A stretch of 64,000 bases of DNA, taken from NCBI GenBank assembly GCA_964252035.1, contig OZ176201.1; one strand, 5' to 3'. The notes beneath the pieces are model-generated. The model saw only the letters and a list, made by a program, of their open reading frames with translations, ran no database searches and was not told the DNA's origin. This document shows, piece after piece, positions 1 to 64,000 of the stretch. The stretch comes from Podarcis erhardii (taxonomy: Eukaryota). The first letter of the stretch is position 1; each line of letters opens with the position of its first letter. Made by a program: the position numbers and the translations under genes.

Positions 1-341
1 GAATCCTGCACAGTATGGTGTCTCCTCTTGGTGTGTGTCCCTCCCCCCAGTTCCTCATGTGCTGGCTTCAGTGCAGAGATCCTAATCCTCCCTCAGATGC
101 CAGCTCTGAGATCTGATTTAAATATTGGTTTACTAACCAGGATCTTAAACCACAATCTGATCCAGCTTAGTAAGCCAACATTAAATCAGAGTTCCCTTTT
201 TTGAATGTAATGGAGACCTCTGTTTAACACAAACTAGCATCTTTGTATTAAAGCTGGGCAGGGTGGATGCGAGGGAAGTAGAAGGGGAGCAGTGTGCAGG
301 CCTGACAATTTCCAGCTTCCTCAACCATGATCATGCTTGAT

Positions 342-478
342 CAGTGGTTGGCCAAACTTGGGCCTCCAGCTGTTTTTGGACTACAACTCCCATCATCCCT
401 CGCTAACAGGACCAGTGGTCAGGGATGATGGGAATTGTAGTCCCAAAACAGCTGGAGACCCAAGTTTGGCCAACACTA
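342..478. mobile_element. Palindromic hAT-type MITE (URR1-like)
   Basis: Near-perfect inverted repeat: TTGGCCAAACTTGGGCCTCCAGCTGTTTTTGGACTACAACTCCCATCATCCCT...AGGGATGATGGGAATTGTAGTCCCAAAACAGCTGGAGACCCAAGTTTGGCCAA. Degenerate relatives at about 9919-10084 and 10750-10840. Confidence 0.75.
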
Positions 479-925
479 CATTAGGATGAACAAAGGCATG
501 GGCTCACAATCTTTTCTGGCCCAGGCATACATATAGAAATCTAAAACCGTCATAGACACTTTGAAATACCCGTTTCACAGAAGAATAAATAAAATGTGGG
601 AACAAGCTACTCCTCCCCAAGGCAAGCAAATGCACTTTAAAAAGGGGGGGGAGAGCTGCAGGGGGCATTGACAAGCACCATGGCAGGTGTCTGGGAGTGT
701 AGTGACACCAATGGATACCACATTAGTGATACCAGAACTAAGGTTTGTTTGTTTTTTCTTAGTGCTCAGTGGGCATGTATTCTCTCTGGCTCCATATTAC
801 ATTTAATGCCCCCTACTCAGCTAAATAGAATTCAAAACATACTGTACTGAACATTACTACCTTTTCTGCTGCCAGAAGCATCTCACCTACCCCAGCCCAG
901 CCTGGAATTGCTAAGTTAACTTTAC

Positions 926-1074
926 CTCATGGGACATTATGATGCACACCAACATGTAGAATTCATCAAAGTTGACCTCCCCTTTGCCATCCCAGTCCAG
1001 TAGGTCAAACACCAGCATGATCTGAGCCTTGCTCAGGTCAGTTACATAGTGGAGAAAGTTGTAAAACTGCAGAT
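926..1074 (-). CDS. EFCAB9: EFCAB9 second coding exon (149 nt), EF-hand
   Basis: Missed by the ORF track. Read by hand: cccag|AT CTG CAG...CAT GAG|gtaaa gives (D)LQFYNFLHYVTDLSKAQIMLVFDLLDWDGKGEVNFDEFYMLVCIIMSHE. Phase 1 joins the upstream exon (G+AT = Asp), and the peptide matches recalled EFCAB9 (FYHFLHHVTDL..FDMLDW..GEIDF..FYMLVC). Later exons lie beyond position 1. Confidence 0.93.
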
Positions 1075-1499
1075 CTGGGGGAAATCCACATAAAAATGTG
1101 TGTTTTAACTACTGTATGTCCTTAAATACATCCTTAATTACATATTCATCTCAGAATACAATGTGGTTTCCCCACAACAGAGCGACCAGGAGACCTCCTT
1201 TTACTGCCTTGTAAATCAGAGCATGCTCTTAATATTCAACTTTATCTACAAGAAAGGAGTAAGCACTTTCCCAGGAAATGTAAGTTTAGGCAATCAGACT
1301 ACAGAAGAAGGTGGTTGGTGCAGGTTGCCTCCATTACTTTAAGACTCAATGAGAGCACCTGCTTGCAATAGATATGGCAGAGGGGCAGGGACAGTTTTGG
1401 CCATATCTCATTGCTCAAGAGCAAAGCCAAAATGCACAAAGTCTTGAGGCATGTGCAAAGTTCCAGTTATACTGAGCATCTTGGTAACACACTCCCCTA

Positions 1500-1800
1500 G
1501 CAATAAATGTTCCCACAACATGGAAATCAGCTTCCCGCTTTGGATTGATTGGCACAAAATGTTTGGCATGCATTAGTTGGAAAGAGACGTACAGTTTCAT
1601 TTGCCTCGCGTAATCCTCAAAGTGTATGGGCAGTGCCATCTGAGGTCTGAAAGTGGTCGCAGAACTAGTACTGATGCTCATTAAAGAGCCATCAATTGAA
1701 GATGATTTTACTTGAAAACACATACTCATCATATTGTGCTTATATTCAAAGCATAAGTTAGGAGAGGCGATATTCATAAAGCACCCACTCCTATGTTTGC
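1500..1800 (+). pseudogene. Possible degraded Penelope-like (GIY-YIG endonuclease) relic in EFCAB9 intron
   Basis: Frameshifted fragments CHLRSES/VAE, ILLENT and (R)EAIFIKH occur in the order expected for the recalled Penelope motifs CRL..EKSAVAEH, ILFENT, REAIEIHKH. Multiple stops. Confidence 0.35.
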
Positions 1801-2445
1801 CCCAGGATTGGATTATGAGCAGATGAATTCTGAGCTACAACAATGAGGAGCAGCTAGATGCAACAATGACACTTCAAATCACAGTATGCCAGCAGGAGGC
1901 TGAACCCTCCTGCAGCCATGCTTTGTTGCTCAAAATAGCTTTTTAATAAGCCATTTTTTCTTCCAGTGTGGGTTTCTTCCGATTTTTAAAAAACTATAGG
2001 GTTTTTTTAAAAAAGAAAACCTGTATATTTTCAGCAGGTGGAAAGCAAAGGAAAGAGTTCTGTTCTCCACAGCCACCCGCCCTACACTTAAATCTCCAAA
2101 CCACACCCTGTCGTTATTGGAATTTATTGTCAGACCCAATTCTGCATGTTGGGCCACTGCTGTTAAACCTAGTTTTGCCCTCTGAATTCCAGATACTAGG
2201 GACAACGAAGGGAAAGTTTATGCCTCCACATTTTGTGTGTAAACTTACCAAGGATATCTTGCCCACCCAGCAATGCTAACAGTATACCCTCCCAGATATT
2301 TGGTCCAGTCTGGGGTGGTTCTTTTTATAATCTGGCTTGTGGCCAAACGCCTTAAGAATGAAAAACCACAGGCTTCGTTTCTGAAGACATCTTTCAGAGT
2401 TCATGCACTCTGCTCTGATCCCTACCTCCCTCTTCTGATCAATTA

Positions 2446-2727
<282 letters not shown>

Positions 2728-4224
2728 TCACCTGCGGAATGCTGGCAGGTATTCACGGTGACGCCTGCATCACAGTCAAAGAATTCCACCTTGGAACCAG
2801 AACAGGAGGATGAAAAGAGAAAAGAAAAAGAAAAAAAAAACCACCTTCTACCATGTTCAAAATGGGTGCTCTCTGCCATAAGGGACCCAGGGGCAATACA
2901 TGACAAAAACTGGAAATGATCAAGTATTAATACTTTTGGAACAGTCCACAGAAAATGGGGGGGGGGTGTCACATTGAAATCAGTTGGGAGTGGAAATTGG
3001 CTGGGAGTGGAAACTATGGGTCTCCAGACTACAGCTCCCATAATCGCTGACCATTGGTGGTGTTAGGATGATTTGGAGTCCAATGGCTGAACGTGCTCCT
3101 GCTCCGTGGATTAAGCATTGATCTGCGCATTTTACCTTCCCTCAAATTGCAATATTCAGGGTGAAGGTAGAAACAGAAAAGGGATAGGGGTAGAAAGTGC
3201 ACTGCACAGATTTGGGCTCCATAGCTTATGTGCCCAGTAGGATGGTCAGTTGAAAAAAGCAGACAGGGATCCTTTAATAATTGGGCAGAAGGGCCAATTC
3301 CAGCATGCGTAACTAGCAATGCAAGCAACACCTGCATCAGTTCCTCCCTCTGCACAGCTCTTAAAGGTGCAGGAGCCTCATCTTATTTTTTTCACCTGAC
3401 CACCTCTGAGTCTTTTCCACAATCCTGATGTAAACTTTGCATGGACTGCCCTTTAATATTGTAGACTTGGAAGGGTCTTCTTGTCTAAGGAAATGTCATG
3501 AGAACATCTTACGTTTCCGGGTAACATCGTCCTTTGCCCAGAGCCCTCTAGAGTGGTGTGTTAGCCCACAATGGCCCAGATAGGTCAGAGGAATTGAGAA
3601 AGAGTTGCTCAAGGCCACCCAGTGAGGTCTGAAGCTTAACAGTGATTTGAAAGTGGCTTTCTCACATTATCAGCTGCCTGCTCTCATTGCAGGGGCTAGG
3701 TGGGGTTGCCCCCTGTTGGTATCAGTCATTGTTAATCTTTCTACATGGGGCATCATGAAGCTGTAACTCAGGGCATCACAATTTACTTGGTTTTGCAATT
3801 ATTACTTTTTAAAAAAATGTATATCTTGCTTTTCATCCCCCAAAAAGAAAACACGAATTACAGCTAACAGCATACAAAAACCCACAACATCAATGTAAAA
3901 CATAAAGAATAGTAACAACTTATAACCCACCAAGCCGAACAGTCTACCTGCCACTTATGGCAGGCTCTCAGGGCTTGGATCATTATTTGTGCTTTCTTCC
4001 TGGAGATGCAAAAACAGGGTTCAATATCTGACAGGATACAGCGCTTAGAAATCTGTCTTATAGAGAGTCAGGCCTTTGGTCCATTTAGACCATACCATCT
4101 ACTCAATACCTGGAGTGAGGAACCTCAATCCTGGGGGTCAAATGTTGCTATCTAGGCCTCTCTTTCTTGTCGTTGGTACTCTCCCCAGGCCATGGCCCTC
4201 AGTGGCCTGGCTTCACACCTCATT

Positions 4225-4976
4225 TTTCCCCCAATTTTTTTTATTCATTTTATAATACTAATAAACAACACAAACAGAAAAACAAACAATACAAACAAAT
4301 CCTTGTCTTATCCTTATTTTTTCTAAACATTGTTAGGTGAGCTTCCCCAAGTCCCCCCATCTGATTTTCATTTTACCTCATCATTAGCAGTTTACATATA
4401 TCATAATTTTTAACCATTTTTTTATCACGCTTACTTTTACCATAAAAATCTTCACATTTTATCACTTACAAATAATACTGTTTTAAAATACACTATCTTC
4501 TACTTCTAACCCTACAGCCTATATCCACTTCCAAAGCTATTCTAAGATTTAAATATTAACATATTTTTTCAAATATTCTTTAAACTTCCAATCTTCTTCC
4601 ACCGTCTCTTCTCTCTGGTCCCGGAGTCTCCCAGTCAGTTCGGCAAATTCCATATAGTCCATCATTTTCATCTGCCATTCCTCGAAAGTTGGTAAATCTT
4701 GTTTCTTCCAATTCTCCGCTAGTAATATTCTCGCAGCTGTTGTAGCATACAGAAAAAAAGTAACATCCTTTTTGGGGATTTCACCCCCCACCATACCAAG
4801 TAAAAAGGCTTCTGGTTTCTTAATAAATGTGTTTTTCAACACTTTTTTCAGTTCATTATAAATCCTTTCCCAGAAGTCTTTTACCTTGGGGCACGTCCAC
4901 CACATGTGGTAAAAGGTTCCTTCTTTTCCCTTACATTCCCAGCATTTATTATCATGAGTATGATACATTTTTGCTA
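4225..4976 (-). mobile_element. 5'-truncated L1 (ORF2 C-terminus plus 3'UTR), relative of element B
   Basis: Frame 4549-4968 encodes CWECKGKEGTFYHMWWTCPK...KKPEAFLLGM...EDWK, colinear with the end of element B ORF2. A-tail near 4235-4242; flanking repeats GGCTTCACACCT(C/T)ATT at 4209-4224 and 4977-4992. Confidence 0.9.
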
Positions 4977-6291
4977 GGCTTCACACCTTATTGGGTGGTT
5001 TTTTGCCAGACATGAATGTGTCCTTTAAGAATGCCTCTTGCTTACGTGGATGGAGAATAGAGGAGGATGTATGAGCATGTGTAGAAACTGGCCCCTAGAA
5101 GAGTGGTCAGGAGGGAATGTGGCCCCTGGGTGGAAAAGCAGAACTCTGGGGTTTCAGACCAGGAGCTTTTCCCACCCAGCTGGAGATGATTCAGTCTGGT
5201 GGGTCACAAGATGCACAGCCAAAATGGCAACTGGCAAAGCTAGTGAAGATTTACCACATAGCAAGTCCTGTCATTTCCAAATTCTGTAATTCCAAGCAGT
5301 TCCTCTAGATGTCCCTATTCATTTACATTTGTTAGTGTGTATGAGCAGCAGAAGTGGTCTGTTTCTGCCAAGACTACTGTACTGATCTAGTAGAATATTT
5401 GTTCAAGGTCCAGTTAAGTCAAAGTATATGTTTCATTTAGTAAAACTGGTTCATGGATCTCAAAACAGGTTTCTCTAACATTATCCTATCAGTCCAGCTG
5501 CCGGATAGTGTCTTTGTAAAACCCCATTGTGAGATGAGAGGTACTAAGCCAATGGCAGCCAAAGGGACGTGATACTCTAAGCCTCTGTGAGGTCATAGTG
5601 GAGTTGCAAGCTACGTGCCAGAGTAACAAAGGTCATAAGAGTAAATCAGGCAATCTTGAAGCTGGAAAGATCATACAGAGGCCTCAGAAACTACAGAAGT
5701 GAGCTTAGAAGAAACCAAAGGAGAGAGCAGGGCCCTCAGAAGACAGGTTCAGCAAATGGTCATTGATTACAGCTGTAATTGGTTCATATTTGCTTCCTAT
5801 AACCCTGTCCAACTTACTCCTTGACATTTTTGCAAGGTAAATTTGGCATGACTTATAATAGGCGTGTGTGTGTGCTATGTTGTATGAAGTCCACTAAAGA
5901 CAGGCTATTCTGAATAATTTTATATTACAATCAGAGGTGGCCCGTCCTGAGCTGTTCTGCCACCTGAGGCAAAAAGGGAATTGCCGCCTCCTGCTCTCTC
6001 CCTGCTGCTCCCGCCATGCCACGCCACCACCACTTCAACACCCCAGCTCCCACCAGGTTTGGCAAAAGCCAGGGGGTTCCACAAAGTGTTGTCGCTTGGC
6101 TCCTCTGCCTTGGGGTGACTAAAATGATTAGCAGCACCGCGCACCATAACACTTCCGTGTGGCCAGCAAGAGGGTGGCGTTCTGGTAGTGACAGAAGCAG
6201 TGGAGTGAGCGGAGTGCCATCTCTTGCACTTCCGCCGCCTGAGGCAAGCGCTTCACCCAGCCTCATGGGTGGAGCGGCTTCAATTACAGTA

Positions 6292-6497
6292 CAGTGGTAC
6301 CTCGAGTTAAGAACTTAATTCGTTCTGGAGGTCCGTTCTTAACCTGAAACTGTTCTTAGCCTGAGGTACCACTTTAGCTAATGGGGCCTCCCACTGCCGC
6401 CGCACGATTTCTGTTCTCATCCTGAAGCAAAGTTCTCAACCTGAGGTACTATTTCTGGGTTAGTGGAGTCTGTAACCTGAAGCATCTGTAACCACTG
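6292..6497 (+). mobile_element. Tc1/mariner-superfamily (Tigger/pogo-like) MITE, copy 1
   Basis: TA|CAGTGGTACCTC...CCACTG|TA; right TIR partly deleted; internal sequence shared with copies at 9039, 31136 and 34157. Confidence 0.85.
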
Positions 6498-6849
6498 TAT
6501 TCTGAATTAGGTGACTGTAAGCCACTGCCACCAAACCATGGGTACTAGTAATATTATTCATTCCACACAAATATTGGTTGTTTACAAAGACACCCATTCA
6601 AATACCGCTTCTACCACCCTTCAGGAACGCAGTAGGGGCGGGTCTGTGTGTTTTTGCAACCCTAAAGCTAGTGTAGCTAATCAATGCAGAGCTACAATTT
6701 ACAAATCGTTATCTGAATGAGAGACTCTCTGCTCAAGGATGACATTTACAGCTCCACCATCTGAGCCAAGTCTGCTCAAAGGGAACTCCTGTTCCATTCA
6801 GTGGCGCTCCCTCCCAGGTAAGCGGGGTTGCTAGCTCGCTTCTCGAAGT

Positions 6850-8200
<1,351 letters not shown>

Positions 8201-8827
8201 ACGAAACTTTCCTCAGAGGAGCTGCGAGTTCATTTTCACCAAAGTCACGTGGAGTTCTCCCCAAACACTTAGGGGTTTCGTTTCATACCTACAGGATAAG
8301 TTGTTATACTTCTGTTGCTGTACTCTGAGAAAGGGGGAGCGGGTAAATTATCCTGTAGCATGTCACTTTCACAAGTAACTCGTCCTCTTTGAAGAAGTGC
8401 CTTTCCTTCTCTCCTTAACTCCTTCAACTCCTGTGTGAAGCTGGATTCGAGCATTCATAAATGTGAAACTTATCTATATCCCGTGGTGTGAGTTAACTTT
8501 TGCATCGAGAACACACGTGGATAGATCAGAATGATCACTGCCTTTCCCAATCTCCTTCTCCCGGCTATTTAGTGGGTTGAGGAATCCTGCAAACCCCACA
8601 GCTGTGTGCATACAGATTTTGTTTGGATAACTTTACTCCTTGTACACATGGCAAGTCCATGCAAACCATACTGGATAGAGATATATTGTTCCTACCAGTG
8701 TGAATAATACAGTTCAGCGACTGAAAGGCATTAAGTATTGCAAGGAGAAATAGCCAGAGACCTGCTAGATCCAACCAAAGGCCTCTCTGGTCCAGCATAG
8801 GCCAGGCCACTGGCCAACCAGAAGCTG

Positions 8828-9023
8828 CAAGGGCCGGCCCTAAATACTTTGCTGCTTGAACCAGTTAAAGTGCTAAAGCACAGCCAAGTTATTCTGGCAC
8901 TTAAGGTAGAAAGCTCCTCTTCTCCAGCAGTAAAAGTACAATAAATATTAAACTAAATAACAATAATTTGATGCCCCACCATGGCACCCAGACACAGCTG
9001 GCCAATGGTAGGGCCCGTGCCTG
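8828..9023. mobile_element. Short hAT-like element
   Basis: Ends CAAGGGCCGGCCCT and AGGGCCCGTGCCTG resemble CAGGGCCGGCCCT TIRs. Confidence 0.45.
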
Positions 9024-9038
9024 TGCAGGATATAACTG

Positions 9039-9280
9039 CAGTGGTACCTCGGGTTACATACACTTCAGGTTACATACGCTTCAGGTTACAGACTCCGCTA
9101 ACCCAGAAATTTTACCTCGGGTTAAGAACTTTGCTTCAGGATGAGAACAGAAATTGTGCTCCCGCGGTGCGGCAGCAGCAGGAGGCCCCATTAGCTAAAG
9201 TGGTGCTTCAGGTTAAGAACAGTTTCAGGTTAAGAACGGACCTCTGCAACGAATTAAGTACTTAACCCGAGGTACCACTG
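9039..9280 (-). mobile_element. Tigger/pogo-like MITE, copy 2
   Basis: TIRs CAGTGGTACCTCGGGTTA / TAACCCGAGGTACCACTG; flanks TG and TA; opposite orientation to copy 1. Confidence 0.88.
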
Positions 9281-12069
9281 TACAGTTGCCCTCTTTTGCC
9301 GATTTCCCCCAGCAAGTGGTATTCATAGGCATGCCGCTTCTGGCCCTGGAAAGCGATCACAGCTAGTAGCTTCCCATAGCTGCTGTCATATTCATGCAGC
9401 CTGCAAAGCCTTGAAAGAAGGTTAAATCCTTCTTCCATTTGGTTAGTAGCAAATTCTTACTGGGTTTCGTTTCATGTAGGAATGGTGTTGGGCAATGGCG
9501 AATGAAAGAAAATATTCTGCGAGAGAATTTTTAATTTATCCTTCTTATGAGAGTGACATTCATGGCAACAGGTGGGGATGGAGTTGGGGATCAAGTGTCC
9601 TCTTTCTGTATGTCCATGTAGTGGGGGTTTTCCCCCCTGCAGGAGCACATGTCTTGCCAGAAGTCTGTAAATCATATAGACTGTGTGTTCCTTCAGGGGA
9701 GATGTGGCGTAATCTTGGATTAAAGAGGTAATGCAGATTTAGGGGTGCCCTGCATTTTGTTGTTCTATTCTCCCTGCCTCCGATCCAACACCTCTCTCTT
9801 AGATTGTAAGCTCCTCTAAGCAGGAACCCTAGAAGCTCAGCCCCAGTATGTTTCAGCAAGACACATCAAGTTCCTGTTAGTAGGTATTTCTAGATGGATG
9901 CTTTGACAATACTGTTCATCAGTCTTCCCCAACCTGGTGCCCTCTAGGTGTTAAGATCTACAGCTGTTGTCAGCATGCTGAGAACAGCTGTAGTTCATAA
10001 TGCCTAGAAGGCACCAGGTAGGGAATGATGGGAGACTGAGCTATAGTCAAAAACATCTGAAGAACTTCAGGTTGGGGAAGGCTGCTCTCTGCCACATAGA
10101 TTTTCTCAGCTGAGTCAACTAATTGGGTGCAATTCATGATAATGGGCAGCTTTATTTATAAAATGTCAGGGAGATGCTCTACAGATCGCTTGCTCTTCCA
10201 GATGTTGGTCTTAGTCCTTTATATTTACATATATAAAAATAGTTTCTTGTTCAGACTTCTTTCCTCCCCCACCCCCACTTCCCCCATTTGAGTGTCTTCA
10301 GGTGTTTAATCTAGAGCTGTCTTCAACTTTACCAGACAAATCCTTTTGGGGAGCCTGGATTGACTTGGCAAATCTTGTTAGTAATAGTGACTAGAAGCTA
10401 ATGAGAGGCCAGCTGGGCTCATTTGCAGGGGGAATATGAATGCTGCTAGATTGAAGACAGATTTCTGGGAAACAAGGTTAGCAAGAGCATGATTGGGGCT
10501 TCGGCAAGTAGAGGTGGTACTGTAAGGTGAGGCTAGTGATGGAGTCTGGCCATGCGTTAGACTTTAGAGATGAAGGGAACTGGCTTGGATCCCTGCCCTT
10601 AGTGAGTGAAGTACAAAATCAGTGACTGCATTGCTGAAATGGCTGGTGTAGTGCAGGGACCGCAGCTCTCTTTTTGTGGAAGTAAGAATAAAAAATTGAC
10701 CTGTTTTTCAGCAGTTGCAACAGATAACACTTCCACAATTGCACAAGGCAGACTTAGCCAACCTGATAGCCAGCATGCTAATTGGGGCTGAGGTGAGTTG
10801 TAGTCCAAAACACCTGGAGGGCAGAAGGTTGGCTAAAGCTGGCTTAAGCAATATGCAAGGGTTCTTGTAGGTTCTTTGACAATTCTGTTGACTACACAAA
10901 ATAATGGCTGTCAAGAATCCATTGTGGTAAACTATTTAAACCATGTGATGCATGTGTGTTCCCACTACTCTGGAAGGCAAGAATTGGTGTTTCCATCCAA
11001 ACCACAAGAGTAATAAACCGCCTTTCCTGTTACAATTCAGAAAAGCATTTAACTTTTGTGTTTAGTAGAAGCAATGTAGATAGAGACTGCCACTGTCAGA
11101 CTAAAATGCTGCTGCAAGTCTCTGGAAATCACTCATTTATGTCAGAAGCCTCTCCTGCTAAGAAAGTAAGATGAGACCTGCTGGATCAGGCCAGTGTCCC
11201 ATCTAGTCCAGTATCCTGTTCTCCAGCAGCTGATACTCAAAAGCATACTGCCTCCAACAGTGAAGGTAGACATAGCGCTCGGGGTTAGTAGCCATTGGAT
11301 AGCCATATCCTCCATCAATTTTTGAGCAAGATCGAGCAACATCAGTTGGTTGGTGCAAATCGTCCTGCTTACTTTTTTTTTTTTTTTTTCCCCCGCTTTT
11401 TTTGTCTATTTTGGGCTTTTCTTCCTCAATTACTTGTGGAGTTTAATTTTTTATGAATTGGGGGCGCGGAGACTGACGGCGACGGATACTTTCCTTTGCT
11501 TGCCTTTTCTTTTCCTCAGTTGGAGTAACGCTATACAGACTAAGACCTCTAGTGGATAAAGAGAGGCAGCACAATTTGTTCTTTATTTTCCATTTTTCAC
11601 TCAATTGACAGACTTTGATTGTCGTTCAGTAGTTATCTAAGCGATTGCTCCTGAATACATAATAGGACCACCTTACTTCAAAGGGGTAGAGGGCTCTGAA
11701 ATACCCTTCTTCCATCCCCCTCCAACTGAATCTGATGAACTAGTTACTAAACTGTTATCTCAAATATTATACCTCCCCCCTTCGTGTTTGATAGGACCTT
11801 ACTAAATGAACATCATTAAAAAAGGATTAGCCTGAGTGGAGGCAAGAAGACAATACAGCGGACTATTATTCGAACTTCTGGTGGTATATTCATAAGTTGT
11901 AAAAGCCATAAAGACTACTTAAACTTAAATAATTGTTAAATTGTACATAACTGTGAAATAACTGTGAAAGGACAGAATTGGGATAAGTTGACAAACTTTG
12001 TTGGGAGGAGGTTGTGGCTGAGGGTTAGGCAAGAAGTTGTTGGTGTGAGGGGAGAACCACTGGGTCATA

Positions 12070-13062
12070 ATGTCAAACCCAACAAAGAAAGGGGCTGAGG
12101 GGGGGACACCGGTAGAGAGGAAAGGATCTAAACAAGAGATAGACTTTAAAGCAGATATTCTAAGAATGTTTGCGGAAATAAAGCAGAGTGAAAAGAACCT
12201 AGAATCTAAATTAGAACAAGTAGATAATAAAATTGGAAAAATGGATAAAAAAATTGACGAAACAGTAAATGAACTGAAAGGGCAAATGAAAGAAGTGTTT
12301 AGAAGGACTCAATCGGTTGAGGAGGGATTAAAGAAGACAAGATTAGAAATGAAAGAGGTTAAACGGGAAGAAGAGAGATTAAAAGTAGAAATGACGGATT
12401 TAAATAAAGCACAGGAAGAGATAAAGGATGTGATAGCGATGAACGAACTTCGGATGAGGGAGGTGAACCTGAGATTTAGAGCGGTGCCAGAGACTCAAGG
12501 AGAAAATATCAAAGACAAACTAATAACAGAACTGGCAAACTGGATGGAACTACCTACAGGAGAGATGGCAAAGGCGGTCCAAAGTGCATTTAGAATGAAA
12601 GTGAAGACAAATAAAGCAAAAAGATTTACAGGGGATTGCCTGATTACATTCAAGGATAGAGAGATGAGAAATTTGATCCTGCAGAAGAACAGAGAAAAAA
12701 GATTGAATATAGATGGGAACTTCATAATCATTTTTAAAGATATACCAATTAGGCTGCTTAAACGAAGAGACCCTTACAAACTGCTGACCCAGACATTAAA
12801 GAGAAACAATATTGAGTTCAGGTGGGAATTCCCAGAAGGAATTTCATTTATGTATAGAAGTAAGAGGCACAGACTGACAAACCCAGAAGAAACTGGGAAA
12901 TTTTTGAGGAAATATAAAGAACTCAAAGTTGATCCAGAGGAAAGTAAAGGAGCAGAGGGAAGAACACCAGAGCAACTAAAACCAAAGGCGGCGGAAGGAG
13001 AGAATGGAAAGGAAACGGACGAGGAAGAAGACGAGGAAGAAGAAGAGGCAGACAAATTATAG
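12070..13062 (+). CDS. L1 ORF1p (coiled coil, RRM, CTD), 330 aa, element A
   Basis: Heptad-rich N-half, NLRFRAVPE motif at the RRM start, IFKD and FRWEFP CTD-type motifs, acidic C-terminal tail; lies directly upstream of ORF2. Confidence 0.9.
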   Translation: MSNPTKKGAEGGTPVERKGSKQEIDFKADILRMFAEIKQSEKNLESKLEQVDNKIGKMDKKIDETVNELKGQMKEVFRRTQSVEEGLKKTRLEMKEVKREEERLKVEMTDLNKAQEEIKDVIAMNELRMREVNLRFRAVPETQGENIKDKLITELANWMELPTGEMAKAVQSAFRMKVKTNKAKRFTGDCLITFKDREMRNLILQKNREKRLNIDGNFIIIFKDIPIRLLKRRDPYKLLTQTLKRNNIEFRWEFPEGISFMYRSKRHRLTNPEETGKFLRKYKELKVDPEESKGAEGRTPEQLKPKAAEGENGKETDEEEDEEEEEADKL

Positions 13063-13096
13063 GCAAACAGCTAGACTTTATTCAAAGTAAGATATC

Positions 13097-16000
13097 ATGG
13101 CGCTAAAAATTTGGAATTGGAACATAAATGGGATGAACGAAAAAAAGAAAAGGAATAGTATTGAACAGTTTCTAAAAAGGAAAAATTTAGACATCATATG
13201 CCTACAAGAGACACATGTAGCAAGAAGACACAAAAAAATTTTAATTAATAAAAGACTGGGAAACGAATTTGTATCGTTAGACAAGGAGAAAAAAAGAGGA
13301 GTGGTCTTATATATTAGAAAACAAATTGAAGCGAAACAAATTTTCAAGGACGAAGAAGGAAGGATAATTGCGGTTCGAATCATCTGGCATGGAGAAAATC
13401 TGATTATTGTGGGGATCTACGCACCGAACGGAAATAAAACAGAATTTTATAAGGTGTTAGAAGAGAATCTATCTGAATATATGGATCAAAAAATCATTTT
13501 AATGGGTGACATGAATGGGGTGACCTCATTAGAAATGGACAGATGCAGAGAAGGAATAAGTAAAGAAGGAAAACTACCAAAATCCTTTTTTTCGATGATT
13601 GAGAGTTGCAATTTGATAGATATTTGGCGCCTCAAGCATCCATTAGACAAACAATTTACATTCTATTCTGAACCAAATAAGTCAATGTCAAGGATCGACC
13701 AGATTTGGATCTCGAGTGAACTGACACCAAGAACCCAACGGATAGAAATTCAACCGAAAGTAATCTCTGATCACAACCCGATAGAATTTGAATTAAGAAG
13801 CTTCGAAGAAGGAACCTTTAGATGGAGATTGAAAGATTATCTCCTAGATGATCAGAAAATAGTAGAAAAAGCGCAAAAGGAATTATCAGAATATTTCATA
13901 GCCAATTGTAACAAAGGCACAAAGGATAAAGTAGTATGGGATGCCAGCAAGGCAGTAATGAGAGGCTTCTTCATTCAGCAAAATTCAATTAAAAACAAAA
14001 ATAGAGAAAAAGAGAAAAAAGAAATTTTGAAGCAAATTATGGATAATGAACAAAAATTAATTAAGAAACCAAACAATTTGGAGATAAAAGAAAAAATTAA
14101 AATTCTACAATCACAGTTTGCCATTATAATAAATAGAGAAATAGAGTGGAATATAAAGAAGTTGAGACAAAGAAACTTTGAATTTGCGAACAAATCAGGA
14201 AAATGGCTCGCATGGCAATTAAAAAAAAGGAAAGAACAGAATACAATAAATAAGATTATAATAGAAGGAGAAGAGATTACCAACCCAAAGGAAATAAGAA
14301 AGGGATTCTTGGACTACTATAAAAGACTATATAAAAATACAGAAAGAAACAACTCGAGGAAAATAGAGAGATACCTGAAAGAGAAAAAGACACAAAAGAT
14401 CCCGACTGAAAAAAGAGACCAACTGAACACTCCAATTGATATAGCAGAGATAAAAGAGGTGATTAAAGAGTTAAAAAGGGGGAAAGCACCAGGGCCGGAT
14501 GGCTTCACTGCCTGTTATTACAAAGAAATGGAACCAATTTTGATAACACCATTGAAGGAAGTGATGAACAATATTCTAAAAGAGGGAGAAATCCCGGAAA
14601 CATGGAAGGAGGCGTTCATTACATTCATCCCAAAACAGGACTCAGATCTAACCCAAGTCAAAAACTACAGGCCGATTTCACTCCTAAACTTAGATTACAA
14701 GATATTTGCTGCAATTCTAGCAAAGAGGCTGAAAAAGATTCTGTCAGAAATCATACATAAAGACCAGGCCGGCTTCTTACCAAACAGACAGATGAAAGAC
14801 AACATAAGATATATAGTTAATGTGATGGAATACCTGTCTGATAGGATTGATAAAAGAGCCGCAATGATCTTTGTAGATGCCGAGAAGGCATTCGACAACA
14901 TAATATGGGACTTTATGATGAGAAATCTAGAATACATGGAGATAGGCGAAGACTTTCTTAAGGGAGTCAGAGCTATTTACACAGATCAGAAAGCTAAACT
15001 GATTATAAATAATGTAGTTACAGAAGGAATAAGGATACAAAAGGGAACGAGGCAGGGATGCCCTCTCTCGCCGTTACTTTTCATAACGGTATTAGAGGTT
15101 CTTTTGAATTCGATCAGACAAAACAAGGCTATAAAGGGAGTGACAATCGGACAGAATGAGTACAAGACCAAAGCATTCGCAGATGACTTGGCTATAATGA
15201 TTGAGGAACCAACAAGTACGATAAAAGCAGTTTTGGAGGAAATGGAACAGTTTGGAAATCTGGCAGGCTTTAAACTCAATAAGAAAAAAACAAAAATAAT
15301 AGTAAAAAATATGGATCAAGACCAAATAGAAACAATGCAACAAATAACCCAAATAGAGGTGGTCAAAAAGGTAAAATATCTGGGTATTTGGATAACTCCC
15401 AAAAATATAGATTTATATAAAAACAACTACGAACCAGCTTGGAAGGGAATCAAAAAGGACTTGGAGGTGTGGGCAAAATTGAAATTGTCATTTTGGGGAA
15501 GGATCTCTACAATCAAAATGAACGTGCTCCCAAAATTACTGTTCCTATTTCAGACTATCCCCATAATTAAGGGAATTAAGATCTTTAAGGAGTGGCAAAG
15601 AGTGATCTCAAAATACATCTGGCAGGGCAAAAAACCGAGAATCAAATTTAAATTGCTAACAGATACAAAAGAAAGAGGAGGTTTTGCCCTGCCAGATCTG
15701 AAATTGTATTACGAGGCTTCATGTCTTTGCTGGACGAAAGAGTGGATTAAATTGAAGAATAACGAACTGTTGGATTTGGAGGGATTCAACAACAGATTTG
15801 GGTGGCATGCTTATCTATGGCACGAAAAAAAGAGAGTCCATAAGGGTTTTGAGAACCACATATTCCGAGGTCCCTTAATTGAGGTCTGGGACAGATACAA
15901 AAATCTATTAGAACTTAGAACACCACGCTGGTTTTCACCCTTAGAAGCAAAGAGTATAAAGAGATTAAATATGGGAAGTAAATGGATAACATATGACCAA

Positions 16001-16858
16001 CTGTTATATAAAGAAGGGGAAAAGTGGAAAATAAAACCGTATGAGCAGGTGAAGGAATATGTTTATGACTGGATGCACTATTTCCAAATGAATGAGGTGT
16101 TTAAAAAAGACAGTAAAGAACGAGGTTTCATGGACAAAGAATCGTTATTTCAAAGCGAGGTTATAGGTAATGATACGAAAAATTTATCAAAAATGTATAA
16201 ACTGTTATTGGATTGGAACCTGGTAGATGAAGAAGTTAAGTCGGTAATGATTAGTTGGGCAAAGGATGTGGGCCACAATATACAATTTGAGGAATGGGAA
16301 AAATTATGGAAGGAGGGCTTAAAATTCACGGCATGTACGACGTTAAAAGAGAACACGATGAAGATGTTTTATAGATGGTATATGACACCGGTGAAATTGG
16401 CGAGGATGTATAAGACATGCAATAGATGCTGGAAGTGTAAGGATAAGGAGGGTACATTCTATCACATGTGGTGGGGCTGTGGGAAGGTGAAAGACTTCTG
16501 GGAGAAAATATACAATGAGTTAAAGAAGATCTTAAAGTATACGTTTAGAAAGGAGCCAGAAGTCTTTTTACTAGGACTAATAGGAAAGGAAATAAAAAAG
16601 GAAGACTGTAAATTTTTTAGATATGCAATCACAGCCGCAAGAGTGTTATTGGCCCAGAGATGGAGACAACAGGAAATACCGACCATAGAGGATTGGAGAA
16701 CAAAATTGTTAGAATACGCAGAGTTAGATAAATTGACAGGAAAGATTAGATACTTAAGAGACCAAAAATTCATCGGGGACTGGAAGAAATATGTAGATTA
16801 TCTGGAATGCTTAAGTAAAGGAAAGATGACGCTTAAGGGATTTAAAGAAGCACTGTAA
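13097..16858 (+). CDS. L1 ORF2p (APE endonuclease, reverse transcriptase, CCHC), 1253 aa, element A
   Basis: WNINGMN, LQETH, GDMN, RIDQIW, SDHNP (APE); KAPGPDG, YRPISLLN, DAEKAFD, GTRQGCPLSPLLF, FADD, YLG (RT); CWKC-x8-H-x4-C. No stops or frameshifts. Confidence 0.96.
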   Translation: MALKIWNWNINGMNEKKKRNSIEQFLKRKNLDIICLQETHVARRHKKILINKRLGNEFVSLDKEKKRGVVLYIRKQIEAKQIFKDEEGRIIAVRIIWHGENLIIVGIYAPNGNKTEFYKVLEENLSEYMDQKIILMGDMNGVTSLEMDRCREGISKEGKLPKSFFSMIESCNLIDIWRLKHPLDKQFTFYSEPNKSMSRIDQIWISSELTPRTQRIEIQPKVISDHNPIEFELRSFEEGTFRWRLKDYLLDDQKIVEKAQKELSEYFIANCNKGTKDKVVWDASKAVMRGFFIQQNSIKNKNREKEKKEILKQIMDNEQKLIKKPNNLEIKEKIKILQSQFAIIINREIEWNIKKLRQRNFEFANKSGKWLAWQLKKRKEQNTINKIIIEGEEITNPKEIRKGFLDYYKRLYKNTERNNSRKIERYLKEKKTQKIPTEKRDQLNTPIDIAEIKEVIKELKRGKAPGPDGFTACYYKEMEPILITPLKEVMNNILKEGEIPETWKEAFITFIPKQDSDLTQVKNYRPISLLNLDYKIFAAILAKRLKKILSEIIHKDQAGFLPNRQMKDNIRYIVNVMEYLSDRIDKRAAMIFVDAEKAFDNIIWDFMMRNLEYMEIGEDFLKGVRAIYTDQKAKLIINNVVTEGIRIQKGTRQGCPLSPLLFITVLEVLLNSIRQNKAIKGVTIGQNEYKTKAFADDLAIMIEEPTSTIKAVLEEMEQFGNLAGFKLNKKKTKIIVKNMDQDQIETMQQITQIEVVKKVKYLGIWITPKNIDLYKNNYEPAWKGIKKDLEVWAKLKLSFWGRISTIKMNVLPKLLFLFQTIPIIKGIKIFKEWQRVISKYIWQGKKPRIKFKLLTDTKERGGFALPDLKLYYEASCLCWTKEWIKLKNNELLDLEGFNNRFGWHAYLWHEKKRVHKGFENHIFRGPLIEVWDRYKNLLELRTPRWFSPLEAKSIKRLNMGSKWITYDQLLYKEGEKWKIKPYEQVKEYVYDWMHYFQMNEVFKKDSKERGFMDKESLFQSEVIGNDTKNLSKMYKLLLDWNLVDEEVKSVMISWAKDVGHNIQFEEWEKLWKEGLKFTACTTLKENTMKMFYRWYMTPVKLARMYKTCNRCWKCKDKEGTFYHMWWGCGKVKDFWEKIYNELKKILKYTFRKEPEVFLLGLIGKEIKKEDCKFFRYAITAARVLLAQRWRQQEIPTIEDWRTKLLEYAELDKLTGKIRYLRDQKFIGDWKKYVDYLECLSKGKMTLKGFKEAL

Positions 16859-19800
16859 AAAAGTAATAAGTATTGATTAAAGGGAATAGGAGGAAAAGAG
16901 ATAAATAATGTCAATACAAGATTGAGGAATGCGTAATGAAAGTGATGAATACGGATGATTTACGGGACAGCTGAGGGAAGTTTGAAAGAAAATGTAGTGA
17001 TGAAAATGATGTGAAATTACTGTATATATATATATTATTTTTCGTTGTTGTTGTCGTTTGTCTTGTTTTATGTTTGTGTTTTATGTTTAATAATAAAAAT
17101 TATATGGCAAAAAAAAAAAAAAAGCATACTGCCTCCAACAGTGAAGGTAGACATAGCGCTCGGGGTTAGTAGCCATTGGATAGCCATATCCTCCATCAAT
17201 TTGTCTAATCCTCCTTTAAAGCCACCCAAGTTGGTGGCCACCACTGTCTCCTGTGGGAGCAAATGCCCACCTATCATAGCGGAGTTCCTCCATCCTGTTG
17301 CTCCATGTCAGTCGCCCTTTTCTGAACATTTCCCAACTCCGCAATATCTTTTTTGATGTGAGATGATCAGGACAGTACACAGTATTCCAAAGCAGTCATA
17401 TCATAAATTTGGATGGTGGCATTATGATGTGAATAATTTTATTTTCAGCTAGTTGTCCCTGTTCTGTGTTTTGTTGTTGTTTTTTAAGACTGGATGGGGG
17501 AAGCACTGCACTCCTCAATAAAAGAGAAAGAAACGGGGAATGGGAGAGGTACCCAGTCTGTGATACCAGCTGGAGGAATGTGTCACTCTGGGAATACTGT
17601 AGCTCACTGTTAAAAAGCATTTATTTGGAAATTAACATCCATTTAAATGGATCTTTTCAAGTGTGTCTAAAGGTCATGCTCTGGTTATTTCCCTGCATGA
17701 ATTGTCACAACTAACCCCCCCCCCAACAGCCTTCCTGACCCCCTTCCCTTTGTTCCGTGTATGTCTGCTGCCAAGACTGTCCATCTCCCCCAGTAGTTGT
17801 GGGCTCTGGCCCAAAAAAGCTTAACTTTTAAGACACCACAATCTTGTACATTTCGTTCAGTGGGGCTTACTTCTTAGAAATTGGCATAAGATTGCAGCTA
17901 AACTAACAGACATACCGTAGTTGCCTCCCTGGAATAATTCTGATTGAGTGCACCACTCCTCAACCCCATCATTGTACCATTCATACCCAACATGAATTTC
18001 TTCTCCTTACTTCATGGTCGTTTAAGCATGATTTCTCTTCATGGTCTTTTAAACATGATTTTTTCTTTGGGCAAGGGCTTCATTGTTCAAACAAAAACCC
18101 AGGGAATGAGCTCAGCTTCCACTCCTTTCTTTGTACTTGATCAGACTTTTCCATTTCCTCCACCTCCTTTCACTTCTTCCTTATACCCCCTTTCCTGTTT
18201 GCTTGTTTTTAAATCCAGCCAAAGTCAAGCAGAGCTCCAGTGGGCGAGAGATGCAACACAATTGCCGCTGCAAGCTTACTCAGAAGTTGTCCCACTGCTT
18301 TCAGCGGGGCTTACCTCTCAGGAAAGTGCGGCTTTAGGCCTGTGCTTGGTTTTCCCCATTGAAATAGTGGAATTTAAGCATTTTGGAGGGCCAGATTATG
18401 CCCCCTTGCCAACATGGGCAGTCCTTGATGTATGAGTAGCTTCTTGTAAAAATTTTGGGTTGGAAGGGAATTTAATTGTGCAAAGATAAAGAAATTTAAG
18501 GTGTAGTCCTATGCACACTTGCTTGGAAATAAGCCTCACTGAACACAGTTGGAGTTACTTCTGTGAGTAAGCATGCATGGGACAGTGCTGTAAGTAACGG
18601 AAGACGGAAGACTTCTCTATCTCACTTCTTGTATAACTGAATGGGAAGAGGGCATGGCAAGCTTGGGTGCCCGTAGGCTCCAGAGTATGCCCGGTGATGT
18701 CACAGGTCCTGAGCCACAGCCCAGAGACCTTTGAGCCTGCACAAACAGGGCAGATTGGGACTTCCCTGCCCTCCGAATGCCATGGCGAGGGTGGCAGCTT
18801 TGTTGTCAGATTATCAGCTTGGAATCCTTGTCCAGAACCTCAAACTTCTTGTACATGCAGTTCTCTTAGTAGTTGATTGCGAGACGGGGTGAGGAGTATG
18901 TAAAACACTCCAACAGAGTGATGTTTAAATCTAAGAAAACTGAACTACATAGCATATAAGCAACATGCTATATAAGAACATCCATTTTGTTTAAATGCTG
19001 TGTAATATAAACCATATATATTTCATAGTGGGACTCATGCAGCCCGGGTGGTGGGTAGCTGCAGCAGCACCGGTCCCCTAAACTGAACTGTGGCCGAGAG
19101 AGCTTCAGGTATCATTCAGTTTCTCTGAACTGGCTTTCTATGAATTAATAACCAGCCTGTATTGAAAAGACTCTGCTTCAGATTTCAGCTCAACCAGGAA
19201 TTGGGCAAATTGTTCTTTGCTCAGCCTCACTGGCGAATTTAGAGATAATCCTCCCTATTTTTACAGAGTTGTTATTATGAACATGCATAGCATACAGTCA
19301 TAGGAGTGATCCTGCTGGCTTCAGTGGGGCTTAGGATTGGACTGTAATTCGCACGCAGCAATCATCAGTAAGCACTTGTTTTTCAATAAATTTGAGGTGT
19401 ACTGTATAACTTTGGTAACCCAAGACTGCATGATTGGCGGTGGTGTCATAGGTGAATCATGATTGTGTCAAACAATTTGAGGCTTCTTGGTCATCTGTTC
19501 TGGGTGATTTATTCACATCTTGTTGGCATGTTAAGGATACTCTCCCTTGCTTGTGTTATGAAATGAAAAGCTTGCGGGAGGGGGAATGGAATGTATTTTA
19601 AGAAGTGCCTATCATCACATATGTTTACTATAGATACAGTTTATATACCTCTCCATGAGACTTCCTCTCAGCCAGAAGAGGGACTTCCTGGTTCATTTTA
19701 AAACTCCAAGTGGAAAGCAGAAATTGGGCCAAGGTCACTCAGTAGTTCAGAAAGTGGTCTTTAGCAACCCTCACGCTCTCTTGAGGTCACTTGTTGATGC

Positions 19801-22535
19801 AGCTGCTGTGAAATAAATAATAATAATAACAATAATAATACACCACAGGCTGCATGCAGGTGGGTAACTTTCCTGCTCTCCAGAGAGCAGTGGACAAGAA
19901 GACAAAGGACCTGCCATAAGTGTCCCCCTTCTTTCAAGTGGGCATTCTAGCTCTAGCATCTTTCTCCATTCCCCATGGAGCAAAAGAACTATACAAATGT
20001 AACTGAACTCAGGAAGGGAAGGGGCAGGTGTATTGTGTAAGTCAGTTCCTCAACAGGGATAGGATGCCACACACTATGGTTGAGATGGCCTGATCTATGC
20101 TGAGAGAGGGGGGTAAAGTGGGCTTGAGAACCCTGAGGGAAACGGGTGGTCCTCCAGGCATTGCTGCTGCAACTCTCGCCATCTCTGACCTAGTGACTGT
20201 TCTGCCTAGGGCTGATGGGAGTGCCAACAACATATTTAGGGTCAAAGGTTGCCACCCTTGCTCTGTATCCTGTTGGACCGTCTTGCACTGCCTCCAGATG
20301 AGTCAGTAGGAGCAGCAAGGAAGGTCCAATCCTTTCCAGGCAGGGTGCAGGAGGCTCAGATGCCTCTAAGCTCTTGTTCCCCCTGACAACCCATTGTACC
20401 AAGCCATAGACAGCTCTCAGCCAGTGTCTTGAACAACAATTATCCCAGTAAATCTGGAATAATGTTATGACATCCAGCAAATGGCTCAGTAATTACTGCG
20501 GTTTTCCCAGTTTAATTACCAATTTAACTAGGGTAAGTCTGGCTGTCCCCAAGGCATTCCTCATCATGTCCTCGTCATCATGTCCTGTGTCTGCCAGCAA
20601 CGCACAGGAAATAATTGTTGGGTGCAAAACAACCTGACGAATAAGCACTCTGAATGTTTTACGTTGAGGAATTTGGGTTGCCTGCAATGAGTTTATGGGG
20701 AAAATATATTGCCCTGTCTTTTTTTAAATGAGGCTTATCAGCTGCCTTTAAAATGTGTAACTTGCCTAGATTAGAACAAGTGTCTCTCACTTTGTCTTTA
20801 ATCATCTTCCTCAACCCATGCATATGTTGAGGGGGAACACATATCCCATCTCAAATTGTGGAAACTGGGACAAAAGAAATGCTTGTTGTTGTTTAAGAAA
20901 AGGGAAGGGAAGTAAGGGAGAGTCAGTGGTGTGGTGGTTCAGTGCTGAGCACCATTGCAGTATAGATTCATTTTAATGGGTGTCTCTCTCAGCAAAACAA
21001 TACTAATTTGATTGCTTTTCTGCAACAGATGTTACCGTGTCAGCACAATACCCTTAAAAAGAAAAAGAAAAACATTTAAAATAATTTTATTTCTACACCA
21101 TTGAAGCTTTTTTTAATACAGAATAAAGCAGACCTTTTGGTTAACTTGCATATATGCACGGGGATCAAAGGAACTATTGGTGTTACAGGTTGAAGCAGAT
21201 ACACTGGGAGAGATTTTGCACGAGGCATTACTGACAGGTGCAGCACTTAGTGGAAAGCATAAGACTCTTAACTACTGAAACAAAGTCTGCTTAGCGTTTA
21301 TGTTGATCCAGTCCAAAATCCATTCAAAGCAATTAGAAGCTCTGCAGAGGACTCTGGATCTTCCAGTTCTATACATCTGAGCTTGCTAGGTATGAGAAGG
21401 TAATCCCTTGTAATTTAGAGAGTCTCTGAAGTCTGCAGGATGCTCTGCACATCCTTTCCATCTCTGTCCACTAAAAATGGCAGCCCATGGCCAAGTTCCT
21501 TCCTGTTCCTCCTTAACATCTTGCTCTGTGCCCTGTGTCAGACACCATTGTTCTCTGCCCTTTCTGTACCACGCCCACCGCCTCCACAATTCCCCATAAA
21601 CAGCTGCCACTCGTGAGTGCAAAGAACTGCCCATCAAGAGACAAGAGTTGAACCTGACATGGGAGTGCCATTTTTGGGCAGTGGCCCCATCCCTCATTGG
21701 TATATATGTATATCAGTCCCCAATCTACAGCAGAAGGGATTGACGCTCCTTGCTGCTGCCAACATTTTGTTCTTCCTTTCCTCAGACAGTAAAAATAGAT
21801 GCCCTGGAGCATCAAGAAGCTGAGCGTGACTCTCAGCATTATGTGGGTGGGGCTTTGTTAGCAGTGAACCAGGCAAAGGAAAGGTATATTGTGTTATGGG
21901 CCGTTTGAAATGCTTGACCAGCTTGTATGATGCACAGACCTATACCACAGTGGTGGATGCTCAAAGCAAAATAGCCCAAATAAACTTTTTACACATGCAG
22001 GCTGAAGGTCAGCTTGCTAGAATGTTGTTGTACAACTGCAAATACTGGAGCAGGAAAGTTTATCTGCATTTTTGAGCGTGTCCCAAACCAGGGCTGCCCG
22101 CCTTGCTATAACAGCAGGGATGCATCTGTGCCTCTTGTGAAATGCTATCGCTCTGTTCCAGAGGCTACTGATGAGAACACCTACGCCCCTGATAACTCGA
22201 CTGTGGCAGGATGTGTTTTGCTAGTGTGGCCTCTTGACACTGCCTGTTTCTGCAGCAAACAATGTACTGAAGTAACTTCCTGCTGAAAATGTGGTCTGGG
22301 TTTTTTTGTTTTTGTAAAGTTCTGTGTTCTATTGGTGTTGCAATTTGCCCTAACTATAGCAATCCTCCGCTTTCCATTTCAAATAGCCATTTTCTTAAGT
22401 ACACTGAAAATGTCTGTCTCTTTATCCTCCATTCAGCACAAAATCATCATTTTTTTAAGGCTGCAATACTAACCGTGCTAACCTGGGAGTAAGGCCCAGT
22501 GAATTCAGTAGGACTGACTTCTGAGTAAATATAGG

Positions 22536-22950
22536 ATCATAGAATTCTAGAATCGGAAGGGTCATCTAGTCCAACTCCCTGCAGTGCAGGAATCCCAGCT
22601 GAAGAATCTCTGATAGATGGCTATCCAACCTGTGATTAAAAATCTCCAGTGAAGGAGAGTCCACCACCTTGCGATGTTGAACAGCTCTTAAGAACAGCAA
22701 GTTCTTCCTAATGTTTAATTGGAATCTCCTTTCTTTAACTTGAATCCATTGGTTTGGGTCTTACCCTCTGGAGCAGGAGAAAACAAGCTTGCTCCATCTT
22801 CCACATGACATGACAGCTCTTCGAATATTAGAAGCTATCATATCACCTCTCAGTCCTCTCCAGGCTAAACATACCCAGCTCCTTCAAGTGTTCCTCATAA
22901 GGCTTGGATTTCAGACCTTTGCTATCTTGGTTGCCCCCTCTGCACATGTT
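22536..22950 (-). mobile_element. CR1 3' end fragment (second family)
   Basis: Plus strand ATCATAGAATTCTAGAATCGGAAGGGTCATCTAGTCCAAC...AAGTTCTTCCTAATGTTTA...CCAGGCTAAACATACCCAGCTCCTT is the reverse complement of the CR1 ORF2 end and (ATTCTATG)-type tail. Confidence 0.75.
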
Positions 22951-25900
22951 GATGAGGATTGTGCCATAATTCAAACATTTGAGGTGATTATTTTTAGAAT
23001 CTAATGGCTGGGGAATTCCCTACACCTCCTCGAATGATCTGAACACTGCAAATCCCCTTCCCTCCTCCCTCCCCCCCCCAATCATTTTGTCAGATGCAAT
23101 GTTGTCATTTCCTAGCTGAATGAAATTTATTTTGACCCTACCCTAGTGCTACATTTCCTGGATTTCGAGTACGAATATATCTCTGGCAAATTCTGCATGT
23201 GACAATTACAGTTCAGTGCTATTTTCCGCTAATGAATATATTTTTATGTTGTGAAATAAGTTACCGGTACTTTCTTCCTGATTACGTGAATGAGCTCTAG
23301 AGGCTCCCGCATAGCTCCAAAGCCCATGAGCCAGCCTGCTTCATTTTGGATCAGAGCCACCTCTATTGTGAGGTAGTCCAAATATCTTCCAGGTGGGGAT
23401 TATTGCCTCCACACCTCATTTGAGCTCTCAACCAGTTCACCAGAGGGCTGTTTATGGTAGTTCCTTGACATTAATTTCCATACTGCAGACCTCTGCTGTA
23501 ACTGCTGGACATCTCTGCCTTTTAATGCATGGCTTGCATTTGAAAGCGACCAGAAATTGAGATTTCTGACATTTGTGGTAAAGGTTCAGCAAACTTCTCC
23601 AAAAGGAAAATGCCAGCATAGCACTGGTGGCGCTGAGATGCTTCAAATATTCCAGGGATTCCTGCGTGCATTATGTGAGACCTGAAACTCTTAGAGGGTA
23701 ATGTTTTACTGAATTAAGCAGAGTCTTTCTTGCATGGCATAGCTCTCAGTCTTGAACTTCATTCCTATTCTTTTGCCCATTTGAGGCCTTCTGGCCTTCA
23801 CAATAAGACACAGAACCCCTGTGGCTTGCTGAAGAGCTATGTAAGGCTAATGTGGATGAAATACTTATTGTCTTCAATTCGTGGGCTGTTCTCCCTGTCG
23901 GCTCCAGGCAAGGCGATAGGTATTTGCATCTCCTGTGTTTTGACTTGCCCTAGTTAGCTTTAAAGCAATTCTGATAAGCTCTTACACAAATGGTGTCATA
24001 TAACAGGTGCTTTGTTCCATGGCTAGCATTCTCTGCTTCTGAAACATCCAGCTACAATGACTAGAGAAATAATAGTGCCACTCAGCACAGCCTTTCCAAT
24101 TTTTGCTTTATTCATGTAGCTTCATGTTTGTAGCAATCCTCTGTGGCCCATGTTGACTTTCTAATCTGCTTCAGACATTCTATCTGAAGGCCCTGAAATG
24201 CCACCTCCTTCCACAAAGCCATTGACTCTTTTTATGGGCGGGGGTGGGGTGGGGGGAATACCTATATCTGAAAATGCACTGCACTTTTTAACTTTCCAAT
24301 ATCCCTCCCCCACCCACCCGCCTCAACCCTCTTCAATTTGGTTTTCATCCCATTCATTCAGCCAAAGCTGCACTTGGGTGGCAATCCAAACTCTTGGCAT
24401 TTAGTGCTTAATAGAGCAGCATAGACACTGCCACAGTCCAGTCACTTGTGCTGGCAAGGGCAGAAGGGGTGAGGGTGGGGACAGGGCAAATAAACAACAA
24501 CCCTTCTCTAGTCCAAGTTCCAGCAGGGACAGATCAGTCTCAAAACGCCCCATTTCAGCCATTTCTGCTTGCCACCACCTGTGGGCATGCCATCAGCAAT
24601 AGCTGCTGCCCACCCCCTGTTGGGGAGGTACATTAGGGCATTCCTTGTTGGTGGAGCTTCCCTCCAGCAGAACTAGGCAGGACAGGGTGAAGAGACATCT
24701 CTGTCCCATCCAAACCCCTGCCAGCACACCGACCAGAAGTTTTCCTAAAAGCATCCTGCTTAAAACTGAAGACTCATTGAGTTATCTGCAGCTTTCAATA
24801 CTGCTGTTAATCCACACTCTTAACCTCTCTCTTTTGTATTGGTTTTTATGCTACAATGCCTTCTTCAAAGAGCTCTTATCTTGCTTTTTTCCATTTAGTT
24901 TCTGTCATTAGCTTTGTTCTTCCACCACATAGTAGGTTTTCCTAGACATTCTATAAATTCAGACCAATTGATAGCCTGTACTTCTCAGGGCAACTTACAA
25001 CAAAATCACAATACGATAACAATGGCAGAAATAATAGGTAAAGGTAAACATAGCCAGCAAAAACCTGTTGGAATGAAAATCTGGTACTGTCATTTTCACC
25101 TGATGGTTTTTAAAATGTACCCATTACCACTTTTATTCAAACAACATCCATCTCTCCACTCTGTTGTCTTCTCCAGTTCTTCCTGACCTCTTTTACTGTC
25201 TCCCCCACCCGAGTGACAAAAACCTATCTAACTCAGCATAAATAAAAGCAGGTTTTTAAACTACATGATTACAGAGCAACAGTACAGTATCTTCTTATAC
25301 TCTATTCGAGACAGTAAAATTGTGACTGCTTTCATACAACCACTAGATAATTATCCTTTCCTATATGCAACTGAATACTAAATATTTGCTCAAATGCACT
25401 TTCAGCCAGCAAGCATACCCATCACTTCACCTCTGTGGTCAGTGGATTACTGAAATTGGGAAGAGGTCAGGGTTTCTGGCTGAAAGTTCCCATATAGCAG
25501 TGTGTCTGAAGCTCTGAACCGTTGTCCAAGTTTTATTTGGAATTGTGTTTGTAAATAGGACCGCTTTCCACTGCCGTGGTTCCCACCCTGGGACCCATTG
25601 AAGAAGGCCTGTTTTGGGGAGGGGGGCACTACCAGTTCACAATAGAACTGTGGTGGAGAAGATTTCTCATAATTGGAGGAAGAGAAGTGGAAGAACTAAT
25701 CTTGCCACAAGGACCTACTTAATCTGACACATTTCTGGCATGTTTGACAAAGAGTAAACAAAAACATAACTTCACTGTAGCATTGGCTGCCTAAACCCCA
25801 TTCCCTTATACTGACTCATGCTGGCCATGCAACCCTCAGCTCAGCAATGTGGGTCCAAAGAAGTCAGTTGCAATGAGTTGCTAGGAAACATCTAGCAAGT

Positions 25901-26489
25901 ATGGGAAATTGCCCTCTTGATGATCAAATATTCTTCCTAATCCCCACACCCCAACATACCCTGCTGTAGGCCAGGTTTCCTCCTAAGAGGAGTGGGACAC
26001 AGCTCGGTAGTGGAGCACATGTTTTGCATGCTGAAGGATGCATGTTGAAGCGCAGGTCTCCAAGCGTTTACATGGTGGTTCACTCTTGTACACAATTCCT
26101 CTTTCCCTTCCTCTGCTCTAGAATGGATTGCGTTAAAAACAAACTAAGCATGCTCGCTACCTGTCATCATACAGCCGTGTGCCACTTCTCCAAGCCAGTG
26201 CACACAACATGGTGAGCCCAAGCTGTGGCTTAGAGAAAACATGTGTGCTCCCTGAGCAGTGCTTGTAACCCTTTGCTTCTCCCGGCTCCTTTCTACTGCT
26301 GTGTCACTCTAAGATAAGCCAAGGTTTGACTTAGCATGTCATCCAAGGTGAGACGTCGCTAGGTTCTTCCCTCACTACCCATGAGCATATGCCTAGGCTA
26401 ATGTACATAGGATTGCAGCTTGAATGTTCCTCATGCTACAAAACTCCCTTCAGACAACGCATTGGAGAGAGAAACAACCCTTATCCACA

Positions 26490-26640
26490 ATTAGAAGAGC
26501 ATACTGGATCAAACCAATGGCCCATCTAGTCCAGCAACCTGAATCTCACAGGTGCCAACTTGATGCTTGTGGGATCTGAGCACAAGAGCATTCTCCTGGG
26601 GTCTCCAGCAACTGGCATTTTGGAAGCATTGCTTCCTCTT
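26490..26640 (-). mobile_element. CR1-type 3' tail fragment
   Basis: GAAGAGCATACTGGATCAAACCAATGGCCCATCTAGTCCAGCA...TCCAGCAACTGGCATT, reverse complement of the 33022-type tail. Confidence 0.65.
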
Positions 26641-27143
26641 TTTTGCAATAAGGGAGTTTGTTACATCTCTTTTGTGACTTTGACCTTAGAATGCTGTGGA
26701 GGAGCCAATCAGTGAACACTCCCAGACATTGCAGAGCATGCAGTGATAGGATTCTCCCTTTCATTCTGAGGTGAAAGGCACAGAAGGGCTGTGCTGTGGG
26801 TTCCCCCACCCCTCAAAGGTACAGATTGAGTAGAATGCCTTTGAAGTTCTTCACTGCCCCTCTGGGCAGCAGGTAAATTATTACCTATAGTTCTGAACTC
26901 CTTTCCAGGCTCTGAACATTCTTTGCACATTCTTTGGCTCATGTGTAAGTATGATTCATTTCAGAGCTGTCAGCAGTTGACTTCATTATGTGGTGCTGTA
27001 ATTGTTACTAGCATTTTTAAAGATCTTACTCCATTATTTGGACTACGCAGATAAAATGTGCTGGAACCCATTACTTCCAATGAATTTATCAACATGGCAT
27101 AGGAGTAAAAGTTTGAGAGATGACACTTGATTCTTCCACTTTC

Positions 27144-27146
<3 letters not shown>

Positions 27147-27180
<34 letters not shown>
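27147..27180. repeat. T34 homopolymer
   Basis: Direct count. Confidence 0.9.
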
Positions 27181-27181
<1 letters not shown>

Positions 27182-30100
27182 GAAGATGAAATTCTTGTTG
27201 AATCAATGCTGATCACAGCTTAGCTTCTGTTTCGTGGATGCTCTGAGGAAATGCCACTCCCTGTTCTCATCTAATTACCTTTTCCCAAACCACTTCTCTA
27301 ATACCTCCATAATGAGTTATTGTTAAGAATGTGCACCCTTGCTTTGAACTCATCTATCTTGTTTTGTATGCATGTGTGCCTTTATCTCTTTATGTATATA
27401 CTGGCAAAGTCAGTCACCTCTCCTGAATTGTTTACATACAGTGGTATATATGAGCATAGCCATCCCTTGGAAAGTAATGGTATGTATTCCAGAATGTGGT
27501 GAAAAATGGGGGCATGCATTTTGAATAAATAGTTACCTCTTAAGTTATCACCTAATTTAAGTGTTTCCCTCTATATTTTCAGTTGAATGTTGAGGCTTCT
27601 TGGTTACTTGTTGCTGTACTGTAATGTACTGCAAGGTAAACATGGCGACCCCCATTGTTGGGATACTCTAACATGGCACCAATTTCAGACTCTCTTATGA
27701 TCTGGCTGTAGGGTCACACTGAGGTAATCAGAAAGCAATTAACCATCTTGGTGTCCTCCTGTGATAATCTGAAGGATCAATTACTTGATGTATTGTGAGC
27801 AGGGGCATGTAGTGTGCAAAGATTTGTTCGTTCCAAAGAAAACTGCTTTGGTTTGGTCTTCATATTGACAGCTTGCTTTGGTTAGGATCCCTAACCTCCC
27901 TCACTGCAGAGCCTCTGGTTCTTTAGGCACTCTCATTTATCAATTACTTCTCTAGCATGTCTTGTTTTGCTTGTATGTGTTAACAGAAGGTCTTTCAAGG
28001 CCTCTGTGGGAGCGTTGCTTGGAACATGAGCATTTTTGGCGTGGCATGGGGCATGGAATCCATCTTAGAAACAAACCTTTTGAATGGATTTGCCACTCTC
28101 TGGACCCCACAATATGTTCTGTGGTGATTCTGAATTGCAGGGGTGAAGTGGGGGAATCTATTTTGATATTTGACCTGGAACCTTGTGCAATTTAGTATCA
28201 GTACTTCTGCATTCTTCAAAATGCTTTCTTGCTTTACTGGAACCTAGAGAAGCTTTCACCTTGGGCAATTTTGAGGCGGAGGCATAGTGGTGGATTGCAG
28301 TTTCTTCATCTTCTCACCCCACCCCCCCGCACCCCGGGCAAAAGAAGAAAAGAAAAAAAAGAATGGGCAGTTTCTATTCCTTATTTGTATGCTGAACAGT
28401 AGCATATGCTCTACCACCAAAATATCATTTCATGAGCACAGTATCCTCTCATGTGCTAGGAGAGTAACAGGATAATAGCTGCCATTTCTCTCCAGGACTA
28501 AACCCTAAATGGTGTCCTCTTAATCAGCAGAACTTGATGTTTAGATTCACATGCATTGTTTGCAGTTCAGTGAATTATTTCTAAATATTATTTTTCACTC
28601 CTGCTCTTTTTTTCTTTTGGCCATTAGTCTTCCAAATTCTGCTGGGTGAATGCATTGCTTTGTACCACAGAGAGCTGTGCTTCAGGGTTTTGAATCTTTA
28701 AACTCTGAAAAGTGGTCCCTTACAAACAAAACAGCTTGGCTGCCACACTGTAGTCATGACTATGTTATCTAATGCTATGCACCTTTTCACCCAATAATCC
28801 TTTTAACCTGATAAATGCACACTTGTTGTAGAGGGTGTCTGAATGTACTCCAAGAACTGTCCTGAAATCATTCCCCCTGCTTAAAATGTAAATTGAAATT
28901 TTCAGGAGTATGTGTGGACTTCCTTTGAATTAATCAGATGAGATGATCTGAAAGGCAGCAGCTGCTGTTGGCCCAAACTCCGAAGGAGATCATCATTTCA
29001 TTCCTTTACTCTCAATGAAACACAGTGGCTGACTGCTGAACTTGACCGAACCCTTTTTTTCCAAATGGGAATGTAATTTACAGAAAGACAAGTGTTATGT
29101 TCAGAGCAATCAATTTGGCTGGGAATTTCCAGGTTTTAAAAAAGTCAGCTGCACCCCCAAAGGAATGCAGCATGTAAATGTGACCTATAAAACAATTCAC
29201 AAATCTGACCATTGATAAACAACCATCCGCCATTGCCTTGTGAACAACAAAGTAACACTTTATAAAGCTCAAAAAAGCAACATTCTGATAGCCACACATT
29301 AATCAAGACGTGCTATGTCACCTAGAACAACCAGACTCATGGCAATAGAAGGAAATGGTCATTTTAGACCCATGGTGATTAAAAACAAAACAGAACCATG
29401 AGGAGAGTGAAGCTACTATCACCACTGTTACTACATGCACAATGTTTGCAGGCATGGATCAGTAACCAATTGTGAGCCACAGTGTCATTGCGCATCATGT
29501 CCATAAAAGGAAAGGAGGCATCATACACTTGTCTAGATAATGCAGAGCCATTCCTTGCCACTCCACAATAATCCCTAAGCAAGGAGTAAGAGAGTGTGCT
29601 TGTATCTCTAAAAGGGAGAATGCAGCCAATTATCAACCAATAAAGATCTCTTGGGACCAGATTATGGTGTCTCCTCCCAGCAAATACTTGCAGATGGCTC
29701 TCATAACTAACAACCAAATTCCGAACTGAGCTAAAGATAGTGTTCCTAGAACAAGAGTGAGTGTGTGGGGCCATGGCCTAAAAAGACTAATGTGATTTTC
29801 GTTGGCATCAACAGAAGCAAAGGAAAGAATTCAACATTGCAGTCTTCCGATCGTTCCATCAGCCATCCATCTAGGGATGCTATAGCAGTGGCTTTTCTGC
29901 AGTGACAGGTGGTTGGACAACATGCCTCTTGAGATCCCTTCCACCTCTGATTCTCCGACAGCCTGTGATATGCAATCTTGATGAGGCAATGCAGTTCCAC
30001 GAGCCTGTGCCATTCTGTGATGTTTTATTTCTCCTTTGATACAGAGTGCTCCCTGGCTCTACCAGGACAAAGAATATTTACATACTTGTGGGGAGGAATC

Positions 30101-30222
30101 ACTAAGTAAGTCTAATTTGTGCACCCTGCAGTGCCTTGTTAATCCTGAACATTTTGCTTATTTACTTCTATTTTTATCCTTGTACACAGAAGGCTCTGTG
30201 CTTTCCATCTCTGGTACTTAGA

Positions 30223-30278
30223 ACACATGCACACACGTGTGTGTGTGTGTGTGCGTGCACGCGCGCACTCACACACAC
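30223..30278. repeat. Compound (CA)/(GT)/(GC) dinucleotide tract
   Basis: ACACATGCACACACGTGTGTGTGTGTGTGTGCGTGCACGCGCGCAC then TCACACACAC. Confidence 0.9.
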
Positions 30279-31135
30279 TGCTTTAGGTGCTCAGGATACC
30301 TAAAGTTATCAACATTACCTTGTAGCAACATAAGTAGGGAACAAGCATTCACTGTCCCAGTAAGTGCTGCTTCAGTGTGGTAGGTGCTCTTGCAACCATG
30401 GAAGAGATGCCCCTCTTGCTTTTACAGTCGTGTGCTGCTAGCAGCTAGTGTGCACACACACTGGTTTTTAGAAGATCAGTTCAGATTTAAATATTCATTC
30501 ATATGAAAGCTGACCGTATGTTGGACTACTTGCACTGTTTTCTTAAAATGGAACTGCTGTGGTTCATAATCCAGCTGGCTTTGGGCAGCTAATATTTCTG
30601 GCACACGGGCACTCACCTGCTGAGTTCTCAGTATGATTTTAGGTCTTTGAACATTACTGATTTCTTCTTTTAAAAAAATCCTTTGAAGGGAGTTTTGCTG
30701 TCTGAAGGGGAGGGAGAAAGGGAAGGTGCTTAATCTTCCAATCTGAATGTCAGCATTTTTCCTGGCTGGTTGTTCACAATAGGCATGAAGCAAAGAAAGG
30801 GCTTCTGTATAAATCACTCCTTTATTTTTAACAGTGGGGGAATACTATGGAGGCATTTTTTGGTGTCCGTCAGGCAAAACTCCTTTTTAAAACTAGCAAG
30901 AGAGGTTTTAAGTCATCCAAAATACCACTGGATAACCGGTTTAGTCACAATGGCCACTTTTTTCTTCTCTGCCCATTTAAAGCTCTTCAGGCAACTTGTG
31001 TCTCCACTTCACAACAAAATGTTCTAGAAGGTGCTATTTAGTAAAACATTTAATGGTGTCGCAAAACCCAAAAAACAATAGACATTTCCATGGTACTGGC
31101 ACAACTCATTTCCATACCCACCCGCTGATAAATTA

Positions 31136-31361
31136 CAGTGGTACCTCGGGTTAAGTACTTAATTCGTTCTGGAGGTCCGTGCTTAACCTGAAACTGTTCT
31201 TAACCTGAAGCACCACTTTAGCTAATGGGGCCCCCTGCTGTTGCCGCGCCGCCGGAGGACGATTTCTGTTCTCATCCTGAAGCAAAGTTCTTAATCTGAA
31301 GCACTATTTCTGGGTTAACAGAGTCTGTAACCTGAAGCGTCTGTAACCTGAGGTACCACTG
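31136..31361 (+). mobile_element. Tigger/pogo-like MITE, copy 3
   Basis: TA TSDs at 31134-31135 and 31362-31363; CAGTGGTACCTC TIRs. Confidence 0.88.
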
Positions 31362-33021
31362 TACTTTATTACCTGCTTTTTGCCCACCCGCTAATAAATT
31401 ACTCCTGGACTGATCCGTTTGGGAAGTGATACAGGACTATCCAAAGATTTCACCAGTTTATGTTTTTTCCCTTTCTCTTTCCTAGCTGTGCTTTAAGGTC
31501 AGGTGTTCTTTGTATTAGGCTGCCAGCACAGGACCAGTGAAGAGCTGCAAGGGTGATACTCTGGTCTTCTGCCCCTAATAAGCCTCTGAAGAACCTTTTC
31601 ATTATAATATTTTATATTTAAATAATCTCTGAATTATTTCAAACTAGAAACAAAACAAAAAACCCCACAACAAATCACTTAATAGTGAATACGCAGGTAT
31701 TGCACATTGTGTGTGTCTCTCCATGTTAACACCTGGGACTGGAGCCCGTATCGACCCTTTCTACATCAAAGGCCTGGGGTTCTGCCCCTCTCTCTTGACC
31801 ATATTTTCTTTTCCCTCCCACTCTGCATCCATGGTTTGTGAGCCCTGTTTGGAATGTGGCTTTATTGGATAATGTGCAAGAGGTCATTGATAAATGACCT
31901 AGCTTCTCTCACCATTCGCCTCTACCACTTTTATGTGTGCTTCTTGCGTTTTATATTTATTGCAGCTATCTCCCTCCAGCAATGCTATCTTCAAATCTCC
32001 CCTCTTCCCTTCATTAAGAAATAAAGATACTGTGCTGCTGGCTCTGGATTGGAACCAACAAAAGTTTAGCATTGACCCAAAAAAAATTGCTTGGAAGAAT
32101 TTTGCAGGTTGGAATGCTATGGGTGACTTGAATATGTGACCACTCTAAACTTAGTTATGTGAGTGGCTCAGATGCTTTTGTTTGTTTATGCTAGGTGTGG
32201 ATCCAAGCTATGGATGTCCCAAATGAGAAAATAGGTTCTAGAGAGGTTCCCCCCACCCCAACCAAAGATCACGTATGTGGCACATCCAGGGGATAAATTC
32301 TACCAGAGGGCAATCCAAGTGACCTCCCTATTCACCATCCTCCCTTTTCTCTTGTTTCATGATATCAGCCTTCCGCTGGGTGGTCATAAGAGCAGCATCA
32401 CTGTTGTCCTACAAGGCAGCAGAGTGTTCTAAATACAGGCTTGTTCCCCCCAGTCATTGTTTCGCTTCCTCTGAAATGAAAACAGCTAGGCTGGCTCTGG
32501 CTGGCTCAAAAGGTTCCTCTGGCTCCAGGCTGGCTTCCGGTGAACTGTGATTTTGCAAGTTCCTCTAGTAGCAGGCAGTGCTTCATCATCTCCTCTGCCT
32601 CGTTTGTTTTGCAGCAGGGGGTGGGGGTTCCCCTCTTTTTGATAGCGCTTGGGGTTTATTTCTCACCCCCTTCCGCCATCCATGTGGAATCCAGACCTTT
32701 ATGCTCTTCTGCACAGATGCCAAAATGCTGCTTTTAATAATGCTTTTAACTGTAATGCATTTATGTGTGTTTTCATTAATGTTGGCTTCTTCATGCACAC
32801 CTCCCCTAATAGGTACATTTCTGTACACCTTTTTTTAGGTGCAGAACTGCACTGCAGAATTCAAAGAGGTGTGCACTTTGAAGGATAGCTGCCTTTTGGT
32901 TTGCGTATTGTTTCCAGAAGTGTTAATTAAGTAGATTCATATTCAAAACCCAAACCAAACCAAATTTCTCCCTCATCCGTAATCCGTGTGTATGTGTAGG
33001 CTTAGCTGCAGCCTTGCCATT

Positions 33022-33307
33022 AGATGACCACCAACTTGGATGGCTTGAAAAGAGAGTTAGACAAATTCATGGAGAAGGCAGCTATCAATGACTAATAGCT
33101 GCAATGGCTCTGCTCTGCCTCCACAGTCAGAGAGGCAGGAATGCTTCTGAATACCAGTTGCTGGAAACTGCAAGAGGAGAGTGTTCTCCTGCGCTCATGT
33201 CCAGCTTGCAGGCTTCCCACAGACACCTGGTTGGACACTGCGAGAGCAGGATGCTGGACTAGATGGGCCAAAGGCCTGATCCAGCAAAGCTCTTAGTATG
33301 TTCTTAT
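33022..33307 (+). mobile_element. CR1 3' end fragment
   Basis: ACCAACTTGGATGGCTTGAAAAGAGAGTTAGACAAATTCATGGAG...GGATGCTGGACTAGATGGGCC...TATGTTCTTAT tail. Confidence 0.8.
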
Positions 33308-34156
33308 AAGGAAACAGACACATACTGTCTCTTTTTGTTCTGTCCAGTGCATAGGCTTCCTTTCCCACACACCTCAAGTGTGAGTCCAGAGCTGGAGGAA
33401 TTTGCTACGCTGCGGACGCCTTCCAAGAAGCTTAATTGAAAAGGAAGCTTCTAGTAGCTCTCCTCTAAAAACAAGCTGTGTAAACCACGGAAGGAAAGGC
33501 AGGGCTCTTGCAAGGGGCTTGCAGTTCCTCACAAATGAAACCTCTGTTAATAACAGTCGGCTCTTGAATTCTAGCAGCGGTCCTGAGACAAATGGGTGGT
33601 GCCTGCATTTCTCTTCAGCAGTTTGTGGTGAAATGCCCCACCCTCACAAGCAGACCTAATGCCCCGCCTCATAACTGTTTGCACCCACTATCTGATAATC
33701 ATCATCATCATCATTATCCATTGCTCTTGCAGCGAACTCATTCTCCAAGTGTGTAGATCCTTATGGATCCAAGACAGCACCACCCACACAGCGGAGGGGA
33801 GTATCAGCAGGCTCAGCTGGAAGGGGAATTCCATGTTTGGCAGATAAACACAAATCTTTGGGTGGGTGGAAAGGGAAATTAGGGGGCTTGTTTGCAGGGG
33901 ATGGATGGGGTGGAAAACTGGGAGGCAGGGAAAATGAAATGGAGTGTTGTTGTGTGGCTGGCTAGCTGGAATCCTGTACAGGAGCATTCCACATGACAAC
34001 ATTTTTTTGCAGGTATGAAGAACCTGGGGGTGGGGAGGCTTTCTTCTACTGGCAGTTTCCCTTTTTGTAAGGGTCCTCCCCCCTCCAAGAAAAAAAATAT
34101 GATTGACTGCTCAGACTGAGCCTGCTGACAAACCCTAGACCAGTCCAAGGCCCATA

Positions 34157-34398
34157 CAGTGGTACCTCGGGTTACATATGCTTCAGGTTACAGACGTTTC
34201 AGGTTACAGACTCTGCTAACCCAGAAATAGTACCTCGGGTTAGGAACTTTGCTTCAGGATGAGAACAGAAATCGTCCTCCGGCGGCACGGCAACAGCAGG
34301 GGGCCCCATTAGCTAAATTGGTGCTTCAGGTTAAGAACAATTTCAGGTTAAGCACGGACCTCCAGAACGAATTAAGTACTTAACCTGAGGTACCACTG
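34157..34398 (-). mobile_element. Tigger/pogo-like MITE, copy 4
   Basis: TA TSDs at 34155-34156 and 34399-34400; CAGTGGTACCTC TIRs. Confidence 0.88.
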
Positions 34399-35906
34399 TA
34401 TTATCTTCTGGGCTACCTTCTGAGGACCAAGGCCCAGGGGTGGGCAGGACCAGAAGCAAAAGTGGGCAGAGCGACAAACATAAAATGTTACCTTCATACA
34501 GAAAGGTAGTTTTTACACAGTCATCTATGCCTCCATCCAGATGAGCAAGAAGTATCTGAGTTCAAGGACACAATTCCGCCAGGCAAAAATATTTGGTGTT
34601 TGAAGCAGGGCTGGTGTGGTGTATGGCCTGAGGAGAGGGAGCCTGACCGTGGGAGAATACCAAGGGCCACATTTGGCCCCTGGTCCTGGGGTTCTCTACC
34701 CTTGCCCTAGACTGTCAAGCAGCTTGTGGGGTTTCTAAGTCGTATAGAGTAAAGTTCTTCTGTCCAGCCCAATTCTTGTGAGGATAAAGAAGAAAAGTTA
34801 GTTAATTTTTCTGTACCAGAGGGCTCCAAATTTTACTGAACCTTGTGGAATCTCCTTGGAAAGACAAGGGCTAGCTTAAGAACGATTAGGTCTTAGCACA
34901 TGAGGATTCCAGAAAGAACTTCCAGAGAGAGAACTTTTTAATCAATTAAACCAAATGTTAACGTATATGAAGAAAGTTTATTTGGAGGGTAAGGGGAAAG
35001 GAAGACTTCCGGTCGGCGCCAGCGTTTGATGGCGGTCCTAGCCTCGAGCTCCGAGGCAGGACTGCTCCGTAAGTTCGGGTCTTACCCGCTACGGCAAGCG
35101 GGGGACCCCTAAAATCACAGGCGCTGAAGCAAGGAGATTCGGTGGGCACCTTTGCGCCCCCCCGGCATCGTGAAAGAGCCTTTTTAAAGGCTCCGGAGCG
35201 GCATCGGGGTGAGCGCGGTGCTGAGGATCGCTACCCAGCTTACGGAGTGAAGCCGCGTCGCCATTAACGGAGAGCGCCGATTCCTTTCTGAAATCAACGA
35301 TTGGCAACAACAATACCCGTGAGTAAGATCGCAAAAGTAAAACGGGACTTAAAAATTTAGAAGATTTGGCTGAAAACGGGAAGGCAAAATTAAGGAAGTC
35401 AGCCTCCCGGAACTGCATGACTAACGGAGCAATGAAAAGACTAAGCTGTGTTTAAATGGACTTTCCTTTTAACTCTTATTAAACCAGACATCGAAAGGAT
35501 CTCCCCCCTGTTGTGCAGGAGAAGGGGGGGAGGAAACAGAATTAATTTAACCTGCAAAAGAAAGGGATAAGGAATAAAAAACCTCTGCTGCCGATACTTC
35601 TGGCCAGGCTGCCGGAGCAGCGATCGCCTGAAAAAAGGAACTGTCAAGTGAGCTGTCAAAGGACAGCGGCTACAAAATAAGACTTATTTTGAAACATACT
35701 CGGGACTTTGGTGGATTACAATTTTAACAGTAAAGTGCTACAAACTAAAGACTTTTAATGGGACTTTTGCCTTTGGACTTTCTGTTTCTTTGTTCTGGGT
35801 GCCTTTGGATGGTTACAATTTCCTCCTCTAGAGGGCTTTAGTTACATTACGGTGTATCCAGTGGGATTTTCCACTTGCAACTTTCCTGTGTGAATGACCT
35901 TGAGTT

Positions 35907-36938
35907 ATGAGCAACCCGTCAGAAGAGATTTCAACAAGAAGTAAAACAAAGCAGGCTCAAAAACAAGCTCAAAAAAGAGGCTCCTTATCAGGAGCAGCAG
36001 CTGCACAAGAAAAAATAACAGCAGCATCAATGGAGTCAATGACACAGGCCCTGCTTAAAATAAATCAGTCACTAGAAGTACTCACTAAGCAATCTGCAGA
36101 ACTTACCAAACAGTCTACAGAGAATTCTAAGAAACTGACGGAATTGACAACAAGACTAGACCTGAATACAACAACAATTTCATCTAATACAGATTCTATA
36201 AACCGTTTGGTTCAAGAATCTACGGAAACAAGGAGAATAGCTGAGAGTGCTAGGTCCACTGCTGAAGAAACCAAAGGAAAGTTTGCGCCTATTGTAAAAA
36301 AAGTACATGAACATGATTCAGCATTAGCCCTACTAGAACTGGAAAGGAAAAGTAAGAATCTGAAATTAAGACTGGTTCCAGAAGAGGAAGAGGACAAGCT
36401 TGGGGAATTCCTCACAGATAAATTTCAAGACTTCTGGAATGATGAGCTAGATGGAGAGGAAGATGAATTTATGATAACTTCAGCCTTTCGGATTGGCAGG
36501 AAGCAAGGGAAGAAGCCAAGAGATTGTTTAATTACCTTAGGATCAAAGGAACAAAGAGACAAAATATTGAACCTACACTTCCAGAAGGCCTTGGTCATTA
36601 AAAATTCTCAGATTCAAATCTTCAAGGATATTCCTAAATATTTTTTGGAGGTTAGATCTCAATTTAAAGAACTAGTTGATCTACTTAAGAAGAATAATAT
36701 CCCATTCAGGTGGGAATTTCCACAAGGGCTGTCCTTTAGCTACAAAGGGAAGAAAATTAAAATAAAAACAAACCAGGATAAAGAGATCTTTTTGGAAAGA
36801 AATCAAGAGGATCTTCAGAAAGGAACTGTCAGTGAGGAGGAAGTACCGGACATCTCAAATCTATCCTTTGGACTGAACCGAGCACCGACCGAGGAGGAAC
36901 AACAACTTGGTGCAGTCGGTGGAAGATCTACCCAGTAA
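35907..36938 (+). CDS. L1 ORF1p, 343 aa, element B
   Basis: Coiled coil, NLKLRLVPE, IFKD, FRWEFP motifs homologous to element A ORF1. Confidence 0.9.
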   Translation: MSNPSEEISTRSKTKQAQKQAQKRGSLSGAAAAQEKITAASMESMTQALLKINQSLEVLTKQSAELTKQSTENSKKLTELTTRLDLNTTTISSNTDSINRLVQESTETRRIAESARSTAEETKGKFAPIVKKVHEHDSALALLELERKSKNLKLRLVPEEEEDKLGEFLTDKFQDFWNDELDGEEDEFMITSAFRIGRKQGKKPRDCLITLGSKEQRDKILNLHFQKALVIKNSQIQIFKDIPKYFLEVRSQFKELVDLLKKNNIPFRWEFPQGLSFSYKGKKIKIKTNQDKEIFLERNQEDLQKGTVSEEEVPDISNLSFGLNRAPTEEEQQLGAVGGRSTQ

Positions 36939-36943
36939 CCAAA

Positions 36944-39900
36944 ATGTCTCTGCAACTCTTCAGTTGGAACTGCAATGGTTTGAACCACCCTCGAAAAAGG
37001 GGCCAAGTATTTCATTTATTAAAGAAGGAACATCTAGATGTAATCTGTTTACAAGAAACCCACATTGCCAGGATACATAGAAAACTTTTAACAAATAAGA
37101 GATTAGGACAAGAATTTATATCATCAGATAGAGTCAAGAAAAGAGGAGTTGTGATTTATGTCAAGGAAAAATTTGAACCAAAATTGATCTTTAAGGATGA
37201 TCAAGGAAGATACCTGGCAGTGGAAATCCAAATTTATGGAGAAAAAATATTGATTGTTGGAGTTTATGCACCAAATGAGGGGAAGGCTGAATTCTTTAAG
37301 AAGTTGCATGAGACTTTAATGGACTTTTTGGACTTTAAAATTATAATGATGGGTGACATGAATGGAGTCGTCTCTACAAATATGGATAAGGCCCAAAGAC
37401 AAACAATATCTAATGATGGAAGACTACCAAAGACTTTTTTTGACCTGACTGACACTATGGATCTGATTGATATTTGGAGAACTAGGAACCCTCTGGAAAG
37501 GGAGGGGACCTTCTTCTCTGAAGCAAAAATGACATGGACTAGAATTGATCAAATATGGATTTCTAGTAATCTGGCATCAAAGGTTAAAAAAACAGAAATC
37601 TGCCCAAAGACCTGCTCTGACCATAATGCTGTCAAGATGGAAATGAAACTGACAACAGCTGGAACCTTTAGATGGAGAATGAATGACACCCTCTTTGGAG
37701 ATGAGGAAATTTGCAAAAAGGCCCAAAAAACACTTAAAGACTACTTCGAGATCAATTTGAGATCAGACACAGAAAAAAGAATCATTTGGGACGCAAGTAA
37801 AGCCGTGATGCGTGGCTTCCTAATACAACAGAATTCAATAAAGAGGAAAAAACAGAATGAGAAGAAAGAGAAAATTTGGAATCTAATAAAAGAAGGGGAG
37901 AAGAAACTGAGATCTAAGCCTAAATCCCAGGAGATATTAAGAGAAATAAAATTTTATCAAACACAATATATGGAATTGATGAACCAGGAAATAGAATGGA
38001 AAATTAAACAAATGAGACAAAAGACTTTTGAGTCTGCAGATAAATGTGGGAAGCTACTGTCTTGGCAACTGAAAAAGAGACAAAAACTGAATACAGTGAC
38101 ATCACTCGAAGTAGATGGGAAGTCTATTAATAAACCAAATGAGATAAGTAATTGTTTTCAAAGTTTCTTTAAGAAATTATACAAACAAGGGCCAAAAAAT
38201 GAACAGGAGATAGAAGAATTTATTGGAAAATACGGACTATCAAAAATCTCGGAAAACAACAGAAGGAGTTTAAATGAGAAAATTACAGATCAAGAAATAG
38301 AGAGTGCCATCCAGGATATGAAGCTGGGAAAATCACCAGGACCAGATGGACTAACCGCGAGATATTATAAAGTATTGAAGGATTGGTTAATACAACCACT
38401 GAAAGAAGTCTGCAATCAAATTTTGGAGGGGAAAAAGGCTCCCGAATCGTGGAAGGAAGCATTCATCTCACTTATACCAAAGACAGAAACTGAGAAACAT
38501 CAAGTTAAGAATTACCGCCCTATATCACTTTTGAATGTGGATTATAAAATTTTTGCAGACATTCTAGCAAAAAGATTCAAAAAAGTTTTGTTAGAGGAGA
38601 TTCACAGGGACCAAACAGGCTTTCTACCAGGCAGGCAATTGTCAGACAATGTGAGGAATATTATAGATATTCTAGAACTTTTGGAAACTGATATAAATAG
38701 AAAAGCTGTTTTGATTTTTGTGGATGCAGAGAAAGCCTTTGACAATATTTGTTGGAGCTTTATGAAGAGGAATCTCCAAGGAATGGGGGTAGGCAAGAAC
38801 TTTGAAAATGGTATAAGTGCAATTTATTCTGAACAAAAGGCTAAACTTATTGTAAATGGTATGGTTATGGATGAAATTCCAATAGAGAAAGGGACACGAC
38901 AGGGATGCCCAATTTCCCCTCTATTGTTTATATCGGTACTGGAGGTTTTCCTTAATATGATTAGAAGAGACCAGCTGGTTAAAGGTATACAGGTCGGAAC
39001 TAAACATTATAAGCTAAGAGCATTTGCAGATGACTTAGTTTTGACATTACAACAGCCAGAAACTAGCACAATAAGAGTTCTGGAACTTATTGAAATATTT
39101 GGTCAGGTAGCAGGTTTTAAATTGAATAAACACAAGACAAAGGTGTTGGAAAAAAATCTTACGGTGGAGGAAAAAGATAGTTTTCAAAGAGAAACTGGTT
39201 TGGAAATTACCAAAAAGGTAAAATATCTGGGGGTGAATTTAACATCTAAGAATGTGAACCTATTTAAAGATAACTATGAGAAATGCTGGGCTGAAGTGAA
39301 GAAAGATTTTGATATATGGTCAAGATTGAGACTTTCCTTGTTAGGCCGAATTGCTGTAATTAAGATGAATGTATTGCCGAGATTGTTGTTTTTGTTCCAG
39401 ACATTGCAAATTTTAGATAAGATGGACTGTTTCAAGAAGTGGCAGAAAGATATATCTAAATTTGTCTGGCAGGGCAAAAAACCCAGAATTAAATTTAAGA
39501 TTTTGACTGACGCAAAGGATAGAGGGGGCTTTGCCCTGCCGGACTTAAAACTTTATTATGAAGCAGCAGCTTTTTGCTGGCTGAAACCATGGCTACTTCT
39601 TGAGAATACAGACATTCTGGACTTGGAAGGTTATGATAATAGTTTTGGTTGGCATGCATATTTATGGTATGACAAGGTAAAGGTACATAGAAATTTTAAA
39701 AATCATATTATTAGGAAAGCATTGTATAATGTATGGAATCGATATAAAGATTTGTTTGAAAGTAAAACCCCCAGGTGGCTGTCACCAATGGAAGCTAAGG
39801 CGGTAAAAAGATTGAACATGGATACAGACTGGCCAAAATATTGTGAAATTATAGAATATGATGGTGAAAAGTTGAAACTACAGAGTTTTGAGAAATTGAA

Positions 39901-40681
39901 ACCTAAAGTCCGAGATTGGTTACATTATTACCAGATTAATGAAACTTTTAAGCAGGACAGAAAACTAGGATTTCAGAAGGAGAGGTCAAAGTTAGAAACA
40001 GAATTGCTAGAACCCAATACTAAGAATTTGTCTAGAATGTATAATCTGCTGCTAAAATGGAACACACAAGATGAAACGGTTAAATCAGCCATGATTAAGT
40101 GGGCACAAGATATCGGCCATGATATTATGTTTGCTGACTGGGAGCAGTTATGGACCACAGGTATTAAATTTACGGCATGTAGTGCCCTGAAAGAGAACTT
40201 AATGAAAATGATCTATAGGTGGTACATGACCCCAGTCAAGCTTGCAAAGATATATCATTTGCCCAATAACAATTGCTGGAAGTGTAATGAATGTGAAGGA
40301 ACCTTTTATCACCTTTGGTGGACCTGCCCAAAGATTAAGGCCTACTGGGAAATGATCTATAATGAAATTAAGAAAATCCTTAAGTGGACATTTGTAAAGA
40401 AACCGGAGGCTTTTCTCCTGGGCATGGTCGGCCAATTGGTACCAAAGAAAGATAGGACCTTTTTTATGTACGCAACAACAGCAGCAAGAATCCTTTTGGC
40501 GAAGTATTGGAAGACTAAAGAACTACCTACTCTGGAAGAATGGCAGACCAAGGTGACTGAATTTATGGGACTGGCAGAGATGACCGGCAGAATCCGTGAC
40601 CAGAGGAAAGAGACAGTGGAGGAGGACTGGAAAAAATTTAAAATCTATCTTAAAAGTTGTTGTAAAATTTCGGAATGTTAA
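36944..40681 (+). CDS. L1 ORF2p (APE-RT-CCHC), 1245 aa, element B
   Basis: WNCNGLN, LQETH, GDMN, SDHN, KSPGPDG, GTRQGCPISPLLF, FADD, CWKC-x8-H-x4-C. Uninterrupted. Confidence 0.96.
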   Translation: MSLQLFSWNCNGLNHPRKRGQVFHLLKKEHLDVICLQETHIARIHRKLLTNKRLGQEFISSDRVKKRGVVIYVKEKFEPKLIFKDDQGRYLAVEIQIYGEKILIVGVYAPNEGKAEFFKKLHETLMDFLDFKIIMMGDMNGVVSTNMDKAQRQTISNDGRLPKTFFDLTDTMDLIDIWRTRNPLEREGTFFSEAKMTWTRIDQIWISSNLASKVKKTEICPKTCSDHNAVKMEMKLTTAGTFRWRMNDTLFGDEEICKKAQKTLKDYFEINLRSDTEKRIIWDASKAVMRGFLIQQNSIKRKKQNEKKEKIWNLIKEGEKKLRSKPKSQEILREIKFYQTQYMELMNQEIEWKIKQMRQKTFESADKCGKLLSWQLKKRQKLNTVTSLEVDGKSINKPNEISNCFQSFFKKLYKQGPKNEQEIEEFIGKYGLSKISENNRRSLNEKITDQEIESAIQDMKLGKSPGPDGLTARYYKVLKDWLIQPLKEVCNQILEGKKAPESWKEAFISLIPKTETEKHQVKNYRPISLLNVDYKIFADILAKRFKKVLLEEIHRDQTGFLPGRQLSDNVRNIIDILELLETDINRKAVLIFVDAEKAFDNICWSFMKRNLQGMGVGKNFENGISAIYSEQKAKLIVNGMVMDEIPIEKGTRQGCPISPLLFISVLEVFLNMIRRDQLVKGIQVGTKHYKLRAFADDLVLTLQQPETSTIRVLELIEIFGQVAGFKLNKHKTKVLEKNLTVEEKDSFQRETGLEITKKVKYLGVNLTSKNVNLFKDNYEKCWAEVKKDFDIWSRLRLSLLGRIAVIKMNVLPRLLFLFQTLQILDKMDCFKKWQKDISKFVWQGKKPRIKFKILTDAKDRGGFALPDLKLYYEAAAFCWLKPWLLLENTDILDLEGYDNSFGWHAYLWYDKVKVHRNFKNHIIRKALYNVWNRYKDLFESKTPRWLSPMEAKAVKRLNMDTDWPKYCEIIEYDGEKLKLQSFEKLKPKVRDWLHYYQINETFKQDRKLGFQKERSKLETELLEPNTKNLSRMYNLLLKWNTQDETVKSAMIKWAQDIGHDIMFADWEQLWTTGIKFTACSALKENLMKMIYRWYMTPVKLAKIYHLPNNNCWKCNECEGTFYHLWWTCPKIKAYWEMIYNEIKKILKWTFVKKPEAFLLGMVGQLVPKKDRTFFMYATTAARILLAKYWKTKELPTLEEWQTKVTEFMGLAEMTGRIRDQRKETVEEDWKKFKIYLKSCCKISEC

Positions 40682-43205
40682 GATGTCAGGGGATTGGACA
40701 CAAAGAATTACAGCTATAAATCGAAATTTATAAAGCAGAAACTCTTTTTAAAGAGAATTAAATATAAAAATGGGATGAAGAATTGCTAAAAATTTTGAAA
40801 TTTGGATGCAGTGAAGGGGAGGTTTGGGGAAGTCGCATTATGTTTGTTTGTTTTTTGTTTATGTTGTAAAATCAATAAAAATTATTATAAAAAAAAAAAA
40901 AAAAAAAGGAAGGCAAAATTGTTTTCACTTAGCTTGTTACTTTTTGAATGCTTGAGTAGAGTCTTGGGTTTCAGAGATTGTGCAGAGTTCCAGACAAGAT
41001 TGCCTGAAAAAGCATCCATTTCTTGTAATGGGTCTCCTGATCAGCATAATTCTGAAGGAGACAGGGAAATGCCTCGCATTTTTTTGGGGGGGGGAGATTT
41101 GAGACCAGTGAAAGTTGAGCTCTTTCATCAGACGAAGTATCATGTGTAGCAGTGACAAAGGAAAATCTGTCTCTTGACGCAAGTGGTCTAAGTAGCCAGT
41201 CAAGAATTCACTTAGAACTCAGTTCCACCTTCCTGTGCTTCTGAACTCCCATTGCAGAAGAACTAGCCAGCGGTGACGACTGTTAATAAGGGGTTAAATT
41301 GGGAAAGTGTATCGGAAATAAAACTCAGAATATTGGCCTCTTCAGAACTTCTCCACAGGGGTTCCAAGTCACAGATCCTATAGGTGGCTCTGTTTGGTCT
41401 ATATCAAATTCTAGGGGTTCATCACACGGGTCTCACATCTTCAAATATAGATGCTTCTGGATTGTGTGGGTTTTTTGGATGACTGAATGTCAGTCACTAG
41501 CAGGGATGTAAAAGTCTGAGGTCATCAGATTTTTAATAAAGCCCAATAAGAAAGGCCCCCAGAAAAGAATTCCAGCAACAGACTGCAGTTTTTCCTGAAG
41601 TAGCTGAGCAGTGACTTCTGTTTCTGTTCTAAACGTACTTACAAGTACTTCTATTCCTGCTTTTTTCCTGGTGTTCATGACACTCCTGTAAAGAGCCATA
41701 TAAGAAGGATGGAAGAAGAGGGAGAGGGGAATAGGCCATATCTCTTTCTCCTGGAAAGAAACAGGACTGTGCAAATAATGTGCATGCAACACCCAGCAAA
41801 GGCACTCTCTCAGCACCAGTCTCCAAAATGTCGTCATCCAGACAGTGCTGGCTTTTACCTCAGAATTGCAGCTGTGTTACCACCGCCAATAGCATGTGCC
41901 TGACTCAAGCACACCTTGAGTGTTTATGTTGGGAACTAATCCCTTTGTAAACTCTCTGCAGGCTTTCTAAACAGAGACCTAAAAAGAGAAAGCAATAATG
42001 TAGATAAAAACTGGCCTCAGTGTTCCTCTAGTAGAAACATAACACACACAAATGCCATCTGATGAGTGCCTTGTGCAAGATTCTGCCTGGAAGGTCCTGT
42101 CTATGCAGAGACAAAGTTTTATATGCCCCTCCATCTGGAGAATTTATTGTGTACCGAGTACTAGATAGTGATCTGGAGTGTATGGTACTGCCCTGTATTT
42201 ACACAGATTGGTTACCTAATAAGGCTACTACTAATTTTAGCTGTTGATCTGGGGTGGTGAGAGAGAGAGAGAGAATATGCCTTTATTTTCCTTAGGAAAT
42301 CTTGTGCTAAATATCCCAGGTCTGGCAAACCCTGCTTATAGTCATTCTCTTGCCTGTGGTCGCCTCTGCATTGTGTAAAGAAGAGTTGGCAGGTGGGCAA
42401 AGACTGCTGACCCAACATACAATGAGCTGGGAGTTCAGAGAATTCCACCAGCAGATTTCTGAAACTCCACCACCTGGGGCTGCAATATATGCATTTCCAT
42501 TCCTCAGTGGATGAAGAGCTGCTAAGGCTTTAAAGGACTTGGTGGATCTTGACTGGCTTATGGCTCCAGGCGACTGTATTCAGGCCAGAACTGAAGTCTA
42601 GAGGGGCACCCTTGACCCACAGAGTTTAATCTGCTTAGATTGCTGTCAAACCAGGGTGCTAGTAGTTCAGGGTGCTAGTAGTTCAGACCTACCTGTTGGG
42701 GGCCTGGGTTTGAGCCCACATGCCCCCATTTCTAGTTGCCTTTCCTTCAGCATTTTGTCTGAGGTCGTGCGTATTTGAGTGGGGATGGTTTAGAAATTTA
42801 TTGTTTTAATACTTCACCTTATGTTGGGTAGCATCCATATTCATTATTTCATTTTAATATGTTGATTAGACTATTAGTACATCATTTTACTTGGCATATA
42901 ACTTTTAACACCCAATAGCACAAATTATACTACCAGCTGTAAAGAAATAGCACGCTGTACAGGGTTCACAGTTGTGCAACTGCTGTGCCAGTAGCCTGGT
43001 TCTCATGGAACACTAAACCATGGTTTAGTGCTGTGTGCATGAGTTAGAGTTAACAAGAGCAAAGATTCATGTTTGTATGTGTTCTCGTCTTCTCTTTCCA
43101 CATGGCCAGGAGGAAGACTTCTGCGGAGCTGTGTTTTGCTTTGCTTTAATCTTGGCTTTTCTTGTTGTGTGAAACAAACACTGCCAGAATTCTACTCAAC
43201 CAAAC

Positions 43206-43362
43206 ATCATAGAATCATAGGTTCATAGAATTGCAGAGTTGGAAGGGACCACAAGGGTCATATAGTCCAACCCCCTGCAATGCTGGAATCTTTTGCCCAA
43301 TGTGGGACTTGAACCCATAACCCTGCAATTAAAAGTCTCCTGCTCTACTGACTGAGGTATCC
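43206..43362 (-). mobile_element. tRNA-head / CR1-tail SINE (Squam-type)
   Basis: Minus strand: CTCAGTCAGTAGAGCAGG (A-box-like), GGTTCAAGTCCC (B-box), then GTCCCTTCCAACTCTGCAATTCTATG...GATTCTATGAT CR1-like tail. Confidence 0.75.
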
Positions 43363-43560
43363 ATCAGTATATCTGGTCAAAACCATGATCTCTGCCTCAT
43401 GCTACACAAGAACCAGAGATTAAGAGAGAGCAAAAGTCCTTCTCCTGGCTCACGGGAGGAGAAGTCTGCGTGTATAAGCCCATTGCTTTGCTCATGCACT
43501 TGGTTGAAAACCATGGCTTGGTGTCAGGTGTGAAAATGGTCACTAACTTTTTGCTGTTGA

Positions 43561-43794
<234 letters not shown>

Positions 43795-44174
43795 TGATCT
43801 CTTCTCTTTCAGGTCAAAATAGCCTCTGAACGATGCTAGGAACTTGTAAGCTTGAGAATAAGACATTGGCTGCAAATGAACATAGATTGGCTCCAAGTAG
43901 CTTTGTGTAGAAGCCCTGTTGCAAAAGCTACTTACTGGATACCTTAGAACTGCTTGCTGTTTTAGATCTGCTTTATAAATGCAATAACAGTTGTGTGTGG
44001 AATGCAACCCTTTAGTTTGTGACCTGTCTACCACAATTCTTTAACCTGTGATAGGTAACTGGGTTTTGTTAAATGACCAGCTTTAGCCCCATCTTTATTC
44101 CAAAGGCCACTCATTTAGCTGGACTAATACATATCTTACTTTCTTTCTTGTTAAATAAATAAATAAATGCAGCA

Positions 44175-44177
<3 letters not shown>

Positions 44178-44216
<39 letters not shown>
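44178..44216. repeat. T39 homopolymer
   Basis: Direct count. Confidence 0.9.
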
Positions 44217-44219
<3 letters not shown>

Positions 44220-47200
44220 CTGCTGCACTGCATTAAAGGCAAATCTCCATACTAAAATGAAGCTTTGTCTTGGTAATGAATAAAGTAAGTGTTTGTCATA
44301 CCAGATTTTGGTATTCCTTGTGGTGAATGTTCTTTTGAAAGCCTTCAGTAAAGCATAATGTAAGAACAGGTCTTGGGCTTAACATGATGTCAGGGACGAG
44401 CAGGGGGGATTGGGAGAGGCAGGTGATGGGGAGGATGATCCAGGGGGAGGGGCCAGTGATTTGTGGGGCTCTGTGCTGCTCGTGAGGGGGCTGCCAGGAA
44501 TGGAGGCAGAGGGGAGTCAGGGGGAAGTGACTGGACAGTCAGAGACAGGGAGGCGGCGGGAAAAGAGCTGGCGGGTGGGTCTCAGAAGTTGAAGAGCCTT
44601 TGGAATCCCCTCCACGCTCAAGGAGGGACTTGAAGCAATGGGAGCAGCTGGATCTGCCTGTCAGGAGAAGCCACCAGGTGCTTGTGTGCCCTGCGTCAAA
44701 CCAGGGGGTTTAAGAAAGTAGGAATTGATGTGGCGACACTGTTGCTCCAACTGTCTGTGATGGAGCACAGGTCTGGAAGGCCACAAATTCATAATCCCTC
44801 AAACTAAGGGCCAAAAGCCCAGATAAAAAGGAAAGGGTTCGCCTGGTGCATAAAACTAGACAAAGAGGGTATCAGGTGAGCCTTCCTGGGGAGAACATTC
44901 CCAAAGTAAGGAGCCACCACTAAAAAGGCTCGTTCTCATGTTGCCACCCTCCAGATGACCTGTGGAGGGGGCAAGTGGAGAAAGGCCTTAGATGGCGATT
45001 GCAGGGTCCAGGTGAGTTCATGTGAGGAAAAGCTTTCAAAATTCAGTGAGAAGGAGTTTGTCTTAAGGTATATGACCATTTTCTAGAGCCAGTATGAAAG
45101 GACAATATGTTATGCATTTCCTCTTGCAAAGACAGCAGAAAGTATTCAGAGCTTTTCTTTAGAGGGTGTGTGTATTAAAAGCATAATGATGATTGTTTTA
45201 AATATTGGCTCTAAGACCTGGAGAGAACCTTTTCCAAAACATTCCTGGCTGTACGATATGGAAATCAAAAGAGCTGCATAAAGAAAATGCACCTTGTCCA
45301 ATCAGAATATATGTAAATGGAAGAAATTACCCAAGTTCACCTAATTATTAGTGAAAAGATGGTTGGTGGGTATGGGCAGGAAGTTGCACATTGGGGCTTT
45401 TTGGAAGGAAGTATTTAAGCAACACGATTGGAGTAGGCTACAGGGACAAGGAGGGGAATGACTCACAAGGTAGCCTCTCTCCCCAGCTGCCTAGAACGTT
45501 GATTCTAATCACATTTTCTTGGAAGGAGACACACTTGCTTAAAGATATGCAGTCGCTGTATTCAGCCTTTTCTAGAAAGCCGTAAAAGATCTAGGTCTTT
45601 TTTTGAAGTGATTGGCATGCTGAACTGGTAAGTTGCATAGAAAATGGCTCAAAAGGGATGTTGTGGGTGGAACAGGTAGCATCTTGCCTGCTCCTGCTTT
45701 AGTCATTGTGGTCGCTCCTGATACAGGAACAGCTATGAACAATGGCTTCCACGTTTCAAGTAAGACGTTAGCAGTTGGGGGGCTTTGCTCAGTTTTGCAA
45801 TAGAAAATGCATCTGACTCCCACTTGCAAGCTGTTGCAGTTTTTGGCTCTTACATTTATTCTTCAGACCTTTTTCTCTTCCATGATGGCTTTTTCATGCA
45901 CAACCCTAAAATGCTTTTCAGCCTCTCTTCCATTTGTCTGTGCGTGTGGGTGCTGTTTATAATAAGGTGCAAATCAGGAAAGAACCATTTTAGTGCATAT
46001 TCTAGACCACACAGATTTTATGGTCATGTTTACAGGCTGAAGAGAGTTTACTTCACTCTTTCCTGCAGATTTGTAACGGTGAGAGTAGAATGTGTATTTG
46101 TCAAGTAAGGTGTGCTTTCTTTTCAAGATCATTAAAAAAAAGCTAATATCCAATTTTCTTTAAAATATGTACATGATTTAGTTTGATTCTCTTAACCAAA
46201 TCATACCCAGGTTTCTGTCACTCACAATGGTAGATTCAATTTCCTTCTGGTGTCTGAATTCCTGTCGTCTCGTTCCCCCTCCACACACTGAGCTGGTTTG
46301 CAAGACATGGTAATACAAAATACGCCTTCGCAAAGCCACCTGAACGTTCCAGTTTACAGGTAACAGCTCATATCCACTTTCACTCCTCTCTGTTCCTTTT
46401 GACGGCTGTGCTGAGCTGAGCCAAGAACAAACCATGGTTACAGCTTGTGGTAAGTTAAGAGAATGCTTCACTGTGAGTTGGGCTGACATGATAAGCCAAA
46501 CCTAAGCCAAAGCTTAGCTCAGAATGGTGCAGCAGTAAAAATTACGAGAGAGGAGCAAAGTGGCTATGAGCATGATCTTGCGAAGCCAAGGATTGGCTTA
46601 TGTGTCATGCCGATGGGGCTCATTCGATCAACATGTGGAAGATAGCAGAATTGCGGCAGGTGACTCTGCTGCCCACCTGTGTGTGGCTAAGAGCCCCGCT
46701 CCCAATCTGTGTGTGTTCAGTGGAACATAAGGGCAAGTCCTACTCAGGTGTGTAGTTGGGAATTGTGGTCATGGCATAGCTCCTCATTGAACGGATTGGC
46801 TTCATGCAAGGTCAGCACACACAGGTTGGCAGCAGAGCCAGCAGCTGTGATCACACTCCCCTCCCTGTCCTAATGTGTGAAGCAGGACCATGCCATTATC
46901 TCCTGCAGAAGTTTGTTTGCCTGGAGCTAAGCTCTCATCTATAAAGACATGTCTGCATAAGGCTATTTTCACTTATCTTGTCCTTGCAAGCTGTGCTGCA
47001 CCTCTGCTGTGACAAACACACACGCTGGCAAATTGTCTCTTTTCCTCCAAATGGCAGATTTGGGGTGATGTGTTTGTGGCTTGTAGCACCATTGTGGTTA
47101 GCAGGAGCTCCCAGGGTAGAACAACGCCCTGCACCCTGTGCCGTGCTTTCTGATTCAACTCCTCCAACACTTCAGGTTGTGGCCTGCAGAAATAATGTTG

Positions 47201-48615
47201 GAAAGGCAAGGAACTCCAGTGTGGGCATGTCCTGAGGAAGAAGGCACTTAGCAGTTCTTTGGAAGCTGTCACGTCTTCAATAAAAACATGTTTTTAAGGT
47301 CAAAATGAAGCATCAGGCCTGCAGTTCAAGCATCAGCATGTAGATGCTCATGAATCAGCAAAGCTCCTATCTTGTTTTATTAATACAGAACAGTGCTTTA
47401 AAGGAAGTTGATTAAATTAGAGAGTTGGGTTTTGGTACAGGCTTGCTTGTATCCTTTTGAAAATTATGACTTAGCTCTCTTTGTTGATTAAAATGCAAGC
47501 ATATCTGGATTTTAACCAGGCATCCGTTTTGAAGAGAGATCGCTCAGACAAGGCCATCCCTTATCAGATGTAGGTTTTCATGGCAAAGTGTGCATTTTTC
47601 TTTTATTCATTTGCAAGTTGTATTGCTTTGTATTATTACACATTTATATAAACAGCACACCATCTCACCCACCCTACCCTATAACTTTTTCCGAAAGCTA
47701 ACAAGAAATTAAACAGGAAGAAATAGTTAAATGTGAACACAGAGGGCGGGAGAGAGAATTGGTGCAGTGCCACAGCATGGAACTGGGCTGTCCAGTCACT
47801 AGCACCATTTGTGAGATGGCCGAGGACATCCACTGCATTCTGAATGACGCTGTTGCTGACGCTGCTGCCTCTCAGGGGCTGCCAACCACATTGTCACTAC
47901 TGTGGTGTGTTTGCCATGCCTGGTCCTTAAGGTGCTTGGAGCAGCCAACAACACCATCCAGATTGCAGCTGTTGGGGCTGGCTAGGCAGGTATAAGGAAG
48001 ATGAATGGGAATGACATAGTTTCTCTTCCTCCAATCCCAGAGGACCAAGCTGCTGCTGCTGCTGCTGCTTTTGGTTTTTGCATGGAGCAGGAAGCAGGAG
48101 ACAGCCACAAGAAACCCATGGCCACTTTGTAAGTGGTGCAGCTTCTTACCTAGGGAAGAACAATATATAGATGACCAGAACATGCATTTTTCCTCCTCTG
48201 TATGTGGGCTAATTGAAGGAGTCATGTGTTGCTACAACACTTCCTTCTGGTCAGAGGGGCAATAATACTATGTCCCCAGTACTAAATTTCCCACATATTT
48301 CTCCTTGTAGGCTATTTTGTTCAGGAAAAAATAAAGCATTATGCCTGAGCTCCCTAGTGAATAGCACCCTTGTATTGTAAGAGAATAATGGCAAAATGGA
48401 AGCAATCTGTTTTACAGAGAGCTGGTTATTTAAATTCCACCTACTGAATACTTGTGTGCCAGACAAGCTGTTGACATTTGAATTCTCTCTCCCCCCCCCT
48501 CCAAATGAGGTTTGTTTTGTGGTATTCTGTGAAATCACCAGAAATCTGCTATGGCTTTGGGAGATCATGTGAGTGCCTAGAAAGTCTGAGGGAAGCTTTT
48601 AGTCTGGAGACAGAC

Positions 48616-48641
48616 AGAGAGAGAGAGAGAGAGAGAGAGAG
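48616..48641. repeat. (AG)n microsatellite
   Basis: About 13 AG units. Confidence 0.9.
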
Positions 48642-49844
48642 GGCGCACTCCTGTTCAGAGAGATTGTAGTGCTGTGAAGCTGATCTGTAGTCATAAAGAA
48701 CAGGTCTCCTAAATGCTTATATCAGCAAACAAGTTTGACCTGGGACCTTTTATAAGGATCAAGGAGTGCTATCTATTGTGCTATCTACTGGTACATGTGA
48801 CATGCTGGCTTCTTGGTGCATGAATACTGCATTTGCCTAGTATGAGTACGGTTTCCTCCTTCCAGCCAGAGCAGAATCCTTGCACCACCACTTGTTCAAG
48901 AGGTACTGCTGTTTGGCCAAGTTCTTTGACCAAGCCCTTCCTGTGTTGGCCATTATATGACCTATTAACCCTGAATTCCCTCTGTTGCTTGTGATTAGGT
49001 AAGGTTTATATTGCAGAAGCTAGTCAATGGGATTATTTACAACAGGATATAAGACCTTATTCACAGTTAAGATTTCTAGGGAATTGCACTGATCAATTTG
49101 TATTTGCAATATTTTAAAAAATTACAGAGCTCAGAAAAGGAGTTGACTCTATAACAACTGACTCTCCCATCTTTGCTTTATCACTGTCTAGTAAGGTCCA
49201 CTTTAGGGCCAGTCCTCTCAGAACTGATTTCTGCTGTTCAAATACTATACAGGCAATTCTGCTTATTTACACTTGCCACAAAAAGGGGTAGGATAACAGA
49301 TAAGTCAGTTTTACAGACGATTCTTGCACTAGGGCATTTAATTCATTTCTTATACGGAGATGAATTGCAGATAGGGTAGTACTTTCAGAAGGCTGGAATA
49401 GTTTTCACAGAGAATTTAGCTGTAAATTCTGAGAGTTTCAGAGGAGTAGAAGGAACACACCCAATAATGTGTGTGTGTATCTGTCGCACACCCTACTGTT
49501 CAGTGTTTTTCCCCCTGCAGGATTAATAGTTGAGTGAATTGCCAGTTTGTAAGAGGAGGGACCAAAGGTCATGAATTCTTCACATAGGAAGGGTGGTGCC
49601 AAGCTTGCAACCCTAATCTTTGCTTTCTCAGCAGTTAAATTGCCATGCCAAAGAGTTTAAATCCCCTTTGGTGAAAGGAGTGGAGATTGTATTAAAAGGT
49701 TTGAATGGGTGGAATTTATCTCCCCTGTTAGAAGTTGCAAGGCTGTCTCAAAAAGATGCTAATTCAAGCATCCATTTAAAAGGCATTATTCAGATTGCTG
49801 GGCCATGAGAGTCTTTCCTTTAAGGTCATGTATTTTAACTTCTA

Positions 49845-50167
49845 GGGGGTTAAACCACAGAGCCTAGGACTTGCCAATCAGAAGGTCGGCGGTTTGAATT
49901 CCCGTGACGGGGTGAGTTCCCTTTGCTCAATCCCTGCTCCTGCCAACCTAGCAGTTTGAAAGCATGAAGTGCAAGTAGATAAATAGGGACCACTCTGGCG
50001 GGAAGGTAAACGGCGTTTCCGTGTGCTGCTCTGGTTCTCCAGAAGCGGCTTATTCATGCTGGCCACATGACCCGGAAGCTGTACGCAGGCTCCCTCGGCC
50101 AATAAAGCGAGATGAGCGCGCAACCCCAGAGTCGGTCACGACTGGACCTAATGGCCTTTACCTTTAC
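49845..50167 (+). mobile_element. Sauria SINE, 5'-truncated
   Basis: Matches the recalled Sauria SINE body (CAGAAGGTCGGCGGTT...GCAAGTAGATAAATAGG...CACATGACCCGGAAG) and (ACCTTT)n tail. 11-bp TSD TTTAACTTCTA at 49834-49844 and 50168-50178. Confidence 0.88.
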
Positions 50168-50635
50168 TTTAACTTCTAATATAATAATGACCAGTTTAAA
50201 AGCCCCACCCCACAATAAAGGAAAACTTATTCAGAATTCCATGGTGGGATGGATTACGATGTACAGGTATTTAGGAGTGACCTTCCACTAACTGCTACCA
50301 TGACTGAACCAGAAATCAACCATGGTTGATACCAGAAAGAAATGAGATTCTGAATAAACATTAGGAATAACTTTCTGACAGTAAGAGCCATTCTGAGCCC
50401 AGCTTCAGCTGGAGAGGGCGGGATATAAATAAAATTTTATTATTATATCATTATAAGTAGTGTCCTCTCCTATCTATCAGCGATTCTTTAGTTGTGATTC
50501 CTGCATTGCAGGGAGTTACACTGTTGGGTTCTCTTCCAACTCTACAGTTCTAGGCTGGAGTTAGAATAGAGAGCATGACAGTTGTTCCAAGTGTGGCTGG
50601 TTAGAGCCTGTTGGCTTTCCTTTCCTTATTGCAGC

Positions 50636-50800
50636 CAGGGCGTAGCCAGGAGGGGGCAGGGGCAACTGCCTCCCCCCCCCAAAAAAATCTAGTAAATTAA
50701 AAAAAAACAACAACTAACTGACCAATTGCATCACAAATAACTCAGTTCTGCTCCCAGTAACATAAAGCCTGTCCCCCAATAAATCTTGACTACACCCATG
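50636..50800. mobile_element. Short hAT-like element
   Basis: CAGGGCGTAGCCAGG start and CTTGACTACACCCATG end form imperfect TIRs. Confidence 0.45.
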
Positions 50801-52064
50801 TCTGCACTCCAGCACAAAATGCAGCTGGGTGCCATTTTGGAAGAAGCACAGAAACCATCCAGACCTTGTTTCTTTCCCTAGTTAAATTAGATCATGTAGG
50901 TTTTGCTGATAGGCACAACCTTAAAAAAAAGTACTGCTTAATGATGTGTTCTGCAGAGTGGAGTGTACAGAACATCCTGTTTAGTGCTAGAAGGCAAACT
51001 TAGACATTAGAACTATTAGAACTTCATACATCTGGAACTATTAGAGCTTGTACTGCAACTTAAACTGGATTTCTGAGCTGAAGGGAGACTGTGTACAAAC
51101 AGTCCCCGCCCATATTTATTCTTATCTTAATTGCAAATTGTTTTTTTAAAAGACATATCTAAGATTCTCTGGCTTCCTCCCCTGCATCCTGTATACACTG
51201 ACTTTTCTAACCTTTATGCCTTACTAAATTGACTGGCACACTCCTTTCTCCCCATCCCGTCCCAAACCCAAATAAGGCTATGTAAATATCGTAACATGGC
51301 TAATATTGATCCAAGCTAAGCTGGGGTTAGTCCTCTCCAATCGTCTACAAACTGGTCTCAAACTGGCTCCGCATCAAATTCTGTATCCACTCAATAGTGA
51401 AGGAAGGCAGCTGAATTTAAACGAATTTAAAGCTGAGATAGCAAATTACAGCACAGAGAATAACAATGGTTGTGCCTGGCAAATAGAAATCTGTAACTGA
51501 AATATGACAACTGCAGTCACAAATATACCTACATGCAGCACAAGACTAAAAAAGAGCGAATGCAGCCACCATAATCAGATTAGCAAGATTCAAAGTTATT
51601 TGAGTTGACTCATTCCAAACTGATATGACTGTTTTGACTCTACAGTTTCTCATCTCAGCAATTCTAGGGCTGCAGAAAGAAACGGCAAGGAAGTGAAATG
51701 TCTCAGTGGGGGAAACTAGGGTTAGTAGGGTGATTACTGCAGAGCAAGACCACTGGCTTGTTTGAAATAATTCAGTGGCATTAATATACAGTATTACATA
51801 TCTAAGGGAAAGATTTCCAGTGTTCATTGGTCTTAGTTGCATAGGTAGGGGGGAGAGAGAGAGATTTTTTGAAAGCCCCAAGTTGGAAATAGGTTTAAGT
51901 TGGCATACACTTAAACCTGGACTCCACAATAATATCCAGTTTCCTTGACCCTGGGGTGAAAGAAACTTGCTTCTCTCAATGAAGATCCCTCTTGGATTAC
52001 AAGGGGAGCAGAGCTGGCACTCAGCTCCTTGTCTCTCCCAAAGATCGGAGCAGCCTCTCTAGCA

Positions 52065-52394
52065 CATGGGCAGGCAAACTAAGGTCCAGGGGCCAGATCT
52101 GGCCCAATCGCCTTCTAAATCCGGCCAGCAGATGGTCCGGAAACCAGTGTGTTTTCACCTGAGTAGAATGTGTTCTTTTATTTAAAATGCATCTCTGGGT
52201 TATTTGTGGGGCCTGTCTGGTGTTTTTATATGAGTAGAATGTGTGCTTTTATTTAAAATGCATCTCTGGGTTATTTGTGGGGCATAGGAATTCATTCATT
52301 TTTTATTTTATTTTTTCAAAATATAGTCCGGCCCCCCACAAAGGTCTGAGGGACAGTGGACCAGCCCTCTGCTGAAAATGTTTGCTGACCCCTG
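52065..52394. mobile_element. Non-autonomous hAT (Charlie group, OC1-like) element
   Basis: Imperfect TIRs CATGGGCAGGCAAAC / GTTTGCTGACCCCTG; right end ATAGTCCGGCCCCCC...GGTCTGAGGGACAGTG resembles the recalled OposCharlie1 end; internal 53-bp duplication. No 8-bp TSD recognised. Confidence 0.7.
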
Positions 52395-52511
52395 CCATGA
52401 ACCAAGTGCCTTAGGCTTATTGGTTGTTTTTACCAACCCTGAGGGTGGCACAAGACATAAGCTGTCAAATTTTGTAATATAGCTCAAGTCTGTCTTATCC
52501 TGAACTAGTTC

Positions 52512-52675
52512 GGACCACAGCTGAGTGTTACAGCACTTACTCTGCATGCAGAAGATCCTGTGTTCAGTGGGACTGGCATTGCACCCTGCCTGAAACCTGG
52601 AGGGCTGCTGTTAATCAGGGTCAACCGTGCTGGACTAGATGGGCCTAGTGGTCTGACTAAAGCAACTTCCTACGA
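52512..52675 (+). mobile_element. Degenerate tRNA-derived SINE with CR1-like tail
   Basis: CAGCTGAGTGTTACAGCAC...TGCATGCAGAAG head; GCTGGACTAGATGGGCC..TGGTCTGACT...CTTCCTA tail. Confidence 0.55.
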
Positions 52676-54757
52676 TCACAGGGCCTGCTGCCACAATGCA
52701 AGGAGCACACTGCTCAATTGGTAGCAGCCAGCAAAATGAGTCTGAGCTCGCTCATTCCACAAAGGCTTCTCCTGGAGCAGGACCTGAGCCTGAAGCGGAA
52801 GTGGACAAGGCCTTTTGGCTTTCTCCTCTTGGAGGAATGTTGGAATGCCTGTCATGCAGTTGCTAAAGGCACCGGGGCCTCTGTCACCAAAGGAAGCGGC
52901 ACACCTAGTTGGCAAACATTTGACTTGCTTTCGATTTGTATTATTTGGAGCCGTGTGAGACAAAGGGCGGGATTTGCAGACAAAAGTGGCAGACAGCATT
53001 CAAGAAGTTTTGAAATCTAGGAGAGCAATTACTAATAAGATTGAGCTATGGGCAGTTTGATTCTTTTTAAGAGGGTGGAGATTACATGGGAGAAGGAGGG
53101 AGGGGGTGACCAGAGAACAGCCAGGTAACAGCATTGCTTACTTTTTAAACAAGGAAGCAGAAATGCAAAGAATGTGCTTTTGGCATTACTCTTTTCTTCT
53201 TTGTCTCCCTCAAGAGCCAAAGGTGTCCCGTTGAAGTCATGTTGTCTTCCCAAGCACTTGTTCATCCCTTGTTCTGAGCAAATGGTTTGCACCCACCCCA
53301 TATGAACAAACTGTTCACCCAAGAATGCTCCTGGATTTCTGTATCTGTTGAAGTGAACTCTAACCCATTCAGCTTCATGCAATAATAAATCTTTTAGACT
53401 TTGAGATGCCACAATACTCTGCCATAAGCTATCAAAGAGTCAGTGGCTACTCCAGAATTTTCTGTGCACTTTATTTTCAAAGCATTCCTTTTTTTTCTTT
53501 TTTTACAGATGTAAACTTATGATCTATGCCAGAAATGACATTAAATAATGCTAGTAGGACTTTCCCCAATATGTTTTCAAGTACCCACCTGTAATAAACA
53601 CCTTCCACCATGCTAAATGACTGTGTTTTTATTTGGGGGGTGTTTCCAAGTACACGAGCAGCAAACAGGAAAATTATTTTTCACAGGTTTAGATACTGGT
53701 TACTGAGAGTGGTTTCAGTCTCAGTGTCCAGTCAGCCCTTCAGCGCTAACGAGGTGAGATATATCCTGATGGTGTTGTGACAAGAACCTGGCTCAAGCTG
53801 CATTATAGATTGTTCCAGAACATGCTGTATAGATAGATTAACAGCAATGATCAGTGCATGGGAATTTATTGGTGCATGAGTCAGGAGATACTTGACACAG
53901 TTGAAATGTTTACTGCAACAAAGCAAAGCTCTATGGCACATGACAGTGAGCAAAGGTCACTCCACTGGGGTTCTCCTGTCGCAGAAAAATTAGCCACACC
54001 TGAGTGATAATAGAATAACAATGATGATAATAAAATTTGCAGAGACTGCTCACTGTAAATATTTGTTGATGTGAGTACTGCTGAAAGTGTGCATATGCAG
54101 AGTATATGCACTTCTCATTCTGGAGTAGGAGAAACCAATGGGGGGGGGGAATCCTCCAAATCAGGTGTATAGTCACCTGGTGGATAAGGGATGGATGTGT
54201 TTCTGTGTGTATATATGGTTTTAATTTTCTTTTAGTTCATTTATATTCAAGGCAACATGCATGAGGATCTGAGGTGGTTTCCCATCCCAGCACGGACCAG
54301 AGAGACTGGCTTAGTTTTAGCAAGGTGGCTGCATCATTTGCCCTCAGCCCATGCCGTAGCTGACAATTAGGCCTCGCCTACATGGGTTACCAATTTTATT
54401 AGTTCGGGCCCTGAAACTCGATTCTTGTGTCACTAAAATGATACCCCGACTTCAGTGCTGCCTCAGTTCCCAAACGGATAGCCCTTCCCCCAAAAGACAG
54501 TGGTACTACCAGGCCACTCAAAAGCTGAAATTTGGCACATATGAAGTCTAAGTCATTCCAAGTACAAGATACGTCTCAAAACAGGGCAAAGTCACAAAGG
54601 AGGGGGCATGAAGTGTACTCCTGAATATATTCCTTATAATCCAGCATAGAGCAAGCCAGTCTGCACATAGAACAGAGTGTTGAAGTTTTTGGAGTTGGCT
54701 CCTTCCCTGGAATGAGATTTGGGGTAGGGGGCACTTTTAGCTGCAGCCAAAAACATA

Positions 54758-54926
54758 CCGTATTTTTCGCTCTATAATACGCACCCGACCATAACACGCA
54801 CGCAGTTTTTAGAGGAGGAAAATCCGTAGGCATGCCACCCGTAGGCATTCCCTCCATAACACGCACAGACGTATCTCCTTACTTTCTAGGAGGAAAAAAG
54901 TGAGTGTTATGGTGCAAAAAATACAG
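54758..54926. mobile_element. Second Tc1/mariner-type MITE
   Basis: TA|CCGTATTTTTCGCTCTATAA...TTATGGTGCAAAAAATACAG|TA: imperfect TIRs with TA flanks. Confidence 0.75.
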
Positions 54927-56173
54927 TAGTTCACAACTTGCAAAATATGAAGGGGTATGTGTATATGATGTATAAATACCTGAACTACAGTGGACAAATT
55001 TGACTTGCTCCCTTAGTTCAGACTCCAGTGTAGCTAATCCTTTTACTTCATAGACATGTTCAAGAGAAATTATTAAAATTCAAGCCTGATTGGTTGTGAT
55101 GTCAAGGGGTGACTTTTAGGGACTTCAAGGGAATGTTGTGATGGGCAGAACATATTATTTTTTAGCACAATTACAAAACAACAGGCAAACCCCTGAGAAC
55201 CAGCTGCAGGCTTCATCTTCAAATTAAAGCAGAAAAAGGAGCATTGTGATTTTTGGGATACTTCTGAGCTGTTCCACGTCAGCTCTCAACTATGACAACT
55301 ATTTCATCCTGTTGGCAAGTTCAAGTATCTGCAGCAGCCCTCTCTGTTCAAGCTGCAATTGAAACCAGTAAACAAATGCGTAAGTGGAGTCATGAGCATT
55401 GAAGCTGCTTCAGATGGGCCTGCAGGTACAGGGAGCATGGGGGGGGGGGGCTGGTTCTCATTTTGTGTGAGAGGGCAATGATCTGAAAGGAAGTTTCCTG
55501 TGGGCTGAAGTCAAGGCTTTGTTTTCTCCCATTTACTCTGTGGGAGGTCTTGAGGGACATGATCGGATGGGCGTTCTTCTTCAGGGTTAGGCAGACGTCA
55601 GAGTAACATAATAGCTAAGGGAATCAGCTGCAAACCAGGAAGTCTCTTGTTCCCATCCTCACCTCTGCAGTGAAAACTTTCTTGGTAGCCCTTAGGCAGG
55701 CTGTGTCTCTTCTCAGCCTCACCACACCTGCCGTCTGAGGATAATAATACTGAACAACCCTTCAGGATTATTTCAACAACTACAGTATTTGAATAAAGAG
55801 GTTTTTGAATGTGAGGCAGTAGCAATATTTCTGTTTGGAAGAGCTGTAAGTTAGACAGTCCTGATTGTGAGTGAGATCTCATATGTTGTTTATTATAATG
55901 TTCTTAAGCAGCAAGCGCCCGAGTTTGACTTAAAACACCTTACAATAACATTTTAGAAGTAGGGACTTGTGCCCAACAGCAAGTTGCTCTGCTGTGCCAA
56001 AAATAACAATAGCAATAAAAAAAATAGTTGGAGTGTGACTTAGTTTTGGGGAAGAAGAAGCTGGTTTGTTCCAACAAGAGGGTTTTGTTGTTGTTGTACT
56101 CTCTGATAGCAAACGAGCTGTTCTCTGAAATATAATTTCCAGCTGCCCACTTAAAACTTTCTTTTTTTGACAG

Positions 56174-56222
56174 ATCATGATCGAGTTTTGCCCTGGTGGA
56201 GCAGTGGATGCTACTATGCTGG
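56174..56222 (+). CDS. STK10: STK10 exon 3, 49 nt
   Basis: ttttgacag|ATC ATG ATC GAG TTT TGC CCT GGT GGA GCA GTG GAT GCT ACT ATG CTG G|gtaag = IMIEFCPGGAVDATML (hinge). Not in the ORF track. Confidence 0.95.
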
Positions 56223-57728
56223 GTAAGTGACACGAAGCATCTTAACAGTGAAGTCCCTTTTAAGGTCTTTCAGCACATTGAATGTGTTCTGGTCGTTCCT
56301 TCCACTCCCATCCCTGCAGGAAAGCAGAGCATTAGGTTTCTGTCCAAAACATGCATGTGAACAGGCTGAAACTGATCATGTGCACGCATGAGGGATTAGG
56401 GAGGGGGAAGACATCTGCCATCGAGGAGGGTGTTATTTTCCACGGCTTGACTCAGACCCAACACAAGAAGCAAGCATGTGGCTGCTGTGCTTGCCCAGAC
56501 TTACTGGGAATGATTACTCCATGTTATAGTATTTGGGGGTGAATGTGAGGAGAAGGGGTCACAGCAGCTACTGCTTTTAAAAGAGCAAGCCCACACAAAG
56601 GCTGTCTTGTAGCAATGGGACATAGCTTAGATTTGCTCTGGCTGAGTTTTCAAGAACAGTAGCTATGGCAGGGGGTTGTGTGAGTTTGCCAATCTTCCTG
56701 GAAGGGGGAGAAAGGGAGCTTTCAGTTTCTCAGGATCTGAGTCTCCTGTTTAATCAGGCAAAGCATATCTCATTTCACAGGTACCCTCCAGGTTTGGGGA
56801 TTTGCTTTTAGAGGAAAATGGGGGAGCAGGAGGGGGAACTGAGCTATATTTCAAAGGCCTAGATCATGTCTGGCATCTATGCTCCAGGCAGCAGGTGGTG
56901 AAGCTACGTACTCTTACAGGAGGCAATGTACAGAGGTCACAAGTCTAAACTCCCAGCCTGTGGTTTTCAGGAAAGAAGGGCTGGGACATTAAATTCATGA
57001 CCAGTCATTGGGGTGGGGGTGGGGAGTTGATTCTCACTGTGGTGAATGAATTCCAAGTGTCCATTTTGTATTTGTTATGAATTTCCCTCCATCACAGCTA
57101 ACCACACAGACAGCTGGGATGCAGAGGATTGGCATCCTGCAAATTCTCTTAGACAGCTTTTGGTATCTTTGGGAAACCTGTTCAGTGGTATTCAACTCAG
57201 AGCAGTCTTACATGGAAATTAAGGGGCATACCCTGAGTAAAACTTAATTGAATTTCACCTTCGGAAAAAGCATAGGAGCAGAAATGCTTGCCCTGAAAAA
57301 ATGATCTCCTTACCGCTACATTGAATTCTACCCATATGTCTGAGGGAATGCCAGCCCTGTTTTCTTTTTCCCTCAGGGTCCACCTACATCTGGGATGGGG
57401 AGCCAGTGGCCCTCCAGGTGTTCTTGGGCTCAAACTCCCATTGCCCCCATCTAGCATGTGGTCCAGCAAAATCTGGGGGGGTCGCAGGGTCTCCATACCT
57501 GGCCTAAAATCACTATTTCCCTTTAATCAAAGTAGGTGAAAGTGAAACCACCCACTGAAACAAATACGGCTTTCCCAATGTCCAAAGCAAAGGCTTATTG
57601 CTCATGAACAGAAACAATTGTCTTGAAACGCCTCATCTACATTCACTGTGTTCTAGTAGAGCAAGATTAAATATCGTATGTTTGTCGTATTTTACTCTCA
57701 GCCTAGTGGTTATGTGTTAGGGCTATGA

Positions 57729-58184
<456 letters not shown>

Positions 58185-58265
58185 TAGTTAGCCTTTGTGT
58201 AAGATGGGTGCAAAGCTGCTTCCTGCACATAGTGAGATGCGTGGCTGAAAACAGTGGCTGCAGCT

Positions 58266-58267
<2 letters not shown>

Positions 58268-58324
<57 letters not shown>
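58268..58324. repeat. (GTT)19 microsatellite
   Basis: Perfect trinucleotide run in STK10 intron 4. Confidence 0.95.
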
Positions 58325-58325
<1 letters not shown>

Positions 58326-59978
58326 TAAAAACAGTAACTGTAAGAACTGTTGTGTGACCACATGAGAAAATTATGCATGCTTGGCTGCTGTAGAATAATC
58401 ATTTGTTAGGTTTGTTGTCTCTCCACCCTTTTCCTCTGAGCAGCTGGGAGCCACGTTGTAGCCTTGCAACATCCCTGAGGGGTCATTTGAGCAGAGAGAC
58501 AGAGACCTACTGAAAGCTACCCAGTAAGCTTCCTGGCCAAGCAGGGATTTTCAACCCTCTCTCAAGAAGATCTCAAACAGTGTATTTACTTAGAAGTCAG
58601 TCTCAGTACATTCACTGAGACTTACTCCCAGGTAACTGTGCATAGAATTAGACACAAGAAAAAGCAGAAACAATGTTAACTGGAAATACCAGTGGGGCCT
58701 CAAACAAATTTTTGCAATGTGGAGTGGTGCAAATTCTATACTGCAGTCAGTTAACAATGTGGTCTTTCAAAATACTCCATTACATTCAATTTATCCCACC
58801 CTCAGAATAACCAGTTAGGATCTGATATCTGTTCATATTCCTCTTTGGACTGTCTTGATGGATGCCCCTTAGAGAGGGTTTTCCTATTATGTTTGTACTT
58901 TTGCAAACCTTTGAGTTTCCAGAAACATATTTATAACCTAGAATCAGTCAGTGTTGACATCAGCTAAATCTGTGAATGGAGAGGTGCTGAGGGTTATTCT
59001 TTTCAGCTTAATTAGAATATTTTTCTCTCTTCACCCTAGAATTCGTAGGGTTAAAATTATGCCAGTTCCGCCTCTTTGAATGATAGTACCCACCAGAATG
59101 GATGTTCTTCAGAATGGGGATAGGTTGTATTGGGTCCAGAAAGACTTAAAACAAAACAAAAAACCAACAACAAATCTGGGGTTATCATCTGCAGAATTTA
59201 AAGGGGAGACTGATAAATGCAACTTTTTTCATTCTATATGGGATTGTGTATAAATTAATGTCTGCCACAGGAATTGGCATGTTTTCTGTGCAAGCTGGAG
59301 AGGGTGTAGTTTGTTAGCGAGGACAAGGTGACGTTTCCTACACTTCATCACCTTTTCAGTGGAAATTTTCTAGAAAGAGGAGGAAGAATAACCCTTAACA
59401 CAAAATAGAACTGCAGACAACAGCAGGAAGCAGGAGAAAACAATTGATGATTTGTTAGGATTTTGCTGAGGTTTCTAACTACTTAACTGTTAAAATAAAG
59501 TGCTCCCCTAACCCGATGGGAAATGAAAGGGCTTCCTTTAGCATCCCCTGTTATTGTGGCAGAATAAAATAAAATAAATAAATACAATTACCTTCGCTTT
59601 GGTGGGGCACAGTTAGCAAAAATCTGCTACAGTATTTAAACTTCCGACCCTCATTGGGACAGTCTCTTTTGTCGATGTGAGATGGATTTTGCTCCATGTG
59701 ATTATTATGCATGTGTCGTGGTTACCTAGAACTCCTCTGTTTGTTGAAATCACGTTCTAGTTTGCATCTGCTGATGAAAAATGTGTCCAGCTACAAGTAG
59801 TCCTAGAGCTTGTCCACACTTCTGCTTATCCCGTGCCTAGAAAGCACAGGTCTGAGAGGTTTCCCCTTCCCCACTCCTTTCCCCGGGGAGACAAGAGGGA
59901 GTGTGCATAAGCCCTTGCACTTTGTCAGAACCTTAGCCTAGGGCCTAGGCATTGTCCTGGCCACTTGGATAATCTTGA

Positions 59979-60167
<189 letters not shown>

Positions 60168-61678
60168 TGAGTAAATGAATTCAGATTTGCAAGATGCTTG
60201 AAAAGGCCACCACCAAATAAGAGCATATCTATTCCAGCTCAAGAAAGAAGGTGCTACTTGCCTCTTGGCTGAATTGTAAACTATCCACACAAGTGGAAGT
60301 GGTGTCAGAGAATGTGTGCCCATGTGTATATGCCGTGTGCTTGGTGTTTTCTCCTGGGGTCCCCCAAATGGCACTTGGCACCCCAGCACCACCAGACACC
60401 TGCCAAGGTCCCCAGCCCCTCCTAGCCTTTAAAAAAAATATATTTATTTGTTTTTTGCTGTGATGGGCTGTTGCCTGTTTTTTTGCCTGCATTTCATTTG
60501 TTTTTGGTTTTTGGAGAGGGAGCGTTGTAGGTGTTCTGCCTCTTTTCAGTGGTGTGTGTCTGAGTATAACGTGTTTTTCTTCTGCAAAATGGATATTTCG
60601 TGATGCTCGTAATCATTTCTTAGGTTTCCAAAGGTGCCCCTGGGCTCAAGAAGGTTGAGGATCTCTGTTTTACTCTCAGTGCTGTGCAATTACATCTTTG
60701 TGTGTATTTTAATGAATTGAATCATAAGAGATTCATAAGAGTGCACATGTCTGCTGGCCCTGGAGGTTGGTGGGAGACAAGCTGGGCCAGTGGTTGCCAC
60801 ATTTCGGCTCAGAAGGCAGGAACCGGCCAGTTGGCTGGCTAGGGGCACATGCCCGGCTTTGCCCGCCAAGATTCCCTCCTGTTGAGTTGAGCCCTGCCTG
60901 CCTCCTCACTACAAAGTGCTTCAAGCATAGGGGAACACAAAGAGTACATCAACAAACTTGCAGAGGGGGGAAACTATGTTGAGTGTCCTGCATTGCTGGG
61001 GGTGGACTAGATGATTCTTGGGGTCCCTTCCAACTCTCCAATTCTATGAGTCTATGCAAATAGGCAAGAGGCTGCAAACCTAGATGAAAGGCAGCTTTTA
61101 ATTATTGTTTTATGTGGCATCAGTGAAAATGCTACAAGTCCCATAACTGGAATGAGATGTTGATGAATCTAGGCCATTCTCTCCCCCTGCCCCTTTCTTT
61201 TACTCCCTACCATTTGGTGGAATGTCCTTTTTGAAGCAGTTCCAAGTGTATGAGAGCAGTGATTCACTCTAGGAATTTAATCTCTAAATCAGCCACGTTG
61301 CTAAGGGGATGCAATCAGTGCGCATTAATTTGCCATCTAAAGCAACATCCAGGCCAGATGTCATTGGCCTGCTGGTTTTCTGTCGCTGCAGCCTGTTGAG
61401 CATGGAGAGATGAATGGTGGTTGCCGGAGGGGGGGCGGGTGAACTGGATACTGTCTTTAGCTGATAGATTTAACCATTTCCACGTCCCATTTATTGCAAT
61501 GGGAGAATTATGTGTGTTCTCAACTCTCCAGTAAAAATCAGTGTGACCTATAAGTGCTTAACTCTGGATAGATCATGCCAAGGGCAGCAGAAGAGGCTTC
61601 TCCCCAATTCATTCAAGAACTAGCTGCAGAGTCATATTTCTGATGCTTACAACTGACTCTAGGCTAATAACTGATTAA

Positions 61679-61975
<297 letters not shown>

Positions 61976-63184
61976 TGAGAAGACCATTTTCTTTTTTTAA
62001 GTGCATTTGCACTTGTGGGTCTGTGAGAGGGTGGTCTGTCTGTTGGTCGGTCGGTCTCTGTTTGTTTACCCAAACAACTGTGGGTCACCTTTGTCTAGAT
62101 AAAGATAATAACAAGGACTAATTTCTTCTGTACAAACCCCCACTTGTCCATGTGCTCACTGAATAACCTTAGGCAAGACCAATTTTTCAACCTACCCTAT
62201 TTCCATGAAGCGCTTTCATGAGGATGTGGGGAGATAACCCAATGTATGCCACTCTGAGCTCTTCAGAGGAAGGGTGCCATACAAACTTAGCATATAATAG
62301 CACCACTCTTTCTCAACCTTGTGCCTCCTTGATGTTTTGGGTTGCATCCCTAGAGCCACCACTGGTCAGAGTCGGCCATGGGTGTGAAACTGGATCTGGC
62401 CCAATTCCCACCCCTTACAGGCCAACTTTCCGTTCTCTACACACATCTGGCCTACACATCGTTGCCCTTTCACTCCTTTAGAGTATTTCCTGTGCGTTCT
62501 CCAAGTGTATAGATGCTGCATTGAAGTAAATACCTAGCCTGACCTTCTGGTTGTTAAAGAGAGGAGTGAACAGCCCTGAAGCTTTTTCTCCCTATGCTCC
62601 ACAGTCCAAATCATACAGGATCACATTCAATGAAAACCACTGGGTGGTAGCTTCCATGGATAAACTTGCTTGTGACACAGTTTCTGCAGTCGTGTGTAGA
62701 AACTGCCAACAAGTTCTTTGTCCTGGCTTTACATAGAAGACAACATTGGATGGGAAAGCTGGGGGGGGGCAGGGTGATGTTATTATCGCTTGCCTGACAG
62801 AAGGCTTTGTATTAACACGAGCTCAAGCGTACAATTGTCCTCATGTGAGCTTGCTAACATTTGGGCTTTTTGGCATGAATTGAGAAATAGAGTGACAGCC
62901 TGTAACTTGCTTCTGAACAGCTGTTGCTCCGGAGCTTTAAAGGGAAGTGCTAAATCTGTAATTAACCAGGCAACATTTCTGCGTATTCAGAAAATGTTAT
63001 TGTTTTTAATATGTTTGTGCTGCTTTGTCTCAATAGCTCTTCCTTTCAACCCATTAGAGCTAACTGAACAATAATTTGTGGCGATAACACTGGGAATATA
63101 ATTGGTGTGGGCTGTGGGGTACTTGGAACCGTTTCCTCCCTTCTGAAGTTCTAGCCAACTCTGTTTGTTTCTTTGTGCATAAAG

Positions 63185-63266
63185 GTCTCCAGAATTTAAT
63201 GACTTCCTGAAGACTGCACTTGATAAGAACCCCGAGACACGTCCAACTGCAGCACAATTGCTGGAG
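63185..63266 (+). CDS. STK10: STK10 exon 7, 82 nt
   Basis: cataaag|G TCT CCA...GAG|gtaag; [27 protein letters not shown] (subdomain XI Arg). Frame is continuous with exon 6. Not in the ORF track; the gene continues beyond the window. Confidence 0.94.
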
Positions 63267-64000
63267 GTAAGTGCAGGATCCCCAGTCAATAAATGCATAA
63301 AATAGATACATACATGAGCAACTTCTTGCAGGTTGGTAGCCCACGTAGTGCAAACTTGTTTTTGTTGTGCTGATGCATAGAAAAGTTGAGCCTGTCTGCT
63401 GTAATTGTGGCTCCTAACTGGACACAAACTATACCACTGTTAGGAGGTATAGCAAAGCAAATTTGACTGCCAGTGCTGACTTCCCAGCCTCCCCTTACTT
63501 TTACTGGGCCTTCCAGTTGCTTCCACCTACCCACCTGTCTCCAGTGTAAAAAAAGGTGGCTGTAATTTTCTAGCAACACTCATACAGCAGCCACCATTCC
63601 TAGATGCGTCTTTATTTTTGAAAATTCTCCTTGGCTACTTTAGAACCATGCATAGCATTTGTGTGTATTTTTTCAGTTTCTGTCCAAATGGTTACACTTT
63701 ACTATGAGCCTTTGGTTAAAAAGGAAAAGTTGTCTAATCAATTTCTGCATCTAATGTGGCTTGTTGGAAGAGTTCTGAGTGTATTGATTCTATGAAACAG
63801 AGAGGAATTTGGCAGTACTGTATTGTCAACCAGGGGACGATTTCTTAATGAGGTTTGGGGCCAGTTCGCATGCTTACTTGGTTGGATGACCCTCTTCTCT
63901 GTGGTGCTAGGAAGTAGATGTGCGCACACATCTTTGCACTATGCATGTAATGGCACAGGTGACTTGTCCGCTGCACATGGAGGTCCAAATCTGGAGATTA

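What the first reader, a model, noticed from the sequence alone, without database searches (positions are those of the whole stretch)
11239..17202. Intact L1 flanked by a perfect 83-bp target-site duplication
Seen: AAAAGCATACTGCC...CCTCCATCAATTT occurs identically at 11239-11321 and 17120-17202, bracketing the 5.8-kb L1. Removing the L1 and one copy restores a continuous CR1 fragment. The left boundary (tactc^aaaa) gives a bottom-strand nick 5'-TTTT/GA-3', an L1-endonuclease-type site. Established: L1 TSDs are usually about 7-20 bp; much longer ones are mostly known from cultured-cell assays and are rare in germline genomes. The other L1s in this window have about 8 and 16 bp TSDs. Inference: second-strand cleavage or priming happened about 80 nt downstream, either as a rare repair-type event or as a family-specific property of this lizard ORF2p. 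Zero mismatches, CpGs included, point to a very recent, possibly polymorphic insertion.
Basis: partly seen in the sequence, partly recalled or inferred. Interest (0 to 1): 0.72.

Follow-up and report, generated by a model that had tools for sequence, protein, structure and literature searches.

The report
Lizard L1 with 83-base target duplication
A complete, coding-intact LINE-1 jumping gene in a lizard genome is flanked by an exact 79-83 base duplication of its landing site, five times the usual length; this is a rare class of insertion already known from cultured-cell experiments, not a new mechanism.

Summary
An exact 83-nt direct repeat (11239-11321 and 17120-17202) brackets a 5,798-bp L1 (11322-17119). 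The L1 has open ORF1 (330 aa) and ORF2 (1253 aa), every endonuclease, reverse-transcriptase and Cys-rich motif, and a short A tail. A diverged copy of the same host repeat elsewhere in the window runs straight through left flank, one 83-nt segment and right flank, so the site was single-copy before insertion. The first nick fits an L1 endonuclease site (TTTT/GA on the bottom strand). The duplication is 79-83 bp, because four A's could belong to the tail or to the target.

The best reading is one ordinary endonuclease-started insertion whose second-strand break fell about 80 nt away. That puts it in the known "long TSD" class, which is rare and has been reported mostly from cultured cells. The break lies at the first TTT/purine site on the top strand, which hints at the L1 nuclease but is a post-hoc observation.

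Two other L1 insertions in the window have 13- and 12-bp duplications. The family-specific idea, the polymorphism idea and read-level support for the junctions could not be tested. Earlier notes of this scan mention a 163-bp and a 33-bp case in the same genome; neither is checked.

The parts
11239..11321 (+). Left copy of the target-site duplication (83 nt; the first 4 A's are native target sequence here)
   Evidence: Exact direct repeat D1, 100% identity; read
11235..11242 (-). First-strand (bottom-strand) nick site, 5'-TTTT/GA-3' on the - strand; the nick lies between 11238 and 11239, or up to 4 nt further right
   Evidence: Sequence. The position follows from the A tail abutting the right copy. 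Assignment to the L1 endonuclease is an inference from the known TTTT/AA-type preference
11322..12069 (+). L1 5' untranslated region (748 nt, AT-rich, 14 CpG, with an internal T18 run at 11373-11390)
   Evidence: That it reaches the family's true 5' end is inferred from its length only; no second copy was available
12070..13062 (+). ORF1, 330 aa, open; coiled-coil N-half and an L1 ORF1p-like C-half
   Evidence: No Pfam family at E<=0.001. Weak match to human L1 ORF1p structures, E 0.012. 31% identity, E 4e-28, to the ORF1 of the second L1 in the window. Nearest ESM Atlas clusters are LINE-1 type transposase / PF02994, score 0.94
13097..16858 (+). ORF2, 1253 aa, open; APE-type endonuclease, reverse transcriptase, C-terminal Cys-rich motif
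   Evidence: Pfam Exo_endo_phos 7e-17 and RVT_1 4e-41. Residues 5-1233 align to human L1 ORF2p 10-1251, E about 1e-173. Motifs WNING, LQET, YAPN, GDMN, RID, SDH, FADD and C-x2-C-x8-H-x4-C are all present
16859..17108 (+). 3' untranslated region with an AATAAA-type signal shortly before the tail
17109..17119 (+). A tail: 11 A, or 15 counting the 4 A's shared with the duplication
17120..17202 (+). Right copy of the target-site duplication
17200..17204 (+). Second-strand (top-strand) break in the pre-insertion site, 5'-TTT/G-3', between the last base of the duplicated segment and 17203
   Evidence: It is the first TTT/purine site on the top strand downstream of the first nick; background is 1.2% of positions
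32980..33330 (-). Diverged paralogue of the host repeat into which the L1 inserted; serves as a stand-in for the empty site
   Evidence: 75% identity over 142 columns spanning 17 nt of left flank, the whole 83 nt once, and 38 nt of right flank

Best explanation
[quoted passage not shown] The whole 5.8-kb RNA was then copied. The only unusual step is that the top strand was broken 79-83 nt downstream instead of about 15 nt. Filling in the two long overhangs duplicated that stretch. It belongs to the known, rare 'long TSD' class of L1 insertions. The insertion is young: both reading frames are still open. As a sub-hypothesis I give about even odds, the distant break was made by the L1 endonuclease itself at the first T-run/purine site available on the top strand. 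Shown: the repeat, the element, the single-copy ancestral state and the nick-site sequences. Inferred: the order of events and who made the second break.
For: The 83-nt repeat lies exactly at the element's two ends. The element is L1-type, with open ORF1 and ORF2 and all catalytic motifs. The A tail directly abuts the right copy, and the left flank reads CTC then AAAA, giving TTTT/GA on the bottom strand. A paralogous host-repeat copy carries the segment once and is continuous with both flanks. There is no target deletion, inversion or filler beyond 0-2 T at the 5' junction. The top-strand break sits at the first TTT/R site. The duplicated segment has no unusual fold, z 0.38. Long TSDs are a documented outcome of L1 insertion: a >20 bp class is recognised, >100 bp occurs in under 10% of HeLa events, and such lengths are the majority in repair-deficient cells.
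Against: No orthologous or allelic empty site was seen; the single-copy state rests on a 75%-identical paralogue. In the cell-culture data as summarised by Kojima, extremely long TSDs went with 5'-truncated inserts while full-length ones had 10-17 bp, so a full-length element with 83 bp is an unusual combination. The TTT/G coincidence is one post-hoc observation (P about 0.012), and a recent preprint reports that second-strand cleavage by ORF2p depends on helix distortion rather than sequence.
Confidence: 0.85

Rival explanations
1. Long duplications are a regular property of this L1 family's ORF2p, or of this lizard's repair background, not a one-off. Second-strand cleavage would be placed differently than in mammalian L1.
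For: TSD length is known to depend on the LINE species (Yamaguchi 2014). Unchecked first-reader notes of this scan report a truncated L1 with a 163-bp flanking repeat and an L1 with a 33-bp TSD in the same genome. This family's ORF2p is only 54% identical to that of the neighbouring L1, which made a 13-bp TSD.
Against: The other L1-type insertions noted in this genome have 12-24 bp TSDs. The catalytic motifs are all standard.
Confidence: 0.08
2. Assembly artefact: the true insertion has a short duplication, and the extra bases next to one junction were added by the assembler.
For: The runs that hold the stretch hold only 0.68-0.74 of its sampled words.
Against: An artefact would have to place 60-70 extra bases, identical to the adjacent target, exactly between a unique flank and the L1 end. 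Untrimmed contig overlaps give adjacent tandem copies, not copies 5.9 kb apart. The window has no gaps. The missing words are what is expected when contigs collapse a multi-copy young repeat.
Confidence: 0.04
3. Repair-type capture: the first nick is by the L1 endonuclease, but the distant top-strand end is a pre-existing host nick, gap or replication-fork discontinuity that the insertion used. This is a variant of the best explanation that differs in who made the second break.
For: Servant et al. propose that distant unrelated nicks or replication and repair ends explain large TSDs. The usual second-strand distances reported for ORF2p are +7, +11 and +19 nt, so 83 nt lies outside the enzyme's normal reach.
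Against: The break coincides with the first TTT/purine site on the top strand, which a random host nick would hit about 1 time in 80.
Confidence: 0.4
4. The target already carried a tandem 83-bp duplication and the L1 landed exactly between the two copies.
For: None beyond formal possibility.
Against: The paralogous repeat copy has the segment once. The L1 would need to land on the exact junction and make no duplication of its own. The A-tail side fits an endonuclease site at the start of the segment.
Confidence: 0.01

Closest known systems
Long target-site duplications (>20 bp, up to kilobases) of engineered human L1 in cultured cells (Gilbert 2002/2005 and Symer 2002, as summarised in PMC2912911, PMC4245944 and PMC5223499)
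   Same: Endonuclease-type first nick, A tail, and a flanking duplication several times the usual 14-16 bp. In both cases this is explained by a distant second-strand break.
   Different: Here it is a natural germline copy in a lizard, from an L1 lineage far from the human one. It is full-length with both genes open. In the HeLa series the extreme TSDs accompanied 5'-truncated inserts, and all 6 full-length inserts had 10-17 bp.
Large TSDs of L1 inserts in nucleotide-excision-repair-deficient cells (Servant et al. 2017, PMC5223499)
   Same: The same outcome (54 bp to several kb), with typical cleavage sites and A tails.
   Different: There it is the majority outcome and depends on a host defect. 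Here it is one event, and nothing is known about the host's repair state.
Ordinary full-length L1 insertions (human: TSD peak 14-16 bp; 64 of 66 full-length elements within 10-20 bp)
   Same: Structure of the element, nick site, tail, and clean junctions.
   Different: Duplication length is 79-83 bp.
Second intact L1 in the same window (35392-40907)
   Same: Same architecture: ORF1 343 aa, ORF2 1245 aa, A tail. ORF2p is 54% identical.
   Different: 13-bp duplication; different family (about 64% nucleotide identity; unrelated 5' UTR).

Membership tests
L1 clade of non-LTR retrotransposons | ORF2 with N-terminal APE-type endonuclease carrying the catalytic residues | tested here: met
   Pfam PF03372 7e-17. 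Match to L1 endonuclease structures 1vyb/8sp5, about 4e-31. Motifs WNING, LQET, YAPN, GDMN, RID and SDH present
L1 clade of non-LTR retrotransposons | Reverse transcriptase with FADD, and collinear similarity to L1 ORF2p over the whole length | tested here: met
   PF00078 4e-41. Residues 5-1233 align to human ORF2p 10-1251, E 2.5e-173, far above R2 (about 1e-28). FADD at residue 694
L1 clade of non-LTR retrotransposons | C-terminal Cys-rich (CCHC) motif in ORF2p | tested here: met
   C-x2-C-x8-H-x4-C at residue 1111
L1 clade of non-LTR retrotransposons | ORF1p of the coiled-coil / RRM / CTD type | tested here: inconclusive
   No Pfam hit at E<=0.001. Weak hits to human and mouse ORF1p structures, E 0.012-0.028. 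Nearest atlas clusters are LINE-1 type transposase, score 0.94. Clear homology to the ORF1 of the other L1, E 4e-28
L1 clade of non-LTR retrotransposons | A tail, and insertion at a T-run/purine site with a flanking duplication | tested here: met
Long-TSD class of L1 insertions (>20 bp) | Direct repeat >20 bp exactly abutting the 5' end and the A tail | tested here: met
   79-83 bp, 100% identical
Long-TSD class of L1 insertions (>20 bp) | The pre-insertion site carries the segment once | tested here: met
   Met indirectly: a paralogous host-repeat copy is collinear with one copy. The orthologous or allelic empty site was not seen
Long-TSD class of L1 insertions (>20 bp) | Both junctions confirmed in raw reads | not testable with these tools

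The most novel reading that the evidence does not exclude
In this lizard lineage, L1 insertions (this family, or all families because of the host's repair setting) have a heavy tail of 30-200 bp duplications. This would arise because the second-strand break is placed by sequence, at the next T-run/purine site, rather than by a fixed distance from the first nick. The 83-bp case here and the unchecked 163-bp and 33-bp cases noted elsewhere in the genome would be samples of that tail.
Probability: 0.1. Interest if true: 0.6.

Novelty: new member of a known kind. Interest (0 to 1): 0.3.

Why it matters
How the second DNA strand is cut and joined is the least understood step of L1 insertion. This copy shows that a break about 80 nt away is compatible with complete copying and clean 5' joining in a natural germline event, not only in truncated inserts in cultured cells. 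Two exact 83-bp repeats 5.9 kb apart could recombine and delete the element precisely. That would imitate an empty site and would matter if such insertions are used as presence/absence markers (the point is raised in PMC5223499). As a single event it does not change what is known. It would gain weight only if a genome-wide survey showed an excess of long duplications in this family or species.

Tried and rejected
The Rfam scan stopped at 17096, and the DNA pattern used only the last 31 nt of the duplicated segment.
The exact ORF1p and ORF2p are not in the protein collection. The findings search by sequence was blank. A metagenome scan for the 3' 31-mer of the segment found nothing, as expected for a lizard locus.
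- Structure of the duplicated segment as a cause of the distant break: rejected. The fold is no better than shuffles, z 0.38.
- Rfam on 1-17096: nothing.
- Host repeat identity: there are no long frames in the flanks, so 'CR1' stays unverified.
- 5' transduction or homology-mediated capture as the source of the repeat: rejected. Both copies are identical to each other and continuous with the local flanks, while paralogues differ by about 25%.
- The two large protein searches were not run.
Full report
**What is there**

Positions 11239-11321 and 17120-17202 are identical over 83 nt. A 40-nt piece of the repeat, allowing three mismatches, occurs only at these two places in the window, against none expected. 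The 5,798 bp between them (11322-17119) are an L1-type element on the + strand:
- a 748-nt 5' UTR;
- ORF1 at 12070-13062 (330 aa);
- a 34-nt spacer;
- ORF2 at 13097-16858 (1253 aa);
- a 3' UTR of about 250 nt;
- an A run of 15, of which the last four are also the first four bases of the repeat.

ORF2p has the APE-type endonuclease and reverse-transcriptase domains. It aligns from residue 5 to 1233 with human L1 ORF2p (E about 1e-173). It keeps every catalytic motif I checked, including FADD and the C-terminal Cys-rich motif.

ORF1p has no Pfam match. Three weaker lines still point to an L1 ORF1p: weak similarity to human and mouse L1 ORF1p structures, L1 ORF1-type clusters as its nearest neighbours in the protein atlas, and clear homology to the ORF1 of the other L1 in the window. 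'Intact L1' is therefore justified for coding capacity. Whether the 5' end is the family's true start cannot be said without a second copy.

**Is the repeat a target-site duplication?**

I joined the left flank (ending at 11321) to the right flank (starting at 17203) and compared the result with the window. An older, about 75% identical copy of the same interspersed repeat lies at about 32980-33330 on the - strand. It runs without interruption through the last 17 nt of left flank, one copy of the 83 nt, and 38 nt of right flank. Further left-flank similarity continues after a 78-nt indel. So the ancestral repeat carries the segment once, and both flanks are continuous with it. The L1 insertion doubled it.

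I could not verify that name, because the flanks have no informative reading frames.

**The two breaks**

The A tail abuts the right copy. The left flank reads CTC followed by four A's, so the bottom-strand nick was 5'-TTTT/GA-3'. The four A's can be assigned to the tail or to the target, so the nick may lie up to four bases further in, and the duplication is 79-83 bp. This is an ordinary L1-endonuclease-type site.

The top-strand break lies between the final TTT of the segment and the G at 17203. Counting on the reconstructed site, this is the first TTT/purine site on the top strand downstream of the first nick, and such sites make up 1.2% of positions locally. That hints that the L1 endonuclease also made the second cut, at the first site it could use. 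It is one post-hoc observation, and a recent preprint reports that ORF2p's second-strand cut is structure-driven rather than sequence-driven.

The segment itself has no unusual fold. The 5' junction is clean, apart from two T's that could be element, filler or microhomology. There is no target deletion, inversion or truncation.

**Local baseline**

The window holds two other L1-type insertions.
- One, at 35392-40907, is also coding-intact (ORF1 343 aa, ORF2 1245 aa). It belongs to a different family (ORF2p 54% identical) and has a 13-bp exact duplication.
- The other is a 756-bp 5'-truncated fragment on the - strand (4221-4976) with a 12-bp duplication.

The 83-bp case is therefore an outlier here too.

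**Age**

Eighty-three identical bases, including two CpGs, only bound divergence at under about 1.8% per copy (95%). The open frames bound it more tightly. About 6% of possible substitutions in the two frames make a stop codon. With indels at an assumed 0-15% of the substitution rate, intact frames over 4.75 kb imply under about 0.3-1% neutral divergence. The insertion is young, but 'very recent or polymorphic' is not shown.

**Context from papers**
- Full-length human and chimpanzee L1 duplications peak at 14-16 bp. In the HeLa recovery experiments, extremely long duplications accompanied 5'-truncated inserts, whereas all six full-length inserts had 10-17 bp (PMC2912911).
- Of 66 full-length human elements, all but two had 10-20 bp. 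Duplications over 20 bp are treated as a separate class, and TSD length differs between LINE species (PMC4245944).
- Duplications over 100 bp occur in under 10% of HeLa events and in most events in excision-repair-deficient cells. The authors propose distant unrelated nicks, or replication and repair ends, as the cause. They also note that long flanking repeats may later delete the insert by recombination (PMC5223499).
- Reported ORF2p second-strand cleavage positions are +7, +11 and +19 nt (PMC12633430).

So the phenomenon is known. A natural, germline, full-length example in a lizard is a new instance of it.

**What could not be done**
I worked beside those places and sent none of their letters to a search tool afterwards.
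- The exact proteins are not in the protein collection.
- As a result, junction support from raw data, the empty allele, and the duplication lengths of other copies of this family are all untested.
- The run table is not interpretable on its own. One sample of the presumed source species holds 0.68-0.74 of the sampled words. Related organisms hold 0.05-0.15, and the top value happens to equal the share of the stretch made up by flanks.
- Earlier notes of this scan call the genome a lacertid (wall-lizard type). They list L1-type duplications of 13-24 bp, plus unchecked first-reader notes of a 33-bp and a 163-bp case. These are leads only.

**Verdict**

This is a real and clean long target-site duplication around a young, coding-intact lizard L1. 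It is best explained by one canonical insertion with a distant second-strand break. The family-specific reading has no evidence yet. Interest is modest.

Noticed in passing
window 35392-40907 (+), duplication 35379-35391 and 40908-40920: A second coding-intact full-length L1 of a different family (ORF1 343 aa, ORF2 1245 aa; ORF2p 54% identical to the first), with a 19-A tail and an ordinary 13-bp target duplication. Two divergent, apparently active L1 families lie within 25 kb.
   Followed up: partly
window 4221-4976 (-), duplication 4209-4220 and 4977-4988: A 5'-truncated L1 fragment (ORF2 end plus 3' UTR, 68% identical to the first L1 over 290 nt) with a degenerate tail and a 12-bp duplication.
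   Followed up: partly
window 11373-11390: An uninterrupted T18 run followed by C5 lies 52 nt into the L1 5' UTR. The first 51 nt have no counterpart in the other L1's 5' UTR. Whether these bases belong to the family's 5' end or were picked up at insertion cannot be told from one copy.
   Followed up: no
window 10738-10852: A 27-nt inverted repeat (81% complementary, 61-nt spacer) in the left flank, about 400 nt upstream of the insertion. Not examined further.
   Followed up: no
window 35391/40921 and 11321/17203: Both + strand L1 insertions have their top-strand break at TT/GT (AATT/GT and ATTT/GT). Two cases only, so this may be chance.
   Followed up: no
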